The notes beneath the pieces were generated by a model. That model had not been told where the DNA came from. It worked only from the letters and a program-made list of their open reading frames with translations, and did no database searches. The translations under genes were made by a program, and so were the position numbers. 42,345 bases of DNA from a virus (Duplodnaviria > Caudoviricetes): positions 1 to 42,345 of the IMG/VR virus record IMGVR_UViG_3300014613_000011. One strand, given 5' to 3'. Below, piece by piece: positions 1-42,345 of the stretch. The first letter of the stretch is position 1, and every line of letters begins with the position of its first letter.

Positions 1-123
1 AGGATGCTATTCTGTGGCGGGAGGAGCAACAGGTCCGCGTGGCCGAGTACTGGGTCAAACGCCCCAAAAAGCTTCGTCGATACCTCCTATCTGACGATCG
101 TATTGTGGACGGTGATGACTGGG
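1..123. repeat. Terminal overlap, copy 1 (circular assembly)
   Basis: Identical to 42223-42345. The portal reading frame continues across the join. Confidence 0.97.
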
Positions 124-1415
124 ACAAGATAGTGGACGAGCTTACTGCCTCCCAGCAGACTGTCCATGTCGCCCCCGGTCCCGATGGTCAACCCACACAG
201 GTAGAAGGTTCCGCCCCTGAGGGGTCTGGGTATCCGGAGCAGATCCTCAACCCCGTCCCCACTATAGTGAGACAGCGGACGGTGGATTTCCACGAGATTG
301 AGCAGTATATCATCGACGGCACCCAGATTATTGAGGGTCCCCATGTGTGGGCCGGAAAGTACATCCCCATCATTCCAGTCTGGGGCAAGGAGATATGCAT
401 CGACGGTGCCCGTCATCTCCGATCCCTCATTCGGTTCGCCAAAGACCCCCAGAAGATGTACAACTATTTCCGCACAGCGGCCACGGAGACTGTAGCCCTC
501 ACCCCCAAAGCTCCTTGGGTCATGGAGGAATCTCAGATTGGCAACCATGCGGAGCAATGGGCCAGCTCCAACCGTAAGAACCTGCCTTATCTTCTCTACA
601 AACATAAGCCGGGGGTTAATCCCCCTACTCGTCAGGTCGTCACCCAGACCGCCATCGGGGAGATCACCGAGTCCAATATAGCCAACGACGAGATGAAGGC
701 CACCACCTCCACCTTCGACGCCTCTCTGGGTGCCAAATCCAATGAGACATCGGGCCGCGCTATTTTAGCCCGTCAGCGTGAGGGTGACGTCGCCAATTTT
801 GCTTTCATCGATAACCAGCATCGCGCCATCCTGTACACAGGTGAAGTCCTGGTTGACCTCATCCCCAAGATCTACGACACCGAGCGTACCGAGCTAATTA
901 TCAACGATGTTGAGGAGGAGATCGAAGTCACCATCAATCAGACCGTGCGAGATGAGGACACTGGCCAGGATGTGATCATCAATGACCTCTCCTTGGGTCG
1001 CTACAAGACCACCATCACCAAGGGTCCCAGCTTCACCACTCAACGTGCCGAGGCCATGGAGTCCATGTTTGATTTTGTCCGCACGGCTCCGGGTACCGCC
1101 GCAGCCGTCATGGATCTCATCGCTGAAAATGCCGATTGGCCCAACGCGGCCAAGTTTGCCGCCCGACTCAAAAAATTCCTCCCCCCAGGTATACTCACTG
1201 AGGAGGAGGGAGGAGCACCAGCCCCCACTGGACCCAGCCCAGAGCAGGTCACAGCCGGTCTTAAGGCCGAGGGGATCGATCTGAATAACCAGAAAAAGCG
1301 TCTGGATATCTCAGAGAAGACATCGGAGATGGAGGGCCGTATTCAGGCCGTCGCTGAAGCCGCAGCGCGAGGAGTGATTCAACAGATGGTACGAGGAGGA
1401 CAGTCCAATGAGTGA
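1..1415 (+). CDS. P22-like portal protein, C-terminal part
   Basis: YIPIIPVWG, LIRFAKDPQKMYNY, SNETSGRAILARQ, LIPKIYDTER and GPSFTTQR motifs. Lies between TerL and the scaffold. Confidence 0.9.
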   Translation, partial: DAILWREEQQVRVAEYWVKRPKKLRRYLLSDDRIVDGDDWDKIVDELTASQQTVHVAPGPDGQPTQVEGSAPEGSGYPEQILNPVPTIVRQRTVDFHEIEQYIIDGTQIIEGPHVWAGKYIPIIPVWGKEICIDGARHLRSLIRFAKDPQKMYNYFRTAATETVALTPKAPWVMEESQIGNHAEQWASSNRKNLPYLLYKHKPGVNPPTRQVVTQTAIGEITESNIANDEMKATTSTFDASLGAKSNETSGRAILARQREGDVANFAFIDNQHRAILYTGEVLVDLIPKIYDTERTELIINDVEEEIEVTINQTVRDEDTGQDVIINDLSLGRYKTTITKGPSFTTQRAEAMESMFDFVRTAPGTAAAVMDLIAENADWPNAAKFAARLKKFLPPGILTEEEGGAPAPTGPSPEQVTAGLKAEGIDLNNQKKRLDISEKTSEMEGRIQAVAEAAARGVIQQMVRGGQSNE

Positions 1416-1569
1416 TCGTGACCGATTGAGAGATGGGGATATCGAGTCCCTACGCCGGAAAGCCCGCCTTGAGGGTCGTCCCATTAAGACTCCGGATTTC
1501 CAGGACAAACAGGGGCGTTTGATATTCACCGACGTAAAGACCGGAAAGATTGTGGAGTACGACGACTGA
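1408..1569 (+). CDS. Small hypothetical protein (53 aa, MSDRDRLRDG...)
   Basis: Manual translation. GAGGAGG RBS, overlaps the portal stop. Below the ORF-track size cutoff. Confidence 0.6.
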   Translation: MSDRDRLRDGDIESLRRKARLEGRPIKTPDFQDKQGRLIFTDVKTGKIVEYDD

Positions 1570-1638
1570 CCAACTGACCAACTGAGCCACCGAACCTGAC
1601 GGATTCAGGGCGCACCACCCAGATTAGGAGGACCGACC

Positions 1639-2391
1639 ATGGCTGACCAATTAGAAGAGGGGATTGTCCCCGACGCAACACCAACAGGTGACGAACTGGG
1701 AGGATCACCTACTCCCGCAGCCGATGCCACTCCCGCCCCCAAAGACGGAGTGCAATCCCGCATCGATGAGTTAACCAGAAAGAGGTACGACGCTGAAAGG
1801 GAAGCGGCATACTGGAAAGGTGTGGCTGAGGGTCCCAAACCCGCAGCCCCTACCCCCGTCGCCCCCCAGCCCCCAAAGGAGCTTGATCCTGAGGATTTTT
1901 CTTCCGACGCCGACTATCTACGGGCAGTCGCCAAACAGGAGCGGGAGCGAATCCGGGTAGAAGCTGCCAATGTTCAGGCTGAAAATCAGCGGATGCGCAC
2001 TCAGACCAAGATGGGTGAGATCTACGCCGGGGCGAGAACCAAGTTCCCCGATTTTGACACCGTGGCCCTCAACCCGTCCGTACCCATCACCAAGTCCATG
2101 TTGGACGCGGCCATGGGGGATCAACTGGGTGATGTGCTTTATCACCTGGGGCAACACCCGACAGAAGCGGCTAAAATTGCAGCCATGAATCCGACTCAGC
2201 AAGTCAAGGAGATCGGGAAATTGGAGGTGAGATTAGCCACCACATCACCCAAGAAAACATCAGCGGCTCCGGCTCCCGTCCCCAAAGTTGGAAGTGGTCC
2301 TTCGCCCCCAACCAAGTCCGCCGAGGACATGACACGCGGGGAAAGAATGGCTAAGTGGGAAGCGGACCGCCGCAAAAGATTAGGAGCATAA
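1639..2391 (+). CDS. Capsid scaffolding protein
   Basis: Position between portal and coat. VQSRIDELTRKR coiled coil, FPDFD and LYHLGQHP motifs, Pro-rich C-terminus. AGGAGG RBS. Confidence 0.8.
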   Translation: MADQLEEGIVPDATPTGDELGGSPTPAADATPAPKDGVQSRIDELTRKRYDAEREAAYWKGVAEGPKPAAPTPVAPQPPKELDPEDFSSDADYLRAVAKQERERIRVEAANVQAENQRMRTQTKMGEIYAGARTKFPDFDTVALNPSVPITKSMLDAAMGDQLGDVLYHLGQHPTEAAKIAAMNPTQQVKEIGKLEVRLATTSPKKTSAAPAPVPKVGSGPSPPTKSAEDMTRGERMAKWEADRRKRLGA

Positions 2392-2392
2392 C

Positions 2393-3634
2393 ATGTCCGA
2401 TTCTTTCTTAACTCATTCGATGATTGCGGATCGTGCCCTGTTTGACCTACAGAATGAACTCACGTTCAGCCGTAACGTGTACAAAGGCTACAACTCCGAG
2501 TTCAAGTCCGTGGGCCGATTCAAAAAGGGGAACAGTGTCACCATCGCTCTCCCCAACAAATTCCGGACCAAAACCGGACCCACCCTGGACGTCGTGGATG
2601 TTCAGGAAGGATCGACCACGATTACCGTGGACGAGCACCAGTTGGTGGGTATGGACTTTCTGGAGACGGATCTCACCTTCGAAATCGAGGATTTCTCCCG
2701 GAAATACATCCGACCGGCTACCATCGCCCTCGCCAACAAAGTGGACGCGGACGGGTGCGAGGAGTATGTCAACGTGTACAATATGGTCGGCACCCCCGGC
2801 ACCACCCCCAGCACCTTTGGGGTTCTGGCCGATGCCGCCGTCCGTTTCTCCAATGAGGCCATCCCCAAGGAAGATCGTGTGGCCGTCCTGTCCCCCAAGG
2901 CCCTGTGGTCACTGGCCGATGGGGAACTCAAAGGGGTGTTTGCCCCCGGCATGGTCGAGAGTCTGCTCCGTAAGGGATTCTCCGGGCGCTACGCCCTCAT
3001 GGACTTCTTTGAGGATCAAAACATCACCACCCATACCGTGGGTGCTCACAGCGGAACCCCCGTCATGAACGGTGCCACCGCTGAAGGTGCCACCGCCCTT
3101 AATATCGACGGATGGCCCAATACCACCACCGTCCTGAAAAAGGGCGACATCTTCACCATCGCCGGGGTTTACGGTGTTAACCCCGTTTCGGGCAAGGTGT
3201 GGGAAGGCAACGAGCTTCGCCAGTTCGTGGTTACGGCAGATGCCATCTCCAATGGGTCCGGGGAAACCGCAGTATCCATCGCTCCCAAGATCTACTCCAG
3301 CGCGGCCACCGAAGATTACCTCCCGTACCAGACCGTGGGTACCCTCCCGGCCAATGGCGCGGCCATCACTGTCGTGGGTACGCTCTCCACCGGCTACCCG
3401 CAGAACCTGCTCTTTCACCCCAACTGCTTCGCTCTTACCATGGTTCCCTTTGAGCGTCCCAAGTCGGCGGGTCAGAGCGTTATGTGGGCGCAAGCGTCCG
3501 ACCCCCAGATGGGTCTGTCCATCACTGTCGCCACGGCCTACGACATCACCAACTACAAGGAGAACACCCGTCTTGACATTCTGTACGGGTGGGATACGCC
3601 GCAGCCCGAATACGGTATCCGCCTCGTGGGTTAA
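2393..3634 (+). CDS. Major capsid protein, P22 coat (gp5) family
   Basis: KKGNSVTIALPNKF, PATIALANKVD, GDIFTIAGVYGVNP and C-terminal RLDILYGW motifs. 413 aa. Confidence 0.9.
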   Translation: MSDSFLTHSMIADRALFDLQNELTFSRNVYKGYNSEFKSVGRFKKGNSVTIALPNKFRTKTGPTLDVVDVQEGSTTITVDEHQLVGMDFLETDLTFEIEDFSRKYIRPATIALANKVDADGCEEYVNVYNMVGTPGTTPSTFGVLADAAVRFSNEAIPKEDRVAVLSPKALWSLADGELKGVFAPGMVESLLRKGFSGRYALMDFFEDQNITTHTVGAHSGTPVMNGATAEGATALNIDGWPNTTTVLKKGDIFTIAGVYGVNPVSGKVWEGNELRQFVVTADAISNGSGETAVSIAPKIYSSAATEDYLPYQTVGTLPANGAAITVVGTLSTGYPQNLLFHPNCFALTMVPFERPKSAGQSVMWAQASDPQMGLSITVATAYDITNYKENTRLDILYGWDTPQPEYGIRLVG

Positions 3635-3661
3635 TCGGCCCCTGGTCGGTGTGAACTTCAC

Positions 3662-3689
3662 TGGGGGGAGTAACTCTCCCCCCATTTTT
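3662..3689 (+). terminator. Intrinsic terminator after the coat gene
   Basis: TGGGGGGAG-TAACT-CTCCCCCCA followed by TTTTT. Confidence 0.75.
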
Positions 3690-3702
3690 AAGGAGAAACC
3701 TC

Positions 3703-5526
3703 ATGAACAGACTTTCACGATTACTCATTCCGACCTTGGCGGTCATCCTTATTTGCGCTGCCCTGTCCCAGGCCGGAATTCAAGATCGGTTCAGCGGGAT
3801 TGAACTCTTGCCCCGCAATCTCATCCTTTTCCCCCAGATTGCAGCCCCGGACGGAAATCCCACTACTGATCAGGGATGGCTCTATGTCAAGGACAACGGG
3901 GGAAATACCAACCTTTATTTTGAGGATGACGCCGGTACAGTCACCAGCCTCACCGCTTCAGCATCTGGGGTAGCCAACCTGGACGAAGCCTATGACGGTG
4001 GGGGAGCCGGTGCTGGTCGTGCCATTTCCGTTGACCAGGGTCCGGTGCTGCTCACTGGAACCAACGCGGTCAACAACACCCTGGAGCTTACGGGTTCTGG
4101 GTCCGGTCACCTCCTCAACTTCACCAACACCGGTACGGGTCGTGATATCAGCGGCACATCGGCAAGCTGGTACTTTACCAGCGCCGGGGTGCTCAGTCTT
4201 GCCAATGGCCTCACCATCGACAATGGCACCAATAACGTCCTGGAGATCAACGAAAACTCCGAGGATTTGCTGCTCACCTTCGGCACCAATCTGCTCGATC
4301 TGTCCACCACCACCGGAATAGTCCAGATTGACCTTTTTGATGGTGCCGCCACTACGATCACCAAAGCAGCGGACGGAGCGGCTGACGATATTACCATCTC
4401 CGTGACCGGTGCTCAGAATTCCAGTCTCCATTTGGCCTCATCTGGAACCGCAGCTGACGCCATCACCCTGATTACCTCCGCTGGTGGTATCGATATCACC
4501 GTCGCGGGAGCTGCAGCCGGTGAGGATATTGACATCTCCACCAACACCTCCATCAACCTCGCGGCCACTGAAGACGCTGGAGCTGCCATCTACCTGCTTA
4601 CCAACGGTGGAACCAGCGAAACCATGGTCCTGACCAACACCCAGGGTACGTCCGACGCAGCCATTGATATTAACGCCACGGCTGGCGGAGTGGATATCGA
4701 TGCTGGTAAATCGGTCAATATTACTTCGGCTGAAGCCCAGGCTGATGCTGTGGTTATTGCAGCCTCCACCGCTGTAGGTGGAATCGACATCACCTCCAAT
4801 GCGGATATTGACATTACCACCACCGGAGCAGCCGGGGAGGACATATCCCTGGTCAACACAGGGGGATCCATTGTCCTATCAGCCACCGAAGCCATTGCAG
4901 ACGCTGTGTCCATCGCAGCCAGTGCTGGTGGGATTGACCTTACCTCTGCCGCCACCTTTGATATTGACATTACGGCTACCGGGGGAAAAGTCCTGGTTAC
5001 ACCCTCTGAAGCCGCTGCCGATCAGTTCAAGGTGGACGCTACGGGTGTGGTAGCTGGTTACGCTGTCGTCTTGGAAACCTCTGATGGTGGAGTCCAGATC
5101 AATGCTGACGGTGCCGCCAATGGGGATATTGCCATTGACGCTGCCGACGACATGACCCTGACTGCAGCCGGTGATCTCACCACCGCAGTTACGGGGACGC
5201 TCACCGTCACCGGATCCTTTGTCTATGGTGGGGTTCAGGACATTGCAGCCGGGGGAACCACCACGGCTGTCGTTCTTACCAATCAGGTGGTCACAGTGGG
5301 TGCGGATGCCGGGGGCGATATCGTCACTATTGCCAATGGTACAGCCGGTCAGATCCTGTATCTCATCTGTGCGGATGCCAGTGGAACCACCACCATTACC
5401 CCCGCCACTTTTAATGGGGGGACCAGTATTACCTTTGATGCTGTTGGTGATTCGGTCACCCTGGTCTACGTCGCCACGTTGGGATGGTCCATCGTGGGTG
5501 GAAACTCGTATACCATCGTCGCCTAA
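3703..5526 (+). CDS. Repetitive beta-rich virion-type protein (head fibre/decoration-like) with an N-terminal signal-peptide-like segment
   Basis: Follows the coat gene. T/A/G/D/I-rich with recurring GGIDIT..A...DI units. N-terminus MNRLSRLLIPTLAVILICAALSQA. Confidence 0.6.
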   Translation: MNRLSRLLIPTLAVILICAALSQAGIQDRFSGIELLPRNLILFPQIAAPDGNPTTDQGWLYVKDNGGNTNLYFEDDAGTVTSLTASASGVANLDEAYDGGGAGAGRAISVDQGPVLLTGTNAVNNTLELTGSGSGHLLNFTNTGTGRDISGTSASWYFTSAGVLSLANGLTIDNGTNNVLEINENSEDLLLTFGTNLLDLSTTTGIVQIDLFDGAATTITKAADGAADDITISVTGAQNSSLHLASSGTAADAITLITSAGGIDITVAGAAAGEDIDISTNTSINLAATEDAGAAIYLLTNGGTSETMVLTNTQGTSDAAIDINATAGGVDIDAGKSVNITSAEAQADAVVIAASTAVGGIDITSNADIDITTTGAAGEDISLVNTGGSIVLSATEAIADAVSIAASAGGIDLTSAATFDIDITATGGKVLVTPSEAAADQFKVDATGVVAGYAVVLETSDGGVQINADGAANGDIAIDAADDMTLTAAGDLTTAVTGTLTVTGSFVYGGVQDIAAGGTTTAVVLTNQVVTVGADAGGDIVTIANGTAGQILYLICADASGTTTITPATFNGGTSITFDAVGDSVTLVYVATLGWSIVGGNSYTIVA

Positions 5527-5533
5527 ACCCCGC

Positions 5534-5576
5534 TTGGGCTGCCAGGAGCGTCTTTTTTCCTTTCCTGGTAGTCCAA
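5534..5576 (+). terminator. Stem-loop after the 3703..5526 gene
   Basis: TTGGGCTGCCAGGA / TCCTGGTAGTCCAA inverted repeat with G-U pairs. No clear 3' U-tract. Confidence 0.45.
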
Positions 5577-5652
5577 TGGGTTGTGACAAGCTGAACGAGT
5601 TGCGTTGTGCGTTCTTGCGGTTGTGCGTTGTGCGTTGTGCGTTGTTGCGTTT
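5557..5652 (+). repeat. Conserved element, copy A (box-N11-box plus GTTGTGC heptads)
   Basis: TTCCTTTCCTGGTAG-N11-GTGACAAGCTGAACG-N3-TGCGTTGTGCGTT... aligns without gaps to copy B at 28678-28748 on the - strand. Confidence 0.85.
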
Positions 5653-5674
5653 ACATTAACGGGAGGGTACACAG

Positions 5675-6016
5675 ATGGCAAAAACAAAAGTAGATCATTA
5701 CAAATCAGCCCCAACATGGCTTTATCGAGCGGGTGAGTCCAAGCTGTTCACCACTCAGGAAGCCGTGGATCAGGCATGGAAAGAGGGGTGGCACGGGCCT
5801 GGGGATTCCTACGACGCCGCTGGTCCCCTGTCCCTCCAGACCTTTGAAACCAAGGGGGACCTCAAACGGGCCGTGGCCGATGTGTATCCTGATCTCACCA
5901 TCAACACTAGTCGTGCCATGGCTACGTGTATGGAGCGGGTGCGTAATCACGAAATCGACCTGGGCATCATTGAAGGCGACAAAACCGGGGACGAGTCCGA
6001 CCAAACCGAGGAGTAA
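5675..6016 (+). CDS. Hypothetical protein, head-tail region
   Basis: GGAGG RBS. Fills the gap in the + strand operon. Confidence 0.65.
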   Translation: MAKTKVDHYKSAPTWLYRAGESKLFTTQEAVDQAWKEGWHGPGDSYDAAGPLSLQTFETKGDLKRAVADVYPDLTINTSRAMATCMERVRNHEIDLGIIEGDKTGDESDQTEE

Positions 6017-6019
6017 CCC

Positions 6020-6697
6020 ATGTCAGTTTCAGCAAATGATCTGATGGCCGATGCCCTGGTTGAGATTGGGGTGCTCCATCCGGGGGAAGCGGCTAAAGCG
6101 TACCAACTGTCCACCGTGTACAAGCGGCTACTCCGGATGATTGAGTCGTGGTCCACCGAAAATCTGATGGTGGTAGCGGACACCTTGGAGTCGTTCGTTC
6201 TCGTCGCTGGAACTGGTGAGTATACCTGGGGGACGGGGGGAACGTTCAACTCCTCTCGACCCCTGGAGCTTAAAGACGGGTGCTTCTATCGAGACGGGGA
6301 TACGGACTATCCAGTCGCCCTTAAATCCCTGGACGTGTACAGGCGCATCGTGGACAAAAGCGGGAGTGGGAGTCCGGACATCATCGCCTATTCCCCGGAG
6401 TTTCCGTTGGGCAAGGTGTTTTTGCATCCTGTCCCCAGCTCCGCTTTCACCCTGTACGTCCAGTCGTCTAAACCCCTGTCATCTTTCACTGACAGGACCA
6501 CGGCTGTTACGTTTGAGCCGGGAATGGAACGGGCACTCATGACCAATCTGGCCGTGGAGATATCCTCCGCCTTTGGTAAGAGTGTCAGTCCTGAGTTGAG
6601 CTATTTGGCCACCACGTCTAAGCAACTCCTTATGGCACGTAACTCCACCCAGGTTTCAGTAATGCAGACCCCCCAATTTTTTGACCTGATGGGGTAA
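6020..6697 (+). CDS. Head-to-tail adaptor (P22 gp4-like)
   Basis: ANDLMADALVEIGVL..GE and LLRMIESW N-terminal pattern, ALMTNLAVEI near the C-terminus, and position. Confidence 0.7.
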   Translation: MSVSANDLMADALVEIGVLHPGEAAKAYQLSTVYKRLLRMIESWSTENLMVVADTLESFVLVAGTGEYTWGTGGTFNSSRPLELKDGCFYRDGDTDYPVALKSLDVYRRIVDKSGSGSPDIIAYSPEFPLGKVFLHPVPSSAFTLYVQSSKPLSSFTDRTTAVTFEPGMERALMTNLAVEISSAFGKSVSPELSYLATTSKQLLMARNSTQVSVMQTPQFFDLMG

Positions 6698-6707
6698 GGA
6701 GGACAAA

Positions 6708-6932
6708 ATGGCAACAAAGAAAAAGATAGGCGTTAAGAAAAATGCAAAACCGAAGGCAAAACCTGCTACGGCGGAAGTACCGTCCGGTTACAGGGAACCA
6801 AAACGGGTTAGTATCCAGAAAGCATCCAACGGGTTCGTAATCTCCACTTATGGACCCAATGGTGAAAAGATCCAGGTGGCTAAGACTCAAGCTGAGGCCA
6901 ACAAAATTGCCGGGAGTATGTTAAGTGGCTGA
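6708..6932 (+). CDS. Small basic hypothetical protein
   Basis: AAGGAGG RBS. Lys-rich N-terminus. Confidence 0.6.
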   Translation: MATKKKIGVKKNAKPKAKPATAEVPSGYREPKRVSIQKASNGFVISTYGPNGEKIQVAKTQAEANKIAGSMLSG

Positions 6933-8367
6933 CAAAACCAAACGACTTGAGATCCCATTCACTGGTCCCACCTACCAGAACAAGTCCCTGTTCTCAGCAG
7001 CCCAGCGCTGCGTTAATTTCTTCCTTCGCCCCTACCCCGACTTTAATCCGGCCAATAAGGGCGAACTGAAGTACATGCTGGTGGGGACCCCCGGGCTTGT
7101 TCAGCTTGCCGATCTGGGGAATGATGGTCCGGTACGTGGATCCCTGGCCTACAACGGATTCCTATATGTGGTGAGTGGATCCACCCTGTTCCGCGTGGAT
7201 CAGTACTGGGCCGTGACCACTCTGGGAGCGGTGGAAGGTGGAACGTTACCAGTGGGGATGGCCACCAACGGGGTCGATGTGGTGGTGGTATGCTCAACCA
7301 AAGGCTACTCCTACATCTTAGCCACCGGAGTGTTTGCCCAGATCACCGACGCCGATTTCCCAGGTGGCAACAGTATAGCCTACATTGATGGTTACTACTT
7401 GGTTAACGAACCCGAATCCCAGCGAGTGTGGAGATCCGAGTTTAATGACGGGACCACGTGGGAGTCACTCCAGTTCTCCTCTGCTGGCGCTGATCCCGAC
7501 CTACTGGTTGCTGTGTTTGCGGATCACGGGGACCTGTGGCTTTTTGGGGAGAACACCTCCGAACCCTGGTATAACACTGGGGGGTCCGGATTTAACTTCG
7601 CCCGTATCTCTGGAGCCAAGGTTGAGATGGGTACCCCTTCCATCTTCGCTCATACTGCCATTAACAACTCCATCTACCTTCTTGGGCAGGATAAGAATGG
7701 GCACGGTCAGGTCCTCCAGATATTGGGTCGTCAGCCCACTGTAGTATCCACACTCCCCATCGACTACTTCATCAACCAGGAGGAGCTGGGGGAAGCGTCC
7801 ATGATGGCGTACCAGCAAGAGGGGCATGCATTTGTGGTGCTCCACCTACCCACCCGTACTCTGGTTTTTGACTCTGTAGTAGGCCAATGGCATGAACGAT
7901 CCTCCAGAGTGGGGGGAGTGGACGGGCGATGGAGAGCCAACACCCATTCCTTCTTTAATGGGGTGAATGTGGTGGGGGATCTCCACGATGGAATCATCTA
8001 TTCCCTTGATCCGGACGTGTACACCGAGGGGGATGAGCCAATTATCTCCTACAGGATCTCCCAGACGCTACGCTATCTCCAGTCCAGGGTTACCTATTGG
8101 GGGATCCAGATTCTGTTCCAACCAGCGGTGGGCCTCGTGAGCGGTCAGGGTAGTGATCCCGTAGCTCTTCTTTCGTGGTCGGATGACGGGGGGGCCACTT
8201 GGTCGAACGAATATGACGTGAGCCTGGGGAAGATTGGGGAGACACTAAACAGGGCGTGTTGGACCAATCTGGGGCAGGGGATCAACCGAGTCTTCAAGGT
8301 TCAAGTGTCCGATCCAGTGTACCGAGTCATTCTTGGGGCCATGGCTGACGTGGAGGTGGACAAGTGA
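6925..8367 (+). CDS. Packaged-DNA stabilization / tail hub protein (P22 gp10-like)
   Basis: LVGTPGL, LYVVSG, QITDADFPG, YIDGYYL, LWLFGE, YQQEGH.F, WHERSS and LSWSDDGG.TWS motifs. 480 aa. Confidence 0.85.
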   Translation: MADKTKRLEIPFTGPTYQNKSLFSAAQRCVNFFLRPYPDFNPANKGELKYMLVGTPGLVQLADLGNDGPVRGSLAYNGFLYVVSGSTLFRVDQYWAVTTLGAVEGGTLPVGMATNGVDVVVVCSTKGYSYILATGVFAQITDADFPGGNSIAYIDGYYLVNEPESQRVWRSEFNDGTTWESLQFSSAGADPDLLVAVFADHGDLWLFGENTSEPWYNTGGSGFNFARISGAKVEMGTPSIFAHTAINNSIYLLGQDKNGHGQVLQILGRQPTVVSTLPIDYFINQEELGEASMMAYQQEGHAFVVLHLPTRTLVFDSVVGQWHERSSRVGGVDGRWRANTHSFFNGVNVVGDLHDGIIYSLDPDVYTEGDEPIISYRISQTLRYLQSRVTYWGIQILFQPAVGLVSGQGSDPVALLSWSDDGGATWSNEYDVSLGKIGETLNRACWTNLGQGINRVFKVQVSDPVYRVILGAMADVEVDK

Positions 8368-9350
8368 CAAGCAATTTATCATTTCCCAGCATGCCGCGAG
8401 TGGATATGTTCAAGGGTGTGGGGTCCATGTCCCTGGAGTGGCGGAACTTTTTCCGTGACCTGTTTACCCGTGTTGGGGCCAGTGAGGCGATGACCAATGT
8501 GGAACTTGAGGCTGAGGCAGTAGGTGATCAGTCCAACTCAGTAGCTGGGTTGTTTAATACCCCGGCTAACACTTCGGATAAAACAGACCAATTGAGCTAT
8601 TTAACCCCAAGTGATCCCAAACACTACATTAGTACGGATGACATAGATGTGTTGAGATACTTGGATCCAAGTGATACCAGATTGTCCAAAGTAGTCAACG
8701 TCATAAAAAAACTGGAAGCATTACTGTACTCGTTTCCAGGATGTGAAGTTAAAAGTGGGGGACTGTTATTTGAGCAGTTTATTCAGGCCGTGGAGCCGTT
8801 CAAATATTTCCTCCCCCAGACGGTATGGGACGACCTATACTTTGAAATAGCACCAAAAACGGTGGGGGCGGGTAAACCCACACTTGCCAGTTTCTCAGGT
8901 AACATTAAACAGTGGACCATGGCAGTTGGTGACATCACAGAGCTAAGACCTGTAGAGATTAAGCATAACGGGAAAGAAGGTTCCCCAATTGAGGTACACG
9001 TCCACTGGGGGACCAATGGTGTGGACGGTACGAATCGTGGGGTGAAATGGGAGATTGACTACACTTGGGCCAATACGCTAATAGAAGGTGGAACTACAGC
9101 CTTTGCTGCAGCCACCACAGTTTCAGCAGAAACTCAAATTCCGGCCAACACTCCGGACAAAACCCACATGTACACCAGTGTGGTTACATTTACCCCAACT
9201 GGTGGAAAAATTGGTTCCAACATTTTAATGAGTCTGAAGCGTATAGCGTCAGTGACCAACCCCACCCCTACCTCCAGTCCCTGGGTTTTTATGGTCGGGG
9301 TTCACTACGAAATTAACACTGTGGGGAGTAGGACCATAACGAACAAATAG
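8364..9350 (+). CDS. Tail-associated virion protein
   Basis: N-terminal EWRNFFRDLFTRVG segment typical of the gene after gp10. Beta-rich C-terminus. Confidence 0.55.
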   Translation: MTSNLSFPSMPRVDMFKGVGSMSLEWRNFFRDLFTRVGASEAMTNVELEAEAVGDQSNSVAGLFNTPANTSDKTDQLSYLTPSDPKHYISTDDIDVLRYLDPSDTRLSKVVNVIKKLEALLYSFPGCEVKSGGLLFEQFIQAVEPFKYFLPQTVWDDLYFEIAPKTVGAGKPTLASFSGNIKQWTMAVGDITELRPVEIKHNGKEGSPIEVHVHWGTNGVDGTNRGVKWEIDYTWANTLIEGGTTAFAAATTVSAETQIPANTPDKTHMYTSVVTFTPTGGKIGSNILMSLKRIASVTNPTPTSSPWVFMVGVHYEINTVGSRTITNK

Positions 9351-9359
9351 GAGAAAGCC

Positions 9360-9695
9360 ATGGGAACCACACTAAAAAATGCATATCTTGGACAGCCTGG
9401 AATAGCGGATACCACATTGTACACGTGTCCGGCTGGTACGACAGCACGGGTGTTAAAATGTACCATGACAAATGACACCACCACTGTGGTTACTGTGAGC
9501 ATGCACAAGGTGGAATCGGGAGGGGCCGTGGGAGATGACCGGCTGGTAATGAATGCCAAATCCCTGGGGAGCCGGGAAACGTACGAATGTCCTGAGGTGG
9601 TGGGGCAAGTGTTGGACGCTGGGGATCTGATCAGTGCCATCGCTGGAGTGGCTGCTCAAGTGACAGTGAGCCTTGACGTGGTTGAGATCGTATAG
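9360..9695 (+). CDS. Small beta-rich virion-region protein
   Basis: TLYTCPAGTTARV pattern. AGGAG RBS. Confidence 0.6.
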   Translation: MGTTLKNAYLGQPGIADTTLYTCPAGTTARVLKCTMTNDTTTVVTVSMHKVESGGAVGDDRLVMNAKSLGSRETYECPEVVGQVLDAGDLISAIAGVAAQVTVSLDVVEIV

Positions 9696-9703
9696 GGGGA
9701 GTC

Positions 9704-10903
9704 ATGGGAATCGGAGCAGATGGAGACGCTGGAGGGTTTGGCGGGGAAAGTGGGAGCGCCGCTGCCAATGAGGGAGCCAACAGTAGTTCTGGTGGTGGTG
9801 GGAGTGAAGCCCAAAATGCTGCTATCGATGCTGCCCTGAGCGGGTTTTTCGGTGAGATTGACAATGCAACCACCGGAAACGAAGCCACGGATGCTATGAT
9901 AGATGATGCCCTTAGCGGATTCTTTGATGACGTGGATAACCCGACCAGTAGCGGTAACATGTCCATGACCGCTAAGATAGGGGGAGTGATTGCTGGGCTA
10001 CTGTCGGCTGCAGTTACTGGGAGTCTGTCTCTTGGAGTGACTGTGGGGCGTTTAGCCGCTATGGGACTCCAACGAGTGGACGCTCAGGCTTTGGTGGATA
10101 AGGTGTCCGTGGGAGCTGTCACTCCGGAACAGGCCACGTCCGCAGCCACCGCTGCCATCTCCGGAGACGGATCTGCCCTAACCAGTCTAGGGATATCAGG
10201 GGGAAGTGAGGGGGGTGCATACTCAGCTAATATCCTGTCCGATGCCGCCTCAGTTGCCTCTTCAGTAGCGGCTACGGCTCCCGTGTCCGAGGAGGAACTC
10301 CAACGTGAGTGGCTGAACACGAACCGGTCCGACATTCTGTCCGCCATTGAGCAGGGGACAATGGATATTGACACTGGGATCAATCAAGCTCTGGCATCCC
10401 TCAGCCCGTATGCCAATCTGGATGCGCTGAACCGTGAGGCTGCAATCCTGGAGGACCCCACTCTGATCCTGGACGATCCCAGCTTCCAGTTTAAGCTGAA
10501 CCAAAAACTCAGCGACGTCAACAATGCCTTTTCGGTTGTGTCAGGCGGGGGTGTCACCGGCAATATGCTCATCGCCACGGAGGAGGAAACGCAGGGATTG
10601 GCTTCCACCGAACTTAACGCGGCCATTACCCGACTCCAACCATTCATCAACTTATCCAATCAGGCCCGAACTGCCATGGCCAACGTGGACACCCAGGGTG
10701 CTCAGGCCAAGGCCAACACCAAGGTGGGGGGTGTGACCCAACTGGCTGGGATCACCAACTCTGCAGCAGGTAATATGGCCAACTCAATTAACAGCGGGGC
10801 TAACCTTCAGGCCAACTCAATCATAGCCGGGGCAAACCAGGATGTGAATCGAATATCCGATATCACCAACGCCGCAACTCAACTTTCTCAGTTGTTTGTG
10901 TAG
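9704..10903 (+). CDS. Putative DNA ejection/internal virion protein (paralog of the next gene)
   Basis: G/A/S-rich with a hydrophobic segment. C-terminal half resembles 10912..11655. Position after the tail genes. Confidence 0.6.
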   Translation: MGIGADGDAGGFGGESGSAAANEGANSSSGGGGSEAQNAAIDAALSGFFGEIDNATTGNEATDAMIDDALSGFFDDVDNPTSSGNMSMTAKIGGVIAGLLSAAVTGSLSLGVTVGRLAAMGLQRVDAQALVDKVSVGAVTPEQATSAATAAISGDGSALTSLGISGGSEGGAYSANILSDAASVASSVAATAPVSEEELQREWLNTNRSDILSAIEQGTMDIDTGINQALASLSPYANLDALNREAAILEDPTLILDDPSFQFKLNQKLSDVNNAFSVVSGGGVTGNMLIATEEETQGLASTELNAAITRLQPFINLSNQARTAMANVDTQGAQAKANTKVGGVTQLAGITNSAAGNMANSINSGANLQANSIIAGANQDVNRISDITNAATQLSQLFV

Positions 10904-10911
10904 GGGGTCCT

Positions 10912-11655
10912 ATGTTAGCAGAAATCATGGAATGGGTGGGTCCGATAGCCAGCATATGGGGTGCGGTCCAGGGGGCTGACATTGCCAAGGACGCCAACTC
11001 CCAGGCTACCCAAGTGAGCACTGGGGCCACTCAACGAGCCAACGCCCTGATGATGGAGTGGCTGGAGATCAACAGGTCCGATATAGCTGAGGCTGTCAAG
11101 AGTGGGACCGCTGATCTCGACACTGGGTTCACCCAGGCCATAGAACGTATCCAACCTTTCGTGGACACTGGAGCGGTCAACCGAGCCACTGATCTCGCCA
11201 CCGGTAAGACTCCGGCCAGTGCAGATCCCAGCATCAAAGCTCAGACAGCTCAGGGAGCCGGTGCGGTTAACAATTTGGCTACTCGCATGGTGGGGGGTAA
11301 GAAGGATAAGATAGTGGACGCGGCCCTGGAGTATGGGAGCAACTACGCCTCCACGTTCCTGGACGCTGCCATTAACCGGACCTTACCCAGAGCTACCCGA
11401 TCCCTTGAAGCCTCCACCAACATATCCAACATCCAGTCTGGTCTAGGCAGGGCCAAAGCCGACTTGGGGGTGGGGGGAGCCGCTAAGACCTCCAACATCA
11501 CCGGGGGTGTCATCCCCAATGTGGCTGCAGGAATGGGGGATATCAATCTGACCAACACAGCGTCTGGGATTAATCGGGCCAACATCAATACCAATCTCAC
11601 TTCGGATCTTCTTAACGTGGGGAACCAAGCAGCCGCTTTGTTCTCAAGAAAATAA
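10912..11655 (+). CDS. Putative DNA ejection/internal virion protein (P22 gp7-like position)
   Basis: A/G/N-rich with an N-terminal hydrophobic segment. Confidence 0.6.
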   Translation: MLAEIMEWVGPIASIWGAVQGADIAKDANSQATQVSTGATQRANALMMEWLEINRSDIAEAVKSGTADLDTGFTQAIERIQPFVDTGAVNRATDLATGKTPASADPSIKAQTAQGAGAVNNLATRMVGGKKDKIVDAALEYGSNYASTFLDAAINRTLPRATRSLEASTNISNIQSGLGRAKADLGVGGAAKTSNITGGVIPNVAAGMGDINLTNTASGINRANINTNLTSDLLNVGNQAAALFSRK

Positions 11656-11662
11656 AGGGTAG

Positions 11663-13039
11663 GTGACTATGCCTGTACTTCCTCAAGTAGATAGGGTCCA
11701 GATCCCCAATTTCGCTGCCACCATCATAGCTGGGAGAGAAGCCAAACGCAACGCGGCCCTGGACGAGCGGAAAATGGATATGGAGGGTCGTCGTCTGGAT
11801 CAGGCTGACCGACGCATCGACATAGACGAGAGATCCACCAACACCACAATTGACGCCAACACTCTGAAGGCCACAACGGAGAAGGTCAAAGGTGAAAAGG
11901 AGAAGGTGGATCTCGCCATGTCTCTGTTTGGCCGTGCCAACAATGAACAGGCATTCAAGGTGGCGGGACAGCTTTTCCTCAAGCAGTACCCAGACGAGCG
12001 CCCATTCCTCAACTCACTTTTCCCCAACAGTCAGTATGACCAGGAGAAGGCTGACGGATTCAAGCGGATGCTGATCACCGCGTCCAAGCTGTCAGAAGAC
12101 GCGGAGCTGAAGGGATTTTCCCCCGGATCTGACATCTACAAGGATGGAGTGAAGGTGGGGTCGGTCCCGTTCAAGCCGAAGGAAGACAAGGAGATCACCC
12201 CGTCTGCCATCGGCAAGCTCATCTCCGAGGCTGAGGCCACAGGGTCCACGTTTACTCCGGGGCAGAAGGGTAAGATCTACGCCGACGCCATTATCAAGTC
12301 CACCTCCATGTCCAAGGGTCAGAGCCTCACCGTCACCAAGGATGGAGAAGTGATCCTGGATCAGGGGGGTCAGCAAAAGGTGGATCGTCAGGCTCCGGGG
12401 ATGGGCATCCCCGCCACCAACATCATCCAGAAACAACTGGTCGATGCCACGTCGGGAATAGCCCGACTCTCCCAGATTGAGCAGACCTTCGATAAGAACT
12501 TCACCACCATACCTGGGAAGTTTAAGGCTGGGTTTCTCAACCTCAAGGATAAGATGACGGGGGAATTGACCGGGGATGAGGCCGACTTCATGACGAAGCA
12601 GTCCACCTTCGCCCAGAACGCCATCGAGAATATCAACCTGTACATCAAGGAGATCACAGGAGCACAGATGTCGGAGGCTGAGGCCGACCGACTGAGAAAG
12701 GCCGTGGCCGATATTGGGGATTCATTTCTAGCCGGGGATGGACCCGTCCGATTTCAATCCAAGCTCAATAACCAGATGAAGAAACTCCGCATGTCAGTGG
12801 CCCGTCTCCACTGGGCCAACAGTAACGGATTGCAGGTCCAACGAAACAAGGCCGGAAATGTAGTGGCCTTTTTTGACGATCAGGGTAACACCATCGAGAT
12901 GGAGTCCATGCCTGACATTATCAACAAACGGGCTGCTGAGATAGGTGAGGAGCTGAAGAAGACCGGAATCAAATCTGATCTGATCAACGCTGCTGTGCGT
13001 AAACGTGTAGCCCAGGAATTTGGGCTGATCCCCAAATAA
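11663..13039 (+). CDS. Putative DNA ejection/internal virion protein
   Basis: Helical and charged, with an ITGAQMSEAEADRL pattern. Position before the large ejection protein. Confidence 0.6.
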   Translation: MTMPVLPQVDRVQIPNFAATIIAGREAKRNAALDERKMDMEGRRLDQADRRIDIDERSTNTTIDANTLKATTEKVKGEKEKVDLAMSLFGRANNEQAFKVAGQLFLKQYPDERPFLNSLFPNSQYDQEKADGFKRMLITASKLSEDAELKGFSPGSDIYKDGVKVGSVPFKPKEDKEITPSAIGKLISEAEATGSTFTPGQKGKIYADAIIKSTSMSKGQSLTVTKDGEVILDQGGQQKVDRQAPGMGIPATNIIQKQLVDATSGIARLSQIEQTFDKNFTTIPGKFKAGFLNLKDKMTGELTGDEADFMTKQSTFAQNAIENINLYIKEITGAQMSEAEADRLRKAVADIGDSFLAGDGPVRFQSKLNNQMKKLRMSVARLHWANSNGLQVQRNKAGNVVAFFDDQGNTIEMESMPDIINKRAAEIGEELKKTGIKSDLINAAVRKRVAQEFGLIPK

Positions 13040-13048
13040 GGAGTGGTT

Positions 13049-15598
13049 ATGGCTGGTGAATTTGACATTGCTGAAGACATCCTGAGCGGAACCCAGGCCG
13101 AAGCGTCACCGGTCCCCGCACCCCTCCCGGATGTGGCAACCGCTATTTTGGGTGAGAATGCCAGAGCCGGTTTTAGGCCCACAGGTTCCATCTCCACCAT
13201 AACCGGAAAGCCTATTGAGGAGTTGGACCCTACATCCCCAGATCCCCCTGACTTTTCCACCGTGTACAAGGCCAGCCTGGTCAAGGACTACGAGGCCAAG
13301 AAGAAGATTTACGCTGAGGCGCGGGGCGTGTCCGTTGACCGCTACGGTATTAAAGACGGTGAGGTGGTATGGCTGGACGAGTCCGGAGTGCTCCGATCCG
13401 AGGAATCCCGGCTCCCGCATGAGGCGATCAAACGCCTTGTGGCCTCCGGTACGTCTCCCGAAGTCGTCGGTGGGGTCGTGGGATCGGTGGGGGGGCCAGC
13501 GGGCGCTGCTGCTGGTGCGATGGGCGGGGAGACGGTACGACAGGCTATCGCGGGTCTTGCGCTGGGTGATCCCCAGACGGCATGGACCAACATCTTCCGG
13601 CTGGGAGGTGAGGGGCTGCTGTCCTTCGTTGGAGAGTTGGCGGGGCGCGGAGTGATTAACACGGCCAACAGACTGTTGGGGATTGGAAAACCGGGGGCCA
13701 GAGCAATCAAAAAAGCGCTGGGCGATGAGGTGGTGGACTTTCCCGCCATGGAAGCTGTACAAAAGACGGCTAAACACTTTGATATTGACCTGAATGTGGC
13801 GCAATCGACCAAGAGCCGCAACCTTGCGGCCAAGATAGAGTTCCTGCGCTCACTACCCCAATCGGAGGAGGTGGTGAAAGCGGTGGACACGCTGCAAAAT
13901 GAGCAATTGGAGAAGGCCATCCCCAAGTTTTTGAGGGAGACGTTTGGTGATGGTGGAGGGAGCCTGGAGGTGGGGCGGGACTTGAGCAAAGCAGCCGAGA
14001 CAGCGGTGGGTGATCTGAAAAAGAGACGGGGGGCGATGACTAAGCCCCTGTACGAGAGAGCGTTTGCCGGGGCACCTTCGGGACCCAAGTTTGCTAAAAA
14101 ACCGGGAAGGGTATATGGATACTGGGCTGATGTATATGGGGACATGTCTAAGACTTTCAATATGGAAACAGGAGAGGGCCTTAGATACACAGTATCCATG
14201 GATGACGGACCTGAAGCATTTATATCTGATGTGTTTGCACCAGAGAATTTAAGGGGGAAGGGTAATTTGCCCACTATAATGTCTAATGCCGAGAAAGTGG
14301 CTGCGGATAACGGCAAAACTATATTGATGGTTGAACCAGTTGACAGTCAGATTTTTAAGGCATATGAGAGGTTAGGGTATAAATTAGACGATGAAATGAC
14401 TGAGGATTTTGGTGTAGAAGTTATGACAAAAGTTGTGTCTCCCACTCCCAAAACCTCTCCTTCTCAGGTGGATATTGAACCGGTCATCAACCTTATTGAC
14501 TCCCACCTTGCCAACGCCAAGGGTGATATTCGCCGCGCACTGGAGTCGTTAAAGAAGGATTTCCTAGTTCCGGATATCCCCAAGAGGGAAAAGGCCAAGG
14601 GAGCGTCTAAGATCCTTAACCAATTTGGTGATCCTGCAATTCTGGCTACACCTCCTGGACCCCCGTCTCCTTATGACACGTCCCTACTTGGCCTCCACGG
14701 GATGAAGTTGGCCATCGATAAGAAATTGGACCGGGCCACCGCATCAGGTTTGGACCGCACCATCCAGAGGGAGCTGAAACAAGTACAGGCGGTCTTGCTC
14801 AAACAGATGGATGAGGCTTCCCCTAAATACAAGTTGGCTAGACGCGTCCACGCTCTACTATCCAAGGGTAAGACCGTCACATTGGGGAGACAGATTGAAG
14901 CGTCGGAAGGTTTGGCTAAGCTACTGGCTGAAACCAGTGAGAAGGATCTGGTCAACACCTCTACGCTCCTGTTGGCCGGAAACAAAACCCGACCTGAGAT
15001 CGTGCGTGAGTTACGTTCCCACATAGTCAAGCAGCCCGATGGTCAGCGGGTTTGGGATGCATCCACCGCTAACTATATCGAGCATGTGTTTGACAACATC
15101 CCCGACTCCAAGTCCCGCAACATAGGGGAAGCACTGGCTGACGGCATACTGGGACGACGCAAACAGAAGGAGATACTAAAATCCGCAACCACCCCCGAAC
15201 AGTTTCAGGCGATCACTGACTTTATGACGGTGCTGAAGCGTACAGGAATTACAGCCCCCAAATCGGATGTGGGAGTGGCTCGTGGCCTCACCCGAAAGCA
15301 GCTACGCCGGGAGTTTGAGTCGGAAGTGTTAACTGTGTTAACCACCCCCCTCCGGACCCCCAAACGCTTAGTGGCTGACCGAGTTAATGAGATCCGGTTT
15401 GGACGCGGCTCCAAACAGTTGGCTGAGACTCTGTTGTCCGACACCGCAGCGGCTCAGCTACGGTCCCTTAAACGACTCAAACCAGGGTCCCGACGCCTTA
15501 TCGAAGGTGTGGGGGTGTTCCTGGGTCTCACCCTGGGCAACGAAGCTGAGCAACGCGTAACCAAACTTATGATAGGCAATCAAATCCCCGAACAATAG
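13049..15598 (+). CDS. Large DNA ejection protein (gp16/gp20-like) containing a GNAT-like insert
   Basis: About 850 aa. Gly-rich hydrophobic stretch (GGVVGSVGGPAGAAAGAMGG) and KPLYERAF. ATG at 13049 follows AAGGAG; the ORF track starts at GTG 13043. Confidence 0.65.
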   Translation: MAGEFDIAEDILSGTQAEASPVPAPLPDVATAILGENARAGFRPTGSISTITGKPIEELDPTSPDPPDFSTVYKASLVKDYEAKKKIYAEARGVSVDRYGIKDGEVVWLDESGVLRSEESRLPHEAIKRLVASGTSPEVVGGVVGSVGGPAGAAAGAMGGETVRQAIAGLALGDPQTAWTNIFRLGGEGLLSFVGELAGRGVINTANRLLGIGKPGARAIKKALGDEVVDFPAMEAVQKTAKHFDIDLNVAQSTKSRNLAAKIEFLRSLPQSEEVVKAVDTLQNEQLEKAIPKFLRETFGDGGGSLEVGRDLSKAAETAVGDLKKRRGAMTKPLYERAFAGAPSGPKFAKKPGRVYGYWADVYGDMSKTFNMETGEGLRYTVSMDDGPEAFISDVFAPENLRGKGNLPTIMSNAEKVAADNGKTILMVEPVDSQIFKAYERLGYKLDDEMTEDFGVEVMTKVVSPTPKTSPSQVDIEPVINLIDSHLANAKGDIRRALESLKKDFLVPDIPKREKAKGASKILNQFGDPAILATPPGPPSPYDTSLLGLHGMKLAIDKKLDRATASGLDRTIQRELKQVQAVLLKQMDEASPKYKLARRVHALLSKGKTVTLGRQIEASEGLAKLLAETSEKDLVNTSTLLLAGNKTRPEIVRELRSHIVKQPDGQRVWDASTANYIEHVFDNIPDSKSRNIGEALADGILGRRKQKEILKSATTPEQFQAITDFMTVLKRTGITAPKSDVGVARGLTRKQLRREFESEVLTVLTTPLRTPKRLVADRVNEIRFGRGSKQLAETLLSDTAAAQLRSLKRLKPGSRRLIEGVGVFLGLTLGNEAEQRVTKLMIGNQIPEQ

Positions 15599-15606
15599 GA
15601 GGAGTC

Positions 15607-17781
15607 ATGAAACGATTTACCCTGTTACTGCTCACACTTTTACTCCTGGTCACACCTGCCATGGGAGCTGCTACCGCCACCTTGATCCCCCAACCCAAGT
15701 TCACCGCCATGGATTCCAACGGGGATCCTTACGTTGGTGGGAAGCTTTACACTTATGAGACGGGAACCACCACTCCCAAGGCTACGTGGACCGACTCCAC
15801 CAAGGTGACGGCCAACGCCAACCCTGTAATCCTGGACTCCAGGGGTCAGGCTGATGTATGGGTTGACTCATCCGGAGGAGCGTACCGGTTCAGGCTGTTA
15901 GACTCTGATGATGTAACTGTGTGGACTGTGGATGGGATATCGGACCTACGTACTGCATCTTCTGACACTACATTCTTGGTGGGCCATAACTCAGATGGAA
16001 CCCATAAAGGATATCGTCTACTTTCCGAGTTTGACTCGCTATCTGCAGCCGTTACATCGATTGGAACAGTAGAGACTGAATTGTGGATAAACCAAGATGA
16101 TACAATGACTGGCAATGTTACAGTCCCAGATACGCTGGTTTTGAGATTTATAAAAGGGAACATAATTACAACTGGGGGAAATAACTTAATCATAAATTCC
16201 CCTGAAAGCATTATTGCCTCCCCTACGATGACTATATTTTCCGGGGGCAGCACAGTATCATTTATTGTGGGGGGTAAGGTATGGGTTGATTGGTGGGGAG
16301 AGAATACTACGCCAGGGACCACTGATATGACTACTCCTGTTACTGATGCCATTACGTCCCAGCTTAATATTGGGGGCGAAGTTTGGTGTAATGCTTCAAC
16401 TTATATTATTGGCGACGTAAATATTTCTGGTACCGGAACTACTACCCCTGGGACATCCTTTCCAGCGATTATCGGCTACGGGGATAATTCACAGTGGGCT
16501 GCGATTAGAACAACGGGTGGAACTATATTTAAAGCTAAAGCTGGAGCAGCTTATATACTTAAGCTTGGTGATGGAACTAACTATCTTCAACGTGCTAAGT
16601 TCAAGAATATCGTTTTTGACGGAAACTCAAAAGCATCTGATGGTATCTGGAACAGATCAGCAGTACTTACCAAGCTTGAAAAAGTTGTCTTCTATCAGTG
16701 CAAGGGTGCTTTTATTATGCAAAAGTCTGACCGACTTAAAATGAGTGAAGTCGGTTTTTATGAAAGTACCTACGGGATATATTATGACAGCGCTATACAT
16801 ACTGGAAATGCAACAAATTCAGATGTATCTTTAGCTGATTGTAATCATAGATCAAATGATTATAATATGTATCTTAGTGCAACTACAGTATCAAATCAAT
16901 TAGTTATTACTAGAGGTTATTGGTCATCTGCAAATATAGGTGACGTTTATGTCACAGGGGCCGCTAAGTCTTTAATCTTTGATGGAGTTAACTTTGAAAA
17001 TACGCCTAATGGGTCAAGTTCAACTAAGTCAGCAGTATTTCAAATGGGTATGGTTCATGTAGTTGGGCATGTTGGTATTCCTTATGTCGGGATTAAGAAT
17101 TGTTTGTTTCAGGATAACAATGCTATTGCTGATCGTCCTGTTATAATGAGTATTGTTGATAGTACTGATACTTCTAATCCATCTATCTCTGTGCTAAATA
17201 TAGAAGGTAATTTATTTTATAGTTCATCTGGCACTCCACCTATTGCTAAAGCCGCAGCACTTACTACAGGAATATCATTATTCTCTGAAGTTGGAAGTGC
17301 GTTTTGGGAGAATAACTTTGCGACAATTCCACCTGTAATAAACTCCATTTGGAGAAGTACTGCAACAGCATCAGGGACTGGTATTGGGAGTTCAGAGATT
17401 AAAAATACACGAATAGTCAGTCCGCAAATGCTAGTGCGGCTATTGAATAGAACGACTTCTTTAACTGTTCAGGCAGCAGAGTCGGGTGGAGTGTACACAT
17501 CGACGAACGTTGGTGGTACTATTATTTTCACACTTCCGGCAATATCGAGTCTTGTTTCAGATAATGGTTTTCCTATGTGGTACTTTGTTAATATCGGAGG
17601 TACTACGATGAGGATTGATCCTCAAGATGATGAAGGGTTTGTAGATGGGTCAGGCCTTGGTAAGTATAAAAATATGAGTAATACTGTTGGGACTGCTTGT
17701 CTTGTAATGGGAGTGTCTACTACAAAGGCTACAGCTTGGCAAGCAATACCTTTAAATGGGGCTATTCTAACTAATGAATAG
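15607..17781 (+). CDS. Tailspike / receptor-binding protein (head-binding domain plus beta-helix)
   Basis: PQPKFTAMDSNGDPYVGGKLYTYETGTTTP...NPVILDSRG virion-attachment domain, then WVDWWG...TDMT and a beta-helix-like region. AT-rich 3' part. Signal-peptide-like N-terminus. Confidence 0.8.
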   Translation: MKRFTLLLLTLLLLVTPAMGAATATLIPQPKFTAMDSNGDPYVGGKLYTYETGTTTPKATWTDSTKVTANANPVILDSRGQADVWVDSSGGAYRFRLLDSDDVTVWTVDGISDLRTASSDTTFLVGHNSDGTHKGYRLLSEFDSLSAAVTSIGTVETELWINQDDTMTGNVTVPDTLVLRFIKGNIITTGGNNLIINSPESIIASPTMTIFSGGSTVSFIVGGKVWVDWWGENTTPGTTDMTTPVTDAITSQLNIGGEVWCNASTYIIGDVNISGTGTTTPGTSFPAIIGYGDNSQWAAIRTTGGTIFKAKAGAAYILKLGDGTNYLQRAKFKNIVFDGNSKASDGIWNRSAVLTKLEKVVFYQCKGAFIMQKSDRLKMSEVGFYESTYGIYYDSAIHTGNATNSDVSLADCNHRSNDYNMYLSATTVSNQLVITRGYWSSANIGDVYVTGAAKSLIFDGVNFENTPNGSSSTKSAVFQMGMVHVVGHVGIPYVGIKNCLFQDNNAIADRPVIMSIVDSTDTSNPSISVLNIEGNLFYSSSGTPPIAKAAALTTGISLFSEVGSAFWENNFATIPPVINSIWRSTATASGTGIGSSEIKNTRIVSPQMLVRLLNRTTSLTVQAAESGGVYTSTNVGGTIIFTLPAISSLVSDNGFPMWYFVNIGGTTMRIDPQDDEGFVDGSGLGKYKNMSNTVGTACLVMGVSTTKATAWQAIPLNGAILTNE

Positions 17782-17786
17782 AATTT

Positions 17787-20411
17787 CTATATCACAATCT
17801 TTGACAGTGATCCCCACTTCACCCCGGCTTTAAAGTCTACATTTAATGGGACTTTAAAACCGGGAGGGGTTGCTTCCTCCATTATTCTTTTCACCTCTGG
17901 TAGAATCACACTCAGCAACTCAGTACGTGCCAACCACACTATATCATCATGAATTTGGATGAGGGGGGATATCTCATCTTCCCATTTCTTAACCACTGGA
18001 ACCAGCCTCCCCATTGCCTCCTTGATCACGCCCTGAGCACCCATCTGGATGGGGGCATTGCCAGCTTGGCGCTCAGCCTCAATGCGTACCCACTTATTCT
18101 GGGATCTGATCCCTGGGATAAACCGGATGCGCCCCCAACAATCTCGGACGTACCCATAGCGACGTGCATATTCCCCATTAGCCTTCATATACTTGGCGAT
18201 CCCGCTGTAGATGCGAAACCACTCATGAATCATATCCTCACAATCGTGGACTGTCCATCCAGCAGCCCCTCCCACCTCCAGTTCTCTCTGGAGTCCCTGA
18301 GCTGTGATTAGGTTGAGGATACCAAAGCCCACACGCTTAGCTGGGTAACGATGCCTCATCTCATCCAATTGGGGGACAGGCACCTTAAACATCTCACTGG
18401 CCGTGACTGAATGAATGTCTATTCCACGGGTAAAGATGTCTAGCATCCGCTCATCCTTGGCCCCGTCTGCCGCCACCCGCATCTCCACTTGGGAATAGTC
18501 ACCGCTGACCAGAGACCAGCCCCCCGGAGCTACATAGCAGTCCCGGATCTTGCGGCCTTCACTGGACCGGATAGGCTGGGCCATAAGGTTTGGATTAGAA
18601 CTGCTCAGCCTCCCCGTGGCTACACGGGTCATGCGTAGCGTCGTTCGAATCCGTCCGTCTGGGCTTGTCTTTTTGGGGATCGTGTCAGCGTAGGAGCTTT
18701 TCAGCTTCTGGTATCCGCGCCAGTCAATTATGTCTTGGATGACAGGATGAAGGGGAAGGTAACGCTTTAGGATATCGTCCGCCGTGGACTTGGTGGACGC
18801 CCCCTTCTTAGATTTGAACTTCCCTCCAGCCTCGTGGAGCTTAAGCTTGTCATAGATGAGGGTGGACATCTGCTGGCTGGAGCCTGGGTTGAGTTTGAGT
18901 CCGGGAAGGTGCTTACCCACTGACACTTGAATCTTGGTTTGGATCTTGTCCATCTGATCCTGGAAATAAGTGCTCAGCTCAGCAAATGCGTCTAAGTCGA
19001 CTGGCATCCCATTGGCCATCATATCCACCACCATGGGCATGGCCCTCATGTCGCGCCAGAAGGTGTCCTCCAACCCTAACGCCTGAATCCGGGACATTAA
19101 TATAGGCCAAATTCGGATAGTAGCATCCGCATCTCTTGCTGAGTAATAAATTGCGTCATCAAACGGTATGTCGGACAGATATCCTTCCTCCATTTCCCCG
19201 ATGACTGCTTCCACTTGTTCTGTATCCCCCATCTTCTTCCATCGGTCGTATGGGTCCACATCTTTACCTGCAGATATGTCGGACAGAACCTTACGGACTT
19301 TGCGTTTAATATTTTGCGGCTGGCGGACATGTGGTTCTCCTTTCTTCCATTCCAGGACGGGATCGGGATCCGGCCACTCCATGGCCATCACCGTCTCCAA
19401 ATAGTCAATCGCTTTGGCCCGTGTGGCCTCCCCCACCATGGAGGAGTAAGTCCCCATTTCCATTCCACAGTGGCGAAAAGCGAGAGGTTTGAGACCCTGG
19501 GGTTCGGACTGGAGCAGGTATGCCATGACCATAGTGTCAGCGGGTCGAGCGGGGGTCGCCCCCATCTGAGCCAGTACGGGCAGGTCGTAGAGGGCGTTGT
19601 GGATGCCCGTGATAGTGTCTGGATAGTTGACCGCTTCGTTCAGACGGGCCAGTGCCTGTGTTTGGTCGGCCATGACCACCCATGCCTCTCCTGGCACTAC
19701 GGAGAAGCTAAGACACCAGGGGGCACCTTTGATGCCATAAGACTCAGTGTCGATGGTGATCAGATCTCGTCCGATCACATAATCCCAGTCGAAATTATTC
19801 CCCACCACAGAATATGACTCCTCCCCCTCCCACTCATCCACTGGGGGGTATGGGGCCACTTTTCCGCGTATCACTTCACCCGCTACTTTCATGTCCGCTT
19901 GGAACAGTATCATTTGCTCCGGGGAATGGAGGCCAGCAGCGGGATGATAGGTGGGAATGAGGATTACTGGATGGCCAAATAGGTCTGCTGGTCTGGGAAT
20001 GCCATGGACCATCTCCATGTTGACATTGCCCAGGAGCAATTGGGTACTGACACGCCCCATCGTTATGACGTACTGGGGTTGGATGCGTTCGATGGTGGGG
20101 AGGAGGTGGGTGACCGTACAGTTGGCGATTTCATCGATATGGGGGTCACGGTTCCCCTCAGGGTGACAGCGGATCACACTGTCCAGCCACACTCCCTTGG
20201 TGGTGATCCCGTTGATGTCGAGGTGGTGTCGGGCCTCTTGTCCGCTGGTCCCCACCATAGGACGTCCGGCCTTGTCCTCGTCAAAGCCGGGAGCGTCTGT
20301 GATCACCATGACTGTTGGATGCTGGTGGGGATTGGCAGAGTAGAGTTCACCGGAACAAATGCGTATTCTGGACTTGATCAGATCTGGACATAGTGCGCAT
20401 CGTTTGCTCAT
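17787..20411 (-). CDS. Family A DNA polymerase with an N-terminal UDG-family-4-like domain and a 3'-5' exonuclease
   Basis: Polymerase motifs TGRLSSSNPNL, DYSQVEMR, RYPAKRVGFGI, ERQAGNAPIQ and QIHDDI. Exonuclease DTE / HNALYD / YSARDA. UDG-like CALC, DAPG..ED..GRP.VG, RCHP..NRDP and TYHPAA. Probable start MSKRC at 20411. Confidence 0.93.
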   Translation of the reverse strand: MSKRCALCPDLIKSRIRICSGELYSANPHQHPTVMVITDAPGFDEDKAGRPMVGTSGQEARHHLDINGITTKGVWLDSVIRCHPEGNRDPHIDEIANCTVTHLLPTIERIQPQYVITMGRVSTQLLLGNVNMEMVHGIPRPADLFGHPVILIPTYHPAAGLHSPEQMILFQADMKVAGEVIRGKVAPYPPVDEWEGEESYSVVGNNFDWDYVIGRDLITIDTESYGIKGAPWCLSFSVVPGEAWVVMADQTQALARLNEAVNYPDTITGIHNALYDLPVLAQMGATPARPADTMVMAYLLQSEPQGLKPLAFRHCGMEMGTYSSMVGEATRAKAIDYLETVMAMEWPDPDPVLEWKKGEPHVRQPQNIKRKVRKVLSDISAGKDVDPYDRWKKMGDTEQVEAVIGEMEEGYLSDIPFDDAIYYSARDADATIRIWPILMSRIQALGLEDTFWRDMRAMPMVVDMMANGMPVDLDAFAELSTYFQDQMDKIQTKIQVSVGKHLPGLKLNPGSSQQMSTLIYDKLKLHEAGGKFKSKKGASTKSTADDILKRYLPLHPVIQDIIDWRGYQKLKSSYADTIPKKTSPDGRIRTTLRMTRVATGRLSSSNPNLMAQPIRSSEGRKIRDCYVAPGGWSLVSGDYSQVEMRVAADGAKDERMLDIFTRGIDIHSVTASEMFKVPVPQLDEMRHRYPAKRVGFGILNLITAQGLQRELEVGGAAGWTVHDCEDMIHEWFRIYSGIAKYMKANGEYARRYGYVRDCWGRIRFIPGIRSQNKWVRIEAERQAGNAPIQMGAQGVIKEAMGRLVPVVKKWEDEISPLIQIHDDIVWLARTELLSVILPEVKRIMEEATPPGFKVPLNVDFKAGVKWGSLSKIVI

Positions 20412-20880
20412 TATAGGTCCCTTTAAACTTGGCGTGATATCGGATAAGACCTGACAATGTAAACGCCTCCGCATCTACATAGTCACACCCGCTTGGATTG
20501 GACATGTACTCCCATCCCTCCCCACTCATCCAGGCTAACACGCCCCACATCACGCTGGGGATGAGATTGAGGGAGTGTTTGTCTGCCCAACAAAGCATGG
20601 ACGGTGAGCGACACATCTGGGTGGAGAGGTGGCGAGAATGGAATATGATCTGGCGTCGGGCCTCTCCCCTAACCCAATTGGGGGGATGGAGTGGATGCTT
20701 AGAACCGTCCGGACCGTCCATCGTCTCACACCCGTAGTAGCCCCAATCGTGGACGATGATGGCAAGGAGTTGAGCCGGGGTGGGCGCACCATAGAGACGA
20801 TACCACGCAATAAGGACAAATAGGGGGTGGAGGATGAATTGATGACATCCCCACAGGAGTGAACGTGTTCCGAGTCTCAT
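20347..20880 (-). CDS. HD-superfamily metal-dependent phosphohydrolase-like protein
   Basis: H..(LHP)..VHDWGY..H..FHSRH..WADK pattern. ATG at 20880 overlaps the upstream stop. Confidence 0.6.
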   Translation of the reverse strand: MRLGTRSLLWGCHQFILHPLFVLIAWYRLYGAPTPAQLLAIIVHDWGYYGCETMDGPDGSKHPLHPPNWVRGEARRQIIFHSRHLSTQMCRSPSMLCWADKHSLNLIPSVMWGVLAWMSGEGWEYMSNPSGCDYVDAEAFTLSGLIRYHAKFKGTYNEQTMRTMSRSDQVQNTHLFR

Positions 20881-21128
20881 GATGTGCGTATCCAATCCTG
20901 GACTATAGCAGACATTCTGTGGATCAAACCAAGACATGCAATAGTGGATTTTCCGAACCAGTAGTGGTGAAGTTTACCAACATACCCCTCCATTTCCTCC
21001 CCTGGTTTGTACTTTGTACTATATATAATAATCATATTTTCAAGTCTACCCTCTTTTTCGCACTTCAATAAATGATCTATTTCTTCTTTCAGGGCAGATC
21101 TATTATTAAACTCAATAATATTACCCAT
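20877..21128 (-). CDS. Hypothetical protein (AT-rich)
   Basis: Tightly packed ORF in the - strand operon. Confidence 0.6.
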   Translation of the reverse strand: MGNIIEFNNRSALKEEIDHLLKCEKEGRLENMIIIYSTKYKPGEEMEGYVGKLHHYWFGKSTIACLGLIHRMSAIVQDWIRTS

Positions 21129-21303
21129 TGGAGTCCTCCAGGATCAGGACCACTTCCCACTCGTCCGGGGTGACCATCATAGTGGTTTCTGTCTCTCCTC
21201 CACATTTGGGGCAGGTACGCTCCCCCCTCTTTATGAACCCGTGGAGGTTGAGCTGTTTACAGCAGGGGAGACACACGTATACTATGGGCGGGTTGAAGGT
21301 CAT
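21121..21303 (-). CDS. Small zinc-finger-like protein
   Basis: CLPCC...CPKCG. Overlapping start/stop codons. Confidence 0.55.
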   Translation of the reverse strand: MTFNPPIVYVCLPCCKQLNLHGFIKRGERTCPKCGGETETTMMVTPDEWEVVLILEDSNG

Positions 21304-21605
21304 CCTCCCACCATCCGTTCATCTCTGAAGGTATTGATGATATCCCGGATCCGGGAGGTGTAGGCCAGCACTTCCTCCCCCATCACATAGCGGTCATGGG
21401 CTTCGTCCAGTTTGGAAATGAACACCTGGAGTTCCCCGTTGACCGGGGGGTGCATGGTATTCTCCTCCGCAGCCCACTTCTGGAGAAACTTAGCCCCCAG
21501 GTCCCCACGGGCCTTAAGTTCCACTGTGATCACCGATCCCCCAGACGACACCTGGAGCCACACCTTGCCGTCTAACCCTGTGGCCACTTTTGCGTTTCTC
21601 AGCAT
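21300..21605 (-). CDS. Hypothetical protein
   Basis: GGAGG RBS and operon packing. Confidence 0.6.
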   Translation of the reverse strand: MLRNAKVATGLDGKVWLQVSSGGSVITVELKARGDLGAKFLQKWAAEENTMHPPVNGELQVFISKLDEAHDRYVMGEEVLAYTSRIRDIINTFRDERMVGG

Positions 21606-21606
21606 A

Positions 21607-22323
21607 TCATCCTCCCTGTATTTGCCTAACTATTGATTCTGCAAGCTTGGGACCTATCCCCTCCACCTCCGTAAATTCGGACTCCACACCCTGTATTAAT
21701 TCATCCACTGAGTCGAACCGCTCCCCGATCTTACGTGCCTTGTCCCACCCGATTCCCTCAAGCTGTGCAGCCATGCGAGTCACCAGATTGGGTTTGGTGA
21801 GCTGAGCGAATTGCGGGGGTTTCTGCCACTGGGTGTGGGACTTGTGCTTGGCCCATCCCTTGTTCCACCAGCCAGAACAGCTTTCAAGCCACTTGGCTGA
21901 CTCCCAAATATTCCCCGTGGTCACCACTATGATGCCGGTCATGACAGTCAGGGTGTTGAAGAAGTTGTAGATGTCACGGGCCATGAATCGGCGGGAGCCA
22001 AGGTGGGCTGCTTCCCATTTTCCCTTCCCGTTGGCCCTCATCAGCACTCCGGTGTGGCGGTCCGGCCTCCACAGACCCTCGACCAGGAGATAGGTCCAAT
22101 CGTACGTGTCCAGCATCCCAATGATCTGATGTCCTGAGAGTCGTCCGCTGGTCATCGATTGGAGCAGGTCCATAAGGCGTTTGCGCTCGACTCCGATGGT
22201 GACTTCACCCTCAGGACCCTTACCAGACCATGCAAAGTCGCCGTAGTCCAGGTGGCACACGATGGAGGAGGACAGGAGGGGGGCCAGTTCGACTGACCCC
22301 TGACGCTCGTCAACGAGGATCAT
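21607..22323 (-). CDS. ERCC4/XPF-family nuclease with C-terminal HhH
   Basis: ILVDERQ, GDF, VERKR..DLLQS...GRL, YLLVEG, and GIGWDKA / VEGIGPKLA HhH repeats. Confidence 0.88.
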   Translation of the reverse strand: MILVDERQGSVELAPLLSSSIVCHLDYGDFAWSGKGPEGEVTIGVERKRLMDLLQSMTSGRLSGHQIIGMLDTYDWTYLLVEGLWRPDRHTGVLMRANGKGKWEAAHLGSRRFMARDIYNFFNTLTVMTGIIVVTTGNIWESAKWLESCSGWWNKGWAKHKSHTQWQKPPQFAQLTKPNLVTRMAAQLEGIGWDKARKIGERFDSVDELIQGVESEFTEVEGIGPKLAESIVRQIQGG

Positions 22324-22471
22324 CGGACCTCCGATCCTCTACCATGGATAATAGGGCCTTGCAGTCCGAGTAAGTCTCCACGCTTCTGGCCCGTCCGGAT
22401 TCCACTTTGTCCACGAATTTCTTGCACAGATCCTCAGCCGCATCTATGATTTGTGTGTCAGTTGGAATCAT
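22310..22471 (-). CDS. Small hypothetical protein (53 aa, MIPTDTQIIDAAEDLCKKFVDKVESGRARSVETY...)
   Basis: Manual translation. AGGAG RBS and ATGA coupling with the upstream gene. Confidence 0.55.
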   Translation of the reverse strand: MIPTDTQIIDAAEDLCKKFVDKVESGRARSVETYSDCKALLSMVEDRRSDDPR

Positions 22472-22677
22472 ACCACTCCTTTCTCTTCAGCTATCCATTC
22501 CGTCATAAGCACGTCCCCGTTCTCCCCCTTGTCCGGCCAGTCTTCAAGCTGGGATTTGGGGAACCATACCGGATCACCCAGCCCCACATCGATCAGGACG
22601 GCCATGTTGGTTTCGTGCTCCGTGGTTCCGTTAACCTCAACATATCCCTTGGGTGCCATCATCCCTCCTATTTTCAT
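22468..22677 (-). CDS. Hypothetical phage protein (VWFPKSQ type)
   Basis: ET..AVLI...VWFPKSQ...EWIAEEKG pattern common in phage ORFs. The start may be the internal MM after GGAGG. Confidence 0.65.
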   Translation of the reverse strand: MKIGGMMAPKGYVEVNGTTEHETNMAVLIDVGLGDPVWFPKSQLEDWPDKGENGDVLMTEWIAEEKGVV

Positions 22678-22909
22678 AATATATAAAATCTTCTTCGGTC
22701 CAGGTGTCGGGAAACTCCCCTAAATCCTCATCTGTATATACTTCACAACTTATCGGAACTCGGTACAAATTCGATTCGGTCTTTAAAACCTCAAGAAGTA
22801 CTTCTTCTGGAAAAAGCCAACCCTCTTCTATTAAGGCGGATTCCAGTAAATCGATGGGAACACCGGTCCGACAAAAAAGAGTCCTGGAACTGATTGGCAT
22901 TGGCTCCAA
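22637..22909 (-). CDS. Hypothetical acidic protein
   Basis: ORF fills a gap in the operon. Start uncertain. Confidence 0.4.
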   Translation of the reverse strand: MEPMPISSRTLFCRTGVPIDLLESALIEEGWLFPEEVLLEVLKTESNLYRVPISCEVYTDEDLGEFPDTWTEEDFIYYENRRDDGTQGIC

Positions 22910-22979
22910 CTCACCCCGCCAACACCGCCAGGGAAGGCAACATATTCCCCTTTTCCTTATCCTACCCCGCAGGTTAATA

Positions 22980-23708
22980 TCAGTCCTCCCACGCTTCAGA
23001 GTCGGAGTCGGGCAGCACCATCTGGGCCACCATGGGGAAATTGCACATCATCCCTTCAAAGTCCATACCCGCGATGTCGGGGTTCTGCCGACAATCCCGT
23101 ACCGAGCAGACAAAATCCCCGCCGTCTTCCACACCATAACGCCACATCTGGGCGTTGACCTGGACCAGGAATCCGGTGTCGCTGAATCCGGCCCTCTCAT
23201 AGTTTCCGGTCCGCTTGTCCGCAATGTACTCCGCCTTCATCTTGTGCAGGAGCACCACATTCTTGTCATGACGGTAGAAGGACTTGATAAAATCCCTGTA
23301 CTCCTTGTTAACCGGCCCATACTGATATGGCATGACCTGGGTGAGCTTACCAAATCGGGCCAAACGCAGCAACTCCCACAGTTCGGTGGCCGTGTCATAG
23401 ATGATGGTGCGAAAGTCATTGCCGGACAGGGCATAGTTGGAGGCGTCGAGGAAACGTTTCCACTCCTTATCCGCCTGAGCCTCCCGATCGATCTCCATGA
23501 TTTCGATCTTCTTGTCCGCCATGAACTTCTCCACCACCCCCTCATCCCCGATGTCCGTGCTAAAGTACGCGATGGGTCCCGGAGCGGAAAACCCGAAGTG
23601 CGTCTTTCCCTGCTTCTCCAGCCCAGACACTGAAATAATGATCCGGGGGAATCCCGCTGGTCGGTCCTTAGCCGGTACAAATCCCATCTTCTTTGACTGT
23701 GTGCTCAA
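22980..23708 (-). CDS. P-loop ATPase, AAA_24/Sak4-like recombination protein
   Basis: Walker A GLEKQGKT and Walker B IIYDTATE. TTG start at 23708 after GGAGG, coupled to the upstream stop. Confidence 0.75.
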   Translation of the reverse strand: MSTQSKKMGFVPAKDRPAGFPRIIISVSGLEKQGKTHFGFSAPGPIAYFSTDIGDEGVVEKFMADKKIEIMEIDREAQADKEWKRFLDASNYALSGNDFRTIIYDTATELWELLRLARFGKLTQVMPYQYGPVNKEYRDFIKSFYRHDKNVVLLHKMKAEYIADKRTGNYERAGFSDTGFLVQVNAQMWRYGVEDGGDFVCSVRDCRQNPDIAGMDFEGMMCNFPMVAQMVLPDSDSEAWED

Positions 23709-24268
23709 CTGTCCACCTCCATTTTTTTGGCGTGAGTGACTATCATGTCCCAATTCTGCTCAAGCTCCAGGTCTGTAAACGTGATTCGGACCACGCGGTA
23801 TATGGGTCCCGACCCCTTGTAGTCTCCCATCAGGTAAAACACCCGCATCACGGCCACGTTGGTCCCCACGGCTCGACAGTAACTCTTGACCTGGGTCATG
23901 TAGGGGAAGTTGTCGGTGAGGGGCCACTTAGTGCTTTTCCACGTCGCCTTGTACTCCTCCAGGACGATGGGGACCTCACCCAGGGGGTCCTCTCCAAGAC
24001 CATCCGGGGACATCCAGATCCCGTCCTCGATGATCTGACCAGGACGGACCGCATACTTGTCCCGCATGATCTTGGACAATACCCCCTCCCACAACAGACC
24101 GATCTCAGCGGTCAGTTGCATGTCGTTAAATCCATCACCCTTGTACCCGATCCCCAGGGACTCCTGGATGGACCGGATCACATCGCCCAGATGGAGTCCG
24201 GGTTGGCGCTCCTCGTCATCATCAAACAAGGTTTTGGGCCACTTGACATCTTCCTGTGAGTATTCCAT
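23705..24268 (-). CDS. PD-(D/E)XK exonuclease-like protein
   Basis: MSPDG...EEYKATW...YMTQVKSYC motifs. ATG at 24268 after GGAG. The longer track ORF runs into the ncRNA. Confidence 0.75.
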   Translation of the reverse strand: MEYSQEDVKWPKTLFDDDEERQPGLHLGDVIRSIQESLGIGYKGDGFNDMQLTAEIGLLWEGVLSKIMRDKYAVRPGQIIEDGIWMSPDGLGEDPLGEVPIVLEEYKATWKSTKWPLTDNFPYMTQVKSYCRAVGTNVAVMRVFYLMGDYKGSGPIYRVVRITFTDLELEQNWDMIVTHAKKMEVDS

Positions 24269-24286
24269 GGGACAATCTCCATAAAT

Positions 24287-24506
24287 TGGTTGGGAGGGCA
24301 GGATTCGAACCTGCATGGTGTGGGTCGGTTTCCCTTGCAACCACTGGACACGCTGCCGTTAACGGGCGTCCATCCAGGCGGGTTACTCACCACCGCCTTT
24401 TCAGGCGGTCTAATGCAGAGTTTGTGATGGGTGGTAAGTCCATCTCAGTCAACCGACCCCGTGGTCAGCCTATCTGCAAAGCGTCTACCAATTTCGCCAC
24501 CTCCCC
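24287..24506 (-). ncRNA. tRNA-like RNA (Leu-type D arm, T arm, encoded CCA) with a ~165-nt structured insert in place of the anticodon arm
   Basis: 5' GGGGAGG-TG-GCGAAATTGGTAGACGC ... GCAGG-TTCGAAT-CCTGC-CCTCCCA-A-CCA 3'. Intergenic. Confidence 0.8.
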
Positions 24507-24512
24507 ATAAAA

Positions 24513-24584
24513 GGTGGGGACAAGGGCGGATTTTATAAGCCCGACGTTACTTGATGGCTTACCATTAAAACCCCTGTCCCCACC
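24513..24584 (-). other. Long rod-like hairpin immediately 5' of the tRNA-like RNA
   Basis: GGTGGGGACAGGGG/CCCTTGTCCCCACC (14 bp), TTTTA/TAAAA and TAAGCC/GGCTTA pairings, followed by TTTT. Confidence 0.7.
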
Positions 24585-24617
24585 AGACACCCGATCAGTC
24601 TCCGCAGACTTGGGTCA

Positions 24618-25415
24618 TCAGCCCATGATCAGGTTGCCGTCATCCATTTCCCACGGACCGCTGCTCAGGAACTCGTCCGCTGCGGCTCTCTGGACCATGG
24701 CGTTCCGGTCCGGATCGGTCTTCGCCGCCTTGAACACGGCGATGGGAAGCTTTTTGATCTCGATGACCGGTTCCTCAGCCAGCATCCCCATGATCAGCTC
24801 CTGGAGCTTTCCGTCGATGTCGTCATTCCCCCCGGACGCTTCGGCCTTGGCCTTGGGTGCGGCCTTCTTACCCGCTCCCGCCTTGGCGGTCTTGGGGGCA
24901 CCTGCCGGTTTGGACTTCTCCCAGGGCAGGGTGTTGATCTCGGACACGACCAGAATGGTATCCGGCCCGAACTTCTCCTCGCGCTCCTTCTGCTTGTCCG
25001 ACTTTTTCACGCCGGGGCGGGAGGGGGCGGGGATCCGGATCACGTGCGCCTGGAGTCCGTCCAGGATGGAGATGTCGTTGCCCAATTTGTCGGCGGGGAA
25101 TCCGCTGTCGATCAGGGCCTTGAGGAAGATGCCCCCGTTGCTGCTCATGCGGATGCCGGTGGCCGAACCCACGGCGATGAGCATCTTGCCGTCTTCGCTG
25201 GGTGCCCAGTCCTTGCTGGCCCCCATGGAGTAGTACTGGATCATCTCCTCACCCTCGACATCCAGGGTGACTTTGAGACTGGGGACACCGGGGGTCACGG
25301 TCCCGTTGTAGTCGAACATGTCAAACAGGGTTTCCTTGAAGGTGACGTCCACGTCATCGATCAGCCCCCCGCCTTCAACGAAACTTTCCGGATTCAAACT
25401 TACGCCTTTACTCAT
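24618..25415 (-). CDS. Hypothetical replication/recombination protein, possibly ssDNA-binding
   Basis: Strong CAGGAGG RBS. Beta-rich N-terminal domain plus K/A/P linker. Lies between the helicase and the exonuclease/ATPase. Function is inferred from position only. Confidence 0.5.
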   Translation of the reverse strand: MSKGVSLNPESFVEGGGLIDDVDVTFKETLFDMFDYNGTVTPGVPSLKVTLDVEGEEMIQYYSMGASKDWAPSEDGKMLIAVGSATGIRMSSNGGIFLKALIDSGFPADKLGNDISILDGLQAHVIRIPAPSRPGVKKSDKQKEREEKFGPDTILVVSEINTLPWEKSKPAGAPKTAKAGAGKKAAPKAKAEASGGNDDIDGKLQELIMGMLAEEPVIEIKKLPIAVFKAAKTDPDRNAMVQRAAADEFLSSGPWEMDDGNLIMG

Positions 25416-25516
25416 GGTGATTCCTCCTGTGTTGGTTGGTTTGGAGCTTATGCCCCCTTACGATCTGATCCCGGCATATGCCAAGACTAAAAAAATGGCC
25501 ACTATGACCCAAAACA

Positions 25517-27052
25517 CTATACCCTCCTTTCTGGCTTTGGGATTGTAATCTTCTTCTGATACGCACCCTTGAACCATGCCACGCTCAAATGTGAATAGTG
25601 ATCAATAAACCATTGGATATTATCGTCGATTATGAATGTCTCGCACCAATCATCTTTGGTGCGCACCCCACGACCACATGCCTGAATCAATTGCTGCATG
25701 GTGATATAGGAGGTGTAATCCTTGTCAGCTTTACTGCGGGCCTTAAGGATGTTGCCCCTGGAGTCGGGATAGGGGAGCTTGATTATCACCTGCCATCGGC
25801 ACTCATCATCGGGGAAATCCCAGCCTGTAGCCATGGAAGGGCTGACCAGAATCAGGGGGTCCTGTGACGCCTTAAACTGGTGGACCACCATCTCCGTGTC
25901 TTTGTTGCTGTGGGTGATCATATAATCCGCATATTTGGAGGAGGACAAGACCAGATCCCTCCGCTTGTAACTCACAGTGTGGATCACCCCCTTGGTCCCC
26001 ACACGATCCCTGATGATCTGGTCCAGCCGGGACAGCCACTGGCGCTCCTCAGCCGCTCCGTTGCGGTAGTTCATTCGAACGGTGGGGACATGGATCAGGG
26101 GGCGATTGGCAAGCGGAAACGTGTGGGGCCACTCCTCCACCTTGGCGTCATCCACACCCATCAGGTTGGCAGTCTTAGCGACCACGGTGGCCGAAGTGAG
26201 TACCACCTTATCTATCCCCATGAACAGCACTTCTTCGGTGAATGGGGCTGGCCATATGGGGGACAGTCCCACATGATAGTCGTCCTCCTCCCACACCCAG
26301 GTGGCATCGATACTGGTCAGCCGGTCCAATTTCTCCTTGGTACGCTTGAGTTGGAGATAGAGCTTTTCTTTGCGTCTCTCCTTGGCCGACTGGATCTGGT
26401 TGTTCACATCGTCCAATTTGTCACACGCCCAGATGTACCAGCCGTGCGAGGTGTTGGGGAGAGAGTCGTTTAGATCCAGGATCTTAGATTCGATACGGTT
26501 CTTCTTACTAAAATCCACGGCGATGAAGCTGATAACGTGGTCTGGAGCTGAGTGGGCCTCGTCCAGCACCATAAGCTCAAACTTGCCAATTCCGTCACTG
26601 AATCCGTTTTGGCTCATCCAGTAGGCGTAATTGGTGATTATGATCTTGGCTGACTTGGCGCGTCGGAGTTGATCAAAGTAGAAGCAGCCCCCCTCCTCCT
26701 TCATGGAGCACTTCACCCCAAAGACACATGCACCCAAGTCACAATTCACATGGGTATTGAGACGGCATGGGTAGTTACCCCTCCCCCGCATGTCCTCCAC
26801 TTCTGGCATGTGGCCGAAGTCGTTCATGAGCTGGGTCTGCAACCCCTTGGTGGAAGTGAGCAAGACAGCCCGTCCGGGGCTGAGCATGGCGGCGGTCATG
26901 TAGGTCAGGGATTTGCCGAATCCAGTGGGGCAAACCTGAACCAGGAAGCGCTCAGGAGTGTCCACGATCGACTCCACGGCCTCTGACTGATTTTCGCGCC
27001 ACTGGTCAAATTTAGCCGGGAGTCCCAGCATTGCGGGGGGTGGTAATCTCAT
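25517..27052 (-). CDS. DinG/XPD-like superfamily 2 helicase with an Fe-S-type Cys cluster
   Basis: CPTGFGKS, RGRGNYPC..C..C..C..C, DEAH, TSAT, GWDFP and QACGRGVR motifs. Confidence 0.9.
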   Translation of the reverse strand: MRLPPPAMLGLPAKFDQWRENQSEAVESIVDTPERFLVQVCPTGFGKSLTYMTAAMLSPGRAVLLTSTKGLQTQLMNDFGHMPEVEDMRGRGNYPCRLNTHVNCDLGACVFGVKCSMKEEGGCFYFDQLRRAKSAKIIITNYAYWMSQNGFSDGIGKFELMVLDEAHSAPDHVISFIAVDFSKKNRIESKILDLNDSLPNTSHGWYIWACDKLDDVNNQIQSAKERRKEKLYLQLKRTKEKLDRLTSIDATWVWEEDDYHVGLSPIWPAPFTEEVLFMGIDKVVLTSATVVAKTANLMGVDDAKVEEWPHTFPLANRPLIHVPTVRMNYRNGAAEERQWLSRLDQIIRDRVGTKGVIHTVSYKRRDLVLSSSKYADYMITHSNKDTEMVVHQFKASQDPLILVSPSMATGWDFPDDECRWQVIIKLPYPDSRGNILKARSKADKDYTSYITMQQLIQACGRGVRTKDDWCETFIIDDNIQWFIDHYSHLSVAWFKGAYQKKITIPKPERRV

Positions 27053-27067
27053 CCGGTCCTAATCCTC

Positions 27068-27274
27068 CTACTTCACATTTGGAATTTGGTTGATTAAACT
27101 TTTAAGGAATTCAGCATTTTCATGCATCACAAGCCTTACGTCCATTTCTACTGATGTCTTGCTTATTCTTTTGACCTGTGCCAGCACAATAGCCATTTCT
27201 GGAGCTGAATGGGCCAGATCCAATAAGAACTTAATTTTTTCCTTTTGATCTTTATCTAACTTAATAATTGCCAT
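27068..27274 (-). CDS. Hypothetical protein (AT-rich)
   Basis: GGAGGAGG RBS, coupled to the upstream stop. Confidence 0.55.
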   Translation of the reverse strand: MAIIKLDKDQKEKIKFLLDLAHSAPEMAIVLAQVKRISKTSVEMDVRLVMHENAEFLKSLINQIPNVK

Positions 27275-27795
27275 CAGTCCTCCTCCATGTACCCAAGTCC
27301 AGCGCCTCCGGACCCAAGCAGTTTACCATATTTACTCTTTAACTCCTTCTGGTACCTCGACTTCCAATACCCGTCAGGCATCTCAGCTATGTGACGCTGG
27401 ACCATGAGGATCAGCCTCCGTGCTTCCCCATCGGCCCCATTGCTCACATGCCCACTTATCCGGGTGTTGAGCTTCTCAAACACGGTCATAAAGTCGTTGC
27501 TGAACTCCTCGTCCCGCATGATCTCCAGGATGGCGTCCACCTGACCACTCACACTGGGGACATCCTCCAGGGTCTGCAGCCATCGCATGTGCTGATGGAG
27601 GGCGTGTCTGAATAGGTCACCCTTGGTCCTGTACGGGAACTGTTTGGACTGGACCACCTGCTCCACCTGTCGGGCCATGGAGGGCATGCATCGACACCAC
27701 AGACGGGCAGAGTGGCCCTTGGTGTCTCCGGCTGGGATGCGGAATTCGGCTGGGTCCGGACGGCCACTGGGTGGCTTAACGAGTTTCACTGACAT
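27274..27795 (-). CDS. Putative ribbon-helix-helix DNA-binding protein
   Basis: RLWCRCMPSMARQVEQVVQSKQFPYRTKGDLFRHAL fits the RHH strand-helix-helix pattern. Confidence 0.5.
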   Translation of the reverse strand: MSVKLVKPPSGRPDPAEFRIPAGDTKGHSARLWCRCMPSMARQVEQVVQSKQFPYRTKGDLFRHALHQHMRWLQTLEDVPSVSGQVDAILEIMRDEEFSNDFMTVFEKLNTRISGHVSNGADGEARRLILMVQRHIAEMPDGYWKSRYQKELKSKYGKLLGSGGAGLGYMEED

Positions 27796-27991
27796 GTATC
27801 CTCCCCTCTAATATGGCCTCACTCAGCTCCTCCGCAGAGATGCACAGTTGGCCGGACAGAAGGAACAGGCACTTAACCGAATACCCACACTTCTTATTAA
27901 ACACACGGCTCAAGTGGGAGACGGTGTAGCCAGTGATCCCGGACAGCCGGGACAAGTTGACGCTGATTTTGGGTTTGGGATCGTTTTTCAT
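27776..27991 (-). CDS. Small HTH (Cro/XRE-like) protein
   Basis: LSRLSGITGYTVSHLSRVFN. ATG at 27991 coupled to the endolysin stop. Confidence 0.6.
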   Translation of the reverse strand: MKNDPKPKISVNLSRLSGITGYTVSHLSRVFNKKCGYSVKCLFLLSGQLCISAEELSEAILEGRIHVSETR

Positions 27992-28464
27992 GGTTTGTAC
28001 ACCAGGGCCTTTCCTACTTGAACGTTGGAATCCAGGTGAATCCATCCACCCTCTTGGTCCTCCATTCTCAATCCCTCCATTTGTAACATGGGAACGATCT
28101 GTGCACGAACCCTGGCACATCCGGTGGGTCCCAGGTGTCCCAAGGCATGAAGATCTGCAGCTTCCCCAGGAATGTGGGATGAGGACTCAGCACCGCCAAC
28201 AAAGCTGTTGTAATCCTTGCCGTGGCAGATGGACCCCATGCAATCGACCCAGGTAGGCCTGATCCAACAATGGATGATGAACGGAGCCTTCACCCTCATC
28301 CGGATGTTGTCCATCTTACCTGCCAGAGCCACAATGTTGATCTTCTCAATCGTGCTGGGTCGGTGGTACACCCTCCAGGAGGGGAGCCACAACGCCTCGT
28401 GCACCCTGAAAAAGCGGCTGATCTTTGCCTCCGGATCACTCCAATCGATCTCTGTCCACTCCAT
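27988..28464 (-). CDS. Peptidase M15-family endolysin
   Basis: SRFF, WIRP...YN..VGGAESSSH..GEAAD and WIHLD zinc-peptidase motifs. Confidence 0.85.
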   Translation of the reverse strand: MEWTEIDWSDPEAKISRFFRVHEALWLPSWRVYHRPSTIEKINIVALAGKMDNIRMRVKAPFIIHCWIRPTWVDCMGSICHGKDYNSFVGGAESSSHIPGEAADLHALGHLGPTGCARVRAQIVPMLQMEGLRMEDQEGGWIHLDSNVQVGKALVYKP

Positions 28465-28494
28465 GTCCCCTCCCTCTCATTGTGTTATAGACAA

Positions 28495-28524
28495 AGAATA
28501 TCAGCCCTGGTCGATGCGTGTCAA
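28495..28524 (-). promoter_or_regulatory. Sigma-70-type promoter for the endolysin/replication operon
   Basis: TTGACA-N18-TATTCT with an extended -10 TG. Confidence 0.6.
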
Positions 28525-28530
28525 TAGGAT

Positions 28531-28559
28531 TTGTGTGAGAAACAACGGGGTGGTATAGT
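28531..28559 (+). promoter_or_regulatory. Sigma-70-type promoter for the purZ island (divergent)
   Basis: TTGTGT-N17-TATAGT with an extended -10 TG. Confidence 0.55.
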
Positions 28560-28677
28560 GGGGGTGGATCAAGGGAAAAAGGAAGGAGGATGGGATGCTG
28601 AGTCTGATTATCTTTTTCGGTTCGGTTTTTCTGGCAACACATCTGGCCCAGAAAATGTGGGTGAGGAAAAACCAGCA

Positions 28678-28748
28678 GCGCACGAACGCACAACGCACAA
28701 CGCACGGCGTTCAGCTTGTCACGAATGGTGGGCCTACCAAGAAAGGAA
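28678..28748 (-). repeat. Conserved element, copy B (inverted relative to copy A)
   Basis: - strand TTCCTTTCTTGGTAG-N11-GTGACAAGCTGAACG-N3-TGCGTTGTGCGTTGTGCGTTCGTGCGC. Confidence 0.85.
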
Positions 28749-28757
28749 GAGACACGG

Positions 28758-29015
28758 ATGAGGACGAACGACCAGCTCCGGGTTAGGCTCCACGAGATCG
28801 ACCAAGCGCTGGATTGCCAACTCCCCCGCAACGAAAGGAGGAATCTGAATCGGGAGGGTGAACGGATCAGGGTGAGGTTGGATGGGCGGGATCCCCTGTG
28901 GTCCATAGGGCAGGGGATAACGCACCCTGGCCCTTTAAAAAAGGAATGGGCGACGAAGAAAGCAGCGGTTAACATACTTACTTTACTGGAGGACACATGC
29001 AAAAGGGTAAAATGA
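28758..29015 (+). CDS. Hypothetical protein upstream of purZ
   Basis: ATG at 28758 after AAAGGA. Overlaps the purZ start. Confidence 0.55.
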   Translation: MRTNDQLRVRLHEIDQALDCQLPRNERRNLNREGERIRVRLDGRDPLWSIGQGITHPGPLKKEWATKKAAVNILTLLEDTCKRVK

Positions 29016-30130
29016 ATATAGTTCTTGGAGGCCAGGCCGGTTCGGAGGCCAAGGGGAAACTGTCAGCTTTCCTCTGTGACAACTACCCGGTGGACATGAT
29101 CGTGATGACAGCCAGCCCCAACGCAGGTCACACTGTGATCATGCCCAACGGGGATAAGAAGGTGAGTTACCACCTCCCCATCGGATCGGTCATGTGTGAC
29201 TGCCCCATCGTGCTGACGGCGGCAAGTCTGCTTAACCTGGAGACGTTTGCTGCGGAGATCGTGGCGCTGGGGATCGACCCTCGACGAATCATAGTTGATC
29301 CCAGGGCCGCCATTATCGTCCCCGGTGACATCGCCAGAGAGCATGCCGCTGGGCTGTCCGACATCGGATCCACGCTCCAAGGGATTGGGGAGACGCGGAT
29401 GGGTAAGATGACGCGGGTGGAGGGGTTCGTGACCTTTGCTGCTGTGGCTCGCCACTTCTGTGAGGAGACAGGGGTGCAACTGTCCATGATCCCCACCAGC
29501 AAGATTATCAACTACGCCCTGGACCGGGGAACCACCGTCCTGTGTGAGATGACCCAAGGTTTTGATCTCGACCTGGAGCACGGGATTCACCCCCGCTACT
29601 GCACCAGTAAAATGATCAATCCGTCCATGGCCATGGCCGAGGCTGGGGTGTCTCCCCGCCGAGTCGGTGAGATCTATGCTGTGATCCGGCCCTTCCCGAT
29701 CCGGGTTAACAATCGAACCGGCACCAGTGGTCCCTATGCCGAGGCTCAGGAGATCACCTGGGAGAAGGTAGCGGAGTCATGTGGGCACCCGTCCTCTCTC
29801 CCCTTTGAGCCGGGGGGAACGGTCCATGAGCCGTTGGCCGAAATCACCACCACGACCAAGCTCCCCCGCCGCGTCTTTGAGTTCTCCTGGGAACGTTTCC
29901 ACCACATGATCCAAGTGTGCGCTCCCACCTCCATCTGTCTCCAGTTTGCCAACTATGTGGACTGGGAGGTGTACGAGGCCAAGGGCAACTGGGACAATCT
30001 CACCTATCTGGTCCAGGAATTCATTCTCACCCTGAAACATGAGAGTGGGGTTCCGGTGGAATTCGTTGGGACGGGGCCGGGACACGATCACATGATCCAT
30101 CTTCACCGAGGACTGAGAAGGGAGGGGTAA
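28997..30130 (+). CDS. purZ: PurZ-type N6-succino-2-amino-dAMP synthetase (PurA paralog)
   Basis: GQAGSEAKGK has Ser where PurA has the catalytic Asp (GDEGKGK). Also SPNAGHT, GST..G, QGF.L...HG..YCTS, PIRVNNR, TTTTKLPRRVFEFS, LQFANY (not KLD) and GTGP. Confidence 0.85.
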   Translation: MQKGKMNIVLGGQAGSEAKGKLSAFLCDNYPVDMIVMTASPNAGHTVIMPNGDKKVSYHLPIGSVMCDCPIVLTAASLLNLETFAAEIVALGIDPRRIIVDPRAAIIVPGDIAREHAAGLSDIGSTLQGIGETRMGKMTRVEGFVTFAAVARHFCEETGVQLSMIPTSKIINYALDRGTTVLCEMTQGFDLDLEHGIHPRYCTSKMINPSMAMAEAGVSPRRVGEIYAVIRPFPIRVNNRTGTSGPYAEAQEITWEKVAESCGHPSSLPFEPGGTVHEPLAEITTTTKLPRRVFEFSWERFHHMIQVCAPTSICLQFANYVDWEVYEAKGNWDNLTYLVQEFILTLKHESGVPVEFVGTGPGHDHMIHLHRGLRREG

Positions 30131-30132
30131 CC

Positions 30133-30765
30133 ATGGCTAAGCCTGGAATCACAACACATAAGCAGGATGGTCCGGTGCGGGGATGCTGGTGCTTTTACTG
30201 TGAGGAGCTGAGGGTGCTGGCTGATGATCGTGACCCCAAACCGGGGGAGATGGTGCTTCACCCCATTCCCCACAAACCGTGTGAGGATGAAGTGGACAGG
30301 GAGACGATCAACCACACCATGGTTGAGCACGGACAGGTTATGGACGGTGCTGAGGACTCCCGCACCGATCCCCGCTTTGACGACATGATCGGATTCATCC
30401 CCTTCGCCTACCACCTGCTTCCCACGGACGGGTTGGCTAAGGTTGCCGCCATCATGCGCAAAGGTGAGATCAGTGGCAGACCCAGTGACGGTTGGAGAGT
30501 GGTTCCGGTGGAGGAGCAGATCAACCATGCCATCTCCCACCTCACCGCTTACCTTGCAGGTCGGGGAAGTGACCACTTGGCACATGCCGGATGCAGAGTC
30601 CTCATGGCCTTGGACTTGGAGCGTGACCCCGTGATGGGAGCCGGAGAGCGTGACACCCTATACCGGAAGGCTCTGGGGCAACTGTTACGGGCTGCTGGGC
30701 GGGAGGAGGGGCCTGACTGGGCAGAGCAGGTGGGAGGACCGATGGTGGATCTGACCACCGAGTAA
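30133..30765 (+). CDS. dATP/dGTP diphosphohydrolase N-terminal-like domain protein (dGTP_diPhyd_N / DUF5664-like)
   Basis: YHLLPTDGLAKVA.IM..G...GWR...INHAISHL.AY...DHLAHAGCR.LM pattern. Directly after purZ. Confidence 0.72.
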   Translation: MAKPGITTHKQDGPVRGCWCFYCEELRVLADDRDPKPGEMVLHPIPHKPCEDEVDRETINHTMVEHGQVMDGAEDSRTDPRFDDMIGFIPFAYHLLPTDGLAKVAAIMRKGEISGRPSDGWRVVPVEEQINHAISHLTAYLAGRGSDHLAHAGCRVLMALDLERDPVMGAGERDTLYRKALGQLLRAAGREEGPDWAEQVGGPMVDLTTE

Positions 30766-30795
30766 TGTCCCGTAGTGTCTCCGTAGTTGAAGACG

Positions 30796-30835
30796 AAGAA
30801 GGCCGGCACCCCAACGGGCGTCGGCCTTCTTGTTT
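30796..30835. terminator. Probable bidirectional terminator between convergent units
   Basis: AAGAAGGCCGGC ... GTCGGCCTTCTT inverted repeat followed by GTTT. Confidence 0.65.
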
Positions 30836-30855
30836 AGTGAGAGTGGAAGGGAGAG

Positions 30856-31104
30856 CTACGGGATGAGTCGCTTCATCTCGTCCCAGCACTGGGCCAGCTT
30901 CTCCGCTAACAGGTCCCCGTAAAAGGTCTGGAGTTCCCAGTCACATAGAAACTGAATGATGCGCTCCTTCCGGTCCTGCCGCTTTACCTCTATTTCCGCG
31001 TCGGCTTTGTTGACGAAGATCTTGGTCCCCACCCGAAAGGCTGTAATAGGGGTGATGGTCATATTAGGTGCCATGGGTCCTCCTGGGAGCTGGGCTATGG
31101 TCAC
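30856..31104 (-). CDS. Hypothetical protein
   Basis: Last ORF of the - strand unit. The start may be the internal ATG after AGGAGG. Confidence 0.5.
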   Translation of the reverse strand: MTIAQLPGGPMAPNMTITPITAFRVGTKIFVNKADAEIEVKRQDRKERIIQFLCDWELQTFYGDLLAEKLAQCWDEMKRLIP

Positions 31105-31460
31105 TTGGACCGTTTAAATTCGATGTAGTCGGTGGCGTAAGTGCTGGTGGCCTCCTGGATGGCCGACTCGATGAGGGTGATGTCTACCCCCTTGGTGAGC
31201 AGGGCGATCTTGAGCTTCTCCGCACTGATCTTGGAGCCGGAGGCGGTCTTGACCACCACCTTTCCCACACCGGGGACGTCAAAACCCTTGGCCCTGTTGG
31301 TGATGAGGATGGGGTGGATAAGCTCGTCACCCCTGGACTTGAGCGCCTTGGCGTCGTCCTCCATGGACTTGGCGCGAGACCGTAGGTTGATCCCCTCCGT
31401 TATGAGTTCCTGGTCGTCCGGACTTAGATCCGGGTTGACCCATTCCACTTTCTTAGCCAT
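31101..31460 (-). CDS. Hypothetical protein (coiled-coil N-terminus, MAKKVEW...)
   Basis: AGGAGGAG RBS before the ATG at 31460. Confidence 0.65.
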   Translation of the reverse strand: MAKKVEWVNPDLSPDDQELITEGINLRSRAKSMEDDAKALKSRGDELIHPILITNRAKGFDVPGVGKVVVKTASGSKISAEKLKIALLTKGVDITLIESAIQEATSTYATDYIEFKRSK

Positions 31461-31800
31461 GGGATAACTCCTCCTGTAGTTTGGCGATTCGGGCTTTGAT
31501 GCGCCGGTCTGCACTCTTGGCCCTGAGATCGGAGTCGTGTACGGTCCGGTAACGTTTAGCGGCTGCACTTCTCCGTTTGGTGATAATGACCGGATCACGC
31601 CCCCATTCGTCATAACGATCTACTGATTCCATGAGAGGGCCTATGGCCTGTCTCCATGCAGCTCGTGACTCCTGGGGGTCGATCCCTGACCGCTCACAGG
31701 CTCCGCATACCAGCATCCGGTTGATCTCGTAATCCAGGAACTGAAAAGCGGTCAGGTGTTCATCGACGATGCCAGCCATGGTGCGCTTGGCTATGTCCAC
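31453..31800 (-). CDS. Hypothetical protein (3' part of track ORF 31453..32184)
   Basis: Fills the gap between neighbours. Start at GTG 31800 or ATG 31779, uncertain. Confidence 0.45.
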   Translation of the reverse strand: MDIAKRTMAGIVDEHLTAFQFLDYEINRMLVCGACERSGIDPQESRAAWRQAIGPLMESVDRYDEWGRDPVIITKRRSAAAKRYRTVHDSDLRAKSADRRIKARIAKLQEELSHG

Positions 31801-31853
31801 GTTCCGCTGACAGCCACTGACAGTGACCGTGGCTGACAGCGGGACGCACTGGA

Positions 31854-32702
31854 TTAGTCGGAGGTCAGGTTGGTCAGGCTGGCCGCAACCTTCTTGGGCT
31901 TCGCCTTGGCCTTCGCCTTGGGCTTGGGGTTGTTCCCTCCGATCTCCATGTCCGGATGGTTCTCCTCTATCAGAGCCGCAATGTCCGTGCTGGACGTCAG
32001 GGTGTTGACCGGTCCCGGAATCGAAGGATCGGCCTTCCCGGAGTTTTTTGAGGTGGCCTTGGCCGGGGTCTTGGGTTTGGGTTCGGGCTTGTCCTTCGCC
32101 TTGGCTGCTCTGACGGCTTTGGCCTCCACAGCTTTCTCCAGCTTGGCTTGGGCCAGCATGGTGAGTTCTCGTCCCTTGACCCAATCGGACAGGTCCTTGG
32201 CTCCCTCAACCCCATTCTGCAGGTCGAAGATAACACCGGTGGCCTGTTTCAGGTCGAACAGGGTAAGACCGTGCTGGGTGTGGGACATCTTGGCCGAGGA
32301 GCGGAGCGCCATGCGGTACAGGAGTTCAAGGGCGAAGCCGAGATCGTTACCCGTGCCCTCGTTGATCTCCACCTCCACGACTCCCTCGCTGGCTCCCCAG
32401 TCGAGTTCGGGGAGAATGGAGCAGCCCATCTTGGTGAAGCAGACGTGGCAACGGTTGAAGAAACGGCCAAACGCCTGGGCGTCGGACACCTCGATCTGGA
32501 TGAGTCCGATGGTGGCACCGTTGAGCTTGAGCGCCTTGATCACCTCCTCCGTCGCGGCCTGGATGTGGATGTTGGCCTGGGTCTTCTTGTCAAAGTCCAG
32601 GGCGAGACGGGTTTTGGTCTTGAGATGGGTGGCCTTAAACACGGTGTCGGCCTTGAGCGGGTTGGTTCCCTGGGACATCTCGATAGTCATGGTTCCTTTC
32701 AT
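31854..32702 (-). CDS. Hypothetical protein with a K/A/P-rich C-terminus
   Basis: CAGGAGGAACCACCATG start, directly after a consensus sigma-70 promoter. Confidence 0.75.
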   Translation of the reverse strand: MKGTMTIEMSQGTNPLKADTVFKATHLKTKTRLALDFDKKTQANIHIQAATEEVIKALKLNGATIGLIQIEVSDAQAFGRFFNRCHVCFTKMGCSILPELDWGASEGVVEVEINEGTGNDLGFALELLYRMALRSSAKMSHTQHGLTLFDLKQATGVIFDLQNGVEGAKDLSDWVKGRELTMLAQAKLEKAVEAKAVRAAKAKDKPEPKPKTPAKATSKNSGKADPSIPGPVNTLTSSTDIAALIEENHPDMEIGGNNPKPKAKAKAKPKKVAASLTNLTSD

Positions 32703-32789
32703 GGTGGTTCCTCCTGTGTGGTGGGCGTTCGGCCCTTTGAGTGATGTGGTGCGTCTAATCCCTATCCTATTTTCAGTATACCAATTTTC

Positions 32790-32818
32790 AGTATACCAAC
32801 TCCCAGATTAGGTGTCAA
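32790..32818 (-). promoter_or_regulatory. Near-consensus sigma-70 promoter
   Basis: TTGACA-N17-TATACT with an extended -10 TG. The -10 lies inside a 15-bp tandem duplication (32769-32798). Confidence 0.85.
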
Positions 32819-33032
32819 TCCCCAATCTTTGTTTGATGGACAAGAACTCCAAATCGTTTGGACCGTAGGGGCGCGAATCCCCCATACTGGATCGTGAACC
32901 GCGTGACGCGGTGACGGTGGGGGTGGACCGTAACCCCTGACACACTGAGCACCATTCGGGGATCATGCCGTGCTTGCAGCGTGTGAACCTGGGCTGACGT
33001 TCGGGTGCGGATGCGGATAGCTGACTACTCAT
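32808..33032 (-). CDS. Small hypothetical protein (CKH...CSVC)
   Basis: AAGGAG RBS. Confidence 0.55.
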   Translation of the reverse strand: MSSQLSASAPERQPRFTRCKHGMIPEWCSVCQGLRSTPTVTASRGSRSSMGDSRPYGPNDLEFLSIKQRLGIDT

Positions 33033-33061
33033 GGCTTAACTCCTTATAGTTGTGGTGGCGG

Positions 33062-33292
33062 TTATACCTTTCCTACCAGTTGAAACACGGTTTCCTCGAT
33101 GGCCCTCAGTGTCTGGGCGCATGCCTTTTTGGTGAGGCCGGTGGCGATGGTCCGACCGCTTACCGTTTCAATGGTCCAGTAGTCGCACTGGCGAAAAGCG
33201 TGGATCCTAAACGCCTTACCTGCTTCGCGACATTGGGTGTTGATGCGCTTGACTTCCATAGCCAATTGTGCGTCTGTGGTCCTGGTTCCCAT
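33062..33292 (-). CDS. Small early hypothetical protein
   Basis: CAGGAGGAACCACCATG start. Confidence 0.65.
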   Translation of the reverse strand: MGTRTTDAQLAMEVKRINTQCREAGKAFRIHAFRQCDYWTIETVSGRTIATGLTKKACAQTLRAIEETVFQLVGKV

Positions 33293-33313
33293 GGTGGTTC
33301 CTCCTGATTGTGG

Positions 33314-33436
33314 TTAACTTCGTTCGATACAGTACCCCAGCTTAAGGTACAGGTCCTCAAGACCCCGGACCCCGTAATCAACTAAGGTTCGGTAAATACG
33401 CCCGTCTCGGATCTGGATTCGGTACAGTCTGATCAC
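33314..33436 (-). CDS. Small hypothetical protein (40 aa, MIRLYRIQIRDG...)
   Basis: GGAGGAG RBS before the GTG at 33436. Confidence 0.45.
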   Translation of the reverse strand: MIRLYRIQIRDGRIYRTLVDYGVRGLEDLYLKLGYCIERS

Positions 33437-33516
33437 GGTGACTCCTCCATGTTGGGGTGATTGGGGTGGGAGCCGGTGTCGACCCCCACCTGTTAACTTG
33501 CAAAATCCGCGCCAGA

Positions 33517-33885
33517 TTAGACGACCCCGTTGGTCCCCTTGCGAGGCGGTATCACCCACTGATACCCGCAGCCGCAGGAGCCGAGGCAAGATCCGTCCTC
33601 AAACATCTCAGTGGCTCCACTGGACAGGTTCTCATGGCAGCGGGGACAGTTGGTCCGCCTGTCATCCTGGGAGCGGACCACCATCCAGGCGTTGTCCTGG
33701 GTGACGTATCCATGGTCATACAGTCCGTATTTGACCGGGATCTGGAACCGGTCCGGACTTCGCTTCCACAGCTTGACTTGTCCGTTGACTCTCCAACGCT
33801 GGGGGGTTCCGTCCGCATTGTAGTCGTGGAGTGAGTGGATGATGTCTCCCGGCTTCAGGGTTTTGGCCTGTTCGATGGTGATCAT
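33517..33885 (-). CDS. Hypothetical phage protein with C-terminal Cys motifs
   Basis: NADGTPQRWRVNG..K.WKR...F.IPVKYGLY pattern. AAGGGG RBS. Confidence 0.65.
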   Translation of the reverse strand: MITIEQAKTLKPGDIIHSLHDYNADGTPQRWRVNGQVKLWKRSPDRFQIPVKYGLYDHGYVTQDNAWMVVRSQDDRRTNCPRCHENLSSGATEMFEDGSCLGSCGCGYQWVIPPRKGTNGVV

Positions 33886-33912
33886 GGTTTCCCCTTTCAT
33901 TCGTGGTGGTGA

Positions 33913-34161
33913 TTACCACCAAATATTGTGATAGCCGGTGACGTTGATTAACTTCCGGCAATGCTCGCCGGGATGTCCCTTCTCCCGGTTGCAGTATGTT
34001 CCCGGCGTTGACGAGATGTGCGGTGGTGCCTCTTTGCCGCACAACTGGCAGTCGTGGTCGTATATGCGACCCTGAATGTTGCACTTTACATCTGGCGATC
34101 CACAAACCGGACACCTTGTGAAATAGCCCTGTACGGTTCCGTCTGGTAGTTCTTCACCCAT
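33913..34161 (-). CDS. Small Cys/His-rich (zinc-binding) protein
   Basis: CPVCG, CQLCG and YC..EKGH.GEH. AAGGAGG RBS. Confidence 0.6.
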   Translation of the reverse strand: MGEELPDGTVQGYFTRCPVCGSPDVKCNIQGRIYDHDCQLCGKEAPPHISSTPGTYCNREKGHPGEHCRKLINVTGYHNIWW

Positions 34162-34255
34162 AATACCCTCCTTGGTTGGTGGTGGTTACACGGTCCTGTT
34201 GGTCCGCTCACTGAGGGGCAAGACCTCCTCCAAGGTCCTGCCCCCTGTCAACGGA

Positions 34256-35242
34256 TCAAGCAGCCCGAAGCACCCGCTCCATGGACGTCTCGATTTTGCC
34301 CATCATCCGCTCCCGCAGGATGTCACTGGACACCTCATGGGTGGCGAACTGGGTCAGCAGGTTGTACGCTCTCCACAAGTTGAGGTACTTCTTCTGCTTC
34401 TGGGCGTCGAGGAAGTCCACCACCTGGAGACGGGGAGCGCCTTCCACTCCGGACACCTCCCGCATCTCCTTGAATCGGTCAAGCTGGCCCTGGGACAGGC
34501 TGACACCGTTTAGAAGCTGCTCGACCATGGCGGGAGTGGTCTTGGTTTCTGCCCATACCTTCCACAGCTCGATCTGCTCGGAGAATCGGCTCATGCCGTC
34601 CACGATCAGCCCCCGGAGTTGGTCGATGTCGATCCCCTGGTGGTGTTCCTTGCGCTGGGCAGCGAAGATCTTACCCACGGTCATGCCGTTTGAGCAGACC
34701 AGCCGGTAAGCTCCAAAGGTGGTACGGAGTGCCCAGCCGGTGTCGTAGCTGTTGAAGGTGACGATGCTGGGGTTGATGAGGTCGGGCTTGCCACCGGGGG
34801 TGTGAGGACCGATGTCGTAGGTGACATCCGGGAACTTGACCTCCAGCCGCATCCGGGCACCCTCGCGGGGCAGAGAGACGAAGGGTTCGGGGGTTCCGAA
34901 CTCCGGAAGAGTGAGTGCTGCAGCCATGACCGTGGCTATCACGTCCTGATGGCTGATGAGGTGATAAGCCTCGGTGACGCAGGGGGCAAAGACGCGTCCG
35001 GTGTCAGGATCAAAGATGGTCTTGTGGCCGTCACCCATGGGGACCATGTGTCCTTCGTGGTTGCGGTAGTGGGCAAGTCCTTCGTTGACGGACGGGTAGT
35101 CCACGACGTCCGGGTGTCCGTACAGGGTGAGCGCTTTGACCGTTTCTTCCTGAGGTGCGGGTTGCTCCACGGGTGCGGGTTGACTGGTGGAAGCGGGTTT
35201 GGTGGCCTTCTTGCGCGAGTTGATCTTGGTTACTTTAGCCAT
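34256..35242 (-). CDS. DUF932/DUF945-like phage/plasmid protein
   Basis: Y.LISHQDV and NSYD.G.A....FGAYRLVCSNGM, plus NLWRAYN.LT motifs. CAGGAGG RBS. Confidence 0.8.
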   Translation of the reverse strand: MAKVTKINSRKKATKPASTSQPAPVEQPAPQEETVKALTLYGHPDVVDYPSVNEGLAHYRNHEGHMVPMGDGHKTIFDPDTGRVFAPCVTEAYHLISHQDVIATVMAAALTLPEFGTPEPFVSLPREGARMRLEVKFPDVTYDIGPHTPGGKPDLINPSIVTFNSYDTGWALRTTFGAYRLVCSNGMTVGKIFAAQRKEHHQGIDIDQLRGLIVDGMSRFSEQIELWKVWAETKTTPAMVEQLLNGVSLSQGQLDRFKEMREVSGVEGAPRLQVVDFLDAQKQKKYLNLWRAYNLLTQFATHEVSSDILRERMMGKIETSMERVLRAA

Positions 35243-35282
35243 GGGTTGATCCTCCTGTGGTGGTGCGGGTTTGGGTGAGTGG

Positions 35283-35313
35283 TCACCCTTAAGACTTGCA
35301 AAGGTCGTGCCAA
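35283..35313 (-). promoter_or_regulatory. Sigma-54 (-24/-12) promoter P3
   Basis: TTGGCACGACCTTTGCA, then AGGGTGA. Upstream of the DUF932 gene. Confidence 0.85.
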
Positions 35314-35367
35314 GCCGTGATGATCAGCTCTGCCCCCCAACGCTGGGCTGAGGGGCAGTCCTGATGA

Positions 35368-35616
35368 TCACGATTCCTGATATCTCATTTGGAGGTCCAG
35401 TGTGGCCATGTCCAGGTCGGCATCGGTCAAGGGATCCTGTCCCGTGATCCGGTCGATCTGCTGCAAGGCGCGAAGGCGAAGGGGGCGACTCAGGCTCTCC
35501 TCCATCACCACATCGATCAGGTCTCCCCACACCTTTAGCTCCTGAACTGTGGCGCATCCGTCCGGGGTCCTCTGCTCTGCTGCTCTGACGATCCGTGTTG
35601 CCCGTGTGTTGTTCAT
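35368..35616 (-). CDS. Early hypothetical protein (MNNTRATRIV...)
   Basis: AAGGAGGAG RBS, directly after promoter P2. Confidence 0.65.
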   Translation of the reverse strand: MNNTRATRIVRAAEQRTPDGCATVQELKVWGDLIDVVMEESLSRPLRLRALQQIDRITGQDPLTDADLDMATLDLQMRYQES

Positions 35617-35656
35617 GTCGTGTCTCCTCCTTGGTTGGTGTGTGTGTGCTGAGGTG

Positions 35657-35686
35657 TCACCCTGGGAACTGCAAGCCTCGTGCCAG
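35657..35686 (-). promoter_or_regulatory. Sigma-54 (-24/-12) promoter P2
   Basis: CTGGCACGAGGCTTGCAGTTCCCAGGGTGA. Confidence 0.85.
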
Positions 35687-35710
35687 GGTGACTCCTTTCT
35701 GTGGGTCTGG

Positions 35711-35953
35711 TTAGAAGGTGGCGATGTCCTGGATGGCTCCATCTTTCCAAGAAAGCTGAAAGGGGATCGGCTCCGGCTCCCCATCCTCGGTGCACATGCC
35801 CCCGATCAGCAGCGTGTCCGGATCTCCGTCTTCTGGTCCCCACATCTCTTCGTCGGTGCCGATGTCGGTGATGCTGGTGATGGTGATGGGGCAGTCGTCC
35901 GCTGCGAGTAGGGCGTTGATGGTGGCGATGCTGGGTGTGGCTGGTCTGGTCAT
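35711..35953 (-). CDS. Early acidic hypothetical protein (MTRPATPSI...)
   Basis: AAGGAG RBS before the ATG at 35953. Confidence 0.6.
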   Translation of the reverse strand: MTRPATPSIATINALLAADDCPITITSITDIGTDEEMWGPEDGDPDTLLIGGMCTEDGEPEPIPFQLSWKDGAIQDIATF

Positions 35954-36002
35954 GGCTCGTGTCTCCTTGGTTGGTTGGTTGACTGTTGGTTGCCGTCCAG
36001 GC

Positions 36003-36284
36003 TCAGTCCTCCGGGATGGTAGCGAAGCGTCCCAGCGCGCCACTCCAAAACAGGAGGGCGGTGACGCGGGGGGCTGGGTTGGTCTTCTGGGCGCGGAGCC
36101 GCGCCAAGCAGCGGCGGCACGTCACCTTTGCGGGATCCGTGGTGGTGGCCTGTCGCCCGTTGCTGATCCGTCCGCAAAGCGGATGGTCCCAGGCTTGCGG
36201 CACGTGCGGGTGTCGAGTCGCGAAGTGCGTGCGGGTGCGTGCCTCTCTGTTGGCCTCTGCTGCTCTCGTGCGGGGTCTGGTCAT
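36003..36284 (-). CDS. Early hypothetical protein with a H..LCG..VTCRRC zinc-finger-like motif
   Basis: GAGGAG RBS before the ATG at 36284. Confidence 0.6.
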   Translation of the reverse strand: MTRPRTRAAEANREARTRTHFATRHPHVPQAWDHPLCGRISNGRQATTTDPAKVTCRRCLARLRAQKTNPAPRVTALLFWSGALGRFATIPED

Positions 36285-36354
36285 CGTGCGTCTCCTCGTG
36301 CGGGGTTGCGGGTTGTGTGGGGGCCGGTGCTCTGACCGGCCCCCGCTGTGGTGG

Positions 36355-36609
36355 TCACCGATCGGTGGCCCTGCGGTGTCGCATGGCCTCGCCCTCGCAG
36401 CTCTGCCGGATCCGCGTGATCTCGGGGTCTGCGTGGTCTGGGTGCGCCATGTGGCCCAGCAGCACCACGGCCATGCCCCAGGCCAGTGCTGCTCGTGCGT
36501 GGTCCTGGCTCCTGCCGGTGTGGTCTGCGATCCTGCCCAGCTCCCCTGCTGTCTGGGTGGGGGCATCTGTGGTGGCGATCTGTGCCATGCTGCGGTGGTG
36601 CTGTGCCAT
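36355..36609 (-). CDS. First early hypothetical protein (MAQHHRSM...)
   Basis: GAGGAGGAG RBS, directly after promoter P1. Confidence 0.55.
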   Translation of the reverse strand: MAQHHRSMAQIATTDAPTQTAGELGRIADHTGRSQDHARAALAWGMAVVLLGHMAHPDHADPEITRIRQSCEGEAMRHRRATDR

Positions 36610-36658
36610 GGTGGCTCCTCCTCGTGCGGGTGATGGGTGGCGGGGGTGGATTGCCCCC

Positions 36659-36688
36659 TCACCCTGGGAATTGCAACCCTCGTGCCAG
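36659..36688 (-). promoter_or_regulatory. Sigma-54 (-24/-12) promoter P1
   Basis: CTGGCACGAGGGTTGCAATTCCCAGGGTGA. 28 of 30 bases match P2. Confidence 0.85.
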
Positions 36689-36770
36689 CCGGACACAGCC
36701 CGACACCCCCACGGGTGGTGGTTACTGACCGTCAGTCACCCCCCACGGGTGGGTTGCACCTCAGACGCAA

Positions 36771-36894
36771 CGGAACTCCCAGTTCCGATTGACGGAACTC
36801 CCGGTTCCGACGGCCAATCCCCGCGAGGCCGCGTCGGTCGGGCACTCGCGACGATCGGAACCCCCAGTTCTGTTAGCCAGAACTCCGAGTTCCG
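36771..36894. promoter_or_regulatory. Four palindromic CRGAAC-N5-GTTCYG sites (putative enhancer or operator array)
   Basis: Copies at 36771-36787, 36793-36809, 36856-36872 and 36878-36894. Two pairs, each with 22-bp spacing. Confidence 0.75.
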
Positions 36895-37186
36895 ATTAGC
36901 GGTAATTAACGCCCGTGCAACGTGCGCAACGGTCCAGGCGGGAGCGTCACGACCCCAGCAGAGCAGCGGACCCCCACACCCCCAGCGGACCGGTGCGGAC
37001 CGCCGGTTCGGGCTGTCAGCACCCGGAGCCACGGACCGGACCGGGGGCGGGGGTTACCAATGGTGGGTGACGTCAGAGCGGGGGGCAGCCAGGGCAGCCG
37101 GGATTCCCGACCTCTCACGCGGGTGCAGACAGCAACCCCCCGGTGTCGTCAACCCCCCAGCCACGCAGCCGTGGACGCTGGGGTAC

Positions 37187-37221
37187 TGAGCGCTGCACCG
37201 TGACGTTGAGCGCTGCACCGT
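37187..37221. repeat. 15-bp direct repeat TGAGCGCTGCACCGT x2
   Basis: Copies at 37187-37201 and 37207-37221 in the non-coding control region. Confidence 0.8.
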
Positions 37222-37713
37222 CGTGCACTGGACTGACGGCCATTCAGCCAGCGGGGGGCGGTTCAGCAGCCGAGCAGGGGTCGACGGGTGATGGGTGCTC
37301 AGCAGGTGAACGGGCCAGCAGCCGCTGATGACCGTTCAGCCTGGGTCCCCCGCCTGGGAGGGGGGAAGGGGATGTGCGAGAAGGTGATATCCCTGGGGAG
37401 TATGGGATGTGGGGTCCTCTCGACTAACACGACTATTCCCCCAAAATTATGTGGGTCCCCCTGCCTACCCATATACCTATCCACCATATACATGGGGGAT
37501 TCGCCCAGGAGCACAGTTTGTCTCTCCACCCAAATGCGTACTCCCTTCAGAGTTATTGTCTCCCACACAAACACTTCACAACACCCATTAACCCCCGTTA
37601 ACATTGGACTGTGCCGGTGGGGAGGGGGAACAAGGACGCCTCCACCTTAGTCCTGGTGCCGGTCCCACCAGTGACGACCCCCTCCCCCCAACCCAAACCT
37701 AAGGAGACGAGAT

Positions 37714-37908
37714 GTGGATATGTCAGCAGTCACAAGTTCTATCAGTGCAGGAATCATGTGTCTGATTTGGTGGGATATCCGCACCATCCGCACGGAATTT
37801 AAAGGGCTGGAAACCAAATGCTCAGAGAAAAGAAGTGTGATCAATGACAGGCAGCACAACCTGGACACCAGGGTAGCTGTGTTAGAGGATAGAGGAGCCA
37901 AAAAATGA
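37714..37908 (+). CDS. Small membrane/coiled-coil protein, holin-like
   Basis: One hydrophobic segment, then a coiled coil ending RVAVLE. AAGGAG RBS. Confidence 0.5.
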   Translation: MDMSAVTSSISAGIMCLIWWDIRTIRTEFKGLETKCSEKRSVINDRQHNLDTRVAVLEDRGAKK

Positions 37909-38309
37909 AATGGACCCCAGCATTTAAAGAAGCATTTCTGGGTATGATAGAGGAAATCCCCAACATCACCGCTGTATGTCGGGTAATGGGAACTTCCACC
38001 ACCACCTGTCGCAGCCACCGGGAAAGTGATCCGGAGTTTGCTGCCCGACTGGCTCAGGCCCTGGAAGACGGGATAGACGGGTTGGAGGAGGTGGCGCGTA
38101 AACGTGCCGTGGACGGATGGGAGGAGCCGGTGTTTTATCGGGGAGAAGTGGTGGGGGAAATCACCAAGTACTCCGACCACCTACTCACCGTGCTGCTAAA
38201 AGGGAATCGGCCCAAAAAGTTCAACCCCAGACCGGGGATGGACATAAGCACCGATGGGCCTGTAGTGATGAACTTTAACCTTGGAGGAGATGGGGGAGAT
38301 GGTAACTAA
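37905..38309 (+). CDS. terS: Terminase small subunit
   Basis: AFL.....NIT..C HTH, DPEFA, LEEVARKRAVDG.EEPVFY.G..VG...KYSD.LL..LLKG.RP pattern. Confidence 0.85.
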   Translation: MKWTPAFKEAFLGMIEEIPNITAVCRVMGTSTTTCRSHRESDPEFAARLAQALEDGIDGLEEVARKRAVDGWEEPVFYRGEVVGEITKYSDHLLTVLLKGNRPKKFNPRPGMDISTDGPVVMNFNLGGDGGDGN

Positions 38310-38943
38310 GACGCCCAACCCCAAAAAACGTGAACCGGCCCCCAAACACGTGCCAGCCCCCAAGCTGATCATCGTCACCGGGATGCCCCGGTCCGGAACC
38401 AGTCTTATGATGCGGATCCTGCGCAACTCACGAGTCCGGGTCCTCACCGACGACAACCCCTCCTTTGAGATGGAAAAGACTGACCATCTCATGGAGGACA
38501 ATAAGTGGGTGACCCACCTCGACCCCAAAATCCCCACAGCGTTTAAAGTGTTGTGGCCCCAGTTTGTGCATCTCCCCTGGGAGACGCCCATGACCGCCAT
38601 CTGGATGGGCCGCAATCCCCGCGAACAGGCCAAGTCCCAACGCAAATTCGGCCACCTCATGGGTCAAAACATACCCCGGAGCTTTCTATCCCCCCGCACC
38701 AAACTGCTCACCAAGGTGGATGCCAGCGCCACCAGCTTTATACAGCGCCAGGAGTGGGTGAGGTTCATCCGCGTCTCCTTTGAGGATCTGGTGACCTCTC
38801 CCCATGTCACCTGCAGGGTTCTGAGCCGCGAGTTGGGGTTCACCCTCGACCCCTCTTGTGTGGTCCCCCGTGACCCCTGTAACGGACCCCCCGTGGGTAC
38901 GTTTGAACTCACCTATGACCAGGACGGGAGTCCCCATGGTTGA
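38299..38943 (+). CDS. Sulfotransferase-family (P-loop) protein
   Basis: IIVTGMPRSGTSLMMRIL 5'-PSB loop, RNPREQAKS 3'-PB-like motif and VSFEDLVTSP. Confidence 0.8.
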   Translation: MVTKTPNPKKREPAPKHVPAPKLIIVTGMPRSGTSLMMRILRNSRVRVLTDDNPSFEMEKTDHLMEDNKWVTHLDPKIPTAFKVLWPQFVHLPWETPMTAIWMGRNPREQAKSQRKFGHLMGQNIPRSFLSPRTKLLTKVDASATSFIQRQEWVRFIRVSFEDLVTSPHVTCRVLSRELGFTLDPSCVVPRDPCNGPPVGTFELTYDQDGSPHG

Positions 38944-40360
38944 GATTAACTATCTCGCGGAACCCACCCTATCCCTTTTCCACGCGGACCGCTCATTTTA
39001 CCGTGTAGTGAGGGGGCCGGTCCGGTCCGGAAAGTCCACGGGGATGAGCATTGAGGGGATGGCCATCGCCAATCGTCAGGTCCCCCATCCCAACTCCGGG
39101 CTTAGACGCACCCGTGGGGCCATCATCCGCAACACTTATCGTGAGCTTGAGGACACCACTATCAAGACATGGCTTATGTGGTTTCCGGAGAAGATCTTCG
39201 GGCGCATCAATCGCCAGAATATGTCCCAAATGATACGAGTCAACGATCTGGAAATGGAGATCCTGTTTCGCGCCCTGGACCGGCCCGATGACGTCGCCAA
39301 GCTCCTATCCCTGGAGCTTACCTGGGCCTGGGTCAACGAAGCCAGGGAGGTTCCCCGCGCCATCATTGACGTTCTGGGTGACCGCGTTGAGCAATATCCC
39401 CCGGCTTCGGAGGAAGGGTGCACCTGGGGAGGTGTCTTCCTCGATACCAACCCGCCCGATGAGGATCACTGGCTGGCCGAGATGGAGGCCAACCCTCCAG
39501 ACGGATGGCGTTTCTTCGTCCAGCCTGGAGCTTTGTTGGAGCGCGAAGGCGTGTTTTATCCCAATCCTGCCGCCGAGAACATCCGCAACCTAAACGGTGG
39601 GATGGGTTACTATCTCAAACGTCTTCCCGGCAAGAAGAACGGCTACGTGCGTGTCTACTACTGTAATCAGCACGGATACATCGAGGAGGGTAAGAGGGTC
39701 CACCCCGAATACTCCGACGCCATTCACTCCTCTAAGGAGCCGCTGGTTCCTACTCCCGGCCTCCCACTCCACATTGGGATTGACTTTGGCCTCACCCCCG
39801 CTGCCGCCATCTGTCAGAAGCAGATCGACGGACAGTGGCTGGTCCTCAAGGAGTTGGTAACCGAACGTCTTGGCGTCTCCAATTTCGTGGAGCTGGTACT
39901 CCTCCCCGAAATAGTGGCCAATTATCTCAGCTATGATTATCAGATCTGGGGGGATCCTGCCGGGAATCAGGAGAGTCAGAACAATGAGACTAGCATCTTT
40001 GACCTGTTCCGCAACCAGGGTCTGGAACCGGAACCGGCACCCTCCCAGAACCCCACGATCCGACGTGAGGCCTTGTCAGCCCCCCTCTCCCGTATGATCG
40101 ATGGTAAGCCTGGGATGTTGATTGATCCCTCCTGCCGCACTATCCGCAAGGGGTTATCCTCCAAGTTCATCTACAAGCGTCTACGCGTTGTGGGCGATGA
40201 GAAATATCATGAGGTACCTGACAAGAATTTCTGGTCCCATGTGTGTGAGGGTCTGGAATATGCCATGGTGGGAGCTGGGGAAGGTAAGCTGGAACTCGCA
40301 CCGCCTCCACCCCCCACTCCCCCACGTTTCCTTAGCCAAGGTTCCTGGATGGGAGCCTGA
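38936..40360 (+). CDS. terL: Terminase large subunit
   Basis: GPVRSGKS, IIRNTYREL..TT, LLSLELTWAWVNE, DTNPP, GIDFGLTPAA, GDPAG and SHVCEGLEY motifs. ATG at 38936. Confidence 0.92.
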   Translation: MVEINYLAEPTLSLFHADRSFYRVVRGPVRSGKSTGMSIEGMAIANRQVPHPNSGLRRTRGAIIRNTYRELEDTTIKTWLMWFPEKIFGRINRQNMSQMIRVNDLEMEILFRALDRPDDVAKLLSLELTWAWVNEAREVPRAIIDVLGDRVEQYPPASEEGCTWGGVFLDTNPPDEDHWLAEMEANPPDGWRFFVQPGALLEREGVFYPNPAAENIRNLNGGMGYYLKRLPGKKNGYVRVYYCNQHGYIEEGKRVHPEYSDAIHSSKEPLVPTPGLPLHIGIDFGLTPAAAICQKQIDGQWLVLKELVTERLGVSNFVELVLLPEIVANYLSYDYQIWGDPAGNQESQNNETSIFDLFRNQGLEPEPAPSQNPTIRREALSAPLSRMIDGKPGMLIDPSCRTIRKGLSSKFIYKRLRVVGDEKYHEVPDKNFWSHVCEGLEYAMVGAGEGKLELAPPPPPTPPRFLSQGSWMGA

Positions 40361-40370
40361 GGAGGTCCTA

Positions 40371-40565
40371 ATGGGTAGACTGGCCATTATACTAATTGTG
40401 TTGTGGGTTCTGTGCGGGTGTGCCCCCACTCCCCGCCCCATGCTCATACCCCTCGACTGTTTTGAGTATGGGGTGGAGTATACCATCACCCGGTCCCCAT
40501 TTGGGACCACCATACTGAGATCCTATCCGATTGATTACGGATCCCCTCTTGGAGGTGCCATATGA
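40371..40565 (+). CDS. Small lipoprotein (spanin-like?)
   Basis: MGRLAIILIVLWVLCG|C lipobox-like signal. GGAGG RBS. Confidence 0.55.
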   Translation: MGRLAIILIVLWVLCGCAPTPRPMLIPLDCFEYGVEYTITRSPFGTTILRSYPIDYGSPLGGAI

Positions 40566-40738
40566 TACCCACAGATGCCCAGATCTACGCTTTCTTCTCC
40601 GGCCATGGAGTCGCCACCGCTTTCTTTTTCGGTATGGTGTTTGGAGCCTTCCCCGGATACCTCAAGGGGGTGTGGTCCAGATTCCGCAAGCTGAGAGATA
40701 ACGGGAAAGGGGTTTCGAATGTCTCTCCCCAAGCTTAA
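40562..40738 (+). CDS. Small membrane protein (58 aa), holin-like
   Basis: Manual translation MIPTDAQIYAFFSGHGVATAFFFGMVFGAFPGYLKGVWSRFRKLR... GGAGG RBS and ATGA coupling. Confidence 0.5.
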   Translation: MIPTDAQIYAFFSGHGVATAFFFGMVFGAFPGYLKGVWSRFRKLRDNGKGVSNVSPQA

Positions 40739-41150
40739 ATACCGGAGTGGGTACAAATATCAGGTGGCCGAGAGTATCACCATTCAGACTCAGATCACTG
40801 GATTTTTTGCCCACAACCAGTTCCTACTACTCCTTGAAGATGGGACCCTGTTTATCCGAGTTGGGTACCCCTGGGACGGTCCGAGTGGTCCGGCCGTTGA
40901 CACCCCCAATTTCATGCTATCCTCCCTTGTCCATGATGCCTTTTATCAGCTTATGCGAGAGGAACTCCTCCCCCAGTCAATCCGGGAACTTGCGGACAAT
41001 GAAATGTCCCGGATTAACTATGAATGGGGATTGGATAATCCAGGAAAGGGTATGAGTTGGTTCCGACGCTGGTACACCCATCTTGGAGTGCGGATTGGGG
41101 CCTCTTCCGCTGCTGACCCCGCCAATCGACGCAAAATCATAGAGGTGTAA
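40719..41150 (+). CDS. DUF1353-like protein
   Basis: GYPWDGPS.P, SLVHDAFY and R.LAD motifs. Confidence 0.7.
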   Translation: MSLPKLKYRSGYKYQVAESITIQTQITGFFAHNQFLLLLEDGTLFIRVGYPWDGPSGPAVDTPNFMLSSLVHDAFYQLMREELLPQSIRELADNEMSRINYEWGLDNPGKGMSWFRRWYTHLGVRIGASSAADPANRRKIIEV

Positions 41151-41220
41151 CATGGTAGCTCCAGGCTGGTGGTTTCCAATAGTAGACCCAAAATTTCCAA
41201 TGCCAAGAAGGGGAATAATC

Positions 41221-41580
41221 ATGACTATCGACGCAATCAAATATCTGGAGACTCCGTTGGCCGTCATCAACACGGGTACTGTGTCCTCAGCCCTCATCCT
41301 TCAGCCTTGGACTCGCGCCATTGGGGTTTTCATCCCCGATATAGACGCCGGAGCCGTGGGCTTGGAGTGCTCCATGGACGGCGGAACCACCTTCGTCCCG
41401 GTCCAGGATCTGTGGCTTCAGGATGATTGTGTGATCATTGCCTCCGGGAAGGACCCCTGCTACGTGGACTTTTCCCCCTTCATCCAGTCCATCCAGCGGG
41501 GAAACTCCGAGTGTAAGATCCGGTTCACCTGTGCAGCCCAGTCAGCCGTCCGTACCTTAACCGTCGTCGAAGTCGGATAG
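41221..41580 (+). CDS. Hypothetical beta-rich protein before the portal gene
   Basis: ATG at 41221 after AAGGGG. SMDGGTTF Asp-box-like motif. Confidence 0.6.
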   Translation: MTIDAIKYLETPLAVINTGTVSSALILQPWTRAIGVFIPDIDAGAVGLECSMDGGTTFVPVQDLWLQDDCVIIASGKDPCYVDFSPFIQSIQRGNSECKIRFTCAAQSAVRTLTVVEVG

Positions 41581-41588
41581 GAGTTGCT

Positions 41589-42345
41589 GTGGATAGGAAA
41601 ACCGTCGATACCAGAGAAAAGAAGGACACCACCTCTCTCGTCACCGAAGCCCTGTCCCGCTTCCGCGATTGTGACTCCTTTGAGTCTGAAAACCGCAAAG
41701 AGGGCCTCGACGATCTCAATATGTTGGCCGGTAAGAATCATTGGCCAGCTAAGATCGTGGATGAGAGAAACGCTGAGGGTCGACCCACTCTTACCATCAA
41801 TCGACTCCCCTCCTTCGTCGATCAAAACGTGGGTGACGCCCGTCTCAACCAAGTGGCCATCAAAGTATCCCCCTATGGCGGGGGTGCCACCCGCGAGGTT
41901 GCGGACATCCTCAATGGCCTCATCCGCAACATCTGCAACATGTCCAAGGCCGATATTGCCTTTCAGACCGCCCAGGAAAGTGCCGCATCCAACGGATTTG
42001 GCTACTGGAGGATCACCACCGACTATGTTGACGATGGTGTATTTGACCAGGAAATCCGCATCGAGCGTATCAAGAACCCGTTCACCGTCTATTTTGATCC
42101 TTCTCATCAGAAGCATGACGGATCCGATGCCCGTTTTGTCTTCATCACGGAGATGATCAGCCGCGCTGAGTATGGGATTCGCTACCCCTCCAAGACCCTA
42201 TCCGAGTTTCCAGTGTCCAATGAGGATGCTATTCTGTGGCGGGAGGAGCAACAGGTCCGCGTGGCCGAGTACTGGGTCAAACGCCCCAAAAAGCTTCGTC
42301 GATACCTCCTATCTGACGATCGTATTGTGGACGGTGATGACTGGG
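41589..42345 (+). CDS. P22-like portal protein, N-terminal part (continues at base 1; about 682 aa in total)
   Basis: GTG start after AGGAG. Manual translation MDRKTV...HWPAKIVDERNAEGRPTLTINRLPSFVDQ...GFGYWRI is typical of P22-type portals. In frame with ORF 39..1415 via the overlap. Confidence 0.9.
   Translation, partial: MDRKTVDTREKKDTTSLVTEALSRFRDCDSFESENRKEGLDDLNMLAGKNHWPAKIVDERNAEGRPTLTINRLPSFVDQNVGDARLNQVAIKVSPYGGGATREVADILNGLIRNICNMSKADIAFQTAQESAASNGFGYWRITTDYVDDGVFDQEIRIERIKNPFTVYFDPSHQKHDGSDARFVFITEMISRAEYGIRYPSKTLSEFPVSNEDAILWREEQQVRVAEYWVKRPKKLRRYLLSDDRIVDGDDW
42223..42345. repeat. Terminal overlap, copy 2 (circular assembly)
   Basis: AGGATGCTATTC...GATGACTGGG is identical to 1-123. 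Confidence 0.97.

Follow-up and report, generated by a model that had tools for sequence, protein, structure and literature searches.

Which protein switches on the first genes of a phage whose early region carries promoters of the sigma-54 type beneath an enhancer-like array of palindromes, and does it belong to the phage or to its host? The phage is uncultured and comes from groundwater. The stretch of DNA analysed here (the window, 42,345 nt) is a complete P22-like podophage genome carrying PolA and a PurZ-like gene, and among contigs compared from four groundwater runs the assembly was confirmed in two that may be its source, with depth available at contig level only. A terminal repeat at ~37080-37500 was considered and dropped, since the slightly deeper pieces in two shallow runs were too weak for a call. 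No cultured relative exceeded 43% in the terminase, and the best polymerase matches stayed below 34%; a 54% homologue of the terminase carries the label Desulfatibacillaceae. The array region adjoins terS, near the genome end.

The three exactly spaced - strand boxes described in an earlier note on this DNA were recovered. Exact TGGCAC-N5-TTGC occurs 3 times in the window, whereas 300 dinucleotide shuffles gave 0.09 on average and never more than 1; at one mismatch the pattern is not significant (4 observed, a count reached by 31 of 100 shuffles). That note had overlooked a fourth box, P4, of the variant TGGCGC-N5-TTGC (Table 1). All four are exactly spaced, intergenic GG/GC boxes before RBS-led ORFs, as in enhancer-dependent promoters, of which NtrC/glnAp2 and PspF/pspA are classical examples. 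Each of P1-P3 is followed by AGGGTG, the P3 copy being shifted one base later than in P1 and P2, and then by an RBS-led ORF 43-52 nt past the predicted +1. The predicted starts of P1-P4 lie near 36661, 35659, 35286 and 33488. A 55-nt stretch of the P2 region is 75% identical to the P1 region, likely reflecting a duplication. The expectation that the three sites would be the top sigma-54 hits held by consensus score and only partly by a matrix built from 16 host promoters, on which P3, P1, P2 and P4 rank 1, 3, 5 and 6 of 9, among intragenic matches. Extending the promoter motif by AGGGTG and scanning viral contigs gave 5 stretches, of which 2 are relatives.

Table 1. Predicted features of the early region, in window positions.
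Feature	Position	Strand	Remark
P1, sigma-54 -24/-12 box	36673..36687	-	predicted +1 ~36661, inside AGGGTG
P2, sigma-54 box	35671..35685	-	no host-type site within 300 nt upstream
P3, sigma-54 box before DUF932 gene	35298..35312	-	no host-type site within 300 nt upstream
P4, sigma-54 box, TGGCGC variant	33500..33514	-	followed by ACAGGTG and RBS-led ORF
Candidate enhancer palindrome 1	36771..36787	.	centre -118; 21.7 bits, host matrix
Candidate enhancer palindrome 2	36793..36809	.	centre -140; 20.4 bits, host matrix
Candidate enhancer palindrome 3	36856..36872	.	centre -203; 18.7 bits, host matrix
Candidate enhancer palindrome 4	36878..36894	.	centre -225; 19.7 bits, host matrix
Two identical 13-nt GC-rich boxes between array and P1	36706-36718, 36740-36752	.	
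Three small ORFs (84, 93, 80 aa) behind P1	35711..36609	-	no significant family match
82-aa ORF behind P2	35368..35616	-	no significant family match
DUF932 gene (328 aa) plus two small ORFs of 82 and 127 aa, behind P3	33517..35242	-	
Three small ORFs (40, 76, 74 aa) behind P4	32808..33436	-	
Near-consensus extended sigma-70 promoter, 11/12	32790..32818	-	ends sigma-54 block
Strong RNA hairpin directly before P3	35310..35375	-	z -6.1
RNA hairpin	34200-34262	-	z -5.5
RNA hairpins	36290-36360 and 33440-33500	-	z ~-2.4

Upstream of P1 lie the four CRGAAC-N5-GTTCYG palindromes that had been seen as two pairs 22 bp apart, and this too was confirmed: there are 4 exact matches, where 300 shuffles averaged 0.007 and gave at most 1. 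They are spaced 22/63/22 with all four on one helical face, and their centres fall within the ~80-250 bp typical of upstream activator sites. P1 is the only promoter so equipped, P2-P4 having no site within 300 nt upstream. A LexA-type site has the form GAAC-N4-GTTC, and that reading of the palindromes was ruled out by their N5 spacing. An IHF site between enhancer and promoter is common, not obligatory; here the best match between array and P1 has 4 mismatches in a spacer of 32% AT. The two GC-rich boxes occupy the position of the host IHF box, and related boxes stand in the same places in the relatives G306, G307 and G308.

Comparison with the regulon motifs of candidate hosts gave a match in Desulfobacterota. 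A palindrome followed by a sigma-54 box was found 22 times in 17 of 301 genomes from the phylum of G001 (5 in the control) and 22 times in 16 of 201 genomes from the class of G176 (0 in the control), and in none of 121 genomes from the phylum of a myxobacterium (G004). De novo motif search behind 17 activator genes returned GGAA-N7-TTCC 16 times (0.0 expected), with the consensus TCGGAACT-N3-AGTTCCGA; of the 17 regions used to train the host matrix, 12 came from genomes first chosen by the pattern itself. The four best matches to this matrix in the window are the four palindromes, whose scores (18.7-21.7 bits) lie within the host range of 13.0-22.2, and palindrome 2 is identical in all 17 bases to a host site in G176. 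In Desulfobacterota these sites stand at about -88/-190/-220 of sigma-54 promoters. The targets behind them are groES-groEL (4 loci, the groESL target being an extra copy), Hsp20 (4), an Hsp70 fragment, KamA/ATP-grasp clusters and small OB-fold-like proteins, and look like an inducible stress set. Only 4 of 11 groES copies in the five genomes checked are controlled in this way. CIRCE, sigma-32 and CtsR patterns were absent from all 9 chaperone promoters checked, 2 of which have a weak sigma-70 match.

The geometry of the host promoters is not that of the phage. In hosts the proximal site lies at -86 to -90, pairs are separated by ~30 bp and 11 of 16 promoters have an IHF box with no more than one mismatch, whereas the phage sites are centred at -118/-140/-203/-225 in pairs 22 bp apart. 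The 22-bp paired pattern, allowing up to two mismatches, is not enriched in hosts (21 of 301 genomes, control 29), which rules it out as a host arrangement. A looser pair pattern across genomes retrieved mostly unrelated repeats, for example in Prevotella, and 5 of 158 loci had a box within 400 nt.

The host sites point to a family of bacterial enhancer-binding proteins (bEBPs) with a degenerate receiver. Eleven of 18 family genes have sites in the 500 nt behind them, compared with none of 4 weaker homologues, and of 37 bEBP genes parsed in G176 and G083 only two, both family members, have adjacent sites. An activator gene and a site lie within 2.5 kb of each other in 14 of 24 genomes. The activator co-occurs with the pattern in 12/12 versus 5/28 genomes, a difference that is partly taxonomic because the activator is present nearly throughout the class of G176 (13 of 15 genomes with the pattern and 26 of 31 without it). 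Among 120 homologues the activator loop reads GAFTGA in 82 and GSFTGA in 38, Walker A is present in 120 and the Walker motifs are intact; PF00158 was detected in 5 of 5 members and a weak HTH_8 in 3 of 5, giving the Walker A/B, loop and Fis-type HTH of a functional bEBP. The receiver keeps its Asp in 119 of the 120, has Ser at the first pocket position in 107 and Tyr in place of Lys in 118, and so does not show the full set of a phosphorylation-type receiver (acidic pocket, phospho-Asp, Thr/Ser, Lys). From this degeneracy, control by a ligand or partner rather than a kinase is probable, and the idea of a classical signal-phosphorylated bEBP loses ground. A stress or chaperone regulator of this kind in Desulfobacterota was not found described in the literature searched.

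The phage does not supply such an activator itself. As the earlier note had observed, no GAFTGA-type bEBP is encoded: PF00158 was absent from a six-frame search of the phage's own genome and from 5 of 5 other records, and HTH_8 from all 5 phage or relative records. A search for direct DNA links with window positions 22400-42345 as query matched 1 of 201 genomes, with no spacer and no prophage link; the match is a 119-nt DUF932 homologue inside a phage-like stretch (L617).

Conservation in related phages was complete for the promoter and partial for the palindromes. A syntenic sigma-54 box is present in all four relatives in which the region is covered (G306, G307, G308, L166), and the array is kept in two of them; its absolute helical phase to the promoter varies among relatives. 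Two relatives carry other repeats at the array position, including a TGAGACA repeat with an excess in host genomes (30 of 151, against 3 control matches). As a second sigma-54 enhancer this repeat was rejected, only 2 of 25 loci having a sigma-54 box nearby, and the available part of the Desulfovibrio supplement of PMC4641369 lists no matching motif. The same array and box recur in a comparable location in G309, an unrelated 70-kb phage. In a refined scan for pairs, an outward box was present in 3 of 24 viral stretches, G306 and G307 among them, so the enhancer is rare among viral contigs; 120 stretches with a single palindrome and a box were inspected, and nearly all were single-site chance matches.

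We consider it probable that a host stress activator switches on the early genes of the phage from the P1 array. The four palindromes would bind the same host AAA+ activator as the stress and chaperone enhancers of Desulfobacterota, and the bound activator would loop to sigma-54 RNA polymerase at P1 and open the promoter with ATP, leading to expression of the first small genes. P2-P4, 1.1-3.3 kb from the array, would either be served by it from afar or respond to activator in solution, and the sigma-70 promoter would take over downstream of the sigma-54 block. Activator binding, transcription from these sites, the identity of the host and the service of P2-P4 by the array are all inferred from sequence. 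The host is probably a sigma-54-rich deltaproteobacterium, as the earlier note had suggested, because the boxes are conserved, the array matches a Desulfobacterota enhancer and the phage has no activator gene; its identity is read from the motif. Since the activator's targets look like a stress set, the phage probably either gets going most quickly in stressed cells or exploits a stress response triggered by infection, the two being about equally probable. The proposal that the earliest transcription is gated by a host bEBP is partly supported by the P1 array, which corresponds to a host enhancer, and is weakened as a statement about all early transcription because only P1 has an enhancer and a sigma-70 promoter follows. 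Rather than waiting for a host state, the phage may meet an activator turned on by infection, or may titrate it.

Titration is the core of the rival that survives best, although we regard it as unlikely: the array and extra boxes would be mainly decoys that bind the stress activator and the sigma-54 holoenzyme and draw them off chaperone and stress genes, and phage transcription would depend chiefly on sigma-70. In its favour, the phage sites reach the top of the host score range and yet are not in host geometry. Head-to-head sigma-54 box pairs, three in G306 and two in G307, probably could not both be productively occupied on steric grounds, and such pairs occur in ~510 viral stretches against ~0.3 by uniform chance. 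A strong sigma-70 promoter is also present, serving genes from 32702 down, and G306 has a similar one ahead of the homologous gene. However, every box in the window faces an RBS-led gene at the distance given above with a conserved start region, and the array sits on one helical face at a distance suited to an enhancer. On the - strand from 38500 to 32819 the search gave no sigma-70-like site, which leaves the ten small genes without any other predicted promoter. The four hairpins of the early block have no U-tails and are possible terminators or processing sites.

Closest to the host motif among published systems is the predicted DVU0619 regulon of Desulfovibrio, comprising DVU0617-0616, two genes of unknown function in one chromosomal operon (Kazakov et al. 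2015, PMC4641369). It shares 17-bp RRGAAY-N5-RTTCYY sites, three per promoter, and, with the host set, a nearest site ~69 nt before the -24 box; on the host matrix its nine published sites reach 13.7-18.8 bits. Its pairs are 29-31 bp apart, whereas those of the phage are 22 bp apart, and the available part of the paper lists neither chaperone targets nor a phage for it. That a two-component regulator of the DVU0619 type, rather than the degenerate-receiver family, reads the signal is a reading to which we give little credence. PMC4641369 attributes the motif to DVU0619 on the basis of gene co-location across three Desulfovibrio genomes, and one bEBP of G083 (L559) has a DVU0619-like HTH, which differs from that of the co-locating degenerate-receiver family. 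But the assignment, as given in that paper, is a prediction from co-location; L559 has no flanking site and only one 15-bit match, inside its own gene; no such HTH occurs among 21 parsed bEBPs of G176 despite at least five site clusters; and the sites directly follow genes of the degenerate-receiver family. Nearer to that family is DVU0621, the nitrite-stress regulator of D. vulgaris, listed as two-component in the available parts of PMC3333781 and PMC4641369. Its recognition helix (GVTTRQIHKLM) is nearly the same as the G[IV]TTRQLHKLM of 96 of 120 family homologues, and its TC(A/G)GAA half-site resembles the candidate motif (PMC4641369); its published sites differ in spacing and sequence (PMC4641369), and it targets the nitrite reductase and lactate genes (PMC3333781, PMC4641369).

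It is more improbable still that the palindromes are phage repressor operators or replication or packaging iterons whose likeness to a host enhancer is incidental. Genes for an HTH-like 89-aa and an RHH-like 173-aa protein, the RHH likeness being a lead only, are conserved in G306 and G307; a viral contig (L640) has a look-alike triple repeat of 22-bp period inside a replication-initiator-like gene; and terS is the neighbour. Against this, the palindromes match an independently located host motif over 19 bp, including one identical 17-mer, and stand 100-200 bp from the promoter, a distance at which simple occlusion would not work; further strong copies were not found at other phage promoters, and G309, in which neither candidate binder has a match, carries the array and box too. 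Least probable of all is that a virion-delivered or early phage protein bypasses the host activator, which would suit P2-P4, with their shared phage-specific start region and no enhancer of their own, and the several large virion proteins lacking a Pfam match, but no AAA+ domain of a sigma-54 activator turned up in the six-frame search, there would be no need to keep four near-perfect host sites, and enhancers can act from kilobases away (PMC4641369).

The activation by a host protein that we favour shares with classical sigma-54 promoters the -24/-12 box, tandem palindromes at 100-230 bp and, in the candidate host family, an AAA+ activator with a GAFTGA-type loop, according to the available part of PMC7175178. 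It differs in being on a phage, in lacking an IHF box, in grouping its four sites as two pairs 22 bp apart, possibly in serving four promoters from one array, and in drawing its activator from another genome. Use of sigma-54 by a phage has already been reported: in Pseudomonas phage YuA one sigma-54-like start was described (Putzeys et al. 2024, PMC10914365). The main text of that report, as available, names no enhancer array or activator and contains the word 'enhancer' 0 times, whereas here four boxes head the first genes together with a matched host enhancer. In Bacteroidota and Planctomycetota, groES, hsp20 and dnaK stand behind sigma-54 promoters (PMC12316311, available part), but phylum, palindrome and activator are all different.

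A broader picture, which we offer tentatively and think somewhat doubtful as a whole, is that a lytic clade infecting bacteria of the sulfate-reducer group captured a host stress enhancer as an ignition switch, in which one re-spaced four-site array fires sigma-54 promoters up to 3.3 kb away, relatives exchange the array for sites of other host factors and the activator is a new pseudo-receiver type. The new spacing would then let the array function without IHF, perhaps because minor-groove binders fare poorly on 2-aminoadenine DNA, and the reach of the array would be like that of eukaryotic enhancers. If so, in-place array swaps would make the enhancer a determinant of host range and host state. 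The analysis exposes a likely stress and chaperone regulator in Desulfobacterota and turns a set of sigma-54 boxes into a named candidate circuit of host activator family, DNA motif, stress regulon and phage promoter copy. If this is true, the first genes of a lytic phage are coupled to a host stress activator instead of the housekeeping polymerase, and the motif would allow hosts to be predicted for uncultured phages that infect bacteria of the sulfate-reducer group.

The predicted promoter and array in the window are a real, conserved control module. Exact TGGCAC-N5-TTGC boxes occurred three times against a shuffle mean of 0.09 (maximum 1, 300 shuffles), and exact CRGAAC-N5-GTTCYG palindromes four times against 0.007 (maximum 1, 300 shuffles); all of the sigma-54 boxes and palindromes claimed in the earlier note were thus recovered, at counts far above shuffled sequence. 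As anticipated there, the three boxes (P1 to P3) took the top ranks in a simple consensus scan of the genome, followed by a fourth of TGGCGC type (P4). All boxes were intergenic, with 43-52 nt between the predicted +1 and an RBS-led ORF, and strong hairpins separated the units of this block. The palindrome centres lay at -118, -140, -203 and -225 relative to the predicted P1 start and shared one helical face to within 0.2 turn, and no host-type palindromes were found within 300 nt upstream of P2, P3 or P4. Small genes ran leftward and terS and terL rightward, both from a non-coding stretch at ~36690-37700. In two shallow runs the deepest contig pieces were at 37080-37500 (depth 4.3-4.5 vs 2-3.7 elsewhere), which gives no more than a faint indication that a terminal repeat adjoins the enhancer.

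Relatives were collected via DUF932, terminase and pattern scans, and four independent ones (G306, G307, G308 and L166) covered the promoter region, the remaining close loci ending before it. The first three showed terminase identities of 59-64% and matched 18, 18 and 9 of 27 window proteins, respectively; L166 showed 61%, and loci with 54% terminase identity had the terminase alone in common with the window. The expected conservation was borne out for the box, which was syntenic and co-oriented in 4 of 4, counting the TGGTAT variant of L166 that falls outside the strict pattern. Palindromes were present in G306 (four, as two pairs) and G307 (three). G308 had TGAGACA repeats inside the same flanking scaffold, and L166 had CGAAAC-N3-GTT-type repeats. 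The absolute helical phase of array to promoter varied between relatives. G309, an unrelated 70-kb phage (2 of 27 window proteins matched, at about 30%), had three palindromes 134-176 bp upstream of a sigma-54 box heading small genes, with a sigma-70-like promoter directly after that box.

Coordinates of features in the window and in compared sequences
Feature	Position	Strand	Remark
P1, P2, P3, P4 (sigma-54 boxes)	36673-36687, 35671-35685, 35298-35312, 33500-33514	-	
Palindrome array	36771, 36793, 36856, 36878		
Sigma-70 promoter	32818		11/12 match; after sigma-54 block
Second sigma-70 promoter	28524		10/12 match
PurA/PurZ-like gene, then dATP/dGTP diphosphohydrolase	28997-30765	+	GSEAKGK: Ser replaces PurA catalytic Asp
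RHH-like gene (173 aa) beside HTH-like gene (89 aa, judged by eye)	27274-28045	-	conserved in G306, G307
Sulfotransferase-domain gene	38299-38943	+	between terS and terL; conserved in G306, G307, G308
724-aa gene	15607-17781		end of structural block; GC about 40% vs 55%
Short-unit repeat (TGCGT/TGCGTTG type)	5549-5649, 28679-28756		distant inverted copies, 78-93% complementary
Head-to-head double boxes	G306:C1:42908-43075; G307:C1:9997-10092; loci L663-L786		
Pseudo-receiver sigma-54 activator	L573:1501-2916	-	and homologues; also G176:C69, G088:C34, G450:C1; candidate activator
Look-alike 22-bp-period repeats, unrelated viral contig	L640:2440-2580		within replication-initiator-like gene

The same palindrome is a bacterial signal. 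In the phylum of G001 (locus L110, Desulfatitalea), which we take to be Desulfobacterota, palindromes 52-56 nt upstream of a sigma-54 box gave 22 matches, spread over 17 of 301 genomes, against 5 in the control. In the class of G176 a stricter pattern gave 22 matches in 16 of 201 genomes, against 0 in the control. In the phylum to which a myxobacterial genome belongs, 0 of 121 genomes matched. Host layout was stereotyped: the nearest site lay at -86 to -90, usually joined by a distal pair ~30 bp apart near -190/-220, and 11 of 16 host promoters (the 22 matches in the phylum of G001 minus six weak single-site ones) carried an IHF-like box with at most one mismatch. Phage site 2 and one G176 site were identical over 17 bases. 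The phage array, however, is farther from its promoter, is built of pairs spaced 22 bp and, in the position of the host IHF box, carries two GC-rich boxes before P1; it is not a straight copy of a host enhancer, and by its geometry it falls outside the host regulon. A DNA search of 201 genomes found no direct phage-host link. Comparison with regulon motifs of bacterial enhancer-binding proteins (bEBPs), proposed earlier, gave the palindrome the form of a Desulfobacterota enhancer motif: a Desulfovibrio sigma-54 regulome (PMC4641369) includes nine predicted DVU0619 sites of that form.

Among 25 bEBP matches in G176 and 18 in G083, the best reciprocal-looking pair was L546/L567 (70% identity), and these two alone among 37 parsed bEBP genes had adjacent sites. 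Of 18 genes of this family, 11 were followed by sites within 500 nt; of four weaker homologues, none was. A de novo dyad search of 17 regions downstream of family genes (one duplicate dropped; 12 of 17 from genomes chosen by the palindrome-box pattern) found GGAA-N7-TTCC 16 times vs 0.0 expected, with the consensus TCGGAACT-N3-AGTTCCGA; in five unselected genomes the same dyad still ranked first, with the triple layout in three. Scored with the host matrix, the palindromes took the first four places in the window at 18.7-21.7 bits, the next two matches reaching 15.7 and 10.1; the G306, G307 and G309 arrays scored 17.6-22.8 bits. Activator gene and site were on one contig in 19 of 24 genomes, with at most 2.5 kb between them in 14. 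Co-occurrence by itself is weaker evidence: across the phylum the activator occurred (E < 1e-15) in 12 of 12 pattern-positive vs 5 of 28 other genomes, but within the G176 class in 13 of 15 vs 26 of 31. In 120 homologues the AAA+ motifs were intact (GAFTGA 82, GSFTGA 38); the receiver kept the phospho-Asp in 119 but not the acidic pocket (Ser in 107), and Tyr took the place of the conserved Lys in 118. No kinase gene was evident beside the activator in six larger loci, judged by eye. Named homologues were labelled Desulfatiglandales, Deltaproteobacteria, Pseudomonadota and Abyssobacteria, so the family spans more than one phylum. The published regulators stand in conflict with this pairing: DVU0619 has a predicted motif equal to the family-linked one and a different HTH, while DVU0621 has a nearly equal HTH and published sites that share a half-site and differ in spacing.

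Downstream genes were read at 43 distinct host matches, some without a clear gene. They included groES-groEL (4 loci), Hsp20 (4), a 96-aa Hsp70 N-terminal fragment, five KamA-family and D-Ala-D-Ala-ligase-like clusters, genes for CBS, peptidoglycan-binding and diadenylate-cyclase proteins, and numerous small proteins whose only matches were weak ones to OB folds. Because the enhancer preceded 4 of 11 groES copies in five genomes, each with 2-3 copies, the host regulon would be an inducible stress set instead of a housekeeping one. At L573 and its homologues, an apparent stress island groups the candidate activator with its likely targets: an extra groESL, Hsp20, small OB-fold-like proteins, and KamA, ATP-grasp and GNAT genes. 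In the literature searched, no description was found of this pseudo-receiver activator of Desulfobacterota, or of this circuit among sigma-54 chaperone regulators of deltaproteobacteria; the supplements of PMC12316311 may list these host promoters.

The virus record (42,345 bases, 123-nt overlap between ends, from metagenome runs labelled groundwater) encodes a P22-like portal, coat and head-closure proteins, terminase subunits, a family A DNA polymerase with UDG domain, a helicase and an ERCC4 nuclease; no close cultured phage was found (best terminase identity 43%). Neither integrase nor RNA polymerase was found among 46 ORFs scanned, and we therefore read the phage as presumably lytic and dependent on host polymerase. 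Ser instead of the catalytic Asp is the PurZ rule; together with the adjoining diphosphohydrolase, the PurA/PurZ-like gene suggests a 2-aminoadenine (Z) genome, and G306, G307 and G308 conserve the two genes. The low-GC 724-aa gene is probably a recent acquisition. The RHH-like and HTH-like proteins are candidate binders of the GC-rich boxes before P1 or candidate early-promoter shut-off factors.

Head-to-head sigma-54 box pairs lay upstream of the array in G306 (3) and G307 (2), with none in the window. An estimated 510 or so viral stretches in IMG/VR carry such pairs, where uniform chance predicts about 0.3. Of 124 examined, 113 were outside ORFs >150 aa, and the boxes often formed triplets with a period of about 47 bp. 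Being common in viral contigs, they are possible holoenzyme decoys or polymerase reservoirs. The G308-type TGAGACA repeat is a genuine host motif, with matches in 30 of 151 genomes from the class of G176 against 3 in the control; each genome has it a single time, as direct repeats spaced 10-13 bp (L798-L822), mostly intergenic and before varied genes. Since only 2 of 25 examined loci had a sigma-54 box nearby, 'enhancer swapping' among relatives is hypothetical only. The L640 repeats are probably iterons. In Prevotella (many records, L043-L154), 22-bp tandem arrays of TGGAACA-N3-TGTTCCA-type palindromes are frequent, without nearby sigma-54 boxes.

Once phage DNA has entered, sigma-54 holoenzyme of the host would form a closed complex at P1, and host activator dimers on the four in-phase sites would assemble an AAA+ ring that loops to the polymerase and opens P1. 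Ring assembly, looping and opening are established for sigma-54 (PMC7175178), and by analogy the mechanism would apply at P1. P2-P4 might be served by the same array across 1.1-3.3 kb, long-range enhancer action being known for NtrC (PMC4641369), or by activator from solution. Phage YuA depends on sigma-70 and sigma-54, with one sigma-54-like start mapped (PMC10914365); no phage using a host enhancer-binding protein in such a circuit was found in the literature searched, where subscription papers are thinly covered. The earlier note saw no bEBP among the phage ORFs, and we likewise found no activator gene. Its proposal that a host bEBP gates early transcription stands in part: the array matches a host enhancer and the phage has no activator, but sigma-70 promoters are present, so that the later of the early genes and the replication genes could be expressed independently of the bEBP. 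The host activator may be off in healthy cells, making a true gate, partly on, or induced by infection. Taken together, the sequence comparisons give us good reason to think that the module pairs an enhancer-dependent sigma-54 promoter type with, very probably, a borrowed Desulfobacterota stress activator.
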